Of a stretch of 64,000 nucleotides of DNA, positions 1-64,000 are shown in pieces; positions within the stretch are counted from its first letter, which is position 1, and every line of letters starts with the position of its first letter. The translations under genes were made by a program, and so were the position numbers. Location of the stretch: assembly GCF_006345805.1 (NCBI RefSeq), contig NC_043005.1, forward strand, positions 2,728,001 through 2,792,000, in the 5' to 3' direction. The notes beneath the pieces were generated by a model. The model worked only from the letters and a program-made list of their open reading frames with translations. It ran no database searches and was not told where the DNA came from. The DNA comes from Octopus sinensis. Its lineage: Eukaryota.

Positions 1-1039
1 CAAACAACAAGAGGACGAACGAAAAAGCCTTTTTTCTGGCATAGACAAACAATAAAACTGCAAAAATAAAATACATGTACAAAAGTACAATTAGTTACAA
101 AACGAGAAAATAACAAGAATACTATACAGGAAATTAACCACACAAGGGGACGAACGAAGAAGCCTTTTTGCTGGCAAGGACGAAAGTGTAGTAGCAGCGC
201 GTGGAGGCAGTCTTTTCAATAGTGGTAACCACGTGTAAAGGAATTTTGTTTTATAGGCAAGGAAGAGGGAAGGAGGAGGGGGAACACGCGGCGAAGAAGA
301 GGAGGAGGGGGAGGGAGAAAGATTGAAGAGGTTAAAGCAAAGGGAGAGAGTACCGCATCTTCAATATAATAATATTAATATAAAAAAGGGGACCAGAAGT
401 GGATCGAAACGACGAATATATATATGTAGGGGGGGTGCTGGACAGATGTGGTGTTTTTACACCTTTCTGCAATAGAAGAGAATTTCTTCTCCCCACAAAC
501 TGCAGTGAGTCTGTCTATACAAGTTGGAATATGTCACAAACCTATTTCAACTAACCTCTTTAAAGGTGAAACAGTTACGTGCTGAGGGTGTCACATCAGG
601 CTGTAAAACAGCTCTGCAGGTGTTTCAGCCTCTTCCACTGCCCAGTGCCACCCACTGATGTACAACAGTACAAGCTTTGTTGAGTGTGACTCTGGTCCTG
701 AGGATATTTCTGGTGGCTCTACTCTTCTCCCTTCAGCCAAATGTTATATAGTTTGCTTTCTCAGTGGCTTCTGACAATTTTCTGCCAAAATCTTTTCTTT
801 CTTTTGCAATTAGTTCAAGACTCTTGAGCCCTGAGTGAACCCTGGTTCCAACAACTCCACTAACACCTTATCCCTACAGGAAGGCATTCTGCCTCCCATC
901 CGTTTCACCCAACCAATTCTATTTAGTGTCTTTCCAGAAGGAAGCATTTTCTATGTTTGCTTCCCAGAGAAGTGTCAACACTAGAATCTTTACCAGCTTC
1001 TGTTATTCGCACCATAAGACAATGTTGGGCCCTTTTATG

Positions 1040-3010
1040 GTGAGAAGTGATATTTCACAAGAAGACTTTTTGAGATTAGTGTTGTGGAGGGAGTAAGTAG
1101 ACACTGGGTTTTTCCTCCCAAAATGCATGGTGGTACATTTGTCCACAGCCAGCTTGAGTTGCCAGTCCATGATCCACTGCTGCATTGTGTCCAGGTCTGA
1201 TTGCAAGAAAGATCTATAGTGTACAGGATCTGTCCTCTTTACTTCAAGGTACAGCTTGATGTCATCTGCATATTTCAGCACTGTGGCATTCTTTAAGTTG
1301 GCATCTATGTCATTAACATATGCAACAAATAAAAGGGGGCCAAGAACAGATCCCTGTGGTACACCAGATGTCATCTCATAGGGTGAAGAGTGCTGTCCTA
1401 GAACTGTGACAACCTCTTTTCAGCCGAAAATAAAGGACTTCAACCAGTTATGGAGTTCGTCTCTTATGTCCAATACAGAGAGTTTCACCATAAGTCTTTT
1501 GTGTGGCACAGAGTTAAAAGCCTTAGCAAAGTCCAGGTAAACAACATCCACCCAGGATCTGCCATCAGTGATTCGGGTAATGTCCTCAAGAAACTCGATG
1601 AGTTGATTACAGCAGCTGGAGTTAGGAATAAATCCAAATTGTGACGGCTAGATGAGGCTGTGAGACTTCCAGAAGTTCTAGAGGGTTTCCCTGACACAGG
1701 ATTCCATCAGTTTGGCAATGCAGCTAGTAAGACTAATGGGGCAATAGTTGACAGGCGATGTGCGGTCGCCTTTTTTGAACAGAGGGATAACACTGGTAGT
1801 TTTCCACTGCTCTGGAGTAACACCATTGTCAAGACAGAATTGGAAGAATAGAGAAAGTTGGTTTAGAAGAAAGTACCCACTGCGTTTGAGAAGTAGGTAT
1901 GTAACACCATCGAGATCAGGAGAGGCATAGTTGCATTTGTTCTTAAGGTGGCGTTGCAGCATTGCTGGTGTAAATTGCATAGTAGATATAGAGTCCGGTG
2001 TCAGTGGTGATGAAGGTGGAACATTTTGGTCTTCGACAGTAAAGATGCCTGCATAGCATCCAGCAATGATTTCTGCACATTCTTTGGGATTGCCAGTAAT
2101 CTGTCCTGTGTGGGGATTGCGAAGGGGACCAACTGGAGAGTGAGGTCTCTGCTTTGAGTGCACATACTTCCAGAACACTTTGTTGTTAGGGTTGGTTGCA
2201 ATGCGTTGTTCAAATTCAAGCACTGCCTTTTTTGTCACCTGTTTGAGGTGGTTGGCTGACCTGTTGCACTTTTTCCAGTTGATCTCTGATTTGTGCAATT
2301 TGTATTCCTGTTCAGCATTACAGCAATCTTTCCTGGCACATTGGGTGTTTTTTTGGGGGGCTTATGTAGCACCGATGCTGCACATGCCGTCCATATTGAA
2401 TCCAGAATGTTCTGAAGTATATGCTAGAGGCATAAAATTTGAGCCAGTTTGGGCATCGCAGCTTGGTACAATAAGAGTTCCAGTCTGCTTTATTCCAGTC
2501 AAAGAGGGCAGTTTGAAGATGGTTGTGGTTTTTGTTACAACCAATCAGAGACAAGTTGGCCATGATCATGGAATGATCAGAGTCACCTAAAGGTTCTTCA
2601 GTAGTGACACTAATAATTGCATCAGGAGAAGCGGTAAATAGCAGATCCAAAGTGTTGTTACCCCTTGTGGGGGAGGTAACAACTTGGGACCAATTTGAAT
2701 TCAGCACCAGTTCAAGGAAATTGTCTGCACTTTGCAGCCAAGGCTTCCCAGTCAATCTCAGGGAAATTGAAGTCCCTCGCAATATAAACATAAGTGGCTG
2801 TTTTCATGGCAGCAACTTTGAGGATATCAAAAAGTAGAAGTGTTGACATGGTCATGTGTATATTGCAGAAAAATACTTCCTGTTGAGATTGGTTCAAATC
2901 ATCACAAGGAATTGCCGATTGGTTTGAACGAACGTAGACCATCACACCCCTACCATTCTGTTGGAATGTGTTATTCCTGAAGACTGGCATAGCAGCAATT
3001 TTGTCAACCG
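1040..3010 (-). mobile_element. Degraded CR1-like LINE (APE endonuclease plus RT), truncated at both ends
   Basis: Frameshifted ORFs carrying GRGV.VYV, DFNFPEIDW, PTRGNNTLDL, SDH, NYCPISLTS, PQGSVLGPLLF and YADD. Confidence 0.9.
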
Positions 3011-3953
3011 AGAGAAAACAAAAGGCATAAAACCAAACCAATTTCAAATTTTTTTTAATAAATGGTGAAAGTTATGAATTATTTCTAAAACAGCAGATAT
3101 TAATTTCTGCAGTAAGAGTTTTCCTCTGGGAATTCCCTTCCAGAAGCTGTTTGAAACCTGAGAGAGTTACATCATGACCATTCCTTAATAGTCCTGAACC
3201 ATAAAATAAAAACATCAAGAATTTAAAGAAAAGGTGACCAAAAACAGCTGGACAAAAATTCAAACCATTCCTTAAACATCATCTGCAGGGGACAGCAGTG
3301 AGAAGGGATGTGTAGAAAGACTAACTTGGTCCCAGTTTAACCCTTTTGATACCAACCCACCTAAAACCAGCCTTGCTTCTTCTATGATACAAATTCTCGT
3401 TTTAAACTTATCTAAATTAAAACCATCAAATTTTGATTCTGATTTCTGTTCCAAACACCAGCTTAATGATGACAAAGTCATTTTACTAAATTCTTCATCA
3501 TTTTCAAAAACAAATTGAAACAACGTTTTGTCATAGAGACAGAGAGGTGTAGATAGACTGAGTCCACTTGCAGTGGTCATCTAAGCAGACTCTGCCCATT
3601 TAACCCAAGTGGAACAGCTTCCTTACAGACTCAAATGTTTGAACTGGCAACAAGTTTGTATCTTTTCCAAATAAATCATTTTGCTTTTCCTTTATTCATC
3701 CCTTTGGCATTTAAACTGTCCATCCCTGGCCTAAACACTCTACCTGTTTCATGTCCAAACTGGTCAGATCTGACATGTCACACCAACCTTACAGTGTCAT
3801 TGTGAAAATAAACAATCACATCATTGAAATCTTAATGCCATGAGATAAACCATGATTAATTCAAAACAATGGGAGGAGACCGACTGAGTCAAGTGCTTCA
3901 ACATCAAAATAAATAAACAAATATCAAATGGAAATTGTAGTTGTGATAACAGT

Positions 3954-4150
3954 GCCGGTGGCACGTAAAATGCACCCACTACACTCATGGAGTGGTTGGC
4001 GTTAGGAAGGGCATCCAGCTGTAGAAACACTGCCAGATCAGACTGGAGCCTGGTGCAGCCTCCTGGCTTCCTAGATGCCAGTCGAACTGTCCAACCCACG
4101 CTAGCATGGAAAGCAGACGTATGATGATGATGATGATGATGATGATGATG
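3954..4150 (+). mobile_element. SINE-like repeat family A with (GAT)n tail
   Basis: GTGCCGGTGGCACGTAAAA...CCCACTACACTC...GCTAGCATGGAAAGC...(GAT)n, repeated at 5.4, 11.0, 16.0, 22.2 and 22.6 kb. Confidence 0.85.
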
Positions 4151-4329
4151 CATGTGAACATTCAAGAGAGGAATCTGAACAGTGCAGGTTTAAAACATTT
4201 TGTCCTTGTGTGGCCGTCAGTAAAGAGAAACCTGCTTAAGGTGAACCAGGCCGAAACTAGGGCAGTGATCAGGAGAGAATGGTGTAAGGGTCCAAACTGT
4301 ATCAGGGATTAGTTTATTCTATAAACAAC

Positions 4330-5010
4330 ATAAGAAATATAAATGGAACGTCAATACTGCAACCAGTGCAGACTAGCAATGCACCACAAAGTGTGAAACT
4401 GCACGGGAGCCTTAGTGGAGTGAGAAGGAATTAGTCTTTGAGGTGAGACAAATAATAAGAGAGAGACAAGACAGGACCTTGGTGGAACATTTATGATCCT
4501 TCTCCAATGACTTTGCCAGAAATAGATAGAAGATAAGTTAGTATTTGTGTAATAGATTCAGAACCTGGGAGTCGAGGTACCATTGTCGCATGGTTTGGGG
4601 AAAGATGATGCTTGAAAAACTGCTAGTCATACTGACAACAAAAGGTTCTTAGAAAAAAATAATTTCAAGAAGTCCATGTAAAAAATTAGGTTCTATATGG
4701 CATTAAGGCAGTAAATACAGAGAATTTGGTGGGAATGCAAAGAAATCAGCCAAGAAATCAGCCAGTTGCAGTGCTTTTGGAGCTGTTGACTTACAGGAAA
4801 AGTTAATCCCAAGTAAATTGAGAATTTTACAGATTAGAAAAATTAATCAAATAAACTTCAGATAACTGCACTGGAAGATGCCTTTTAACACAATGTATGA
4901 CATACTCTAGAAAAAGATTAGTAGCAGTGATGAGAAGAAACTGATGGCGTATGACATATACATCCGACACATGCCAACTATGGATAACAAGGTATTGAAA
5001 CAATAACCTT
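4330..5010 (-). mobile_element. Heavily degraded RTE-like RT fragment
   Basis: Minus strand near 4450-4495 reads FHQGPVLSLLLF, resembling the RTE VHQGSVLSPLLF motif; the rest is eroded. Confidence 0.45.
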
Positions 5011-5019
5011 AACTATGTT

Positions 5020-5071
<52 letters not shown>

Positions 5072-5429
5072 ACAGTAGAACTTTGGTTTATGAATTTAAT
5101 TTGTTCCAAGAGGCCATTCACTACCCAAATTTTTCCTAAACTGCAACTATTTTTCCCATACCAAATTCAAGAGAAAGCACAGCAAATTCAAGCAGGAATG
5201 TGCACTGAGTGAAAGCAAGACATCAACTGATGCTCTCCCTGTCATATTCCCACCTCGTCACCAACCATATTTGCCGGATTGCATGTTCGTTGCTCAAGAC
5301 ACTGTTTGTCAACCGAAATGTCTTATGTTAAAAAAATTATTCATAAATCAATTTTTTCATGATGAGAGGCATTCATAAACTGAGATTCCACTGTATATAA
5401 ACACACACACATACATACGTAGATATGTG

Positions 5430-5825
5430 TGTGCCCGTGCTAGTAGGGTGCCAAACACACCATCCGAGCATGATCGTTGCCAGAACAGCCAACTGGCTTC
5501 CGTGCCGGTGGCACGTAAAAGGGCACCATTCGAGCATGATCGTTACCAACGTCGCCTTACTGGCACCTGTGCCTGTGGCATGTGTAAAAAGATTCATTGC
5601 CAGTACCACCTGACTGGCACCTGTGCCGGTGGCACGTAAAAAGTACCCACTACACTCTTGGAGTGGTTGGCATTAGGAAGGGCATCCAGCTGTAGAAACT
5701 CTGCAAGATCAAGATTGAAGCCTGGTGCAGCCATCTGGTTTGCCAGCCCTTAGTCAAAATTGGCCAACCCATGCTAGCATGGAAAGCGGACGTTAAACGA
5801 TGATGATGAGGATGATGATGATGAT
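5430..5825 (+). mobile_element. SINE-like family A, longer copy with internal repeats
   Basis: Same 3' body and (GAT)n tail; internal repeats of CGAGCATGATCGTT and TGGCACCTGTGCC. Confidence 0.85.
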
Positions 5826-7519
5826 GTATTTATGTATGTATGTAACTGATACAAGAGAGGATGTGTAGGGGCATCAATGCTAAATACTTGATGTGAAAAT
5901 CAAGTTCACACGCTGCCTGTCAATATTGTCTGGTCATCACAGAAGACATAAACAGGAACAATAAATTATAGAACAGCTTAAAACAAAACAGATTTCTAAT
6001 CCTGAGATGACACGAAGAGTTTTATGAAAAAAAAATCCATGAGGATCAAATCCTCAATTGACATAATCCCTAGTTTAAGTGGAAGAATATTGCTGCATTT
6101 AAAAAAAGAGAAATGAGAAACAAATTTAAGGAGACTATTCTTCTATCCCAGAGCTGTGTTTACCATTTTATTAACCAGAAAAAAATTGTCAGGAACGAAA
6201 TTGTGCGATTATTTTATCTTTCAACAAATTTTCCATAAAAGGAAACAAAATGTGAGACACTTCCTATTATTCTAAGAGCAAGACTGAAGCTTGTTTCTGA
6301 TCTTCTTTCTCTTGTGGCACAACCATAAATCAATGCCTGTTTGTGCTGGTCTTTGTTCCAATTTGGAAGACATTTGTTTTTAGAATCAGTCCTGCTTCTT
6401 TACTCCCCTCCTCCAACCCAAATCATGAAAATCCTAAATAAATTCCACCACCCTAAACTATTACCGTTCAAGGAGCACCCTGTTAATAGAACACACACCT
6501 AACTAGACCACTCTACCGGAACTACAGTGACCTTTCTGTGGAGGGATAAACTGGAACGATGCAAAGGATCGGAAAGAAGAACTTCAAAGAGAAACACTCA
6601 AGTTTAGCAAAAAAAAAAAAAGACTACTACTAATAATAATAATAATAATAATAATAAATTATGTTTTAAAAAGTTTGAAGTGTAATAGAAGAAAAAAAGA
6701 AAATTTCAAATTAGACAAATAAACAACATTACAAATATAAAAGGATAATAAAAAACAAACAATCATTATTAATTATTTTTTTTAAATCAAACAAAAAGCA
6801 CATTTTCCAAAATAACAAGCAAAAGCATTTCTCTTTGAAGAATTAAACGTCATTAAGAATAACCATTTTAAGTATGAAATATGTGTATGCTCAGAGTTCC
6901 TAACTGTGGGTAGTTTAGTGATAGTGGAGAAGGGAAAAAAAGAACTAGATTTGACCGTTTTAACGAAGCCAGGTTGAAGTCTTTAACTTTTCTGAAGAAG
7001 AAACCCAAATTTTTATTTTAACCAAGTTGAATAAAGATCATACCAAATTACCTCCCCTTGCATAAGTCTCCGTCTTAAAACGAATTTAATCTTATTTGAT
7101 ACCCAAACAAGTTTCTTTCACAAACTAACGCTGCTCGGTGCAGTAAATATTACCATTTTTCATTGCAAAGATATTTTCACAACAAAAAATTCCTAATCTC
7201 CAACAAAAACTGCATCATTTTACTGATGGGAAGAATGATTCTCATTTTAAAAGACATTAATTGTAAAAGCTGTTTTTCCAACAAATTGTTTGGATTTAGA
7301 AACCCCCAATAAAAATAAAGTTTTTTTTCACAAAAACTATCAATTCTTCAAATACTTAAAAATTTAGAAAACTGCATCATTAGGAAAATTTTATTTTATT
7401 CTTAATTCATTAACAATCCACATCTCAAATCTAGAATACTGGAATCTTTATTAAATGGATAGATTTAGGGAGCTGGTTAGGGCCCAACACCACTTGTTTA
7501 CAATTCATATTGAAGGGTC

Positions 7520-7680
7520 CCACGAGCTGGCAGAATTGTTGGCACACCGGGCAAATGTTAAGAATTCAAATTCTGCCAAGGTTGATTGTGCCTTTCCTCC
7601 TTTCAGGGTCAATAAGATACCAGTTGAATTCTGGGGTCAATGTAACCAACTTAACCATTGTGCCAAAATTTAAACAAATT
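7520..7680 (+). mobile_element. tRNA-derived SINE family B (CTTTGCCTTTCATCCTTTCGGGGTCGATAAA body, Deu/Nin-domain-like)
   Basis: GAGCTGGCAGAAT head, box-B-like TTCAAATTC, body shared with copies at 9.0, 15.5, 15.7, 38.9 and 40.6 kb. Domain name is from memory. Confidence 0.7.
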
Positions 7681-8288
7681 TTAGGAACTGAATGAAGCAT
7701 ACACAATACAAATGACTTTTTTCCAAGTTAAAGGAATAAAAATAATAATCGTCACTTCTGAATGATGTTTGTTTCGTAATTAAATTGGGGGAAATTCATG
7801 TTTTTCATTTGTTTACTGTAACTGATAATTTAAAAATCAAGATAAACGTGGGGGGTGGGGAGGCACCAGAAAGATCACTGTAAACAGAGAACATACATGT
7901 TTTTTTTTGTTTTCTCTTTTTTTTTCATAAAATAAATAATTCTTACAAACAAATCAACTAAAAGTAAGAAAAAAGTTATGTTTAATATTGGTTTCTATGT
8001 ATGTATAAAAATGTTACAATTCAGAGACAATATACATACATACATATCGACTTACATTATACATTCTACAGTTTAATGTAAGCAGTGATAACAACAACAA
8101 ATAAACAAAAAACTATTCTTAGAAAAATATTTTTTCGTTTTTTTTTTCAATTTATGAATTTTATTTGCTATTTTTGTATATTTGTCTTGATTTATTTACA
8201 TTTTTTAAAAAATTATTCTTTTAACTTTCTTTGTGGAGGAGGGCAATGGAGGTAAATAGATAAAAAAAAAAAAAAGATGGTGACGTAC

Positions 8289-8376
8289 CTTTAAAAAGCA
8301 TTGAGGCCTTACTGTCTTTGGTTGAAGGGTTCTCTTGGAGGGCAGGCACAAGTTGGCGCAGAGTTTCAAAGCCTCT
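8289..8376 (-). CDS. bHLH gene exon encoding helix1-loop-helix2 start (RGFETLRQLVPALQENPSTKDSKASMLFK)
   Basis: Acceptor atgtttcAG|AGA and donor AAAG|GTACGT; 88 bp, phase 0-1. Continues the basic-region exon in frame and matches the xGFxxLxxLVP...SKAxxL pattern of Mlx/Max-family bHLH-ZIP proteins. Confidence 0.9.
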
Positions 8377-8759
8377 CTGAAACATCAGCATAACCAGATA
8401 GAGACAGGGTGGATCGACAAACAGTGCAATGACCCAGAACAACAACAACAACAATAACATCATCATCATCATCATCATCACAAACCAAAACAAATCTTTG
8501 GGAAATGTACTAGCAATGGAATTGGTCATGCAGGCATTACATGGTGATGGTCATGTTGGGAGGAGAGAGGTGTTTTTATTTGCAACAAAGAACAATGCTT
8601 CCATATACAGTAATTACTCGCCATGTCACGGTTCACCGATCATGTAAGTGTGAGAATCTGAGAGAGAATATTTACTCAAAGCCAGGAATTTTTTGAATCC
8701 AGGTGAAAAAATCACAGGTAAAAAGTCATGGTAATAAAGGCACAGGGGTTCTGTGATCG

Positions 8760-8920
8760 TCACATTGATCACAACAGAGAAAGTTGCCATAGCAATACCT
8801 GCTCAATGGCCTACACAGAGATGCAAAAAGTGTATGGAGGGGAGCGTAGGAGGTGCACACAAGTGTGCGAGTGGTTCACACGTTTCTAAGAGGCCACAAA
8901 AATGCCAATATTGACGAATA
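8760..8920 (+). mobile_element. Mariner transposase N-terminal fragment
   Basis: Reads TEMQKVYGG...TQVCEWFTRF, similar to the mariner HTH-region motif xxxxVYG...xxVxEWFxRF. Confidence 0.45.
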
Positions 8921-9002
8921 TTTTGGTACACACACACACACATTTCTCAGACAAGAAGACTAATCTGGCACCAATTAAATAGACTTACTGGTATTGCGTT
9001 TC

Positions 9003-9146
9003 GACTTTGCCTTTCATCCTTTCGGGGTCGATAAATTAAGTACCAGTTACGCACTGGGGTCGATGTAATCGACTTAATACCTATATCTGTCCTTGTTTGT
9101 TCCCCTCTGTGTTTAGCCCCTTGTGGGTAATAAAGAAATAGAAATA
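9003..9146 (+). mobile_element. 5'-truncated family B SINE with 13-bp target-site duplication
   Basis: Flanked by GGTATTGCGTTTC at 8990-9002 and 9147-9159. Confidence 0.8.
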
Positions 9147-9150
9147 GGTA

Positions 9151-10887
9151 TTGCGTTTCCCCAAAATAAGACCCAGTCAAAAGTGCATTAGCTTGTTAAC
9201 AAGACCATGTGCTGTTTGCAAAAGGAACCAATTACTGCAGCTCAGTTAAAGTCTGCAATAAGCACATTGAGTTGACTCCTTTGGCTTGACCCCCACCTCT
9301 TGGCTTGACCCCACCTCTTGGCTTGACCCCCCTCTTGGCTTGACCCCACCTCTTGGCTTGACCCCCCTCTTGGCTTGACCCCCCTCTTGGCTTGACTTCC
9401 TTGTCCCCCAGTAAAGATGAGTACAAAAAGAGAGAATTATTCCATGGAGTACAAGAAGAGTCACATAACAAGAATCTTCAGCTTTCTGTAAGGAGATGTT
9501 GGATCTCCGAATGATTCAAAGATGGTGAGCAGAGTACGATAATCTCAGCAGACAAATGGACGAAGGAAGTGCTAAGAAGCACAAGCATGGATCCGGTCGA
9601 CAACCGTTATTTTTGGAGCTGGAAGATGTCACTTCGGGATGGATTGCTGACAGAAGGACAAAGGCTTTGGTTGTACATAGGGCTGATATTCAAGAATTTG
9701 CTCTTACAATAGCACCACAGTTGGATATACCACCAGAGATATTCAAAGCATCACCTCATTGGTTGGATAACTTCCTTCAGCGATACGAGTTCTCTCTAAG
9801 AAGATCAACAACACTGTTCAAAGTGGAGGATGCTGAAGTGATTCAACGTGCACTTGCATTCAAGTCCTTCGTTGAGGGCATTGAATTTTCTAAATACAAT
9901 CTCTCTAATATAATTGCTATGGATGAAACCTCAGTATTTATGGGCCAAGGATCCAAATCGACAGTTGAACAGACAGGTGCCTTGTCAATCTACACTGCCT
10001 CAATGGGTTACGTAAGTTCAAGAGTTACTTGTATTTTAGCAATTCCTCTTGATGGAACGGAAGTCCCACCTCTTATCATCGCAAAGAGTAAAACAGAGGA
10101 AACAGAATGAGTTTTGGGCATATATGTCCTTGAAACGGAAAAGGGTTGGTGCACAGAAGTTGTTATAAGAAAATGGGTTGATTTAACTATGCCACTTGTT
10201 TTACATGGTTCTCAAAGAGGTCTTTTAGTCTGGGATTCAGCCACTGCTCATCACGCAAAAGATATGAAAACCTTCATTTCTGAAAGAAGAATTGACCACA
10301 CAATGATTCTCGTGGGAATGACTCCATATCTACACACGTTAGATCTTGTAATAAACAAGCCCTTCAAGGATTATTTGCCGATGGAAGTGAATGAATATGT
10401 CGAATATAGAACCGAGAAAAATCAGCGTGGTAACTTTGTCAAATGCAACCTCCAAGAAGTCGTGAATTGGGTGAAGAATTCATGGAATAAACTTACCGAC
10501 AGTTGTGTTGCCAATGCATTATGAGCAGGGTACTTGGACAAAAAGTGTTCATTTAAGGAAAGTTATATTGCCAAACATGAGAGATTGGGGTCCATGATTC
10601 TACAGGAAATGGTTTTGCAAGAAATTCAGGGTTTCGATGATTTGTGACGATGTTCCAGAAGAGGATGAAATGTTTGTACTTGACTAAAAACAATAAACAA
10701 ATAAATAAACTTTTGATAACTAAAAACATGGGTTTCCTTTTTACAATTTTTTCCTTTTACACAAGGACATGAGACCTCTTTGTCTTTCTTGGATTTTTTC
10801 CACAAAAATAAGACATCCCCTGAAAATAATCCCTTTCTTAGATGCAGAATTGATATATGACCAGATCTTATTTTTGGGGAAACACAG
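9151..10887 (+). mobile_element. pogo/Tigger-family DNA transposon, near full length, inactivated
   Basis: TIRs TTGCGTTTCCCCAAAATAAGA and TCTTATTTTTGGGGAAACACAG with flanking TA; CENP-B-type HTH plus DDE_1 with MDET, WDS and LDLVINKPFK; in-frame TGA stops. Confidence 0.92.
9281..9397. repeat. 17-18 bp minisatellite GGCTTGACCCC(A)CCTCTT, about 7 copies
   Basis: Directly visible tandem array inside the pogo 5' non-coding region. Confidence 0.95.
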
Positions 10888-10969
10888 TAGATCAGCACTA
10901 GGAAATATTTCTTAGGTAGAAACACATGAGAGCGAATAGGGGTGGGGCAGGTTTGCTTCAAAGATAGGC

Positions 10970-11166
10970 ATTCACTGCCCGTCTGGCTCCTGTGCCAGTG
11001 GCACATTAAAGCACCCACTAAACTCTTGGAGCGGTTGGCGTTAGGAAGGGTATCTAGCTGTAGAAACCGTGCTTGGCACAGCCTTCTGGCTCACCAGTCC
11101 TCAGTCAAACCGTCCAACCCCTGCCAGCATGGAAAGCGGATGTTAGATGACGATGATGATGATGAT
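10970..11166 (+). mobile_element. SINE-like family A copy
   Basis: Same body and (GAT)n tail. Confidence 0.8.
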
Positions 11167-11852
11167 TTTGAACAAAAAGTAATGTAAAAGAAATAAAATG
11201 ACTGAGAAACAATATTTAAAGAAAAAAATAAAAGAAAAAGCAACAAGTCCTGGTTTTGTTGGGGAAGAAGACATTTGTTGAGTGAAGCGGATTCCATGTG
11301 ATCCTGGAAAGGAAAATGGCAAATGCAAAGGGAGTCGGAGGGGGAAATGTATTGAAAGGGGAAGAATAGGAGAGAGGAGGGGGGAGGGGGATGAGGAGGA
11401 GGGGAGCGAGAAGACAGACAGACAGACAAAGAAAGAAAGAAAGAGAAATTGTGAGTGCAGGTGGGAAAAGAACATATGGCATGGAATGGCATGGATGGCA
11501 GGACCTGCAAAAAGAAAAGGACTGGTTGTTAAGAGAAGGTTAGTGGTGGTGGTGGTGGTAGTTGTAGTAGTAGTAGTAGTAGTAGTAGTATAGTAGTAGT
11601 AGTAGTAGTAGGTACGTTAGTGTGTATGTGTGTGTGCTTTTGTATTTATGTGTTTGTTGTCACTGATGTTGCTTAGCTCCTAATCAATGAAACCAACGAT
11701 CAAAGACGTTCCACTCATGACCATCACATGTTAATCTATCAAAAAATAAACTGTCCCAACATGTCCCTCCCCTTTCAGAGAGGATAGGGAGATTGGCTTG
11801 CTATTTCTAGCAGACCAGGCAACCACATAGACAATCCCTGGTTTTGTGTGCT

Positions 11853-11888
<36 letters not shown>

Positions 11889-12276
11889 TGGAAGAAAGAG
11901 AGAGGGGGAGGAAAGAGAGAGAGAGAGAGCGGGAGAGAGACCTAATTCAAGCAGGGTTATGATCATGGATACTCCATCCATGACTTCCTCACCTTTTTCT
12001 GTTTTACACAATTTTTTTGTGTCCTTTGTTTATTAAGACAAAAAAATGTGAAGTGAGGGAGATCTAGCTGCTCTTTCAAGCAAACTGAGTCTCTCCTACA
12101 TTCGCTCCTAAAGTGAAGTGTCTGAATGTGGTGTGTAATATATGAGTAATGTGTGTGTGCATGTGTGTGTGTGTGTGATGTACAAGTAGTATATGTGTGC
12201 GTATGTGTGTTTGTGCGTGTATGTGTTTCTCTATGTATGTGACAGTGAATAGTGAGTTGTGTTTGTGATGTGTATG

Positions 12277-12324
<48 letters not shown>

Positions 12325-13149
12325 TAATGCAAGTGTGGGGGGTTAGGGGGTCAGGGAGTGTATAGAGGGTTGTTTTCTGTGCTACAGTGGATGTGTTAAG
12401 TCTCTATGCTATGTGTATTCACACACACACACACACACACACACAGCCAGCTCCCCTTTTATACATCCAATGTCATTAAATGTGGTTGTCATGACGGGTG
12501 GAGGGGGGGTCCCACTCTAACTCACCCCCACCCCCTCACCCCACCCCACACACATTTCACAGTTGCTGTCCTTCAATTCTATTCACATCCAATCTTGATA
12601 GTCTGAAATCCCAGGACCTTTTTGAAAAGAAGACAGGAAAAGGAGGGAACCTTTATCAAGGAAGTAAGGGGAGATGAAAGGGGAGATGAAAGGGGGTAGT
12701 GAAAGACTGCAGTATTTAAAGTGTGTCTGGTTGATATGGTTTTAGGTGTATATAGACAGTGAAGTTGGTGGTGGTGGTCGTGGCAGCTTGTTGTCAAGTG
12801 ACTGCTCAAGTGGAGGTCAGAGTGAATGTGGGACACAGATTGTGTAAGCCACAGGAATGTGTCTGTCCCATTCGCAAAAGTGTGTGGGGGGGAAGGGCGA
12901 TTGGGGAGGGAGGACTGTCTGCCAATGACAGTCTCTCCTAAGGATTGTCTCTCTACAAACAGTATCTCAAAATAACTTCAATCTCTTCAAGGTGTCAGCA
13001 GTGAATCTGCTAAACTACAGCAACACCTCCCCCCCCCCCTCTGACACCCCCCCACCATCATCACTATAACAACCGATGCCCCATTCATCCCTCAACACCA
13101 TCATCATCAGCAGCAGCAGCATCACCGCCATTTCCATCTTTTTCACTTG

Positions 13150-13510
13150 TTTCAGTTGTTAGGCTATGGCCATGCTGGGGCACCGTCTCAAAGAACTTTT
13201 AGTCAAACGAACCAACCCCAGCGTGTTTTTTTTCTTTTTAAGCCTGGTACTTTTTCTATCGATCTCTCTTGCCAAACTGCTAAGTTATGAGAACATAAAC
13301 ACACCAACACCAGTTGCCAAGTAGTGGAGGGAGGGGTCAAAGACAGACACAAAGACACACACATACATACAACAGGCTTCTTTCAGTTTCCATCGACCAA
13401 ATCTACTCACAAAGCTTTGGTCAACTCATTGCCCAAGGTACCACGCAGTGGGACTGAACCCGGAACTGTGTGGCTGGGAAGCAAACCTCTTACTACACAC
13501 CCACACCTGC
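13150..13510 (-). mobile_element. tRNA-derived CORE-like SINE family C
   Basis: Reverse of the GGCTGTGTGGTAAGAAG...GGTTCAGTCCCACTGCGTGGCACCTTGGGCAA head/core and the GGTGC(T)CCAGCATGGCC tail. Confidence 0.8.
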
Positions 13511-15489
13511 ACCACACACTTACACACCACCACCACCGCTGCCGCCACTCATTTATGCTTCTCTCGGAGACCAAGTTCTCATCCTCAGACAAAACCAGTG
13601 AATATTTTTCAGTCCAGAAAGCAAGGAAAATGTCGAGGTTCCATTTGAAGAGAAAACCAATCTGAGAGTTTAGGAAAGACTTTGGTAGGTTGAAACCTTC
13701 CATCACCTCTGACCCTATTTTATTGAGCCCTGTAGGGTTGATTACCAACAGAAACTAAATCCTATTTAAAAGGTATTTAGCTGGGATCCTCTCTGTTTCC
13801 CAACCAACAGGAAAACCTCTACAGCTGTCATGGATAATCCTTTGGCTCATGGGACTTTCTGACAAAATGCATGAAACATCATCTTGAATTCTTTGCGTCC
13901 ACCTGATGATGAGTCATGTCTCATGCAGCCAACTTCTTTCTATAAAGTTACTTGACCTGCTAGAAATAGCAACCAAATCTTCTTCAAACCACATGTTTCA
14001 GTCTTCGAAAGGAATATGTCGTACAATGAGGTCTTGAGTTCCCTGCATATAATGGTTGGAGGAACTTTCAGCATCGGTCTACTTGACTGGAGCTAATCGA
14101 AATCAAAACTAACAATTGAAACCTCAAAAAAAAAAAGGGAACAAAAACCACACAAACCACCCCTAAAAAGGGCAACATCAACAATAAATAAGCTACAAAC
14201 ATAAACACAAACATATCAGAAACATTAATAGCTTCATTAGACCATAAATTAGTGTCTCGTTAATTAAGTAAAGTAATTAGTCTCTCATGAATAACATCAT
14301 TAGACCAAGATACTGTAACGGTGGCGGGGGAGATGCACCATTAATGGAACAGCCGTTATAAAAAATAATAATTGGCAAGAGATGCTCTGGCAGAATAAAC
14401 TCTACTGCAGTAAGTTCTCAGGAAAGGATCGCTCTTACTGGCTTTTAGTGCAGAATGCAGGCTTGTTTGTTTATATTACAAGCAGGGAGATAACTCCTCA
14501 CCAACTCCAGTGACAAAGCCACCACATCACATGATTTCAATCTTCCTTGATCTCATCAGTGATGGACGCTCGACAGTGAGGGATAGCAGCGACTCACCTT
14601 CACGCTAGGGATATACAGAAAATCCATTCCTGACCAGGCACTGGTGTTGCGATTCGTGACAGAAGCAGTATTGATATTGAGAAGGAATATTTATCTCCAC
14701 ATAAACGTGGATGTTCCGTTAGAACAGACTTTACTGTGATAGCAGCCATGAGAGAACCTCATTTGTATCACTAGCAGCAATGAGATAAACTTTGCACCAA
14801 AAGCCAAGATGAGAGATTCTCTCAGGGTTATTGCTGCAGTATGGTCTGTTCTAACAGAACATTTCAAGTTTCAGTGAGGATAAATATTAGCAACTGTTAT
14901 GTTCTAACTGACTAAGTCCACCTTGGTAGCATTGGAGAAGTACATGTTTAATGTACCCCATTAAGCACCAGATTTTGGGGTGGGTCACAAAGCCACCACC
15001 ATACACTGCAGAAATAGACTGGACATGTGGTCTTTTAGTAAATTAATTTGGTATCTAAAAGACCACAATAAACAATTTAATTTAGATTGCTTGATTCTCT
15101 CATTTTCAATACCTTATGATAAAGGCAAGGAATTCTGTCTTCTCTGAAATTCTGAGTTATTTTTCATGATTTTTTCAAAAAATCCCCTCGTAAACACAGT
15201 TATAGAGAGAGCATACCAATGTAAACATTGGCAAAAACACACATTTAGTGCATATAAGTAATCTCTATCATTATATATAATTTAAACATTAATTTTTTTC
15301 TTCTTACATTTCACATTCACAAGATATATCTTTTTCCAAGACTTTAGGGTTTTATTTAATTTACATATCGTTATATACTTCTCATTTATTTCACAACCTG
15401 AACCACAAGTAATACAGCTCCTAACTTACCTGTAATCAACTCAACACATATTACCTGACAATATGTGGCTGACACACAATGCTTAGCAA

Positions 15490-15830
15490 ACGGGGGAGAA
15501 TGCTGAGCAGAATTTAGTCTGTCTTTATGGTCTGAGTTGAACTTTGCCTTTCATCCTTTTGGGATTGATAAAATAAGTACCAGTTGCATACTGGGGTCAA
15601 TATAATTGACTCCCCCACCCCCAAACTTGCTGTCCTTCTGCCAATATATTCTTTTCTATTCTAGGCACAAGGCCCAAAATTTGGGGGGAAGGGGTCAGTC
15701 AATTAGATTGACCCCAGTATGCAACTGGTACTTAATTCATAGACCCCCGAAAGGATGAAAGGCAAAGTCAACCTCAACAGAATTTGAACTCAGAACGTAA
15801 AGACAGGTGAAATACCACTAACGATTCTAC
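15490..15830. mobile_element. Two family B SINEs tail-to-tail (inverted pair)
   Basis: About 15538-15612 is reverse-complementary to about 15698-15772. Confidence 0.8.
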
Positions 15831-16007
15831 CAGCTCACCACCTTCTTGTGCCAATACATTAATATATCAATGGTAAAACATATGGAAGAATTTGTCTCCA
15901 AACTCCAATGTTTTCAGATCCAACCAGATTCTCTGGCCACCAAACTCAGATTTTTCACCCAGCATGCATCATCTTTTAACTTTATTATTATACACCAACA
16001 TCACTTC

Positions 16008-16277
16008 ATTGGCACCTGCGTCGGTGGCACGTGTAAAAAGATTTGAGCGAGGTCATTGCCAGTACCACCTGACTGGCCCCCATGCAGGTGGCACGTAAAA
16101 AGCACCCACTACACTCTTGGAGTGGTTGACGTTATGAAGGGCATCCAGCTGTAGAAACTCTGCCAGATCAAGACTGGAGCCAGGTGCAGCCATCTGGTTG
16201 CCAGCCCTCAGTCAAAACCGTCCAACCCATGCTAGCATGGAAGGCGGACGTTAAGCGATGATGATGATGATGATGAC
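16008..16277 (+). mobile_element. SINE-like family A copy
   Basis: Same body and (GAT)n tail. Confidence 0.85.
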
Positions 16278-16771
16278 ACCAATATCAAAGTCATTTGGAC
16301 CCAACACAACTGCTCCTTAAATTATGTTTTAACACCTCACTTTAAATTAAACCACTTCGCTTGCCCTTATTTTTGCTAATGAACAACATTTATACTTCCA
16401 TGTAAACAGAGACTTCAAAGTCACTCTCAACCTTTTCCTTGTAAAAATTGAATAAATATGATCCCCTACTCAAAAGTGCTGAGCAATCTTTGAACTTAAA
16501 TGTTAAATTGTTTTTGTATCCAACCTGACATTAACCCTTTCAATACCAACCCGGCTGAAGCTGCCTCTGGCTCTCTAGGACAAATGTCTTGTTTCCATAA
16601 GTTTTGAATTAAAATCTTCCACCAAACAATTTATGTTCTTAACACTAGCTAAATGATAACCAAGTTATTTTACTAGATTCTTTGTTATATTTAAAATTAA
16701 TTGAAAGAAACAGAGAGAATCTCAACAGAAATATGGTAACGAAAGGGTTAAAAGAAATAATAAATGTGTGC

Positions 16772-16805
<34 letters not shown>

Positions 16806-17099
16806 GTATATGTATGTATGTATGTCTGTCTGTATGAATGTACGTCTGTCTGTCTGTATGAATGTATGCATGAGAAAGTAAATAAAAAAAGCGTATTGTT
16901 ATTTAAAACAGACGGGAAAAAAAGAAATCAAGAAAAGATTAGAGGAATCCCTAAATTGAAGCCCAGCATAAGTTTAACGACAACAACAACAACAACAACA
17001 GCAACAGCAACTGTCCCCTTCAGCTGCCATTATGTAGAATGGTGAGGGATAAAGGAAAAGGCTAACACATTTCAGTGCTTCCTGTGTTAGAAAACAAAC

Positions 17100-17252
17100 C
17101 TGGATTTTATTCCTCCTCCTGTGTTCGGCATTGATATGAGAGACTCTTTTATGGCGAGGAAGTGGGTTCGTTTGTCGTCCAGGTTTCTTACCATTCTTAG
17201 GTTCTGGTGACGGTGTGGGGGAAGATAAAGAGTCAGTGTTAGACAGAATCAT
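17100..17252 (-). CDS. bHLH gene exon encoding the basic region (MILSNTDS...PRHKRVSHINAEHRRRNKIQ)
   Basis: Acceptor tgtgtatttttcAG|ATG and donor CAG|GTTTGT; 153 bp, phase 0-0. HxxxExxRR is the group-B bHLH basic-region pattern. Confidence 0.9.
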
Positions 17253-19744
17253 CTGAAAAATACACAGAAAATCACTATTATTCACCTGTGATGCTAAAAA
17301 AAACACATGCAAATGAGAATATTGGCAGATCTCTTATCATTATTAGTTATAGGACAATTTTGGTAGCTACAACATGATGGGAATGGACTTGACAACAACC
17401 TTGGCCACCACCTTTTTGAATTTCATGTCTAACACTCTCCTGAACCTGCTTACAGAATCAAAACACAAAACACAGCACCCGTGACTTTCAGAAACAATTT
17501 TCAGACTCAGAATTGCTGAAGCATGGAATAAATTACCCACATCAGTTGTCAGCTGTCAGCTGACACTGCATCCTTCAAAACTTGCTTCCTGAAATCTGCC
17601 AACAAATACACCTGATGCCCCCTGTTTTTTGGGGTTTTTTTTAAACAATTCATTCACTGTTCCCTTCCTGTGCATTACTCTGTGTCTTCAGCATAAACGT
17701 TTCGCTACCTTTTCTGATGTGTTGTATGGCACCTGAGCACTGCAAACAATCACTTCACAATTATTACAGATATTACAATATTGAGTGAACATTGTATTAT
17801 CTCTTTTAATCTGTCTGCAGAAAGAAAAAAGTTTTTTTATTATAAACAAGTACTGTCTACAAGTAGTGAAACTCACAGCTTGTTGCCTGGTTCTCAGCCA
17901 GAGATTTTCATGTTAAGGTCTCAGTGAGTAGATCCCTTATTTTATGACCATACCAAACCTGTGAAGTTAGTTAGGTCATCTGAGGATATTAATTACAATA
18001 ATCCAGCTTTGATCAAACTTGACCAAGGTGAGTCAACAACAATAACCTGCCAAGTTTCTAGTTCCATATCACATCAAATGAAATGACAAACAGTTACCAT
18101 GGGAACATGAACTGGCTGGAACTGAAGTCATCATTATCACCGTGAGAGAGAAAATCATTTTGGCTCAGAACAGTCAATCAGAACCTTTTGTAACGAAGAC
18201 ACCTTAATCACTGAATGACATTTTGCAAACAAAAAAAAACAAAAATAGATTATCTCTTTTAATCAAACAGAAACTAATTTTTTCAAGTTGTTTATGAATC
18301 CATATCTTTTTATACTGTCCCATGTCTTTTCAGATATTTGCATGGGCTAATGCCCCCGTCAGGTGAAGGATCTCATCACAGGCTGATGAGACCTGCTACT
18401 GACACCATGTAAACATGTTTCCTGGTTGAATGGTCAGCAACTGGTGCCCCCTACTTAAATGGCTTACTCCACTTGTGAGGAGGGTGTCTGGACAAGCAGT
18501 AAGATTGAAAACAAGATTTGTCAAAGGGCACGTGAGCTCCTTGTTGGCCGACAGCCATCCAGTTGGGGAATGCAATGGCAAATCCCCATAATATCTCTGC
18601 CAAGTAAACACTATGAGAAAGTCAGAACAAAGTCACTTTTGCTGTAGTGTCATCAACACATTGCAAAAAGTGCCCCTGGGTTCAGTTTTGTAGAAATTTC
18701 TAAAACAAAATTATATTGGAGACATCATCAGTCATGCTTCTGCTCACTTCTAACACAATGTCCTTCAATATAGAGACATTTGTGTGGACTAGTGCCCTTT
18801 GTGTTAAATTTCTTAAGAAGGCAAAGGCTTTTGTAATGAAATTATATTGGACCTTGGTATAACATCAAAGTCATGTTTCTCTTCACTGATAACACAATGC
18901 CATAGGTTTTATTCAAAAATGTGTTTAAAATAGAATTATTGTTCATGGTTTAGGACATTTTATTTCTAAAACCACACCCTCTCCTCCAAACACCTCACCC
19001 CCACAGCACCTCCTAGACACATGTCACCTTCTCAAGAGTCCCCAAGGTCTCACACAGGGCACAACCACTCAGGTTACCTTCCAACGATTTAGACCCACTT
19101 ATGACACTCTGCTTCATGGCATTAAAATGGTGATCCTTGCAGGGAAGGAGCAACTACCATTAAACATTTTCACTCCATATTATTTAAGCAAGATATCTTA
19201 ATTCACAGAATCCATCTTCAAAGTGGTGATGAAAGCAGAAACTAAACTCAACATTGCAGGTTAATCAAATATTCTTCAGACTCAGATTTCTGTCATTGCT
19301 TAGCAACAAGCTTTTTCCCATTGGCTAAACTCAAGACACAATGCTGGCATCTTGGCTTTGAGATATCCCGTCTCCTCAATTATTAGCCATCTATACTAAG
19401 GTACGCAATAACCAATGACAAGGTCTAGATTCTACATCTCCCATGTATGACCTTGTTTCCTAAGGCAGGACACAGTCTCTCATGTGCCTCTAACATGTCT
19501 TACAAGTGTTTTTATTACCAACACCAAGCACCTACATCTTACGATTCTCTATTGTTCTGTAGGTTCTTTTAGTTTCCTTTAGAAACTTGAAGAAAAGTAA
19601 TGCTGAAAATAGTAAATGTTCAAAGCCCACCTCTTTTATTTAGGATTAACTAAAAGACTTTTCCAGGTGGTGCTACTGAGTTAGTCATGGCCAAAACCAA
19701 TTTAAGTTATCTAAGTTATATATATATATATTTAAGGACAGCAT

Positions 19745-20270
19745 AAGGACTACTATGAAGTCACTGGAAAACCGTTGCTTCGGATCGAGTTGGATGGCGA
19801 ACAAAGGTGTGGAGTGGAGTGAAAGCATTTGAAGAGGCCAGGATAACACAAGTAAGACTCAAAAGAGGTCCAAGGAAGAATGTTACGATCGAGACGGTGA
19901 ATCACGATGACCTTTTTGTTCTGCACAGTTTGTGACAGACCATGTCTTTCTTTTGTGCTGGGCTCAGATCTCATTTGCGAACCCATGGAAAACGAACCTC
20001 CACCAACTATTCTGCCTATATGTCTGTGCACACCTTTGAATGCAAGGTATGCCTGAAGGTTTGCAAATCTAACGGAGGCCTCAAAAGACATTTTAAGATC
20101 CACAAAGAGCAGAACTTATCTGCAGCTTTTGGGGGTCCAAATCAGAGGTGCAAACGACGTGGGTGTCTTTTCAGGACACTGTCTGGTTTAAAGAGCCACA
20201 TCAGATGCCATTATGGTGCTAAGGTGTAGATGAAGGAGGTGGTCAGACTCTGCATAAGGAGTAGACAACC

Positions 20271-20275
<5 letters not shown>
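19745..20275 (+). mobile_element. 3' end of an RTE-type LINE with C-terminal C2H2 fingers
   Basis: WKTVASDRVGWRTKVWSGVKAFEEAR (RTE C-terminal pattern), then CTVCDRPC..GLRSHLRTH, CKVCLKVCKSNGGLKRHFKIH and CKRRGCLFRTLSGLKSHIRCH; flanked by (TA)n. Confidence 0.75.
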
Positions 20276-20306
<31 letters not shown>

Positions 20307-21353
20307 CCGAAATGTATAGTATTAAATATCCATCATGGCTGGTCTTACCAATCAGTTTCGTGTAAAGACTACAATGGAGTGTTAGGTAACAAACCAATCA
20401 TATAACTTTACGCTCATCAGAGTCAGCTGATCACCATGGAAAGGAATGTGGTGACTGCTCTCTCAGTGAATATATTTTATACAATCATCATTTTAACGTC
20501 TGCTCTTCCATGCTTGCATGTGTCAGACAGAATTTGTTGAAGCAGATTCTCTCTTGCTGGATGTCCTTCCAGTCACCAGCCCTTAACTGCTTCCAAACAA
20601 GGAAATATTTTCCCAGGGGTGGCCAGACATGGCTTGGCAGAAGATTGGAAAGGAATATTGATTTACAGCAATCACTTGATATCAAGATAAGGAGAAACAA
20701 ACATTTACAAATACACATAGATATATACAATGGACTTCTTCAGCTTCCATCTACCAAATCCATTAACAAAACTTTGGTCTGCCTGAGGCTAGGGTAGAAA
20801 AGAGACACCCACCCAGGGTACCCGGCAGTGAGACTGAACCCAAAATCATTTGATTGAGAGGGAAATTTAACTATGGAAATGGTAAAAATTGAAAGCTGAT
20901 GGCTAACAACTTTGCTATTCTCCCATAAATTTGTTAAATGTTTTCTAATGTTGCAGTCAGGTCCAGTTAAGTGTGGTCGGGGTCACGCACCATTGCAGTG
21001 TGTTGCTGCATTCACCATTTGTTGGTATATTCCCAGGTTGTCTTAGGCAACCTAGCCAGTCCCCACCTCTGTGAGATACCTCCTCAACTGCTGTGACTAT
21101 ATGGCATGTGGTTGACCAGCTGTCAACCAAGCCAGACCCTCAGTGAAGAGAATACAATAAGTAGGGTCTAACTCAGAAAACTCAAGCAACATGACCAAAC
21201 AGTTCTGGGCCTGGGGGGTGGGGGCTGAATCATACAAGTAACAAGACACGTCCTAGTCTCTAAACAGAATCACTGGTTGGATACAAAATCCAGCCAAGAG
21301 CAACCCATGATCTTGCGAAACATCCTGAGGCTGAAGGAGTTCAGGAAGTTCCC

Positions 21354-21417
21354 AAGGACCCTGGACAGTGTTCCTAAGGACCCTGGACAGTGTTCCTAAG
21401 GACCCTGGACAGTGTTC
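21354..21417. repeat. Perfect 22-bp tandem repeat AAGGACCCTGGACAGTGTTCCT, about 2.9 copies
   Basis: Contiguous units with no spacers. Confidence 0.95.
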
Positions 21418-22174
21418 AGGTCTCACAACTCTTGTGTAATGTTGCAGTTCTGGGTTAAAATTCTTCTGGAGAATATAGTTTTGAGGTGGCTGGGCCCCAG
21501 CAAACTGAGGACATGGAAATGAAAGTTTCAATGATATTCTTAAAATCCATTCAACTTAGGGACCCATCAGCTCCAGATTTGCAAAGATAAATTATCATTG
21601 ATACTAAATATAATGATACACATGACTAAGAAAACAGAGTAAAGAGACAAGAGAGGTCAGAGGTGTGTCTCCAGTCAAGCAACACTGCATTTTATTGTAC
21701 GCTGGACCAGGACACTCAATACTTAAATGATGCAGTCTAGCTGTAATTAAATACCACAAGGTATCAACAACTCACCACTGTAAACAGTAGCAGCATAGTA
21801 AAATTGACAAATGGTTCATAAGTCAGTAGCGTAAAGTTCAATGGTTCTTATGGACTTTGAATAATCTTTGGACTTACTGCAAGAAAACTGCCAACAAGCA
21901 ACCGACTCATAGAACTCTCTGGAACACCTAATTGTTTCAGTCATTAGATTGTGGCCATACTGGGGCACTGCTTTGAGGAATTTTAACCAAATGAATCGGC
22001 CCCCAACTCTTTCTTTTTAAACTTGATACTTTTTCTGTCTCCTTTGCTGAACTGTTAAGTCACAGTGGTGTAAACAACACCAGTTGTCAAGCAGCAGCCA
22101 GGGACAAACGCACAAAGTCACCCACATAACCACCCGCCTACCAACTCACATACTTATATAGATACATAAATATA

Positions 22175-22460
22175 TCATCATCATCGTTTAACGTCCGTTT
22201 TCCATGCTAGCACGGGTTGGACGGTTCGACTGGGGTCTGGGAAGCCAGGAGGCTGCACCAGGCTCCAGTCTGATCTGGCAGGGTTTCTACAGCTGGATGC
22301 CCTTCCTAACGCCAACCACTCCGCGAGCGTAGTGGGTGCTTTTTACGTGCCACCGGCACAGGTGCCAGGGGAGTCTGGCATCGGCCACGATCGGTTGGTG
22401 CTTTTAACGTGCCACCGGCACGGAAGCCAGCCAAGGCGGCGCTGGCATTGGCCACGTTCG
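22175..22460 (-). mobile_element. SINE-like family A copy (inverted partner of 22616-22778)
   Basis: (CAT)n followed by the reverse complement of the family A body. Confidence 0.88.
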
Positions 22461-22466
22461 GATGGG

Positions 22467-22497
<31 letters not shown>

Positions 22498-22615
22498 TAC
22501 ATATATATATATATAGTTAATCCAAACATGAAAACACAACAACGCTAGTACGTGGAACAACTATAGTGTTATTGGACGCTCAGGAAAGGAAAGAAATATA
22601 TATATATATATAAAA

Positions 22616-22778
22616 ACCCACTACACTCACGGAGTGGTAGGCGTTAGGAAGGGCATCTAGCTGTAGAAATACTGCCAGATCAGACTGGAGCCTGGTGCAG
22701 CCTCCTGGCTTCCCAGACCCCAGTCGAACCGTCCAACCCATATTAGCATGGAAAACGGACGTTAAACGATGATGATGA
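22616..22778 (+). mobile_element. 5'-truncated SINE-like family A copy
   Basis: Family A 3' body and (GAT)n tail. Confidence 0.88.
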
Positions 22779-24400
22779 CAACATACATACATACATACAT
22801 GCATGCATGCATACATACATACATACATACAGATGTGAAAAGAATTGAGGGAGGACGAGTAATTCACACACATTATCAAAATCTATTAGGAACCCATTTA
22901 ATATTTTTTCTTTCCCATATCCCTCAGATTCCGACGGTATTGTAATTTACGGTACTATTTAAGAAGGGTGGTCCCGAAATGTATCTCTGGAAAATTTCAT
23001 TTAAAAATATCCACTTTTCAGAAAGTTACGAAGAACGTGACACACATCTGTAGTTAAACAAATCAAGCCATGTCCTTTACGTGTTTAATCCTACATTAAA
23101 TATTTAATAAAAATTATCTTTTTATTTTGGGCAAGAATCCTAATTTTTTTAATATTCTTTATCTTTTTAAATTGGAAATTATAATCCAACTAAAAAGAAT
23201 TTATTTTTCCTCAAAATTTCAGTGTTTCATTCTTTAAACCCCTTTTGTCCTCCTCCATCCCGCAACTTTGCCATTTTAAGCGTTTTTTCTCCCTCGAAAT
23301 TGCGTTGAGAATTGTATTTAAAGTTTGGAGTTGTCGATTATACAAAAATAAATTTTTCCACATTTCTCGATTGATGGCGGGGGAATGTTGAGGCAGATTT
23401 GCAGTCGGTTGGTTCAAGAGAAATTCTTCCGTTAATAAAAGTATTTCATTCTGGGGAACATCAGCATAACCGTACCCTTGAGTCTTATGTTAAACAATTA
23501 TATACCCAGGATGTTTGGCTCTCGAAACTATTCTGAAAACAATTCTTGTCCAAAAGTAGCACTGGATAAGTAATTGCAATATTTCAAGTGGTTAAAAGAA
23601 ATTTATAAAGACCCCATATTCTATCATTTAACTCGAGAAGTTTTGCTAAAATATTTTTTTGAGAAAGAATTCTCTAACTTTTTTTTTCTTCGAAACTCCG
23701 CCTAATTATCAAATTTGTGAAAATTCTAGTTTTGCACAATCTTTTTTTTTTATCCGAAAGAAATCGAAAATGGAAAAATTGCGGGTGTTTAGTACTCTCT
23801 CTCTCTCTCCCTCCCTTAATGCTGAAGTAGCAGGACAAAAACTATGGAATGGGAAATTTTGAAAAAATATCTTTTTTTCTTTTTGACATAACTGCATTCT
23901 CTACTGTTTGAAACATGTAAACTTAAAATAATAAAGAAAAAACAATTTTCAAAAATGAAATGAAGGCAAAATGTTAAAAAAATTATTATTCTTAAAAGTA
24001 ATTTTCGAAAATGTTAGTATGGAAAGACTTCCTCCCGTCCTGGGGCCGAGGGTACAAAAGGAAGTCTTGCTATTATTATAGAATTACTGCCATGTGGCCT
24101 AACTTTAATTTTAAAATAAAACTGTAGTATGTGATTTGAGAGCTATTTCTAGCAAATAGACCCATCACGTAGAAGCCCCCTCCCTGGTTGTGGCAGGTGG
24201 TGGAAGGAACTTCTACCCCCCCCCCCCTACTATTCTCTGATTCACAATTAACTCAAGTTCAAGGTGAATGAACCACTTACTGACGCCACCACAACTGTTA
24301 ACTACTCCTCACACTACCACCATTTACTACTATTACTCCCACCACCTTGTGGTGAGTGCGTGTGTGTAATTCTCGACATTGACATAACTAACGCGTTTTG

Positions 24401-24475
24401 ATTGGCTCAACGGCGATGACGTCACACACTCAGTATATAACTAATTTCTCCGCTGTTTCAAGTTCTTGCCAGTTG
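24401..24475 (+). promoter_or_regulatory. Compact promoter-like module: CCAAT box, CRE, TATA
   Basis: ATTGG at 24401-24405, TGACGTCA at 24417-24424, TATATAA at 24434-24440 in a CpG-enriched patch; ETS-like CCGGAAG about 60 bp downstream. Confidence 0.6.
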
Positions 24476-25310
24476 CGGATTCGTAGAGAGAAGACCTCCG
24501 GAAGAATTGATGGTGTGCACTGGAGTTGTGCCAGTTTAGGAAAAAGTACTTAAAAAGGAAAAACTCCTGGCACAGAGAGAACAGCGCATATTTTTGAAGC
24601 TATACACAAATGATACACCGTTTGAGAAGATAAGTAAAAAAAAAAAAGGATTACAGAAAAAATTATTAACCTTAAAGTAATAAAAAAAAAGAAGAAAATA
24701 ATTATTGATTGCCACATGGACGAATCTCTGTTAATTTTATTTTGTTTTTATAATTAATTAAATTTTCATCTCATATCAAACTACTTTTAATTGTCTGTTA
24801 CGATGTTTTATAACGATTAATAATCATTTCAACTTGTAATTAACTTCTTTACAAACTTTTTCGCTTGAGACATAAAACGTGGACATTAAGCTTTTTTTCC
24901 CCCAATATTATACTCTATGTTGATGTAACATTTCCCTCGAGTTATATATTTGCAGAAATTCCAAAGCAACACGCACCATCAGCATTATTATTAATCATGA
25001 AGGCTGAAATTTTTAAAACGAAGATAAATTGCTTTTTATGGAAAATCTGGCTCTCCTGAAAATAAAGTGAAGCAGTTCCCCACGCAGAATTAATGTAGGT
25101 CGTGGACTCAGAACGTATGCTTCAACAGGATTTCTTACCAAATGTTAAAAGATTTCAAACATTTTCGATCCCACCACTCAGAATTTCTCAATGAAAACTT
25201 TGGGAAAGTTTCAGAGAATGTGGAAGATTAATTGGAGCTGAAAAATGAGTTCCCGAAGATCCCAGCCCTGGAAACTATGATGATGATGATAATGTTTTAT
25301 ATATTGTTAC

Positions 25311-25442
25311 CTTGTTGTCTTGGAGCTGAGGTGAAGTTGAAAAGTCAGTGGCCGCCACTTCAGAGACTGGTTTCTCACTGGTGGTCGTCGTGTTTGGTTG
25401 TTGGGGGAAAAGTGGAAACAACGTCGCCTCTTCTCTTAACAT
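25311..25442 (-). CDS. Probable first coding exon of the Mlx/Mondo-like bHLH gene (MLREEATLFPLFPQQPNTTTTSEKPVSEVAATDFSTSPQLQDNK)
   Basis: ATG at 25442 in GCGATCATGT context, CpG-rich region, donor AAG|GTAACA at 25311, phase 0 and compatible with the exon at 17252. The frame is open upstream to 25787, so the start codon is uncertain. Linkage to the downstream exons is inferred. Confidence 0.6.
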
Positions 25443-28074
25443 GATCGCTTGACGTCGGCAGCCCGGCAAAGTCGTTGCTGTCGAGCCAGGTTTGGATGGA
25501 GCTAATTGCGTGTTTAGTGAAAGAGTGAGAGATGGAGAGAAGAAACACAAAATTCTCAGTGAAGGAGGGTTAGGGTGGCGGAGAAGACGGCGACCGACCC
25601 GACACAAATCCCAGCATGCCTCACTCATATCTCCCCTTCCCTCTCTCTCTACCTCTTCTTCTTTATTCTTTAACTTCTCTCGTTCTCTTTTAATTCTCTT
25701 TATTTCCTGAAATTTTCCAGGTTTCTTCCCTCTCGTAATAACCTTGTTTCTATATTTTCTCCCTTTGAGTTCGTTTTTCCTTTCCACGGAATTTCCTCAG
25801 ATTACCTGGTGGTTTTTTCTCCAAAACCCCTTCTATCACATTGTCCCCACCACCTTTCTCCCTCTCTGGAACCTTTATGTCCCATGATTCACACCAAATC
25901 TTTATTTACCTGATCTTTTTGCCTTGTTCTCTCCGTTCATCTTCATTAAAGATCTTTCTCACCCCTCATTCTATACTCTCCCCCATTTCCCCCCACTGCC
26001 TCCTCTTCTTTTCATTCTTCGATTTTGTATAAAGTGAGGAAGCTAATGTATTATGTGATGTCTACATTGTTTTAGGACTCGGTAAGGGAAGAGCAGCCCT
26101 TCGCGACCTTTTTTGCAGTTTTCTAGACTGAAGTGGGTGGGAGAGGTCCCAGTAGTAAGGGTACGGGTATGTAGAAAGAAGATATTATGTAAGGCAGTTA
26201 GGTGCTCCCCTCCATGTTTTGTGTCCTCGTAACTTTCTGGAAATTTCATACTTTTATATGAAATTTTGCAGAGACCCTTTCCAGTGTGTAGGTTATAATT
26301 ATGTTGAAATTAAGAATTTACTTTTTAGGGGTTTCGATAATCATTTTGTTTGGGACATTAACATTACGTAATCTACACTCGAAAATGTATATTTGCAAAA
26401 TGTCTTTTAAAAATATGTATTTTATTGAGATTAAGGTAACAGAAATTGGGGCTAATGTAGAATCGCACCTCTCCTGGAAAAATGCATTTTTTAAAAAAAA
26501 TTTCCGATCCCCAATTTAAAATTGGGGGAGGGGTGAAATTTGGGCCCCTTATTAAACTTTATAACAGTAATTATTAAATATTGTTTTTTTTTTGTTTTTG
26601 TTTTTTTGTATATTTGTAATCTCCAACATCTAAAACGTAGGAATCCAAAAAACAAATTTCAAAGAAATTCATTTGTCAGGGACAGGTGCGATTCTGCATT
26701 AGCCCCGAAAATATATACCTGGTATATTTCATGTATGAAATGTACATTTTTTTTTTTTTCTTCAAAAAGTTTATACCACACAAGTAGAGAGAGAGAGAGA
26801 GACCTCCGTGCGTATATATGTGTAGGCATACACTTTTAAATCGGTAAAAAAAGTTATGAAAATTACTCAAAGTTCAATTACTCATTTCAGGAACTTTCTG
26901 CCCATTAAAATGCATACGTGTGTGTGTGTGTGTTTATATGTATGTATTGTGTACGTTTTCCAGTACAGAGTGGAGGTGAGGGAGGGGGCAGTTTGTATTT
27001 TCTCAATTCCTCATTGACACGTTGCGATAAATATTTATTAATGTCCACCTTTGAATTTCTTTACATGATTCACGTAGGGAAACCCAGAAGAGTTTCAGAA
27101 TGTTGCATTTATAGGGATAGAAGTTAGGGTTATTGGGGTCTTTAGGGATACGGGTATTGTTATTTAACCCTAGGTCAGTTGTGATGAAGCATGTAAATTA
27201 TCAGAGGCATTCCAACTATAAACATTTCGTTTGCTTAAATTATTTAGGGCTTCAATATCCGAGCTGTCCTTTTTTTCTAAGACGGTAGGATGTGAGTCAA
27301 GGGATTTGGCTGCTATTTCTCACAGGCTGTCTAGCAATATAGAACTCCCACGTTGTGTGATGCTTGTGTTGCTGCTATCGTGTTACTTGTGCCAACATGG
27401 GAAACCATTCATAATATAAAATCATGGGTCGGCACAAGAACTAAATCATTATTCACAGCTGTTTTTTAAGTAAGGATTGCATTTTCCATTCTTAGTTTCG
27501 GTTGACTAAATATAGGATCAACCGTTCCAGTCGTGACCATCCCATTTTTTAAAAAATTTTATTCAAAGTAAAAATGGTATATAATTTGAAATAAACTGGT
27601 TACTAAGTTGTGGTTATTGCTGGAAAAGTCGAACGTAAAGGCTCACACGAGGATCGCAGTTACTTTAAGTTAAAAAAAAAAAAGGCCCACAAAACCCTGA
27701 ATTCCTAACTAGACAAATGATTACCCTGACAAATGATTACCCTTATACTAATCACATAAGTCCATGTGCCTGTTGTGGATATATTTAAATACAAGTATGT
27801 ATGTATAATAAATTTGGATATACTGTATACCTATTCTATGTATTCGTCCCTTTTTCTAGCACACATGGCGTTCCATGTTTGTGTATGTCTGTTTGCTTGT
27901 TACTTTTATGTTTCTGCTTTGGGTATCTTCCGTCGATCTTGCACCGAGATCCCATGCTTTGTGGCTAAACCCAGAAATTTGCAAACCGACGCATTAATGC
28001 ATTGGCTGAAGTTTTATAATTGACGCCAGTGCTAATGGCTGCCATCAAGCTTTAACTCGTGTCCACGTGTGTGT

Positions 28075-28440
28075 TGTGTTGTGTAAGAAGTTTACTTCCC
28101 AACCTTAGGTTCCGGGTTCAATCTCACCTCTTGACACTTTGGGCAAGTGTCTTGCACGATAGCGCCGGGCCGACCAACGCCTTGTGAATAGATTTGGTAG
28201 ACGGAAACTGAAAGAACACTGTAGTGGCTATATATGGTATATGTCTATGTGTGTGTGTTTGTACCCCCATCCCCACTGCTGGACAACCGATGCTGGTATG
28301 TTTACGTCTCCGTAACTTAGTGGTTCGGCAAAAGAACCCGATAGAATAAGTACTAGGTTTAAGTCCTGGGGTCGATTTGCTCGACTACAGGCGGTGCTCC
28401 AGCATGACCACAGTCAAATGACTGAAATAAGTAAAAGAGT
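28075..28440 (+). mobile_element. CORE-like SINE family C, near full length
   Basis: ACTTTGGGCAAGTGTCTT core and tail GGCGGTGCTCCAGCATGACCACAGTCAAATGACTGAAA. Confidence 0.85.
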
Positions 28441-29490
28441 ATATATCACACACGACTATTGAAAAAGCTGCAACGGAAATTTTAGAAAACATCTATAACT
28501 GAATATATATATTCACGCCACACAGAAAGATAGGCGTGTGTGTTGTATAAGGGTCCATTAATGCTATTTTAGTTTTTAAGACCAGTACAACTAACTCTGT
28601 CACCAACTTTGATTTATTGATTTATTGTAGGCAAAGTGTGTAAAAGCTATTGATATAAGAATCGATTACGTGTGTGATGTGATTTACGACACGTGGCGGG
28701 AGTGACAGATGCAAATAAAACAGACCATCGTTTTGGGGTGGGCGACCTTCCATTCAGAGAACTGGTGTAAGAGATTGATAGAGAGAGGCACACAATAATT
28801 ATAACCCAGGCATGTAAATTCCAACGTCTTCGTCCACGTTTCTATGTCCCAAATATGGAGTGATGTGCTGTAAAAATAGACCAGTGTTACATTATCGCAT
28901 GTTTTCGGGGTTTTTTCCTATGCTATAATAATTATAAAAATTCTACCAGCCGGGCTCTTCACTTCGTTTATCAACACAATTCTTGAGAACGTCTATGTTA
29001 TTAGTCAACACACTAGAAATAGCAGCCAAGTCTCTCATCTCGCGTTTTTATCTTGAAATGAGGGAATTACATATTAGATAACATACTCTGACCAGACATT
29101 ATGATCGCGGCTAGAATGATTACTTTTGATAAAGCTGACCAACACTTGTAGGGTAGACTCGATACAGAATGACGTGGCGGCCACCCTGCCATGTCGATGT
29201 AGGTTTTATCTCTATTTAGAACAGCTGCTTTTTTTTTATTATACGGATTGGTTGGTGGAAATGCATGAACTTCACATTTCAGATCTTGTTTCTTTAATCT
29301 TTCAGATGTTAGGCCAATCTAAGAAATCTTATGCTGTTGTTAATTAACATGGACTTTGTATACACGTGTGGAGGACAAACACACCTTTGGTCTCCATTGT
29401 CGAAAATGTCGCAGATGTACGGGGTCTGTAACACCACCCGCCTCTCTCTCACACACACACAATTCATACCTCACTCTTTCTCTCCTTCTA

Positions 29491-29536
<46 letters not shown>

Positions 29537-29589
29537 GCGCTGTTGTACGGGAAATAATGAAATTAGTCACAGTAAAAGATTTATTTAGG

Positions 29590-29905
29590 CGGAGGAGTGG
29601 CTGTGTGGTAAGTAGCTTGCTTACCAACCACATGGTTCTGGGTTCTCATCCCACTGCATGACACTTGAGGCCTTGTGAGTGGATTTAGTAGACGGAAATT
29701 GAAAGAAGCCCGTCGTATATATATGTGTGCGTGTTTGTCCACCAACTGATGTCAGTGTGTTTACGTCCCCGTAACCTAGCGGTTCAACAAAAGAGCCCAA
29801 TAGAATAAGTACTAGGCTTACAAAGAATACGTCCTGGGGTCGATTTGTTCGACTAAAGGCGGTGCTCCAGCATGGCTGCAGTTAAAATTACCTAAACAAA
29901 TAAAA
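29590..29905 (+). mobile_element. CORE-like SINE family C with internal deletion
   Basis: GGCTGTGTGGTAAGTAGCTTGC head; same tail. Confidence 0.85.
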
Positions 29906-31509
29906 GAAAAGAATAAACGAATGGTGTGGTGAGTTGATGGCTGGTACGGCAGCCGGACTTGTATTAAATTACTTGACTACAAAGCAAAACGTTTCAAATT
30001 ATTTGACTAATACAATAGAATACTGGTGTACTTTCACCAGATCTTTTTTGTTTTTATTAATTCTAAAAACCTGTAATCTTGGTTATAGTCTGTGGTGCTA
30101 TGATCAAGAAACCCTCCAACTCCCGAAGAATCAATTTTAAGATGTCTCTGTAAAAAGGCAGGATCCACCAGGGCTCAAGTTGAGCAACTTTTAATGCTTG
30201 TCCAGTATTGATGGTCACGGGAAACTTGAAGAAATGGTAAATAAGTCAGTTGGCTTCAGAGGTATTCTGGGAACGAAATAATTGTGTCCAGCACCATTTT
30301 GTAATAGACTGTTTCTCCTGGGCCGAGTTTTGGGGATCCACAGTGTACTTTCAAGGGAAAATTGGCTGCTATTTCTACCAGATGTCTACAATATAGAAGT
30401 CGAACATAAAGCAGTAGGATATGATTTGAGGGAAAATTGGCTATTATTTCGACGAAATCGAGATAACTTATAGAGCCTCCCACGTTAGCTCATACATAAA
30501 ATTATGAAATGATATTAGGGTGATTTGGTTACTATTTCCGGTAAGTCGAGCTACCATGTAAAGGTCTACTTTGGCTCATAAATATATATATATAGTATTG
30601 CGTGGTTTGAAGGAGATTTGGCTGTTAACTCTAGCGTGTCTAGCAGCCACGTAGTCCACCCGTCGTTAGCTCATGCGACAGTAGGACGTGGCTTATGAGA
30701 GATTTAGCTCCTTTTCTATCAGATCAAATTACTAGGTTGAGGTTCCCTTGTGGATTAAAAACAATGGGGTGTAGTTTCTAATGCCATGCAGAAGTCTTCG
30801 TTTATCAGATTGATTACAGGAGAGGGGACACAAAAGGAAGTTACTGGAAGAAGATATCCTTACATTTTTCGACGCCATTACGAACATTTAAAAACCCAAT
30901 TCAAACATTGCAGATGTATATATATCGAATTAAATATATAGACGTTCAGTGTAATATAACAAATATAAATATTTATAGTCTTGTTGGCAACGTTTTGTAG
31001 TTTTTGAATGGAACGCATCCAGAAAATTCATGTTGGATTATGTGTGTCGTTTTTCACATTGATCCAAGACAAAGGTTGTGACCCCTATCATTGATATAGA
31101 AGTGGTCCTCGAGGAAATCCCTCTCGTATATGTGTGTGTGTGTCAGGTCGCTCTTGTGCTACAGGTAACATGTAACCCAGTACAACTTGTTGCACGGTCG
31201 GATCGTCGGCGACTAAACCGGCAACCCCACCCAGCTTGTTAGATGAGGAGGGTGGTTTTTGGACACGATGTGAGATGAAAAGCACACCCATCATAGGGTG
31301 GAGCAACTCAGTGAAGTCAACAGCCACCCAATATAATCGAGGGGTAGATGGTGCTCACTAGTTGTAATAAAGACAATCCATTTGGGAGAAGGAAATCTTT
31401 GAAATAAAAGCCATTCAGTGAGGACTTGCAACCAGACGTTACTATTTTGCACAGAAAAGATTATGATATAGATTCGTCTGCAGATCACTGAAATGCATAT
31501 ATATATATA

Positions 31510-31680
31510 TAGTTGAAATTTGCAAAAGACGAAGACAGGTGTATTAGTTTGACGTTCGGGAAGGTGGGAAAGTCTTTTGCGTTTCGAGTCTATGCTCTTC
31601 AGCAGAAAGGAACGCGAGAAAATGTCACTGTATCCGAAAAAGAAGCCAACTCTTAGGCATAGAGCAGCAATGTATTTAAA
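31510..31680 (-). mobile_element. Short Penelope pLTR-like element with hammerhead-like motif
   Basis: Homologous to 41690-41880 and 48830-49020; adjacent to (TA)n; minus strand CTTTCTGCTGAAGAGCATAGACTCGAAACGCAAAAG. Confidence 0.6.
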
Positions 31681-33779
31681 AGTAGTTAAGTCTATGTCCT
31701 CCGGTCACAGAGTGACCAATGGTTTCGCATCCATAAAGAGCCTAGCCCCATGGACGGCTTGTCAGACTTTAAAGCCGAAGACAAGTATAACTCTTTACCT
31801 TTGGGAGGTAGGAATCTGGCTTTAGAGTCTAAATAGACGTTCGCAGGGATGCGAAACCGTTGGTCACTCTGTGACTGGACATAGACTTAACTGATTATAA
31901 ATATACACACACGCACTCACGATGGGTTTCTTTGTTTTCGTCAACCAAATCCACTAACAAGGCTTTGGTTGGCCAGTGGCTGACTGAACCCGGAACCATG
32001 TGGTTGGGAAGCAAGCTTCTTATCACAACCACACAGCCACGCCATAGAAAGAGATAGAGATATTAGTTTTCCTTCAATGACCCAAAACTGAAAATTCTAC
32101 GAGAAGGGCCGAGTTGCCCAAGCGATTCTAATTAACTCCAATAAATTTCTTTCAAATAATCCTCTAAGTAAAACTACAGAAAAAGTAAGACACGAAGACT
32201 TGGCGTTTGGATTTCAATATGCCACATTCATGGCAATTCCTGTCAAACTATCCTTTGACCGCCGTCGGGTCTCCAGTGTTGGGTGAAAGCAGAAACTTTC
32301 TTTTCATCTGTCAGAATATAAAGACCCTTCTTTCGAGTGGGCGGTGTCGGCTGCTTCAACCAATTACTATTTTATTTATTGATTTTTTTTGTTTTTTGCC
32401 TTGTTAAAATGTCGAGTAAGCAACTAGTGAATTTGAAACTTACTCGAACCCTTCTTTTATTTTCTCCACAATAACATCTTTTATTTCATTTCGTTATTGT
32501 GGTTTCATAAGGACAGACAAGTTCCTCTCTCGAATTTCATTTAACATTATTATCATTGCAATGTTGGAGCAAATAGCAGAAGAGGAAGAACTGCTATTTC
32601 AGAAAACGACACCTGATAGCGAAACAATGAGCCAGCCGGCGGCTTTGCTAGGCTGGCTCACATTTCAGGTGTTGCTATACATAACCACACAAGTGAATGC
32701 ATTCTCTGCAATGCGAGATATCTTCCCATCAGCCACAGTCAGAGTAGACGTTCTTTGTGTGTGTGTGTGTGCGCGTGTGCCTTTATCTTTTGTATATGTG
32801 TATCTGAGTTTTACATCGCATAAAGGAGAAAAAGGTGTATACATAAATACAGTGTGTTGTGGAAAGAATATAAACGAAAGCATCGTGAAAACATATAATT
32901 TCAAAAAAGGAATCTTGGAAGAGTCTTTTATGGTAAGGGTTTTATTCCGAGTGAGTTAAGGCTTAAGAAACATCGCAATTTGTGCAAGAACACAAGACAC
33001 CAATCTAATATTTATTTTGATATAAAGAAAAGCTGCTACGACAAAGCAGCGTCCTGTTCAAAGGGAAATGCCGTAATCTCAGTAATACGGCATGGAAACC
33101 GGGTGAATCTCCGGCGTTTTGAGTCCGCGGATCCAAAGCTTCCAAATACGCCACCTTCGAAATCACGAGCAAAAACACTCTATTGTACCAGTTTGATATT
33201 TAGAGGTTCTCTTCTGTTGCCTGCCTAAAGAAATCAGAAATATAAAAGAAACTTCTTTTGAAGCATTAAAAAGAAAGCATTGGATAAACTTGTAAGGACG
33301 AAACCGGGCCAGACAAGCATTCAGGGAAGACCGGCGGCTACAAACTCAATCATACACCAAGTAACTAGCCTGGTGAAAGAAAGAAAAAACCTGATAGAAA
33401 ATAATTAAAGCAGTGCTCCAGCATGGCCACAGTCCTACAACCGAAATTTTTAAAAGAATAAAAGAATTGGTAAATATAAAGAAATTTAAGGAATACTAGG
33501 GTGAATCGAAAAGTAATGCCATTTTGTTTAGGACAGGTAAAATTAGCAACACAGGAACATGTATCATACATCAAAATGAAGCTGGTCCTCTGTGGATCAC
33601 ATCCCTACATCTCAACAACATAGTCACGGTTTCTCTCAATAGCAATGTTCCACCTTCGAATGAGAGCAGGTATCCCTACCCCGTAAAATTCTGTTGACTG
33701 TTCTTTGAGCCACTTCTTCACTACAGTTTTCAGTTCCTCGTCACTGAATTATCATCGTCACTGAATTATCATCGTCACT

Positions 33780-34086
33780 GGACTATCATCTCTTCGGCCC
33801 CATGAAAGAGGGTTTGAGAGGCAAACATTATTTCAATGACGAGGAAGTGAAAACTGTAGTGAAGAAGTGGCTCAAAGAACAGTCAACAGAATTTTACGGA
33901 GCAGGGATACATGCTCTCATTCGAAGGTGGAACATTGCTACTGAGAGAAACTGTGACTATGTTGTTGAGATGTAGGGATGTGATCCAGAGAGGACCAGCT
34001 TCATTTTGATGTATGAAAGATGTTGCAGTGCTGCTAATTTTACCTGTCCTAAACAAAATGGCTTTACTTTTTGACTCACCCTCGTA
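33780..34086 (+). mobile_element. Mariner 3' fragment with right TIR
   Basis: DYHLFGPMKEGLRGKHYFNDEEVKTVVKKWLKEQSTEFYGAGIHALIRRW; ends ACTTTTTGACTCACCCTCGTA. Confidence 0.85.
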
Positions 34087-34469
34087 TTTCGAGTTTATAA
34101 AGGATTCGTCGTAGATAAGTATTTTATGATGGGTTATTGCTGGTAGTGTGGTTCGCTGTAAAGAAAGATCACATGTTAAGTACTGATTGAGTTTAATTTT
34201 TGATGATCAAAGATGTTCCAGCCTGGACCATCTCATCAAGTTTCTACCCACCCATCTTTTTCGGGTGGGGATGATTTCTTAAAGTGTTGCTCTCGTTGGC
34301 TTAGTGAAAATCCAGAATGGTTTTAAACTGGAATAAAAGTTAAGGTAATACATTCCATGTTTCTGGTTTCGCTCATTGGACTGCGTCCATGCTGAACGCC
34401 ACCGTCATAAGTTCTGAGTCTGGACGTCCAGAGAACGTGGGTTGGGCATCGTTTGTTAATCTGGCGGTG

Positions 34470-34790
34470 AAGGCGCATGGATTAGTGATTGGGGTATACG
34501 GTTCATGATCATAAGGTCGGGAGTTCGGTTCCTGGCGGTGCGTTGAGTCCTTCAGCAAGACACTTTTATATCACGTGACCCCAGTCCATTCAGCTGGCAA
34601 AAATGAGTTGTACCTGTAATTCACAAGGGCCGGCCTTGTCACATTTTTTGTGTCACCCTCAGAACTTTGTTAAGTGTACACGTGTCTGTGGAATACTCAA
34701 CCACTTTTTCATTTCACGAGCAGACTGTTCTACTGATCGGATCGACTGGAACACTCGTTGTCGTAATCGATGGAGTGTTAATCCGATTCT
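34470..34790 (+). mobile_element. tRNA-derived SINE family D
   Basis: GGCGCATGG head and CCTTCAGCAAGACACTTT...CAGTCCATTCAGCTGGCAAAAATGAGT body; homologues at 56430-56620 (-) and 56935-57120 (+). Confidence 0.7.
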
Positions 34791-35925
34791 CGATAATTAT
34801 TGATGAGGCGAAAAGAAACTAAAAAATTAACTTCTCGACTGAATTTTGCTACAAAATACTTCCTTGTTTTATGTTGAAAACATTTGCAAAATTTTTTTGC
34901 GAATTCTTTAACTAGGAATGCATATAACAATTATTAGAGAATGTGGAGGCGAGGGTTGTCAGCCACATTTGTGGGTGGGGCAGCACTTTTGAGTCTGCTT
35001 TATAAGCTCGGGGGAAATAGTGGGGGTCACAAACCGTGGGTCTGTTTTGGGGTGGCAAAGATCTACGCCACTAACACCCATTATATGTCGTTCTATGGAT
35101 TCTAGACTGATTTCTCTGCCCTTGTCTCGTTATGTAAGAGAAGTTCTGTCTTCAGCTGGGATTCTTCTTACATTCCTTTTTCTTGTCAGGAATGTCGAGC
35201 CTTATTGACATCGCTTGTGTGGTTGCAGGTATTTCATCTGTGAGGTGTGGGCGTGGAGATGTTTACGAACAAACAAAACAGGTTCGTGATGAATGCAAAC
35301 AGACGCGTTGGGAATGGCTTAGTTTGTGCAATTTATGCAACATATGCAGACGTCTGTGAATAGGTGTGCACGCGTATATATAAAAATATATGTGCCTTTG
35401 TGTATGTGTATGTTTGTATGTGTAAATATATATGGCAGAGAGTCTATATGAATGTATATGCCTGTATATCTGTGTGTGTCTGCATGTATATGTATGGAAA
35501 TCTGTCTGTTCGTATAAAAAAATGTATTAGTCTGTATGTGTATGTACAATTGCGCGCGTGTGTGTGTTATACAGCAATTTGGTAAAGAACTGCGTAACAT
35601 CTGCATCCAGTCGTGCGGTTATTTTTAATCTTCAGACATGAACCGACAGTTCAGGCTCCAAATTACTGTCTGTAAATTATATAATAAAACACACACACAC
35701 ACACACACATTTATGAACGAAAAGATAATCAGCGAACATGGCAAAGACGAAGTCCCTCCGTCGTCCGATGGATTTAACATTGAATAAAATATCAAAAAAA
35801 TAAAAATCAAAGTTCTCTGCAATCTAAAGTCACCGTCTTTCAGTGATATCAAAAGATAAAAAAAGGCCTCTCGAGAAGACGCCACGACAATGGGAAGACG
35901 CTAAATAGATTTTTAGCGTGTGTAA

Positions 35926-35962
<37 letters not shown>

Positions 35963-36339
35963 AATATTAGCTTAAGGTGAGCCGCTCTACGCGCGGGTGA
36001 GGGTGCGGTTGTTACTTTCTGTTGCTTCCTTTCAGTTTCTTATCGCCACATTCTCCCATTTTCCCACTCTCTTACTCTTCTCGGACCCTCCTTCGCTTTC
36101 TCTTACTCTATCTTTCTCTATCTATCTCTCTCCTATTTATAAAAAAATTAGATTTCCGCGCTTAAATTACTGATCCGACTCCAGTTTACCATGTTCAAAA
36201 TTAGATTGAACTCGGGCAAAAGGAGTCCAACCTTAAAACAACTTGGCGATTCGCCAATCGAGATCGATAAAATGACAGCGGTTCACCAAAGGAGATCGAT
36301 AAAATAACTTAGAGGTTCACCAAACATGATCGATAAAAT

Positions 36340-36372
36340 ACATGTATGTATGTATATATATATATATGTATG

Positions 36373-36412
<40 letters not shown>

Positions 36413-38147
36413 CATGTATGTATGTATTATGTATGCATGTATGTATGTATGCATATATGTATGTATGCATGTATGTATGCATGCGTGCATGTATGTATGT
36501 ATGTATGTATGTATGTATGTATGTATGTGTATGTATGCATGTATGTATGTATGTATGTATGTGTCTATGTATGCATGCATGTATGTATGTATGTATGTAT
36601 GTATGTATGCATGTATGTATGTATGTATGTGTGTATGTATGTATGTGTGTATGTATGTATGTGTGTATGTATGCATGTATGTATGTATGTATGTATGTAT
36701 GTATGTATGAATGTATGTATGTATGTATGTATGTATTCATGTGTATGTATGTATGTATGTATGCATGTATGTATGTATGTATGTGTGTATGTATGTATGT
36801 ATGTATGTGTGTATGTATGTATGTATGTATGTGTGTATGTATGTATGTATGTGTGTATGTATGTATGTATGTGTGTATGTATGTATGTATGTATGTGTGT
36901 ATGTATGCATGCATGTATGTATGTATGTATGCATGCATGCATGCATGCATGTATGTATGTATGTATGCATGTATGCATGTATGTATGTATGTATGTATGT
37001 ATGTATGTGTGTATGTATGTATGTATGTATGTATGTATGTATCTATGTATGTATGTATGTATGTATGTATGTGTGTATGTATGTATGTATGTATGTATGT
37101 ATGTTTGTATGTATGTATGTATGCATGTATGTGTGTATGCATGTATGTATGTATGTATGTATGTATGTATGTATGCATGTATGTATGTATGCATGTATGT
37201 ATGTATGTATGTATGTATGTATGCATGTATGCATGTATGCATGCATGTATGCATGTATGTATGTATGTATGTATGTATGTATGTATGCATGTATGTATGT
37301 ATGTATGTATGCATGTATGTATGTATGTATGTATGTGTGTGTGTATGCATGTATGTATGTATGTATGTATGTATGCATGCATGCATGTATGCATGTATGT
37401 ATGTATGTATGTATGTATGTATGTATGTATGCATGTATGTATGTATGTGTGTATGTATGCATGCATGTATGTAAGTATGTATGTATGTATGCATGTATGT
37501 ATGTATGTATGCATGTATGTATGTATGTATGTATGCATGTATTATGTATGTATGTATGTATGTATGTATGTATGTATGTATGTATGCATGTATGTATGTA
37601 TGTATGCATGTATGTGTGTATGTATGTATGTATGTATGTATGTATGTGTGTATGTATGTATGTATGTGTGTATGTATGCATGCATGTATGTATGTATGTA
37701 TGTATGTGTGTATGTATGCATGTATGTATGTATGTATGTATGTATGTATGTATGTGTGTATGTATGCATATATGTATGTATGTATGTATGTATGTTTGTA
37801 TGTATGTATGTTTGTATGTATGCATGTATGTGTGTATGCATGTGTGTATGTATGCATGTATGTATGTATGTATGTATGTATGCATGTATGTGTGTATGTA
37901 TGTATGTATGCATGTATGCATGTATGTATGCATGTATGTATGTATGTATGTATGCATGCATGTATGTATGTATGTATGCATGTATGTGTGTATGTATGTA
38001 TGTATGTATGTATGTATGTATGTGTGTATGTATGTATGTATGTGTGTATGTATGCATGCATGTATGTATGTATGTATGTATGTATGTATGTGTGTATGTA
38101 TGCATGTATGTATGTATGTATGTATGTATGTATGTGTGTATGTATGC

Positions 38148-38180
<33 letters not shown>

Positions 38181-38697
38181 TGTATGTATGTATGTATGTT
38201 GTATGCATGTATGTGTGTATGTATGTATGTATGTATGTATGTATGTATGTATGTTTGTATGTATGTATGTATGCATGTATGTGTGTATGCATGTATGTAT
38301 GTATGTATGCATGTATGCATGTATGTATGTATGTATGCATGTATGCATGTATGTATGTATGTATGCATGTATGTATGTATGTATGTATGCATGTATGTAT
38401 GTATGTATGTATGCATGTATGTGTGTGTGTATGTATGTATGTATGTATGTATGTATGTATGAATGTATGTATGTATGTATGTATGTATGTGTGTGTGTGT
38501 ATGTATGTATGTATGTATGTGTGTGTATGTATGTATGTATGTATGTATGTATGTGTGTGTGTATGTATGTATGTATGTATGTGTGTGTGTGTATGTATGT
38601 ATGTATGTATGTATGTATGTATGTGTGTGTGTATGTATGTATGTATGTATGTATGTATGTGTGTGTATGTATGTATATGTATGTATGTATGTATGTA

Positions 38698-38732
<35 letters not shown>

Positions 38733-38857
38733 ATGTATGTATGTATTTATGTATGTGTGTATGTATGTATGTATGTATGTATGTATGTGTGTATGTATGT
38801 ATGTATGTATGTATGTGTGTGTATGTATGTATGTGTGTATTTATGTATGTATGTATG

Positions 38858-38889
<32 letters not shown>

Positions 38890-38916
38890 TGTATGTATGT
38901 GTGTATGTATGTATAA
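36340..38916. repeat. About 2.6-kb compound (TATG)n array with CATG and TGTG variants
   Basis: Directly visible; source of all the YVCM/HTYI pseudo-ORFs. Confidence 0.98.
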
Positions 38917-38918
38917 TG

Positions 38919-39133
38919 GTGAGCTAGCAGAATCGTCAGCACGACGGACAAGATGCTTCGAGCCATTTCCTCCGTCTTTACGCTCTGAGTTCAAATTCAG
39001 CCAAGGTCGACTTTGCCTTTTATTCTTTCAGGGTCGATAAATTAAGTGCCAGTTGGGCACAGGGGTCGGTGTAATCGACTTACCCACCCACTCCCAGTCG
39101 CTAAATTGCTGGCCTTGTACCAAAATTTGAAAC
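38919..39133 (+). mobile_element. Family B SINE, full length
   Basis: GGTGAGCTAGCAGAATCG head, GAGTTCAAATTC box B, shared body. Confidence 0.85.
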
Positions 39134-39684
39134 CAATATCATAAATAGACATGTAAATAGTAGAGTGTTTGGTAGACGTAGACGTATGAGGATGGCACAG
39201 CCTAACTATTAAACTAGCCACAAACGGGATTTATTTCCAGTGCTGAAGGTTTCTGTAGAACCAACCACATATTTTGGAAATGCTGCCTGGAGAAGGTTGG
39301 TTCCAATGTTGGCCATAAACGCAATGGAAAACATACTTCAGGGTCTTCGGTTAGAGTTCTCCAACTCCTAGGTTTGTTGCCCACAGCACAGCTTTGAGTC
39401 GAACCCACTCTGGTATAATAAAGGCGCTCCTGGGCTCCAAGCCAGAAGTATCTAAGGCTTTATGGAGATATATTTCATTTAATTAAATGACAGTCGATTC
39501 TTCTGGGTTCCTCCGTCCTTTGACGGATCTTTTTTTTTTTTTTTTTTTTTGTCAACTGTGATCTGAAATCCACCCTCCTTACCAAGAAGGCTTCATGGTG
39601 TTGACGGTTTAGTCACCAATGGATGGTCGGACCTGGTAACAAGTTGTACCGAGTTACATGTTACCAGCAGCTTACATATATGTA

Positions 39685-39743
<59 letters not shown>

Positions 39744-39753
39744 GCAGACAGAC

Positions 39754-39792
<39 letters not shown>

Positions 39793-39854
39793 CAGAGATA
39801 TATATAGACATAGACACGTGGCTATATAAAGGGGGTGGAGAGAGAGAGTGGGAG

Positions 39855-39885
<31 letters not shown>

Positions 39886-39893
39886 AAAAAAAA

Positions 39894-39929
<36 letters not shown>

Positions 39930-39933
39930 AAAA

Positions 39934-39977
<44 letters not shown>

Positions 39978-40015
39978 AAAAGTAAGAAAGAAAGAAAGAA
40001 AGAATGAAAGAAAGA
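39685..40015. repeat. Compound (CAGA)n(TAGA)n and (GAAA)n microsatellites
   Basis: Directly visible. Confidence 0.95.
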
Positions 40016-40544
40016 AATCGAAATTGTTGGAATGTCATTAGGCGAGACCATTTTATGTTTAAACAAGATTCCAGGCCAGCAAGAAGGAGTGCGGCAGCGA
40101 TGCTGAAGACCAGCCCAGATTTTGTCCCATTTTGCAGAATTCTAACCGAAAGTGGCCGAGTATCACGTGTTCAAATGTAAACAGAAGCTCGTATGAAATG
40201 TGGACTTTAATCTTTTAGTAACCGAAACTCTAAGATTCTGTGTCATTGTGAAAGGAAGTGAAATTCTTCATTAAGCAAATATGTTTAGTAAATTTCATCA
40301 CGTGACGGTGTAGATTTGATCCTCTTTTGACTTCTTTGAGTTCAAATCCCGCAAAGATCAGATTTTCATTTGAAATCTTTCTGGGGTCGGAAAAATAGAA
40401 TCTAGTGAAGAGGACGAAAAACCTGGGGGAAATTTTGGGGGAACATGCAGTTTAAGGGTTTAAAACACTAAAAGTAAATTGACTGGAAGTGAAGACAGTG
40501 ACATCGAATGACATTAAAGCAATGTAAAGATAATAACCTCGACT

Positions 40545-41075
40545 CGTAAGACCGGTTGCCTGGTTTCCATGGCGTATCCCAGATGACAGCATTTCCCCTG
40601 CACAGGGCATCGGTGCGTTGCAATTTTGAAGGAAAGGGTAAGTTGATTATATCGACCCCAGTATTTGATTGGTATTTTATTTTATTGACCCCGAAAGGAT
40701 GGAAGGCAAAGTTGACCAGGCTGGGAACTGAACTCAGAAATGAAAGCGACAGAAGAGATGCTGCATTTTATCCGATGTGCTAACCACTCTGCCAGATCCC
40801 ATATAAAGGGATCTGGAGAAATCCCTTATAATTTGCCATCGTTATTTATCGAACACAGAAACATGCGTAACAGATCGAAATAAAAGAATACTAAAGCCGT
40901 ACTTCATGTCCCTTTTTTTTTCTCATAGGCACAGGCGAGGCTGTGTGGTAAGAAGTTTGCTTCCCAATCACATGGTTCCGAGTTCAGCCCCAATGCATGG
41001 CACCTTGGGCAAGTGCTTTCTACTATAGTATCGGGCCGACTAAAGCCTTGTGAGCGGTTCAACAAAAGAGAACGA
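40545..41075. mobile_element. Family B SINE (-) followed by family C SINE fragment (+)
   Basis: Reverse family B body at about 40640-40790; GGCTGTGTGGTAAGAAGTTTGC head at about 40940. Confidence 0.75.
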
Positions 41076-41264
41076 TTCAATAAGTAATGGAACCAAATCA
41101 TTGGCAAGACAACAAAAGAATGAAAGAGATATTATGTAAACAGAGAAATTCATCTGAGGAATTACAACCGTGTTTCGTGGTCTGCTACCACAACAGCTCC
41201 TTTATAGGATCCAGTTAGCTCAAGTCATCATCAGGAGGAATCACGTACGGTTTCGGCCCCTACT

Positions 41265-41495
41265 CCTCTACCGTTTTGACGGGACGCCGGTCCGTCGCAG
41301 GTGAGCTGCATGATGCAGGAGGAAAGAGTGAGAGAAAGTTGTGACGAAAGAGTCTGCAGAAGTTTTGGCATTACCTTCTGCCAGAGCCGCGTGGAGCTTA
41401 GGTGTTTCGCTCATAAACACACACATCGCCCGGTCTGAGATGCGAACCCTCGACCGCGAGTCCGCTGCTCTAACCACTAGGCCATGTACCTCCAC
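41265..41495 (-). mobile_element. tRNA-Arg-like-head SINE (OR-type)
   Basis: Homologous to 56620-56813; box A TGGCCTAGTGG. Confidence 0.8.
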
Positions 41496-41526
41496 ACACA
41501 CACACAGATATATATATATATAATAT

Positions 41527-41591
<65 letters not shown>

Positions 41592-41689
41592 ATATATATA
41601 TATATATAATATATATATATATTATATATATATATATAATATATAATATATATATATATAATATATATATATAGTAAATTCGAAGAACA

Positions 41690-41880
41690 AACAATAAAAA
41701 AAACAAGAAAAAGTGAAAAAAAAAAAAACGTGAGAACATGCACAGGAAATATTTTAATTTGACGCTCGGTGAAAGGAGAGAGTTGTTAACGTTTCGAGCA
41801 TGGCTCTTCATTGGAAAGAGAAACGTCCATTGAGAAAGAAGGAAAAATATGAAAAATCGCCAACAATCCACGTGATATAT
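41690..41880 (-). mobile_element. Short Penelope pLTR-like element with hammerhead-like motif
   Basis: Minus strand CTTTCCAATGAAGAGCCATGCTCGAAACGTT; follows a (TA)n array. Confidence 0.55.
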
Positions 41881-41885
41881 AATAT

Positions 41886-42950
41886 ACTAGCAGAGATACC
41901 CGGCGTTGCCCGGTTACATTCAATTGAAGAATTAGACTTTTCTGTTATATTTTCTGAATGAACTGGAATATCTGTTTCGAATTTCATCAAAATTGCAGAT
42001 AAGGGTTATTTCCCTCTTTACACACCCTAAAAAAATTGTAATCGTGCCACATGGAAACCAAAAGACGAATGATCACAATAAGCAGTCAGTTACCCTACCC
42101 TAGTCGTTACCACTCCCAATGTAGGATTCCTCACCATCCAGGTGACAGGCACAGCCGTAAGATGCATTACGAATCTATAGCAATTGGAAGGGCGTGACCC
42201 AACTGAAATCAACATTAACAACTGTGTGACGTGAGGGCTTAGGAGAAATTAAAGTGTCACCTCTGGAGTTTGCAAATGACCACTATACTAATACGTAACT
42301 GGACAGAATGAATTTAAAATCTATAAATGTCTTTGAATAACCAGTCACTCATCTGGGAAGGCCTTGTAATCAATGTTACCATCTGGGGACTATGTGTGAC
42401 CGAGTGATAATAAAAACACTGAAAGGAGGTCTGCAATCAAATAACTTTACTCAACACTTTGCAACTGAATCAGTGGAGGCAAAGATGCCTCTCATTTACT
42501 TAACAATTTATGCACCACATGGCAGAAATCACAATATAAGTGTATGTCAAAGCAAACTGTTACACTGTTATACCATTGAATTAGAAATAATGCCCAACTT
42601 TTATGCTCGGGTAACCCTACAGCTTCCAAGAGCACAACTGTATTCGTTTTTGCTTAGATAAAATGACAAAATTGTGGGTGTTAAGTCCCCATGGAGGGGT
42701 CTTTCTAACTTTGTAAGAACATGAAATTTTATAAATATTACTTCATTTGTGTCTAATATCTATGGTTAAAATTTCCTCAACAGCAAAAATATATGAATTG
42801 TCATGGGGGTTGTGTTCCTTATGCTTAGAATATAATTTCCAAATTTCATAAAGATCCATTCAGTACTTTTGACCTAGTTTTGTATCATAAAAGAAATGAC
42901 TAAAATTTGGGAGTTAAGGCTCCCATTAGGATGTTATATATATATATATA
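41886..42950 (+). mobile_element. Non-autonomous Helitron/Helentron-like element
   Basis: 5' ACTAGCAGAGATACCCGGCGTTGCCCGG stem-loop end, similar to 54727; 3' AAATTTCATAAAGATCC...GTAC region typical of DINE-1/HINE-like elements. Confidence 0.5.
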
Positions 42951-42956
42951 TATAAT

Positions 42957-43029
<73 letters not shown>

Positions 43030-43069
43030 ATATATATATTTATTTATTTATTTATTTTTTATTTTATCT

Positions 43070-43320
43070 AGTTTCAGCTCACGAGCTGTGGCCATGCTGG
43101 GTCACCGCCATTTGGTGTTGCTACATGATTTTACTTCACGAATGCTTTTTAGCAATTGCCATTTGGTGCATGAGAGAGTTCGATGCAGCTGCCCTCATCT
43201 GCACCTCCTGCCGTGAAGTTGGTTCATCTGGGACACCTGACAGGAAGAAATCCAGTTTTATTTTAAAGACATCTGCATCCACCCCATGCAGGTCTCTCAT
43301 GTGTAATGCCTGAGGAGAGA
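43070..43320 (-). mobile_element. 3'-terminal fragment of the same CR1-like LINE family as 46212-48805
   Basis: Encodes LHGVDADVFKIKLDFFLSGVPDEPTSRQEVQMRAAASNSL, matching the end of ORF 46613-48745, plus the shared tail. Confidence 0.88.
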
Positions 43321-43321
43321 G

Positions 43322-43684
43322 GTGGTTTACCAATGCACTGTAAATACACAATATAATAGCAGGGTGTACATTGGTGCGACTAAAAATAGTATAAAACAAC
43401 GGCTAAACTATCATAGATATACTTTTAAAAATAAAAATAGGATGAACTCTACGGGGCTAAGTACGTATATCTGGGAACTCAAGAGTAAGAACATAGATTT
43501 TAAACTAGATTGGGAAATACTAACATCTGCACCTGTATACAATAGTAGAAATAAAAAATGCTCTTTATGTATCAATGAAATTTTCTTCATCATCAAAGCC
43601 GGCCAACCCATTATTAACAGCATTAATGAGCGAAATCTTTTTTGCCTTCACAAATTAGCGTACACTTTCTCTAGATTTAAATAA
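43322..43684 (+). mobile_element. Penelope-like element GIY-YIG endonuclease C-terminal fragment
   Basis: VYQC...VYIGAT...KQRLNYH...LSTYIWELK...KCSLCINE pattern; AT-rich pLTR-like sequence follows. Confidence 0.8.
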
Positions 43685-43959
43685 CATCTAATTCTTCTAC
43701 CAGTAACCTTTTAGCATTCATCTATATAGGACTGTATTATTGGCCCTTACAATTTATAATTTATAACTTTTGTGTCTCCATGTATGTGTTCTACCTTAAT
43801 TGTTTCTGTCCCGACTGAAAAAATATACAAAAATATATAGTTATTCTGATATATGCATGATATTCAGAACCCCACAGAGTCTTTTATAGGTGTAAGATGT
43901 ATAGGTGCATCATATCTTAGGGCACTAGTTTGAGTTTTTAATATACCAATATAATGAAG

Positions 43960-44724
43960 ACGACTCTGATTGACGAATGTAGACGTGCGAACGGTTTTCA
44001 GATAAATTGGATGAAAATATCAATTTTACGAAAAATTTTGTTGTTCAGTGACAAAGCTACGTTTTATGTAAATGGTGAGGTCAACAGACAGAATCTTCTA
44101 TACTGGTCTCGAGGTAATCCACATTGGATGGATCCATCCAAATAGCAAGGCAGCAAAAAGGTGATGGTGTGGTGTGGTTTGTGGAAAACTCATGTTCTAG
44201 GACCCTTCTTCATTGAACATGTAACGGATGAGACTTATGTAAACATATTGAGAGACAAATTAATATCTCAAATTGAGCGCCTAGGCGAGGGCCTTCCGAA
44301 TTGGTTTCAGTAGGATGGGGCCCCTACCCATTTTGCCACAACTGTTAGAGATTGGCTTAATGACACTTTTCCTCACTGGATTGGAAGAAGGGCTCATATG
44401 GAAAGGTCCCCTCGTTCACCAGACCTTTCTCCCCTTGATTTCTTTTTCTGGGGTATGTTGAAAGAGAACGATTACAATAAAGATTACAGATTTAAAACAC
44501 ATGAGAGAACGCATTGCCAGTCAGTGTGCTGAAATTGATGGCAATGTAGACTTATTTAATCAAGTTCACCTGAATTCTGCAAGGCGCATCAAGTTATGCA
44601 TTGAAAATGATGGAAATCACTTTGAAAATATTATTTATTAACATTATAATTGAATAAAATTGGTTTGTTTTAAAAGTATGTGTTAATCCCCATGTACGCA
44701 GACTTTGTGGACACCCTCTATTAT
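43960..44724 (+). mobile_element. Tc1/mariner-superfamily DD40D (rosa/Visitor-like) transposase remnant with right TIR
   Basis: LFSDKATF, KVMVWCG, FQ*DGAPTH...SPRSPDLSPLDFFFWG with 40 residues between the last two D; ends GGACACCCTCTA. Confidence 0.85.
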
Positions 44725-46175
44725 TTTGTAAAACAATATTGAATTAGTTTAAACGTACACAAATGCATAAAAATAATTTTTAATTGAATTAGACATTTGA
44801 AAATACTATTAAATTTCATTCAAATCTAAAAAAAAGGTAAAATTGGACAGAACTGATTGGATAACTTGATATATATAATCTATGATATTCTAGTAGGTTT
44901 CAAGTTTATAACACCTTGATATCTCATATTATCTCATTTTATATGATTAAGACGTTTATTTTCTATTCTGGTTTTTATATATTTCTATACATTATATTTG
45001 TATCTATAATTTATTTTAAGCCGAATCATAATACGATCCTTGTACAAACGAAAGAACAAGAATGTCCTCTGGAACTTTTATCTTCCACCGGTGTTTGTAA
45101 TCGATGGTGAGATTTGCAATGATTTTGCGACTATCTTATATTTTACAGAGAAATTGGAAGCCCCGAATGTAAGCCACCACATTATGCATAATATAGTTCC
45201 CTATTTCTAACTCAAATTCTGTCATCAATAATTATAGATCTCTATTTCTAAATGTAATTCTTTTTCTTCTCGTTCAGTATATAACTATAACACGCATTCT
45301 TGTCTGTCTCTTGACAAGGCTTCTTTTCTCCAGCGTTCACCACTTCACCTCGTTAGGGTTAAACAGCCCTTACCTAATGTTTTTGTTAGCAGCTTTGACG
45401 TTCCACGTATCTCAATTTTTATTTAATTTGCTTTGGGGAGCAATTGCTTTGACGAAGACGCATCTTGTTGCACTGCTCGCTATGCGGAGTAGGTAAATCT
45501 GCCAACAATTGACGAAGGGTTGTTTTTTTATGCTGCATTCGCGCTATAGTTCTCTATATATAATGGAAATTCTTTCAACCCAACCCAACACAACCCGTGT
45601 GTAATAGTGATACCAATGCCATGGCGTCGACTGTAGGCCGGTAGCTGTGTACAGTCGCCCCAATGTCGCCCAGAGCGAGCTCCGGTCGCCATAGCATCTT
45701 TGCCTACACTAAATTTATTCTCTCCAGTTACGTATCTGTATAATGGTCATTTGCAAACTGCAGAGGTGACACTTTCATTTCTCCTTGTCGACTGTGGGCT
45801 GGTAGCTGTGGACGGTCGACCCAACGTCGCACAGAGCGAGCTCTGGCTGGTATGATGCTATAGCAGAAGACACATGCCAAGTTACCACACAGTGGGACTG
45901 AACTGAGGACTAAGTGTTTTGGAACCAAGTTTGTTACCACACAGCCACACCTGCACCTGTGTGTGCGGTGGGGGTATCGGTATGTGTGTATAGGTGTATA
46001 TATGTATGCATGTATATATGTGTATATATATATATATATGTGTACATATTACATGTACATCTATATATACATCTAGACATACATGTTTACATATACATGT
46101 ATATCTATAGAAATACATCTATACATATACAGCTATACATATACATCAGTATATATACATGTATTTATATATATT

Positions 46176-46211
<36 letters not shown>

Positions 46212-48805
46212 GTGATTTCAACTTCCCCAACGTCAAATGGCCCGAAGGTCACATACTCTCAGGAATGAATCATTGCAAGCAAGTACAGGTGGAGTCCCTG
46301 CTCAACCTCACCAATGCCTTATTCATGGAGCAAGTTGTACTCAACCCAACTAGGGCGAATAATATTCTGGATCTCTGCTTCACGAACAATATGGACATCG
46401 TTCATGATGTGAAAGTGACACCGACATCAGTTTCGGATCACAACATAATAGAGCTGTCTATGTTTGGGCCAAAAGTAACCAGAGACATACAGCCTAAAGG
46501 AAGCACCCGAAATCTCTCCAATCTGAACTTCCACAAAGCAGATTGGAAATCGATCCAAAAAGAGATCCTCAGGGAGGACTGACCGGAATGTCTCTCCACA
46601 CCAGACATTGACATGAAACTAGAATGTTTCATGTCGTCTGTGCAAGCCGTATGCCAGAAATATGTCCCAGAGCACAAGGCCAAAACAAATAGGAGCAAGA
46701 TTCCAAGAGACAGGAAGATCCTCATGAGACGACGGACGAAGGTTGCAAATCAACTCAACCAACATCCCAAAAGTAGCGAAACGTCCTGCCTAAAAACAAC
46801 ACTGATGGAGATCGAAAAAAGGCTGCAACAATCCTATGTGAAGGAGAAAGCAGACAAAGAAGCCTGGGTTATAAAAAACATAAAATCAAACCCAAAGGCC
46901 TTCTTTCATTACGCGAAAGAAACAGTCTCAGTGCACTACAAGATAGGACCCTTCCTCCAAAAGGATGGTTCCCTCACAGACAGTCCAACTAAGATCAGTG
47001 AGATGCTGAATGACCAGTTCAAAAGTGTCTTTACCACTCCGTTGGAACACAGACAAGTGAACGAACCAGTGGACTTCTTTGCCGCCTCACCTATAACAAG
47101 CGAGGCGGTTACAATAGAATGTATTGACATTAGCGAAAAAGATGTCCTACTAGCTATAGATGAAGTGGACGCAAACTCAGCTGCTGGTCCAGATGGTTTC
47201 CCAGCCATCCTCCTCAAAGCGTGTAAGCATGCCCTGGCAAAACCCCTCAAGATTCTCTTCCAGAGCTTTCTTGCGAATGGCAAACTGCCAAGCAAGCTGA
47301 AGGAGCGAATAATATGCCCAATACATAAAGGGGAAAGTAGATCAGATGCCAAAAACTATAGGCCTATCTCTCTGACTTCACACATCAGCAAAGTCATGGA
47401 AAGGATAGTCAGAAAGAAACTAATCGCATTCCTTGAGGAAAATAACTTGCTGAGTAATACCCAGCATGGTTTTCGACCAGGTAGGAGCTGCCTGACCCAG
47501 CTCTTACAGCATTATGACTGGGTGTTGAGGCAGTTACTCAACAAATCAAATGTGGACGTAATCCACCTTGATTTTGCAAAAGCTTTTGACAAGGTGGATC
47601 ATGGTATGATATGCCACAAACTGCGTGACCTCAGCATAGCTGGAAAACTTGGAGTATGGTTACAGGACTTTCTGAAAGATAGGAGTCAGGCAGTAGTGGT
47701 TAATGGAGCCACCTCTATGAACACACAAATAGTGAGCGGTGTTCCACAGGGCACTGTCTTGGGACCACTGCTTTTTATAGTGGCCCTCTCAGATATGCCC
47801 TCAAATGCCCGGATAGCCACTCTGGCCAGCTATGCAGACGATACGAAAGTCTCGCAGAAAATACAGAACCCCAGCGATGTTGCACACCTGCAGCAGGAGT
47901 TGGACTCAATCTACAGATGGTCTGAGGATAATAATATGCAGTTTAATGCTGAAAAATTCCAGGCCCTGCGCTACCAGCATCCAAAACTGAATATTAAACT
48001 TACAGGATACACCGGTCCACAGGGAATTTCAATCCCAGAGCCTAAGTCTGTGAGGGACCTGGGTATCGACATGAGTGATGACACCTCTTTCCAAGTGCAC
48101 ATTACCAGGATGGCGACAAAGTGCAGACGACTGGCTGGGTGGATCTTAAGAACATTCAGAACCAGAGATAAGGAAACCATGATGGTCTTCTGGCGGACAT
48201 TCGTCCTCAGCCGCCTGGATTACTGCTCACAGCTATGGTCACCCACCAGTGTAAAATTAACAGCGGACCTTGAAGCAATCCAGAGAAGATTCACAAAGAA
48301 GATCGTCTCTTTGCAACAGCTCAGCTACTGGGAAAGGTTGAAACAGCTAAGACTCTACTCCCTGGAGAGAAGACGGGAGAGGTATGCAGTAATATATGTC
48401 TGGAAGATCCTGGAAGGAATTGTGCCAAATTTTGGCATTGTAAGCTACACCAATGCTAGAACGGGACGACACTGCATAGTGCCAAAGATCCCAGCAATGC
48501 CATCACGCTTCAGGACCAGCTTCTGCAACAGCCTGGGTTTCAAGGGCTCACAGCTTTTTAATATTCTCCCAAAGAGTCTGAGGAACTTGCACAAAGTAGA
48601 TGTAGCGGTTTTTAAATCAAAGCTGGACATCTTCCTGTCAAGAGTCCCAGATGAACCTACCTCACGGCAAGAGGTGCAAATGAGAGTAGCTATATCAAAC
48701 TCCATTCTTCACCAAGTGCCACATATTAGACGAGGTTCTTCGTAATAACAGTGTAGCACAAAACGGCGGTGCATCAGCATGGCCGCAGCTCTGAGCTGAA
48801 ACTAG
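46212..48805 (+). mobile_element. 5'-truncated CR1-like LINE with an uninterrupted 710-aa RT/C-terminal ORF
   Basis: APE tail (DFNFP, PTRANNILDL, SDH), NYRPISLTS, LDFAKAFD, PQGTVLGPLLF, YADD; 3' tail GGCGGTGCATCAGCATGGCCGCAG; (TA)n on both sides. Confidence 0.95.
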
Positions 48806-48829
48806 AGAAAAAAGAATATATATATATTA

Positions 48830-49016
48830 CTAGTCGCCATGATAGATCGTTAGCCACTACACACATTTTTTTCTCTCCTTGTTTTTTCTGTGTCCCTTTC
48901 TGCAGAACAGCGTAGGTTCGAAACGTAAAAGATTTTCCTATTCCTGACCGTTGTACTAATACATCTGCTTGTTTTGTACACCACCTGTCTTCGTCTTTTG
49001 GTTTTTCGTAAACTCT

Positions 49017-49020
<4 letters not shown>
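48830..49020 (+). mobile_element. Short Penelope pLTR-like element with hammerhead-like motif
   Basis: CTTTCTGCAGAACAGCGTAGGTTCGAAACGTAAAAG at 48896-48931; (TA)n on both sides. Confidence 0.6.
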
Positions 49021-49053
<33 letters not shown>

Positions 49054-49137
49054 TGTATATGTATGTATATATATATATATATATGTATATGTATGTATAT
49101 GTATGTATATATGTATATGTATGTTTATATATATAGG

Positions 49138-49505
49138 TTCATCCAAAACTGGGACCACGGGCCATACGTCCCCTGCCCAATTCAAGATCACAGCATACCT
49201 GTACACAGCAACATAATTTCTTTTCCTCAACAGGCCCTGTCCTATTTAACATTGTCCCGAAAGAGATCAAAGAGGAACAGGATCCCATCAACTTTAAACG
49301 GAGTCTGGATAGATTCCTTCAAGAAATACCAGATAAGCCAACCATAATTGGATACAACTCACCCAACAAAAACTCACTACTTGAATGGACCATAAACAAA
49401 ACTTGACTTAAACAGGATTTAGATAATCCTATCAGGTGGTGCTATTAAGTTAGACATGGCCTGGACCAATCTTTGGTCGAAACATATCTAAGTTTATCTT
49501 AGTTT
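49138..49505 (+). mobile_element. 3' fragment of a second CR1-like LINE group
   Basis: HPKLGPRAI...GPVLFNIVP...FKRSLDRFLQEIPDKP is homologous to 62660-62900; same 3' box. Confidence 0.85.
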
Positions 49506-49690
49506 ATGTATATATGTATATGTATATATGTATATATGTATATATGTATATGTATATGTATATATGTATATGTGCATATGTGTATATGTATATGTATATG
49601 TGTATGTGTATATGTATATGTATATGTGTATATGTATATATATGTATATATATATATATATATATCTGTATATATATATATCTGTATATA

Positions 49691-49729
<39 letters not shown>

Positions 49730-49731
49730 AC

Positions 49732-49822
<91 letters not shown>

Positions 49823-49905
49823 CAATAATAAATATTAGGGAATGAATCCAAAATTACAGGGAAAAATCAGATTTAGGGTTAATCCAATTTTATAGTAAAA
49901 TATTA

Positions 49906-49983
49906 TATAATATAATTCGAGACAAAACCACTATTTTAAAACCAAACAAGAAAAGACTTAATCAATACATAAAATTTTAATAT

Positions 49984-50021
<38 letters not shown>

Positions 50022-50183
50022 TATTATTTATTTTATTTATTTATTTATTTATTTATTTATTTTATTTATTTAATTTATATTAAAATTTTATGTATTATTT
50101 AATTTATATTAAAATTTTATGTATTGATTAAGTCTTTTCTTGTTTGGTTTTAAAATAGTGGTTTTGTCTCGAATTATATTATA
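49906..50183. repeat. Perfect 80-bp inverted repeat around an (ATTT)n spacer
   Basis: 49906-49985 is the reverse complement of 50104-50183. Confidence 0.92.
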
Positions 50184-50220
50184 TTATATATATATATATT
50201 ATATATATATATATATATAC

Positions 50221-50416
50221 ATATCGCCCACCAGATGGTCCAAACCACATAGGCAAGTTTGAAGATTGCCTCACAAGAATTAAAGAAATCCTCATGAAAC
50301 TGGAACACCACGTGACCATATTTCTTATGGGTGATTTCTACTTCCCCAACGTCAAATGGTCCAAAGGTCTCATACTCTCAGGAATGAATCATTGCAAGCA
50401 AGTACAGGTGGAGTCC
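50221..50416 (+). mobile_element. APE-region fragment of the 46.2-kb LINE family
   Basis: YRPPDGPN...LMGDFYFPNVKW; the last about 87 bp nearly match 46212-46298. Confidence 0.85.
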
Positions 50417-51934
50417 AAGTTATATCTTGATATCGCTAGTGATAACAATACTCAAAATATATAACAGACTGGAATTGTAGGCCCGTCTCTTGCAATTTCG
50501 ATCAATTGGATCTTGTCCTCCCTCTTGTATTGAAGTGTACGGCTCCAGCGAAATTCATTTTTGGACTTTCTTCTATCGAAGGCATTTTAACAAAAATGCT
50601 TCCGTAAAGACGTGAAAATATTGTCAATTTCCCCAAACAGGGACAGAATTCAATTTTTAAACAATAACCAAAGCCCCTTCTCCAAAAGGGGGAGTGTAAC
50701 GGTTTACAATTATTTAACAAATGCAACACAACAACGTTTCCCTGACGAGGAACCAACAAATGTGATTACAATAGCCAAACAGTAACAATAATAACAACAA
50801 ACCTTTTTAATTTATCCCCATTTATGTGAAACCACTTATTCAAGTTCAAGTCATTGATGCAATATTATACGAATTGTTAATACGCACACACACATAATAA
50901 GGGTGAAAACTTGAATATTAATTTGATTAATATGAATTAAAAACCACTGGTGTAGCATATAAGACCATAGCGGATCTTCTTCTAGCAAAATGGATGACCA
51001 CTGTTAATGGTTCATCCCTGTTATATAATACTTTCACTTTAATAGTTTCGGTATTAAAGTGAAAGTGTCTGCATTACAATAGAGAGATGTTTTTGTTTCA
51101 CTTTTAACACCTAATACTGAAATAGTGGAGAAGATATGATATTGCTGTGGGGTCGCCGATGACACTCCCCGGACCTTAAGTAAGGCATGTGTAAAATTTG
51201 AATGAAATTGGTTGTGTAGTTCTCAAGTTTTAGGGAAACATACAGACAGACACACATTCTCAGTTTTATATATTAGAGAGATAACAAGGTTGTATTAAAA
51301 GACAAGGGATTCAGGCAGAAGGCATTAGTTTCGCACCAATAAGCTGTAGGTCATAATTAGTTGTGAAAAGATTACAAAACGTAGTTGTCGTAATTACGAG
51401 AAAAATGTTTTAATTTTGTTGACAAAGGAAAATGACAGCTTCCTTTCAAATTGTTTTCAACTCAGATAGTTTTTGTCATTTGTTCCAAAATATTTCAAGC
51501 AAATGTTTTCGTTATTAGGTCAACTCTGATCTGTTCGTGCTGTAACATCCAACAAAGCTCGTTGTATTGGGGGCGACCTCTTATATAAGTGTTTATTTGT
51601 TTTTTTATCTCTCTCGATGCGTTCCAGTGATCAGAAATGATACTGTGTGTGTGTATGGGTGGGTTGTATGTTTGTACATGCGTTGCCTTCTCTACCCCAA
51701 CCGTCTACTTATGTCCCTGGAGCGTCAACTCTTTCCCGATTGATCTATCATCGTAGCAATATCTCACTTAAAGATGCTGTCTGAATGTGTGGCTGTAAGA
51801 CATATTGCTCTAAATTGCCTGTCGTAACCTGACGCCTTCCTTATAATGATTTTGCAGGAGTTGGCAGCGGAAATAATTCTCCAGCTTTTCCCCTGGCATA
51901 TTTGCCTTCTTACTGTCTCATATCACTAATATTA

Positions 51935-51976
<42 letters not shown>

Positions 51977-52128
51977 ACAAAACTATATACCTCGGCTTCC
52001 TTTCCTCACCAGTGCCACTCCAATGCCACTCCATATATTTCTACACGTTTACGACAAATCAATTTTACAATTTACTAAACTATATTTTGACTGAAACAAT
52101 CACCACAATATATAAAGCATTCTGTCTT

Positions 52129-52164
<36 letters not shown>

Positions 52165-52165
<1 letters not shown>

Positions 52166-54010
52166 AGTGGTGGGCACAGCTAACCAAAATGTTAGCTTCG
52201 CAAGCGCTAAACCGCAAAGAGATGAAAAAAAAAATTAGCGGAAGATAATGCTATCTGATTACTAACGTTTTATCCTATGAATTTAGTTTCGGTTTCTTTG
52301 TTTTTTGGCTCAAAACCCCTTAAAAACAGACCTAGGCAGCTGAAATTTTCATGTTGTAGCTTAGACATTGAGCCTTCCAAAAAGGTATAGCATGCCAAGA
52401 TCAGATTATGATCAAGATGTGGACAGATAATTAAATGAACAAATGAAATTAAACATTAGTTTTTCAGTCTAAATACACTTTATTTATTGTACAAAAAGTA
52501 TAAAACAAATGAGAAAAGGTATAGCATAGCACAGGTATCATGCCAAGCTCAGTTGATGATCAAGTTGTACTACTCTGGCTGGGCCGTGTCTATCACCTGA
52601 ATGTGATGCTGGTTGCCCTTCATATGCATCAGCCTCTCAAAGAGTTACCATCTGACAGAGTGGTTCTCTTAGCCCTCAAAATATCTTTGCCTAAAGAGAA
52701 TAGACACCCAACTGCAGAACTGGATGAGATGGTGGTGTTATACTTGGTGAACAGGTCAATGAAGACCTGCTCACCCCAAAAGGGCGACTTCCGTCAGGAC
52801 CTCCTCCGAGACGGCCTCCAGCCAGGTCATCACCAAGTTCTGCACCTTGGATTTCAGTGACCTGTGGCTCCTGCTCTCCCGGAACCGAGTGATGTTGCTG
52901 AAGAAATCCTCTTCCTCATCCTCATTGCTAGTTGTGCTGCTGCCCTCCTCATTGGTCTCCATTACGGCTGTCTCTACTGCGGTCTCCATGGCGTTCGTTA
53001 CTCTGCTAACCTGGCTGTTATTAAACAGCTCCAGTCAGAACAGGTGAAACTTGGGGTGGAAGGTAGCGGCCAGCTGGTACTCCATATCTTCTGGGAGAAG
53101 CCCAAACCTTCTCGTGCTGCCTGCCAGTATCACATCTACCAGGGGACTGCAGTAGAAGAGATGTCTGAACATGGTCTCCTTCAACTTCATGACTGTAGCT
53201 GCCACAGTTGGCAGAGAGCTCCCGAGATGGGCCTGGTTCTCCCGCCGGATTTTATCCAAGGCCTTGGCAACATTAGGCATCACCTGGGCGTTCTCCGTCA
53301 GAAAGCCGACATCAGAATCAATGAAGGTCTGCTGCTTCAGCTGTGTCGTCACCCTGTTGATAGCTCCCCTATTCTTCTCTTGCAGGATCTGGAGGACAAC
53401 AGCAGTGTCATAGGTAGAGTTCCATCTGCTACAGTTGGAGACTACCAGCCACCTCTTCAACGCGTCCAGAATGTTGTCTGCCGCCACCATGCTGCAGCTC
53501 TGCAGATTCCACAACCGTTGTGCCTTGAACTTAGCCTTCCTGTAGACCGACTTGAACGAAACGCTATCAAAAGCCTTGTCGGTATCTATGCTGGCTACCA
53601 AGTTGAAGGTGTGGGCTGTGCACTTCAAGTGCACTGGCAGGTTTAGGCCCAGGCCGCTGGACTCGTCGAGGATGGCATCAACAGAGATGTACTCAACTTC
53701 GTCTACATCCTCAGCCTCGGGATCCACGTCCAGGGCCACACCCTCGACGCCCCCATACGGTAGGATCGGCAGCAGCATCAGAAATGTGTGGCAAGAGTTC
53801 AGCTTCTGTACCAAACTGCATAAATGCCTTAACAAACCGTTGTCCGTCGGATGGAACTTGTAATGGGTATCTTGCGGATGGGATTTGTAATGCGTGTCCA
53901 CCATGGCCTGGACGAGAACATCAAAGATGTGATGTCCGCTGAGCCGAGAGCAGGCCAGGATGACGTGTTGTCTCGTGCGGGTTTTGGGGCCTAGCTAGCG
54001 TGCCGTCATC
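52165..54010 (-). mobile_element. hAT transposon 3' half, GC-rich, one terminus retained
   Basis: CTAHTFNL, SRWNSTY, LAATFHPKF and a dimerisation-domain remnant (SSSAVGCLFSLGKDILRAKRTTLSD..FERLMHMKGN); terminus TAGTGGTGGGCAC at 52165. Confidence 0.88.
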
Positions 54011-54123
54011 TGTATCTGTAAATAAAAAATGTTAAAGTGTGAAGAGACATACGTTGTAAAGTTAAAAACTTAAAATTATATATATATACATATTTATATA
54101 TATATATACATATAAACATATAC

Positions 54124-54191
<68 letters not shown>

Positions 54192-54208
54192 AACATATAA
54201 ACATATAC

Positions 54209-54254
<46 letters not shown>

Positions 54255-54726
54255 GGAGGATATGTTAACCTCGCGAAGTATTGATTCAATACTTAGCATT
54301 GTTGGGGAATGAAATTCCCCGAAAACAGTTGGTATATATTAAGCATATAGTTTATATTCAGTTAAAAGAAGAGAAAAAAAATGGAGATAAGGAAGTTAAC
54401 AATTACTTAGTATGAACATATTGGTCATCTCGGCTTCTTACAGCCTTTTCAATTAATACTCAATAATTCAATTACAAATTTGTACATTAAATTTACATTT
54501 ATGTGAAATGAGTATAATTTCATCAAAGAAAAAACGATGCAATTTGAGATGTTAAAAGTGGGTCAACCAATTCATTTCAGCGGACTGTGAACATTTCGGT
54601 TTATTATTAGATGCTCGGGTGAAGGGTTTACAGATTGATTAGAATTTGATTAGGGACGAAGTAAAATAAAGTAAAAATGGAGATGATTGAGGAAAGAGAA
54701 ACATAAATAAGGTAAATTTATAGTCA

Positions 54727-55110
54727 ACTAGCAGTATCGCCTGGCGTTGCTCGGGTTTGTTTCGACCCTTTAGAATTGGAATTTTTGAAAAATATGTAGC
54801 TTGTTATTCTCTTTAAGTGAACATTTTTCTGGTTGAAATACACCGAAAAATGGCGACACAGCACTCAAAAAATCGTAAAAAATGGGGATTTTCATAGAAA
54901 AAAAACCCCACCTTTTTGATGTAAATAATTTTTGGTGTTAACATGGTCCGATTTGAATTTTTTATTCTACGGAAGGAAGAGCAAGTCTTCTTCTATCATA
55001 CTCTCAATTTTGGTCAACTTGCGCCGCAGGGTCTCGGAGGAGATAGTGTTAATTGAAGGCTACCAAACCTGCCATACATAGACAACTTCAGCTTCATATA
55101 TATATAGAGA
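54727..55110 (+). mobile_element. Non-autonomous Helitron/Helentron-like element
   Basis: ACTAGCAGTATCGCCTGGCGTTGCTCGGG 5' end; ACAACTTCAGCTTCATATATATATAGA 3' end. Confidence 0.55.
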
Positions 55111-55369
55111 CTAGCTGGAACTGAAAAATGCACGGAAAATATAAAAAATGTAAGTATCTATAAATTGTGTGCTGGTGCCATGAGTAATGTCTCAATATTG
55201 TGACAGTTACAGAATATAGAAAGAAGTGTAAAACTGATAACTATATACTCAACCAAAATATCTCAGTTACACAAACATAAACAGAATTACTATTTAGACT
55301 TAAAATACATCGTACCTATTTAAAGAGCCTTCTTGGTTTAGTGGTTCGGAACGTTCTTCTGGTATTTTT

Positions 55370-55584
55370 TTCTTCTTTTACTTGTTTCAGTCATTTGACG
55401 GTGGCCATGCTGAAGCACCACCCTTTAATTGAAGAAATCGACCACCTGGACTTATTCCCTGTAAGCCTGGTGCTTATTCTATCGGTTACTTCTGCCGAAC
55501 AGCTAAGTTACAGGGATGCAAACACACCAACATCGGTTGCCAGGCAATAGCAGTGGGGCGGACAAACATACACACACACACACA

Positions 55585-55615
<31 letters not shown>

Positions 55616-55618
55616 CAC

Positions 55619-55660
<42 letters not shown>

Positions 55661-56050
55661 AATTAAGATAGGGGTTGCAAATTCAACCCTATGGCCGAAA
55701 CAGCTGTAAGATATAGTGTATATTTATATTTATATCCATTTTTATTTATTTATATCCTCTTATAATGATTGTACCTATTGTATTGTATTACTCATTCATG
55801 TACGCTGTTTTGTTCTATATTTTTATGTTTAACCTTAATGTTCTTATGTAGTGGTTCAATAAAGTATGTGATTGGGTATTATCTGGTAGTTGATTAATGA
55901 TTTAGATGTATTTCTCCATTTTCTTATTTTGTATATATATATATATATGACGGGTTTCTTCCAGTTTCCGTCCACCAAATTCACTCACGAGGCTTTGTTC
56001 GTCCCGCGGTTATAGTAGAAGACACTCTCTAAAGTATAGAGCTGGATTTC
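55370..56050 (-). mobile_element. CORE-like SINE family C, split by microsatellites and AT-rich sequence
   Basis: Reverse tail at 55370-55560 and reverse core at 55950-56050. Confidence 0.7.
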
Positions 56051-56429
56051 GTGTACCCACCTGTTGGCACATTTTCTCCCCCACCCATTTTGTAGGGGGT
56101 TTTACCCATTTTTCGGGGCTCTTTTCACAGCTATACCCCGTTCGAAATTTGCATTAGTTTTTGTTAAAAAAAAAAAAAAAAAAGCGGAAGGGAGTGGGGC
56201 TTTGTTGGTAGTTTGTAGAGAAAACGTTAAACATGCATGAAAAATGTCTTTCCCCCTCAACACGAAGAACTTTGAGAGAAGGCGAATAAGTACCGGGGGA
56301 GGGGGAAAGAAGAGAGAACTAACACTCGAACGTTCTAGAACTCCCAGAATAAAAACGAAAACACCTGAAAGACTTTCCCTCTTTCCATTACTAAATGTCT
56401 TTCCCTCTTTTTCATTGTTAAAAGTGGGT

Positions 56430-56813
56430 GGAAGCACTCCGTCGGTTACGACGACGAGGGTTCCGGTTGGTCCGATCAACAGAACAGCCTGCTCGTAAAA
56501 TTAACGTGTAAGTGGCTGAGCACTCCACAGACACGTGCACCCTTAAAGCAGTTCTCGGGGATATTCAGCGTGACACAGAGAGTGACAAGGCCGGCCCTTT
56601 GAAAATACAGGTACAACAGAAATAGGAAGTAAGAGTGAGAGAAAGTTGTGGTGAAAGAGTACAGCAGGGATCACCACCATTCCCTGCCGGAGCCTCGTGG
56701 AGCTTTAGGTGTTTTCGCTCAATAAACACTCACAACGCCCGGTCTGGGAATCGAAACCGCGATCCTACGACCGCGAGTCCGCTGCCCTAACCACTGGGCC
56801 ATTGCGCCTCCAC
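56430..56813 (-). mobile_element. tRNA-Arg-like-head SINE (OR-type) joined to a family D body
   Basis: GTGGAGGCGCAATGGCCCAGTGGTTAGGGCAGCGGACTCGCGGTCGTAGGATCGCGGTTTCGATTCC with boxes A and B. Confidence 0.85.
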
Positions 56814-58509
56814 AATTGTTAAAAGTAAAGAAGCGAGAAAAGATCGATCGTATTTCAGTCTGTCATTTTAAATGACTGACATATTCCTTTGTCTCTGTCG
56901 CTTCACACTTTTCCCTACGGTTAAGAAAGTGACGTTGCGTGGCTCCGTGGTTAGGGGTATTCGGCCCACGATCGTAAAGTCATGTGTACGATTCTTTGCG
57001 GTGCACTGTGTTCTTGAGCAAGATACTCTACTTCACCTTGCTGCAGTCCACTCAGTTGGTAAAGATGAGTTGTTGCTGTAATTCAAAGGGACCAGCCTTG
57101 TCGCATTCTGTGTGACGGTGACAGACAGACAGAATATATATATATATGAGAGAAAACTGGCAAAAAGTGACATGATTGACCACAAGCGAACCAACAATTA
57201 AAGGCGTTCCACCCATGACTACCTCATTTTGCAGATATCTAAAACTACTTTATTTACTGTATCCCTCTGATGACGATTTGACTTCTATTTTTAGCAGCCA
57301 CTTTGCTACGCCCTTATTAGCCCGATCGGAAGGTATGAATGAGGAAAGTGAGTAGGAGGAAGGAAAATACGGACACGGCATGAGATTGGCTGAGAGAGAG
57401 TGGGAGAGTGGGAATGAGTGGGAGTATAAGTGTTGAAAGGGAGAGTTGAGTGAGAGGTGAGTGACGAGACATGACAGTGAGAAAGAGATAGAAAAAGGTA
57501 GGTTAAAGAAATTAGTGATAGTGTGAGGGAGTTTATATGAGATAAAGTGAAAGGGGCAGAGTTATTATATACGTGACTTTATGAAAGAATTAATGAGAGG
57601 AGGAGAATAGTGGGAGAGAGGGAGAAGATAAACAGAGAGAGTGAGAGAGAAGCGCAAATAAAAATGGAGAGAGAGAAAAGAGAAATGCGGAAGGAGGAAA
57701 AAGGAAAGTGACGGAGAGAGAGAGAGAGAGAGAGATAAAGAATATGATGCGCTGATGGTGAGAATCATGGATATAGAATTGTGTGTGGGCGTGCGTGTGT
57801 GTCTGTATGTGTGTGTGTGTGCGTGTGTTTATTATTAATGACAAGGTAAGTTGATGTGGTGAATGCATTTGGCTAAACAGCGACATCAGTTCTTTGTCGA
57901 ATCCCGCGAACAATTTTACACTCGACTCTTTTTTAACCTGGCAGCAGAGGAGGAAGAAGAAGAGAAAGAGAAAGAGAAAGAGAAGCAAATTCTTCTCCCT
58001 CTTTCTTTCCTTACTTGCTTGCTTTCTCTTTCTTTCTTTCTTCTTTCTTCTTCTCTTCATACATTCATTATTCTTTCTTTCTTTCTTCATTATCTTCTCT
58101 CCCCCCTCTCTCTCTCTGTTTCTTTCTCCTCTCCTTCATCAATGCCGCTTGTTTGTTCTTCGCATTTGTCGTTGTCGTCGTCGTCGTCATAATCGTTGTG
58201 TGAGATAGACAGAGTGAAAGAGAGAGACAGGGAAAGTGAAATGCAAAGAAGAAGAAGAAGACGAAGGACGAAAAGGGGAAGGATGATGGTGGTGGCTGTG
58301 TGGTTAAGAAATTCGTTCGCCGGCAACTCGGCTTCGGGGTTCGCTCCTGCAACGCGGCTCACCACTTTCCAATGAAATGTTTTCGCCGAAGAAGAGAGAA
58401 AGATACCTCAGGTGGCGATGGTGGTGAGGGTCTCCAAATATGGTAATGTCGTTAAGGAAGGCCAATAGGATCATAAACACAACCGTATTAAATAACCTCA
58501 ACATCGCAA

Positions 58510-58587
58510 ATGTATGTATGTACGTATGTATGTATGTATGTATGTATGTTTGTATGTATGTATGTATGTATGTATGTATGTATGTGC

Positions 58588-58618
<31 letters not shown>

Positions 58619-59544
58619 TGTATGTTTGTATGTATGTATGTATGTGTGTGTATGTATGTATGTATGTATGTATGTGCATATGTATGTATGTATGTGTGTA
58701 TGTATGTATGTATGTATGTATGTTTGTATGTATGTATGTATGTGTGTGTATGTATGTATGTATGTATGTATGTATGTATGTATGTATGTATGTATGTATG
58801 TATGTATGTATGTTTGTATGTATGTATGTATGTATGTATGTATGTATGTATGTATGTATGTATGTATGTATGTGCATATGTATGTATCTTTGTGTGTATG
58901 TATGTATGTATGTATGTATGTATGTTTGTATGTATGTATGTATGTATGTATGTATGTATGTATGTATGTATGTATGTTTGTATGTATGTATGTATGTATG
59001 TATGTGCATATGTATGTATGTATGTATGTATGTATGTGCATATGTATGTATGTATGTGTGTATGTATGTATGTATGTATGTATGTTTGTATGTATGTATG
59101 TATGTATGTATGTGCATATGTATGTATGTATGTGTGTATGTATGTATGTATGTATGTATGTTTGTATGTATGTATGTATGTATGTATGTGCATATGTATG
59201 TATGTATGTGTGTATGTATGTATGTATGTATGTATGTATGTATGTATGTATGTATGTATGTTTGTATGTATGTATGTATGTATGTATGTATGTGCATATG
59301 TATGTATGTATGTGTATGTATGTATGTGCATATGTATGTAGTATGTGTGTATGTATGTATGTATGTATGTATGTTTGTATGTATGTATGTATGTGTGTAT
59401 GTATGTATGTATGTATGTATGTATGTTTGTATGTATGTATGTATGTATGTATGTGCATATGTATGTATGTATGTGTGTATGTATGTATGTATGTATGTAT
59501 GTATGTATGTATGTATGTATGTATGTATGTATGTATGTATGTGC

Positions 59545-59575
<31 letters not shown>

Positions 59576-59628
59576 TGTATGTATGTATGTATGTATGTAT
59601 GTATGTGCATATGTATGTATGTATGTGC

Positions 59629-59659
<31 letters not shown>

Positions 59660-59850
59660 TGTATGTATGTATGTATGTATGTATGTATGTGCATATGTCT
59701 GTATGTATGTATGTATGTATGTATGTATGTATGTATGTATGTAGTATGTATGTGCATATGTATGTATGTATGTGCATATGTAGTATGTATGTATGTATGT
59801 ATGTATGTATGTATGTATGTATGTATGTGCATATGTATGTGTGTATATAT
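58510..59850. repeat. About 1.3-kb (TATG)n array with GTGCATATG and TTTG variants
   Basis: Directly visible. Confidence 0.98.
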
Positions 59851-59861
59851 GAATCTAGCAA

Positions 59862-62800
59862 ATGAACTGGAAAAAAACATCCGAGCTATCACCCACCGCC
59901 ATCCACCACTATCACCCCACTGCACATGCCATTAAAAAGCAATCAAATAAACAAATCACCAAAACAATTAAAACCATCCACTCTCGCCTCAACATTTCTG
60001 CTTAATGCCCAAGGTATCAGCCCTTCCACCAATACACAAAAATGGAAGATAAGATTCCTGGAGGACTGGGTCGAGGCCCATCCAACCACATCCCTTTCTT
60101 CGTCCTCACTGAAACCCATCTTAGTGACCTCCACTTGGAAGCCGAGGTGAAAGTTAAAAATTTCAAAACATTCGTGCTGATCGTGCTGGCAGAAGAAAGG
60201 GTGGGACTGCCATTTATGTCCATGATTCATTCTCAACAGAAGCCATGAACATATTTTCGAATGGATACTGCGAAGCAGTCGCTGTATTCAGTCAAACCAA
60301 CAACTTAACAGTAGTTGGGCTCTACAGACCACCCCAAACGCCCCTACCATGCTTCAAGGAATGCCTCAACAGCATAAAGTGTTTCATTCAGCAGTGTCAA
60401 CCTGACAACATTTTAATGATGGGAGATTTCAACCTTCCCGGGGTTGACTGGTCTACAAACAGTCTGCCAGGTTCTTCTCTCTCAACCCCTGACAGGGAGG
60501 CAGTGGAATCGCTTCTTGACTTCATGGATGACTTCTTCTTGTCCCAACTGGTACTCGAACCAACGAGATGTCACAAAAACGTCTTAGACTTAATTTTCAG
60601 CAATCACACTGATACTATCCACAATATTGCAGTGGAGAAAACCCTACTCTCCGACCATGACATGGTTCTCTGTGATCTGAGATTTCACTGGCCAAAATGC
60701 AAAACAAATGTCATCCCTCCTGTTCATCCATTTGACACTATGGATTTCCACAATGCAAACTGGGAAGCGATCAATAATGATCTTGCACAAGTCGATTGGT
60801 CCTTCACGCACACATACACACCCACTAACATCAAAAAGTCCTGGCAGTCACTTGTAGACACCATCACGAACATATGTGCAAGACACACCCCATTAAGATC
60901 TGCAAACAAATCTAAGTGTCGAATCCCTAGAAATAGAAAATCTCTCATAAGGAAAATTAAAAGAATCAACAAAAAGATCAACATGCTGAAATACTGTCAA
61001 CAGCAACACACCAACCTGACTGCCATCTCGTCGCTAGAGATTAAAAAACATAAACTCCAAAACAACATGATGTCTATCATCAAAGTCAGCGAAGAGCTGA
61101 AGAGGCCTGGGCCATTGAGAAGATCAAACTCAATCCCAAAGTGTTCTTTTCATTTGCAAAAAAACACAGAGTCACTGGTTCTACTGTTGGCCCTCTGATT
61201 GATGAAATGGTACTCTTCAAGACAATGCCAAAACCATGTGAGAGATATTGCAGAAACAATATTGCTCTGTTTTCAGCAATCCTGATATGACTGATCTGGG
61301 CTGTATCAGTGATGTTACTCCCCAATACACTTTATCGGACATAACATTTGGCGCTCCTGATGTCTTAGCAGCAATAAAGGAAATGAAGCATAATTCAGCA
61401 GTAGGTCCCGATAGGTTCCCTGCTTGTGTCTTGAAGATGTGTCAAAACCAACTTGCACCCCCTCTAGCCAATCTGTGGCGGAACTCATTGGATGCTGGAT
61501 ATATACCAGAAGACCTTCTATCCCAGTCTGTTGTCCCAGTTTTCAAAAAGGAAACAAATCGCTTGCCGTGAATTACCGTCCAATCTCACTCACCTCTCAT
61601 ATCATCAAGGTATTTGAGAGGGTGCTGAGATCGCGTATGACTCACTTCCTTGAGAGTCATAATATGCTGAACCCCAACCAGCATGGATTCCGTAATGGGA
61701 GAGATTGCCTGACGCAGCTACTGCATCATTTTGATGACATTTTGAGAGCCTTGGGAGAGGGTTCCAACACTGATGTCATCTACCTTGATTTCAGCAAGGC
61801 CTTTGACAGGGTTGATCATAAGATCCTTCTGAGAAAGCTGTCCAATATTGGTGTCACTGGAAAGCTGCTGCAATGGATCAAGTGCTTCCTCTCTAACAGA
61901 ACCCAACATGTTGTAGTCGAAGGAGTCAATCCAGCCCAGCCAAAGTCAGCAGTGGTGTCCCACAAGGCACTGTGTTGGGCCCACTTCTCTTCATCATCTA
62001 CATAAATGATATTACTGACACCATCAAACACAGCAACATCAGAACCTTCGCTGATGATTCCAAGCTCCAGAAGGTCATCAATGGCGTGGATGACCGAATA
62101 AACCTTCAGTCAGACCTACTGGCTGTTGTCCAATGGGCGGAAAAGAATAACATGTTGCTAAATGAAGACAAATTCGAACTGATCCACTTTGGAAGGGAGG
62201 ACGCTCTGAAACTCCCATACTCTCTTCCTTCTGGAGAAATTCTCATGGCATCCAACAACATCAGAGACCTGGGAGTAACAGTGGACAACAACATAAGCTG
62301 GGCTACACATATAAGCAGCAAAGTTGACATGTCCCGCAGAATGTGTTCCTGGATTCTCAGAACCTTCCAGTCGAGAGATTCCCACGCTATTATCCTTCTC
62401 TTCTCCACTTTTGCCCGACCCCACCTTGAATACTGCTGTCCACTGTGGTCTCCCTACACAAAACAAATATTATGAGAATTGAAGCTCCCCAAAGGTCAAT
62501 CACAAAAAAGATAGATGGCATATCAGACCTTGACTACTGGGGTAGACTAGAGAAGCTGAAATTGTATTCACTCCAACGACGCCGTGAACGCTACATTATC
62601 TGTATGATGTGGAAAATATTCCATCAGCACTGTCCGAATGATGTTGGCATCACCTTCAAAATGCATCCAAGGCTTGGACCACGTGCCATCTGTCCACAAC
62701 AAAAATCTAAATCGCATCACATAACGACAATACAGCACAACTATTTCACCTCAATTGGACCCGCTCTCTTCAACATTACACCAGGACACGTCAAAAAAGA

Positions 62801-63020
62801 AACTGACCACACAAAATTCAAGAAGTCTTTGGACAAATTCCTTCAACAGTACCGGACAACACCCACCCACACGGATATGTCTCCGCAAACAATAACCTCT
62901 GCTCGAATGGGCCTGGTGCCCAAATCCTGAACTGAAAGACTTCGCCAGGTGGTGCTATTAAGTTAGACATGGCCTGGGCCAATACTGGCCAAAAACCTTT
63001 CTAAGTTATTCTAAGTTATT
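59862..63020 (+). mobile_element. CR1-like LINE (APE plus RT), frameshifted, with complete 3' end
   Basis: LTETHL, GLYRPP, MGDFNLP, PTRCHKNVLDLIF, SDHD, NYRPISLTS, YLDFSKAFD, FADD; tail (TCTAAGTTAT)x2. Confidence 0.95.
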
Positions 63021-63340
63021 ATATGTATGTATATATATATGTATGTATGCATGTATGTATGTCTCTATGTATGTATGTATGTATGTATGTATGTGCATAT
63101 GTATGTATGTATGTGTGTATGTATGTATGTATGTATGTATGTATGTATGTATGTATGTATGTGCATATGTATGTATGTATGTTTGTATGTATGTATGTAT
63201 GTATGTGTGTGTGTGTGTGTATGTGTGTATGTATGTATGTATGTATGTATGTATGTATGTATGTATGTATGTATGTATGTGCATATGTATGTATGTGTGT
63301 GTATGTATGTGTGTATGTAGGTATGAATGTTTGTATAATG
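63020..63340. repeat. (TATG)n array with the same variant signature as 58510-59850
   Basis: Contains GTGCATATG and TTTG units. Confidence 0.95.
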
Positions 63341-63359
63341 TATGTGTTTATATTCTTTT

Positions 63360-63710
63360 TAGTTGTTTCAATCATTTCACTGCGGCCATGCTGGAGCACT
63401 GTGTCTAGTCGAGCAAATCGACCCCAGGCCTAGTCTAGTACTAATTCCATCGGGTTCTTTTGCCGAACCGCTAAGTTACGGGGGCGTAAACACACCAGCA
63501 TCGGTTGTCAGGCGATGTTGGGGGGGGGGACAAACACATACACACAAACACACGTACAAACATATATTTATATACACACGACAGGCTTCTTTCAGTTTCC
63601 GTCTACCAAATCCACTCACAGGGCTTTGGTCGACCTGAGGCTATAATAGAAGACACTAGCCCAAGGTGCCACGCAGTGGGACTGAACCTGAAACCATGCG
63701 GTTGGTAAGC
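63360..63710 (-). mobile_element. CORE-like SINE family C
   Basis: Reverse of the family C tail, body and head. Confidence 0.85.
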
Positions 63711-64000
63711 TACCATCATCATTTAACGTCTGTTTTTCATGCTGGCATTGGTTGGACAGTTTCACAGAAGCTGACCAGCTAAGGGCTGTTCATGCGCCAT
63801 GTCTGTTTTGGCACCAGCACTTTCGAGCCCGCAAGAATGGAGATGCTCAGTTGGAGGGGGTTGCAACGAATGAACGAGACCCTATGCCAGGGCAATCGCG
63901 TTTCTACTTAGCTCGACGTGTCTTTTCAAGCACAGCAAACCACCAGGAGTTTCGATCCCCTCTCATCCCCTCTGTGAAACCCGACGTTTCTAGATGCTTT

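What the first reader, a model, noticed from the sequence alone, without database searches (positions are those of the whole stretch)
8289..25442. Divergent Mlx/Mondo-like bHLH transcription factor hidden in three small exons across 17 kb
Seen: three phase-compatible minus-strand exons with canonical splice sites assemble KRVSHINAEHRRRNKIQ|RGFETLRQLVPALQENPSTKDSKASMLFK. Known: H..E..R in the basic region marks group-B (CACGTG-binding) bHLHs; Mlx reads AHTQAEQKRRDAIK-RGYDDL and Mondo/ChREBP HISAEQKRRFNIK. Inference: this is closest to Mlx/Mondo but replaces the usual EQKRR with EHRRR and has a short Ser/Thr/Pro-rich N-terminus with no Mondo glucose-sensing region in the exons found. It may be a separate, little-studied member of the Myc/Max/Mlx network. 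Helix-2/zipper exons were not found in bases 1-8288.
Basis: partly seen in the sequence, partly recalled or inferred. Interest (0 to 1): 0.7.

Follow-up and report, generated by a model that had tools for sequence, protein, structure and literature searches.

The report
Sensor-less Mondo-like bHLH gene in octopus
The three small exons are real and form the front of a seven-exon octopus gene for a Mondo/ChREBP-type DNA-binding protein that lacks the sugar-sensing half, one member of a barely studied gene family of molluscs and annelids that exists alongside the ordinary Mondo.

Summary
In detail: the three minus-strand exons (25442-25311, 17252-17100, 8376-8289) have canonical splice sites and compatible phases. 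They encode a 124-aa peptide with a significant HLH match, and all 373 exonic bases are identical to Octopus vulgaris although the window is 2.8% diverged overall.

The gene continues beyond the window. Exon 4 (helix 2 and zipper) lies about 450 nt past base 1. Three further exons encode a Mondo-type C-terminal dimerisation domain (DCD) and a long tail, giving 529 aa over about 40 kb. The public O. vulgaris annotation skips exon 4 and splits the gene into two wrong models.

It is neither the ordinary Mondo nor Mlx:
- An octopod has a separate 1350-aa canonical Mondo with the sensor motifs (MCR).
- The window gene belongs to a clade of 44 proteins from molluscs and annelids (70% bootstrap), marked by GRPxNPxPRHKR before the basic region.
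- No clade member has MCR motifs, and a relative's transcript has in-frame stops upstream of its ATG.

It most likely pairs with Mlx on CACGTG-type sites without Mondo's glucose gate (inferred). A 2017 bHLH survey probably counted the family as a second "Mlx-family" gene but never characterised it. Interest is moderate.

The parts
25311..25442 (-). Exon 1: start codon ATG at 25442-25440 and 44 codons (MLREEATLFPLFPQQPNTTTTSEKPVSEVAATDFSTSPQLQDNK), phase 0 donor AAG|GTAACA. This is the least certain exon, because the frame stays open upstream and there is another in-frame ATG at about 25628.
   Evidence: The O. vulgaris model uses the same start. There are 0 differences in 132 nt against O. vulgaris (P about 0.02 on its own). 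Similarity to the relative's transcript N-terminus is only weak.
17253..25310 (-). Intron 1 (8058 nt), GT-AG.
17100..17252 (-). Exon 2: 51 codons encoding a Ser/Pro-rich linker, the family signature and the basic region with the start of helix 1. Phase 0 at both ends.
   Evidence: The chiton exon ends at the same KIQ| boundary. It is 82% identical at nucleotide level to the relative's transcript, and the match stops at the exon end.
17100..17159 (-). Codons for PRHKRVSHINAEHRRRNKIQ: the family-specific PRHKR extension and the basic region carrying His, Glu and Arg at the E-box-reading positions.
8377..17099 (-). Intron 2 (8723 nt), GT-AG. It contains a Tc5/pogo-type transposase remnant on the + strand (9556-10110).
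8289..8376 (-). Exon 3: 88 nt encoding RGFETLRQLVPALQENPSTKDSKASMLFK plus one base. This is the rest of helix 1, the loop and the first residues of helix 2. It ends in phase 1.
   Evidence: The chiton exon matches, and the match to the relative's transcript breaks at both exon ends.
1..8288 (-). The 5' part of intron 3, with a LINE reverse-transcriptase remnant at about 1009-2791. The next exon (helix 2 and zipper) lies about 450 nt beyond window base 1. In O. vulgaris locus L001 it is at 35860-35959.

Best explanation
The three exons are the 5' end of a functional protein-coding gene of an Octopus vulgaris-group octopus.

Shown here:
- The full gene, read from the O. vulgaris locus, has 7 exons over about 40 kb and encodes 529 aa.
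- The protein has a short disordered Ser/Pro-rich N-terminus, the motif PGRQTNPLPRHKR, a group-B bHLH-leucine zipper, a Mondo-type C-terminal dimerisation domain (DCD/WMC) and a long low-complexity tail.
- It belongs to a paralogue family of molluscs and annelids that arose by genomic duplication of a Mondo gene. The intron positions are shared with canonical Mondo, including a U12-type intron.
- The family lacks the whole N-terminal glucose-sensing module (MCR I-V).
- The family coexists with a canonical full-length Mondo.

Inferred mechanism:
- The protein dimerises through its zipper and DCD with the single Mlx (TF4) of the animal.
- The dimer binds CACGTG-type E-boxes or carbohydrate response elements through His-Glu-Arg in the basic region. 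The GRP/PRHKR extension may add flanking DNA contacts.
- It regulates transcription without Mondo's glucose-6-phosphate gate. It would be either a constitutive or differently regulated activator, or a competitor of canonical Mondo for Mlx and for sites.
For: Gene reality:
- Splice sites and phases are correct.
- The HLH match is E=7.4e-10, rising to E=1.2e-12 and full profile length once exon 4 is added.
- There are 0 differences in 373 exonic nt against a 2.8% background.

Full structure:
- tblastn and tblastx against the chiton orthologue reveal exon 4 and three DCD exons.
- The reconstruction reads in frame to the stop of the second annotated model, at L001 50159.
- An assembled transcript from a close relative (464 aa, present in at least 4 sequencing runs) has the same exon order and architecture. 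It has an in-frame stop 16 codons upstream of its ATG.

Paralogue, not orthologue:
- Argonauta has a 1350-aa MCR-bearing Mondo that matches the octopus protein only over the C-terminal 277 aa (35% identity, E=4e-50).
- Babylonia has both types.
- The family clade of 44 has 70% NJ bootstrap and Mlx 100%. The family does not group with Mlx.
- HMM scores are 256 (family) > 224 (canonical Mondo) > 50 (Mlx) bits.

No sensor: the MCR HMM gives 0 hits in the window, in four orthologous loci or in 64 family proteins, against 43 of 47 positive controls.

Duplication origin: all four intron positions compared in the bHLHZip-DCD region, including the U12 intron at KFWI|GTATCCTT, are shared with canonical Babylonia Mondo.

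Fold: AlphaFold2 on a family member gives confident basic-helix 1, a 46-residue helix 2-zipper and a four-helix DCD.

Partner: TF4 (MLX) is single-copy in all five molluscs surveyed by Bao et al. 2017 (PMC5381572, Table 1).
Against: - No octopus RNA-seq was available, so the octopus junctions are inferred from splice signals, orthologues and a relative's transcript. This applies most to exon 1 to 2 and exon 3 to 4.
- Annotated products in O. vulgaris and in the chiton all skip exon 4 or stop after it. The full-length isoform is directly supported only in other species (oyster, abalone, the relative's transcript).
- A canonical Mondo was found in Argonauta, not in Octopus itself. Octopus Mlx was not retrieved, because the search was swamped by vertebrates.
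- Dimerisation with Mlx, DNA specificity and activator-versus-competitor behaviour are untested inferences from homology.
- The tree is neighbour-joining with a simple distance, and 70% support is moderate.
Confidence: 0.72

Rival explanations
1. It works as a dominant-negative or competitor. With no sensor and no Mondo activation region, it would soak up Mlx or occupy carbohydrate response elements and dampen canonical Mondo signalling, instead of activating transcription itself.
For: It keeps the bHLHZip and DCD but has lost the N-terminal half, which in Mondo carries both sensing and activation functions (the role of that half is from established knowledge of MondoA/ChREBP). Truncated isoforms are annotated in two species.
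Against: The long C-terminal tails in cephalopods and many other family members contain acidic-hydrophobic stretches typical of activation regions. Some family N-termini carry acidic F..DLL..L.E-like motifs. There are no functional data either way.
Confidence: 0.25
2. It is the ordinary octopus Mondo (MLXIP/ChREBP) orthologue, and its MCR-encoding exons lie further upstream than the window reaches.
For: Cephalopod genes can be very long: the Argonauta Mondo spans 119 kb. The O. vulgaris annotation calls this gene ChREBP-like. The frame upstream of the exon-1 ATG is open.
Against: - A distinct canonical Mondo exists in an octopod and is only 35% identical to this gene in the shared region.
- The relative's mRNA has in-frame stops upstream of its start codon.
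- There is no MCR signal in the 38.5 kb upstream within the window, nor in the chiton, abalone or oyster loci.
- None of the 44 clade members carries MCR motifs.
Confidence: 0.03
3. It is the octopus Mlx (MLX/TF4/Bigmax) orthologue, which also has a short N-terminus followed by a bHLHZip and a DCD.
For: The overall architecture resembles Mlx (one search shows human MLX, 298 aa).
Against: - The Mlx clade is separate at 100% bootstrap.
- The octopus core scores 50 bits against the Mlx HMM, versus 224 against canonical Mondo and 256 against its own family.
- The DCD motifs NWKFWIFS..RPLF and TSIM.DP are of the Mondo type.
- Bao et al. 2017 list TF4 as a separate single-copy gene in molluscs.
Confidence: 0.02
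4. It acts without Mlx, as a homodimer or with another bHLHZip partner such as a paralogue of its own family or canonical Mondo.
For: Gastropods carry three or more family paralogues, some in tandem, which could pair with each other. The relative's transcript has changed the DCD motif NWKFW to NVKFL, hinting at a relaxed or altered DCD interface.
Against: The DCD and zipper are otherwise strongly conserved with canonical Mondo. From established knowledge, canonical Mondo needs Mlx to dimerise and enter the nucleus.
Confidence: 0.1
5. It is a decaying pseudogene or an annotation artefact with no function.
For: The public models in octopus and chiton encode truncated proteins.
Against: - Exonic sequence is perfectly conserved against 2.8% background divergence.
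- All seven exons are intact and in frame.
- Orthologues are conserved from chitons to bivalves and annelids.
- Transcripts occur in several sequencing runs of a relative.
Confidence: 0.02

Closest known systems
Mondo family (MondoA/MLXIP, ChREBP/MLXIPL, Drosophila Mondo/Mio)
   Same: - Group-B bHLH-leucine zipper followed by the DCD/WMC domain, 35% identical over 277 aa to octopod Mondo.
- All four intron positions compared in the bHLHZip-DCD region are the same, including a U12-type intron in the DCD.
- By inference, Mlx as partner and CACGTG/ChoRE-type targets.
   Different: - No MCR I-V glucose-sensing module at all.
- Only 82 residues precede the basic-region His, against a median of 735 in canonical Mondo.
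- The basic region reads HINAEHRRRNKIQ where canonical Mondo reads H[IT].AEQKRR.NIK, and it is preceded by GRPxNPxPRHKR where canonical Mondo has YKEHRRV.
- It is a separate gene that coexists with canonical Mondo.
ChREBP-beta (short mammalian ChREBP isoform from an alternative promoter; from my own knowledge)
   Same: A Mondo-type factor that has lost the inhibitory part of the sensor and is therefore thought to act without the normal glucose gate.
   Different: ChREBP-beta is an isoform of the same gene and keeps the activating part of the sensor (MCR V, also called GRACE) and the central region. Here a separate, anciently duplicated gene lacks every MCR.
Mlx (MLX / TF4 / Bigmax)
   Same: Small protein with a short N-terminus, a bHLHZip and a DCD.
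   Different: It is a separate clade at 100% bootstrap. The octopus core scores only 50 bits on the Mlx HMM. Mlx is the presumed partner, not the orthologue.
'Mlx2' and 'GmlxlHLH' of Bao et al. 2017 (PMC5381572)
   Same: That survey counted two 'Mlx-family' (Mondo-family) bHLH genes in Patella, Lottia, Biomphalaria, Crassostrea, Capitella and Helobdella, plus a gastropod 'Mlx-like' family linked to Mlx2. The species overlap with the family found here (Lottia P0018, Patella P0006 and P0010, Biomphalaria P0058, Capitella P0033).
   Different: They analysed the bHLH domain only, did not discuss the duplication or the missing sensor, and did not include any cephalopod or chiton.
Solved group-B bHLHZip structures (USF2, Pho4, Myc, Max)
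   Same: The basic region, helix-loop-helix and zipper align at E=4e-7 to 5e-4. The local fold match to bHLH is TM 0.75 on the target.
   Different: None of them has a DCD, and no solved structure matches the DCD by sequence or fold.

Membership tests
Group-B bHLH (CACGTG-type E-box binders) | bHLH domain detectable by profile | tested here: met
   PF00010 matches at E=7.4e-10 on the window peptide. With exon 4 added, E=1.2e-12 and profile positions 1-53 of 53.
Group-B bHLH (CACGTG-type E-box binders) | His, Glu and Arg at basic-region positions 5, 9 and 13 | tested here: met
   In S-H-I-N-A-E-H-R-R-R these are H83, E87 and R91. The rule itself comes from established bHLH classification.
Mondo (MondoA/ChREBP/MLXIP-MLXIPL) | bHLH-leucine zipper of the Mondo/Mlx type | tested here: met
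   35% identity and E=4e-50 to Argonauta Mondo. The core scores 224 bits on the canonical-Mondo HMM against 50 on the Mlx HMM.
Mondo (MondoA/ChREBP/MLXIP-MLXIPL) | C-terminal DCD/WMC domain | tested here: met
   Exons 5-7, outside the window, encode NWKFWIFS..KPLFNSFN...TSIMHDPEKLPEE, aligned throughout with Argonauta Mondo. The domain is predicted as a confident four-helix unit in a family member.
Mondo (MondoA/ChREBP/MLXIP-MLXIPL) | N-terminal Mondo conserved regions I-V (glucose-sensing module) | tested here: not met
   An MCR HMM built from 12 canonical Mondos finds nothing in six-frame translations of the window and loci L001-L004 (best E=0.57) or in 64 family proteins (best E=0.56). It finds 43 of 47 held-out canonical Mondos. 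The relative's mRNA has an in-frame stop upstream of its ATG.
Mondo (MondoA/ChREBP/MLXIP-MLXIPL) | Canonical basic-region signature H[IT].AEQKRR.NIK | tested here: not met
   The octopus reads HINAEHRRRNKIQ. The canonical sequences inspected read AEQ[KR]RR..[IL]K, with rare exceptions such as AEKKRR.
Mondo (MondoA/ChREBP/MLXIP-MLXIPL) | Heterodimerisation with Mlx and glucose-responsive activity | not testable with these tools
   This needs binding and reporter assays.
Mlx (MLX/TF4/Bigmax) | Groups with Mlx sequences | tested here: not met
   The Mlx clade has 300/300 bootstrap support and excludes the octopus gene. The core scores 50 bits on the Mlx HMM.
PRHKR-type short Mondo-like paralogues of molluscs and annelids (family delimited here) | GRPxNP[ILV]PRHKR extension immediately before the basic region | tested here: met
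   The octopus has PGRQTNPLPRHKR. The PRH[KRQ]R/PRYKR/ARHKR core is present in all 44 clade members and in no canonical Mondo, and the GRPxNP part in most members shown.
PRHKR-type short Mondo-like paralogues of molluscs and annelids (family delimited here) | Falls inside the family clade | tested here: met
   NJ bootstrap for the clade is 210/300, and 289/300 for octopus plus its nearest transcript. The family HMM, built without octopus, chiton and P0025, gives the highest score at 256 bits.
PRHKR-type short Mondo-like paralogues of molluscs and annelids (family delimited here) | Identity with 'Mlx2' of Bao et al. 2017 | not testable with these tools
   No supplementary sequences are held for that paper.
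U12-type (minor spliceosome) intron, for the exon 5/6 intron outside the window | Donor /GTATCCTT and branch site TCCTTAAC-like 9-12 nt upstream of the acceptor | tested here: met
   The donor |GTATCCTT follows the last DCD codon of exon 5 (…KFWI in octopus, chiton and abalone; …KFYL in oyster). The branch sites are TTCCTTCAC, TCCTTAAAC, TTCCTTGAC and TCCTTAAAT respectively. Canonical Babylonia Mondo has the same donor and TTCCTTAAC. The consensus itself is from established knowledge.

The most novel reading that the evidence does not exclude
This reading has two parts.

First, molluscs and annelids may run a second, sensor-less branch of the Mondo-Mlx nutrient network.

Second, the output of this gene may be set by an ancient splicing switch.
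- The 100-nt helix 2/zipper exon is frame-shifting when skipped.
- It runs into a TAA stop when its downstream intron is retained.
- In octopus, chiton and oyster it is preceded by a roughly 60-nt intronic element, conserved for more than 500 million years. The element holds a hairpin and a U1-like CCUUACCC that can pair with the exon's own donor.
- The element could toggle between a full bHLHZip-DCD factor and a truncated or degraded product.
Probability: 0.25. Interest if true: 0.65.

Novelty: new variant of a known kind. Interest (0 to 1): 0.48.

Why it matters
The textbook Myc/Max/Mlx network gives invertebrates one Mondo and one Mlx. In that picture, Mondo's defining property is glucose sensing through its N-terminal module.

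This gene shows that a large animal clade keeps additional Mondo-derived factors with the DNA-binding and Mlx-docking parts but no sensor. There are several per genome in gastropods. If they compete with or complement canonical Mondo at Mlx and at carbohydrate response elements, nutrient-responsive transcription in molluscs and annelids is wired differently from flies and vertebrates.

In practical terms:
- The public O. vulgaris gene models for this locus are wrong and can be repaired.
- The chiton models appear to miss the full-length isoform.
- The family can be recognised by a simple signature (GRPxNPxPRHKR).

Tried and rejected
- tblastn of the chiton helix 2/zipper and of the annotated octopus tail against the window found nothing real in bases 1-8288. 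The exon lies outside the window.
- A remembered human ChREBP N-terminus used as an MCR probe gave no hits. I replaced it with a proper HMM built from retrieved sequences.
- Pfam has no MCR or DCD model, so it could not test those features.
- My first motif regexes for the basic region were wrong and were fixed.
- A strict 'PRHKR' set was not monophyletic in NJ. One member has PRHQR, and with it included the clade is recovered.
- The Biopython NJ bootstrap timed out and I replaced it with my own NJ.
- The last protein search, for Mlx, was swamped by vertebrates. It gave an outgroup but no mollusc Mlx.
- A literature search for ChREBP in molluscs was uninformative. There are no papers on a minor intron in MLXIP, and no supplement is held for Bao et al..
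- Locus look-ups failed for Patella P0006, Lingula P0039 and Babylonia P0057. The Argonauta Mondo gene is too long for its DNA to be returned.
- P0171 looked like a possible short isoform but is only a 5'-truncated contig.
I used a family member instead.
- Foldseek against the PDB gave no significant match beyond local bHLH hits.
- I considered that the conserved sequence upstream of exon 4 might be coding. I rejected this because 1-nt indels shift the frame and the oyster copy has a stop.
- I also considered a U12 branch site for intron 3 and rejected it, because the donor is U2-type and the distance to the acceptor is too long.


Full report
**1. The observation**

- Exon 1 is 25442-25311 (132 nt). 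It starts with ATG and has the donor AAG|GTAACA.
- Exon 2 is 17252-17100 (153 nt). Its acceptor is tttttcag| and its donor is CAG|GTTTGT.
- Exon 3 is 8376-8289 (88 nt). Its acceptor is gtttcag| and its donor is AAG|GTACGT, and it ends in phase 1.

The spliced product is 124 aa and contains ...PRHKRVSHINAEHRRRNKIQ|RGFETLRQLVPALQENPSTKDSKASMLFK. Pfam HLH matches at E=7.4e-10, covering profile positions 1-43 of 53. No helix 2/zipper exon is present in bases 1-8288.

**2. Whose genome, and is the sequence constrained?**

The peptide is 100% identical to Octopus vulgaris CAI9728544.1, named 'carbohydrate-responsive element-binding protein-like' (138 aa). The window aligns to that assembly (locus L001 = OX597823.1:1892698-1948024) at 97.2% identity over 36 kb with many indels. 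It is therefore a sibling species or a divergent haplotype of the O. vulgaris group.

All 373 exonic bases are identical between the two, while the 400-nt flanks are 92-99.5% identical. At the background rate, the chance of no difference is about 2e-5. The exons are under purifying selection.

**3. The rest of the gene lies beyond the window**

The chiton Liolophura sinensis has an orthologue, LOC135470757, that is 65% identical over the aligned part of the window peptide. Its isoform X1 ends with a helix 2 and zipper.

Using that sequence as a probe on L001 uncovers an unannotated octopus exon at L001 35860-35959. It encodes (A)SEHCRQLQAESKAQRDEACALRQQLGALTDEIQ (E=1.6e-8). It has a correct phase-1 acceptor and a CA|GTAAGT donor. 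The window ends about 450 nt short of it.

tblastx between the chiton and octopus loci then reveals three more conserved coding blocks. They resolve into:
- exon 5 at L001 45284-45407
- exon 6 at L001 47872-48001
- exon 7 at L001 49297-50159

The seven exons read in frame for 529 aa. They stop exactly at the stop codon of a second O. vulgaris model, the 316-aa 'hypothetical predicted protein' P0023. The public annotation therefore splits one gene into two. Its 138-aa product arises from skipping the 100-nt exon 4 and reading exon 5 out of frame, which gives ENCSCNSPILGWIG*. With exon 4 added, the HLH match becomes full length (positions 1-53 of 53, E=1.2e-12).

An assembled transcript from a close relative independently supports this architecture.
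- It is P0025 (locus L005), 2006 nt long, and it occurs in at least four sequencing runs.
- It encodes 464 aa with the same order of parts: short N-terminus, bHLH, zipper, DCD and a Ser-rich tail.
- Its nucleotide matches to octopus break at the exon 2/3 and 3/4 boundaries.
- Its 407-nt 5' UTR has an in-frame stop 16 codons before the ATG.

**4. What the protein is**

Exons 5-7 encode the Mondo/Mlx-type C-terminal dimerisation domain, with NWKFWIFS..KPLFNSFN...TSIMHDPEKLPEE.

BLASTP against the 1350-aa Mondo of the octopod Argonauta hians (P0048) gives 35% identity over 277 aa (E=4e-50). The match is confined to that protein's C-terminal bHLHZip-DCD.

The PDB holds no homologue of the DCD. Only the bHLHZip part matches solved structures such as USF2, Pho4, Myc and Max.

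AlphaFold2 on a family member (abalone P0008) predicts the following elements, with block-mean pLDDT about 88-98 over helix 1 and the zipper and about 83-92 over the DCD:
- basic-helix 1
- a 46-residue helix 2-zipper
- a four-helix DCD
- a disordered N-terminus

A Foldseek search of that model added nothing significant.

**5. Ordinary Mondo, ordinary Mlx, or something else?**

Profile searches returned many short proteins from molluscs and annelids with the same signature directly before the basic region, (K/R)CGRPxNP[ILV]PRHKRxSH.

*Taxa.* The named sources are:
- chiton
- gastropods: abalones, limpets, Pomacea, Littorina (three genes on one chromosome), Lymnaea, Biomphalaria, Babylonia and Gigantopelta
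- bivalves: Potamilus, Pinctada, Saccostrea, Mactra and Dreissena
- annelids: Owenia, Capitella and Dimorphilus

*Canonical Mondo.* Canonical Mondos read YKEHRRVxH[IT]xAEQKRRxNIK instead, and they carry the bHLH at the end of 800-1350-aa proteins. Canonical Mondos with MCR motifs exist in Argonauta and in Babylonia, and Babylonia has both types.

*Tree.* I built a neighbour-joining tree of the bHLHZip-DCD block (152 sequences, 202 columns).
- The 44 signature-bearing sequences form one clade with 70% bootstrap support (210/300).
- Vertebrate Mlx forms its own clade at 100%.
- The family never joins Mlx.
- Octopus pairs with the P0025 transcript at 96%.

*HMM scores.* Separate HMMs agree.
- The octopus core scores 256 bits on the family model (built without octopus, chiton and P0025), 224 on canonical Mondo and 50 on Mlx.
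- The window-encoded part alone scores 69, 56 and 24 bits.

*Sensor test.* An HMM of the MCR region, built from 12 canonical Mondos including Argonauta, recovers 43 of 47 held-out canonical proteins of 800 aa or more. It finds nothing in:
- six-frame translations of the window, including the 38.5 kb upstream of exon 1
- the octopus, chiton, abalone and oyster loci (best E=0.57)
- 64 family proteins (best E=0.56)

The gene is therefore a Mondo-derived paralogue without the glucose-sensing module. It is not the Mondo orthologue and not Mlx.

**6. Origin**

In its 3' part, the canonical Babylonia Mondo gene shares four intron positions with the family:
- after ...NLK| (the family equivalent is KIQ|)
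- after ...MLQKT| (the family equivalent is MLFK|)
- after the zipper exon
- the U12-type intron at ...KFWI|GTATCCTTT, with branch site TTCCTTAAC 12 nt before the acceptor

The same U12 signals are present in octopus, chiton, abalone and oyster. This points to genomic duplication of a Mondo gene, or of its 3' half, before molluscs and annelids diverged. It argues against retroposition.

**7. How it most likely works (inference)**

- The basic region has His, Glu and Arg at the positions that specify CACGTG-type E-boxes.
- From established knowledge, the zipper plus DCD are the parts through which Mondo binds Mlx and escapes cytoplasmic retention.
- Bao et al. 2017 list TF4 (the true MLX) as single-copy in all five molluscs they surveyed.

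I therefore expect a heterodimer with Mlx that binds E-box or ChoRE-type sites, with activity not gated by glucose-6-phosphate through MCRs. The conserved GRP/PRHKR extension resembles an AT-hook core and may contact flanking DNA.

Whether the protein activates or mainly competes with canonical Mondo for Mlx and sites cannot be decided here. The acidic-hydrophobic stretches in the long tails favour activation.

**8. What was already known**

- The 'core network' view gives invertebrates one Mondo and one Mlx (PMC3177325; PMC7003098).
- Bao et al. 2017 (PMC5381572) tabulate two 'Mlx-family' genes, meaning the Mondo family, in most lophotrochozoans. They also list a gastropod 'Mlx-like' family linked to 'Mlx2'.
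- They worked on the bHLH domain only, did not discuss the duplication, and had no cephalopod in their sample. I could not check their sequences.

The family's existence has therefore probably been catalogued. I found no description of its architecture (Mondo without the sensor), its signature motif, its spread across all major mollusc classes and annelids, or the correct octopus gene model.

**9. Caveats**

- No octopus RNA-seq was available.
- Exon 1 is the weakest part. The frame is open upstream, there is another in-frame ATG at about 25628, and exon 2 starts with its own ATG.
- Canonical Mondo was shown in Argonauta, not in Octopus itself.
- Octopus Mlx was not retrieved.
- The tree is distance-based.

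**10. Side observation on splicing (outside the window)**

Exon 4 is exactly 100 nt in octopus, chiton and oyster. It always ends ...CA|GTAAGT, so retention of the next intron reads CAG-TAA, and skipping the exon shifts the frame.

The truncated public models correspond to exactly these events. The O. vulgaris 138-aa and chiton X2 166-aa products come from skipping. The chiton X1 189-aa product comes from the TAA stop.

About 60 nt of intron directly upstream of exon 4 is conserved across the three mollusc classes, and between octopus and chiton it is more conserved than the exon itself. The element has three parts:
- a hairpin GUCCCCU-(variable loop)-AGGGGRC
- the sequence CCUUACCC
- the sequence UYUGACUYGUCUCCCUMUUGUAG

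RNAalifold recovers the hairpin, with one compensatory pair. It also pairs CUUAC with the exon's own donor GUAAG, which would loop the exon out. Those bases are invariant, so there is no covariation evidence for that pairing.

The element is absent in abalone, where exons 4 and 5 are fused. It is also absent from canonical Babylonia Mondo. This suggests an ancient regulated splicing decision but does not prove one.

Noticed in passing
Outside the window: L001 35785-35984 (about 375-575 nt beyond window base 1); chiton L002 14348-14547; oyster L004 7951-8150: About 60 nt of intron right before the 100-nt helix 2/zipper exon is conserved in octopus, chiton and oyster; between octopus and chiton it is better conserved than the exon itself. 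It holds a hairpin with a variable loop, a U1-like CCUUACCC that can pair with the exon's own GUAAG donor, and a fixed branch/polypyrimidine region. Skipping the exon shifts the frame, and retaining the next intron reads a TAA stop. The element is absent in abalone (exons 4 and 5 fused) and in canonical Mondo.
   Followed up: partly
Outside the window: L001 45408-47871 (intron between exons 5 and 6); also L002, L003, L004, L009: This is a U12-type (minor spliceosome) GT-AG intron. The donor |GTATCCTT follows the last DCD codon of exon 5 (…KFWI; …KFYL in oyster), and a TCCTTAAC-like branch site lies 9-12 nt before the acceptor. It is conserved in octopus, chiton, abalone, oyster and in canonical Babylonia Mondo. 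I found no literature on it.
   Followed up: partly
L001 10001-50159 (O. vulgaris OX597823.1): The public O. vulgaris annotation splits this gene into two wrong models: CAI9728544.1 (138 aa, exon 4 skipped and exon 5 read out of frame) and a 316-aa 'hypothetical predicted protein' (P0023). The chiton models X1 and X2 are also truncated, and no full-length isoform is annotated there.
   Followed up: yes
window 25443-25787 (minus strand): The reading frame of exon 1 stays open for about 115 codons upstream of the annotated ATG and contains another in-frame ATG at about 25628 (MSEACWDL...). The true start codon and transcription start are therefore uncertain. Exon 2 also begins with an ATG.
   Followed up: no
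window 36342-38914 and 58510-59851 (also 63022-63345 and 49505-49821): There are very long (ATGT)n microsatellite arrays of about 650 and about 340 copies. They produce strong GC and AT skew and long spurious ORFs in several frames.
   Followed up: partly
window 46613-48745 (+), 60245-62930 (+), 1009-2791 (-): These are non-LTR retrotransposon copies. One has an intact 710-aa reverse-transcriptase ORF (RVT_1, E=9e-32). One is an endonuclease-plus-RT copy broken into several ORFs. One is an RT remnant inside intron 3 of the bHLH gene.
   Followed up: partly
window 9556-10110 (+): A 184-aa ORF with a Tc5/pogo-type transposase DNA-binding domain (PF03221, E=2e-11) sits inside intron 2, antisense to the gene.
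   Followed up: partly
window 52864-53904 (both strands): Overlapping ORFs of 260 aa (+) and 289 aa (-) lie in the most GC-rich stretch of the window. The 289-aa ORF has no Pfam match, and neither was identified.
   Followed up: no
Related loci and proteins: Littorina KAK7107136/KAK7107137, Pomacea C0Q70_10597/10598, Haliotis, Patella: Gastropods carry three or more family paralogues with distinct basic regions (HINAEHRRRGKIQ, HKRAE.KRR.KIK, PRYKR types). Some are adjacent on the chromosome, which indicates tandem expansion. Only one family member was found for cephalopods.
   Followed up: partly
whole window versus L001: The window is only 97.2% identical to the O. vulgaris reference, with many indels. 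It probably comes from a sibling species of the O. vulgaris complex or a divergent haplotype.
   Followed up: partly
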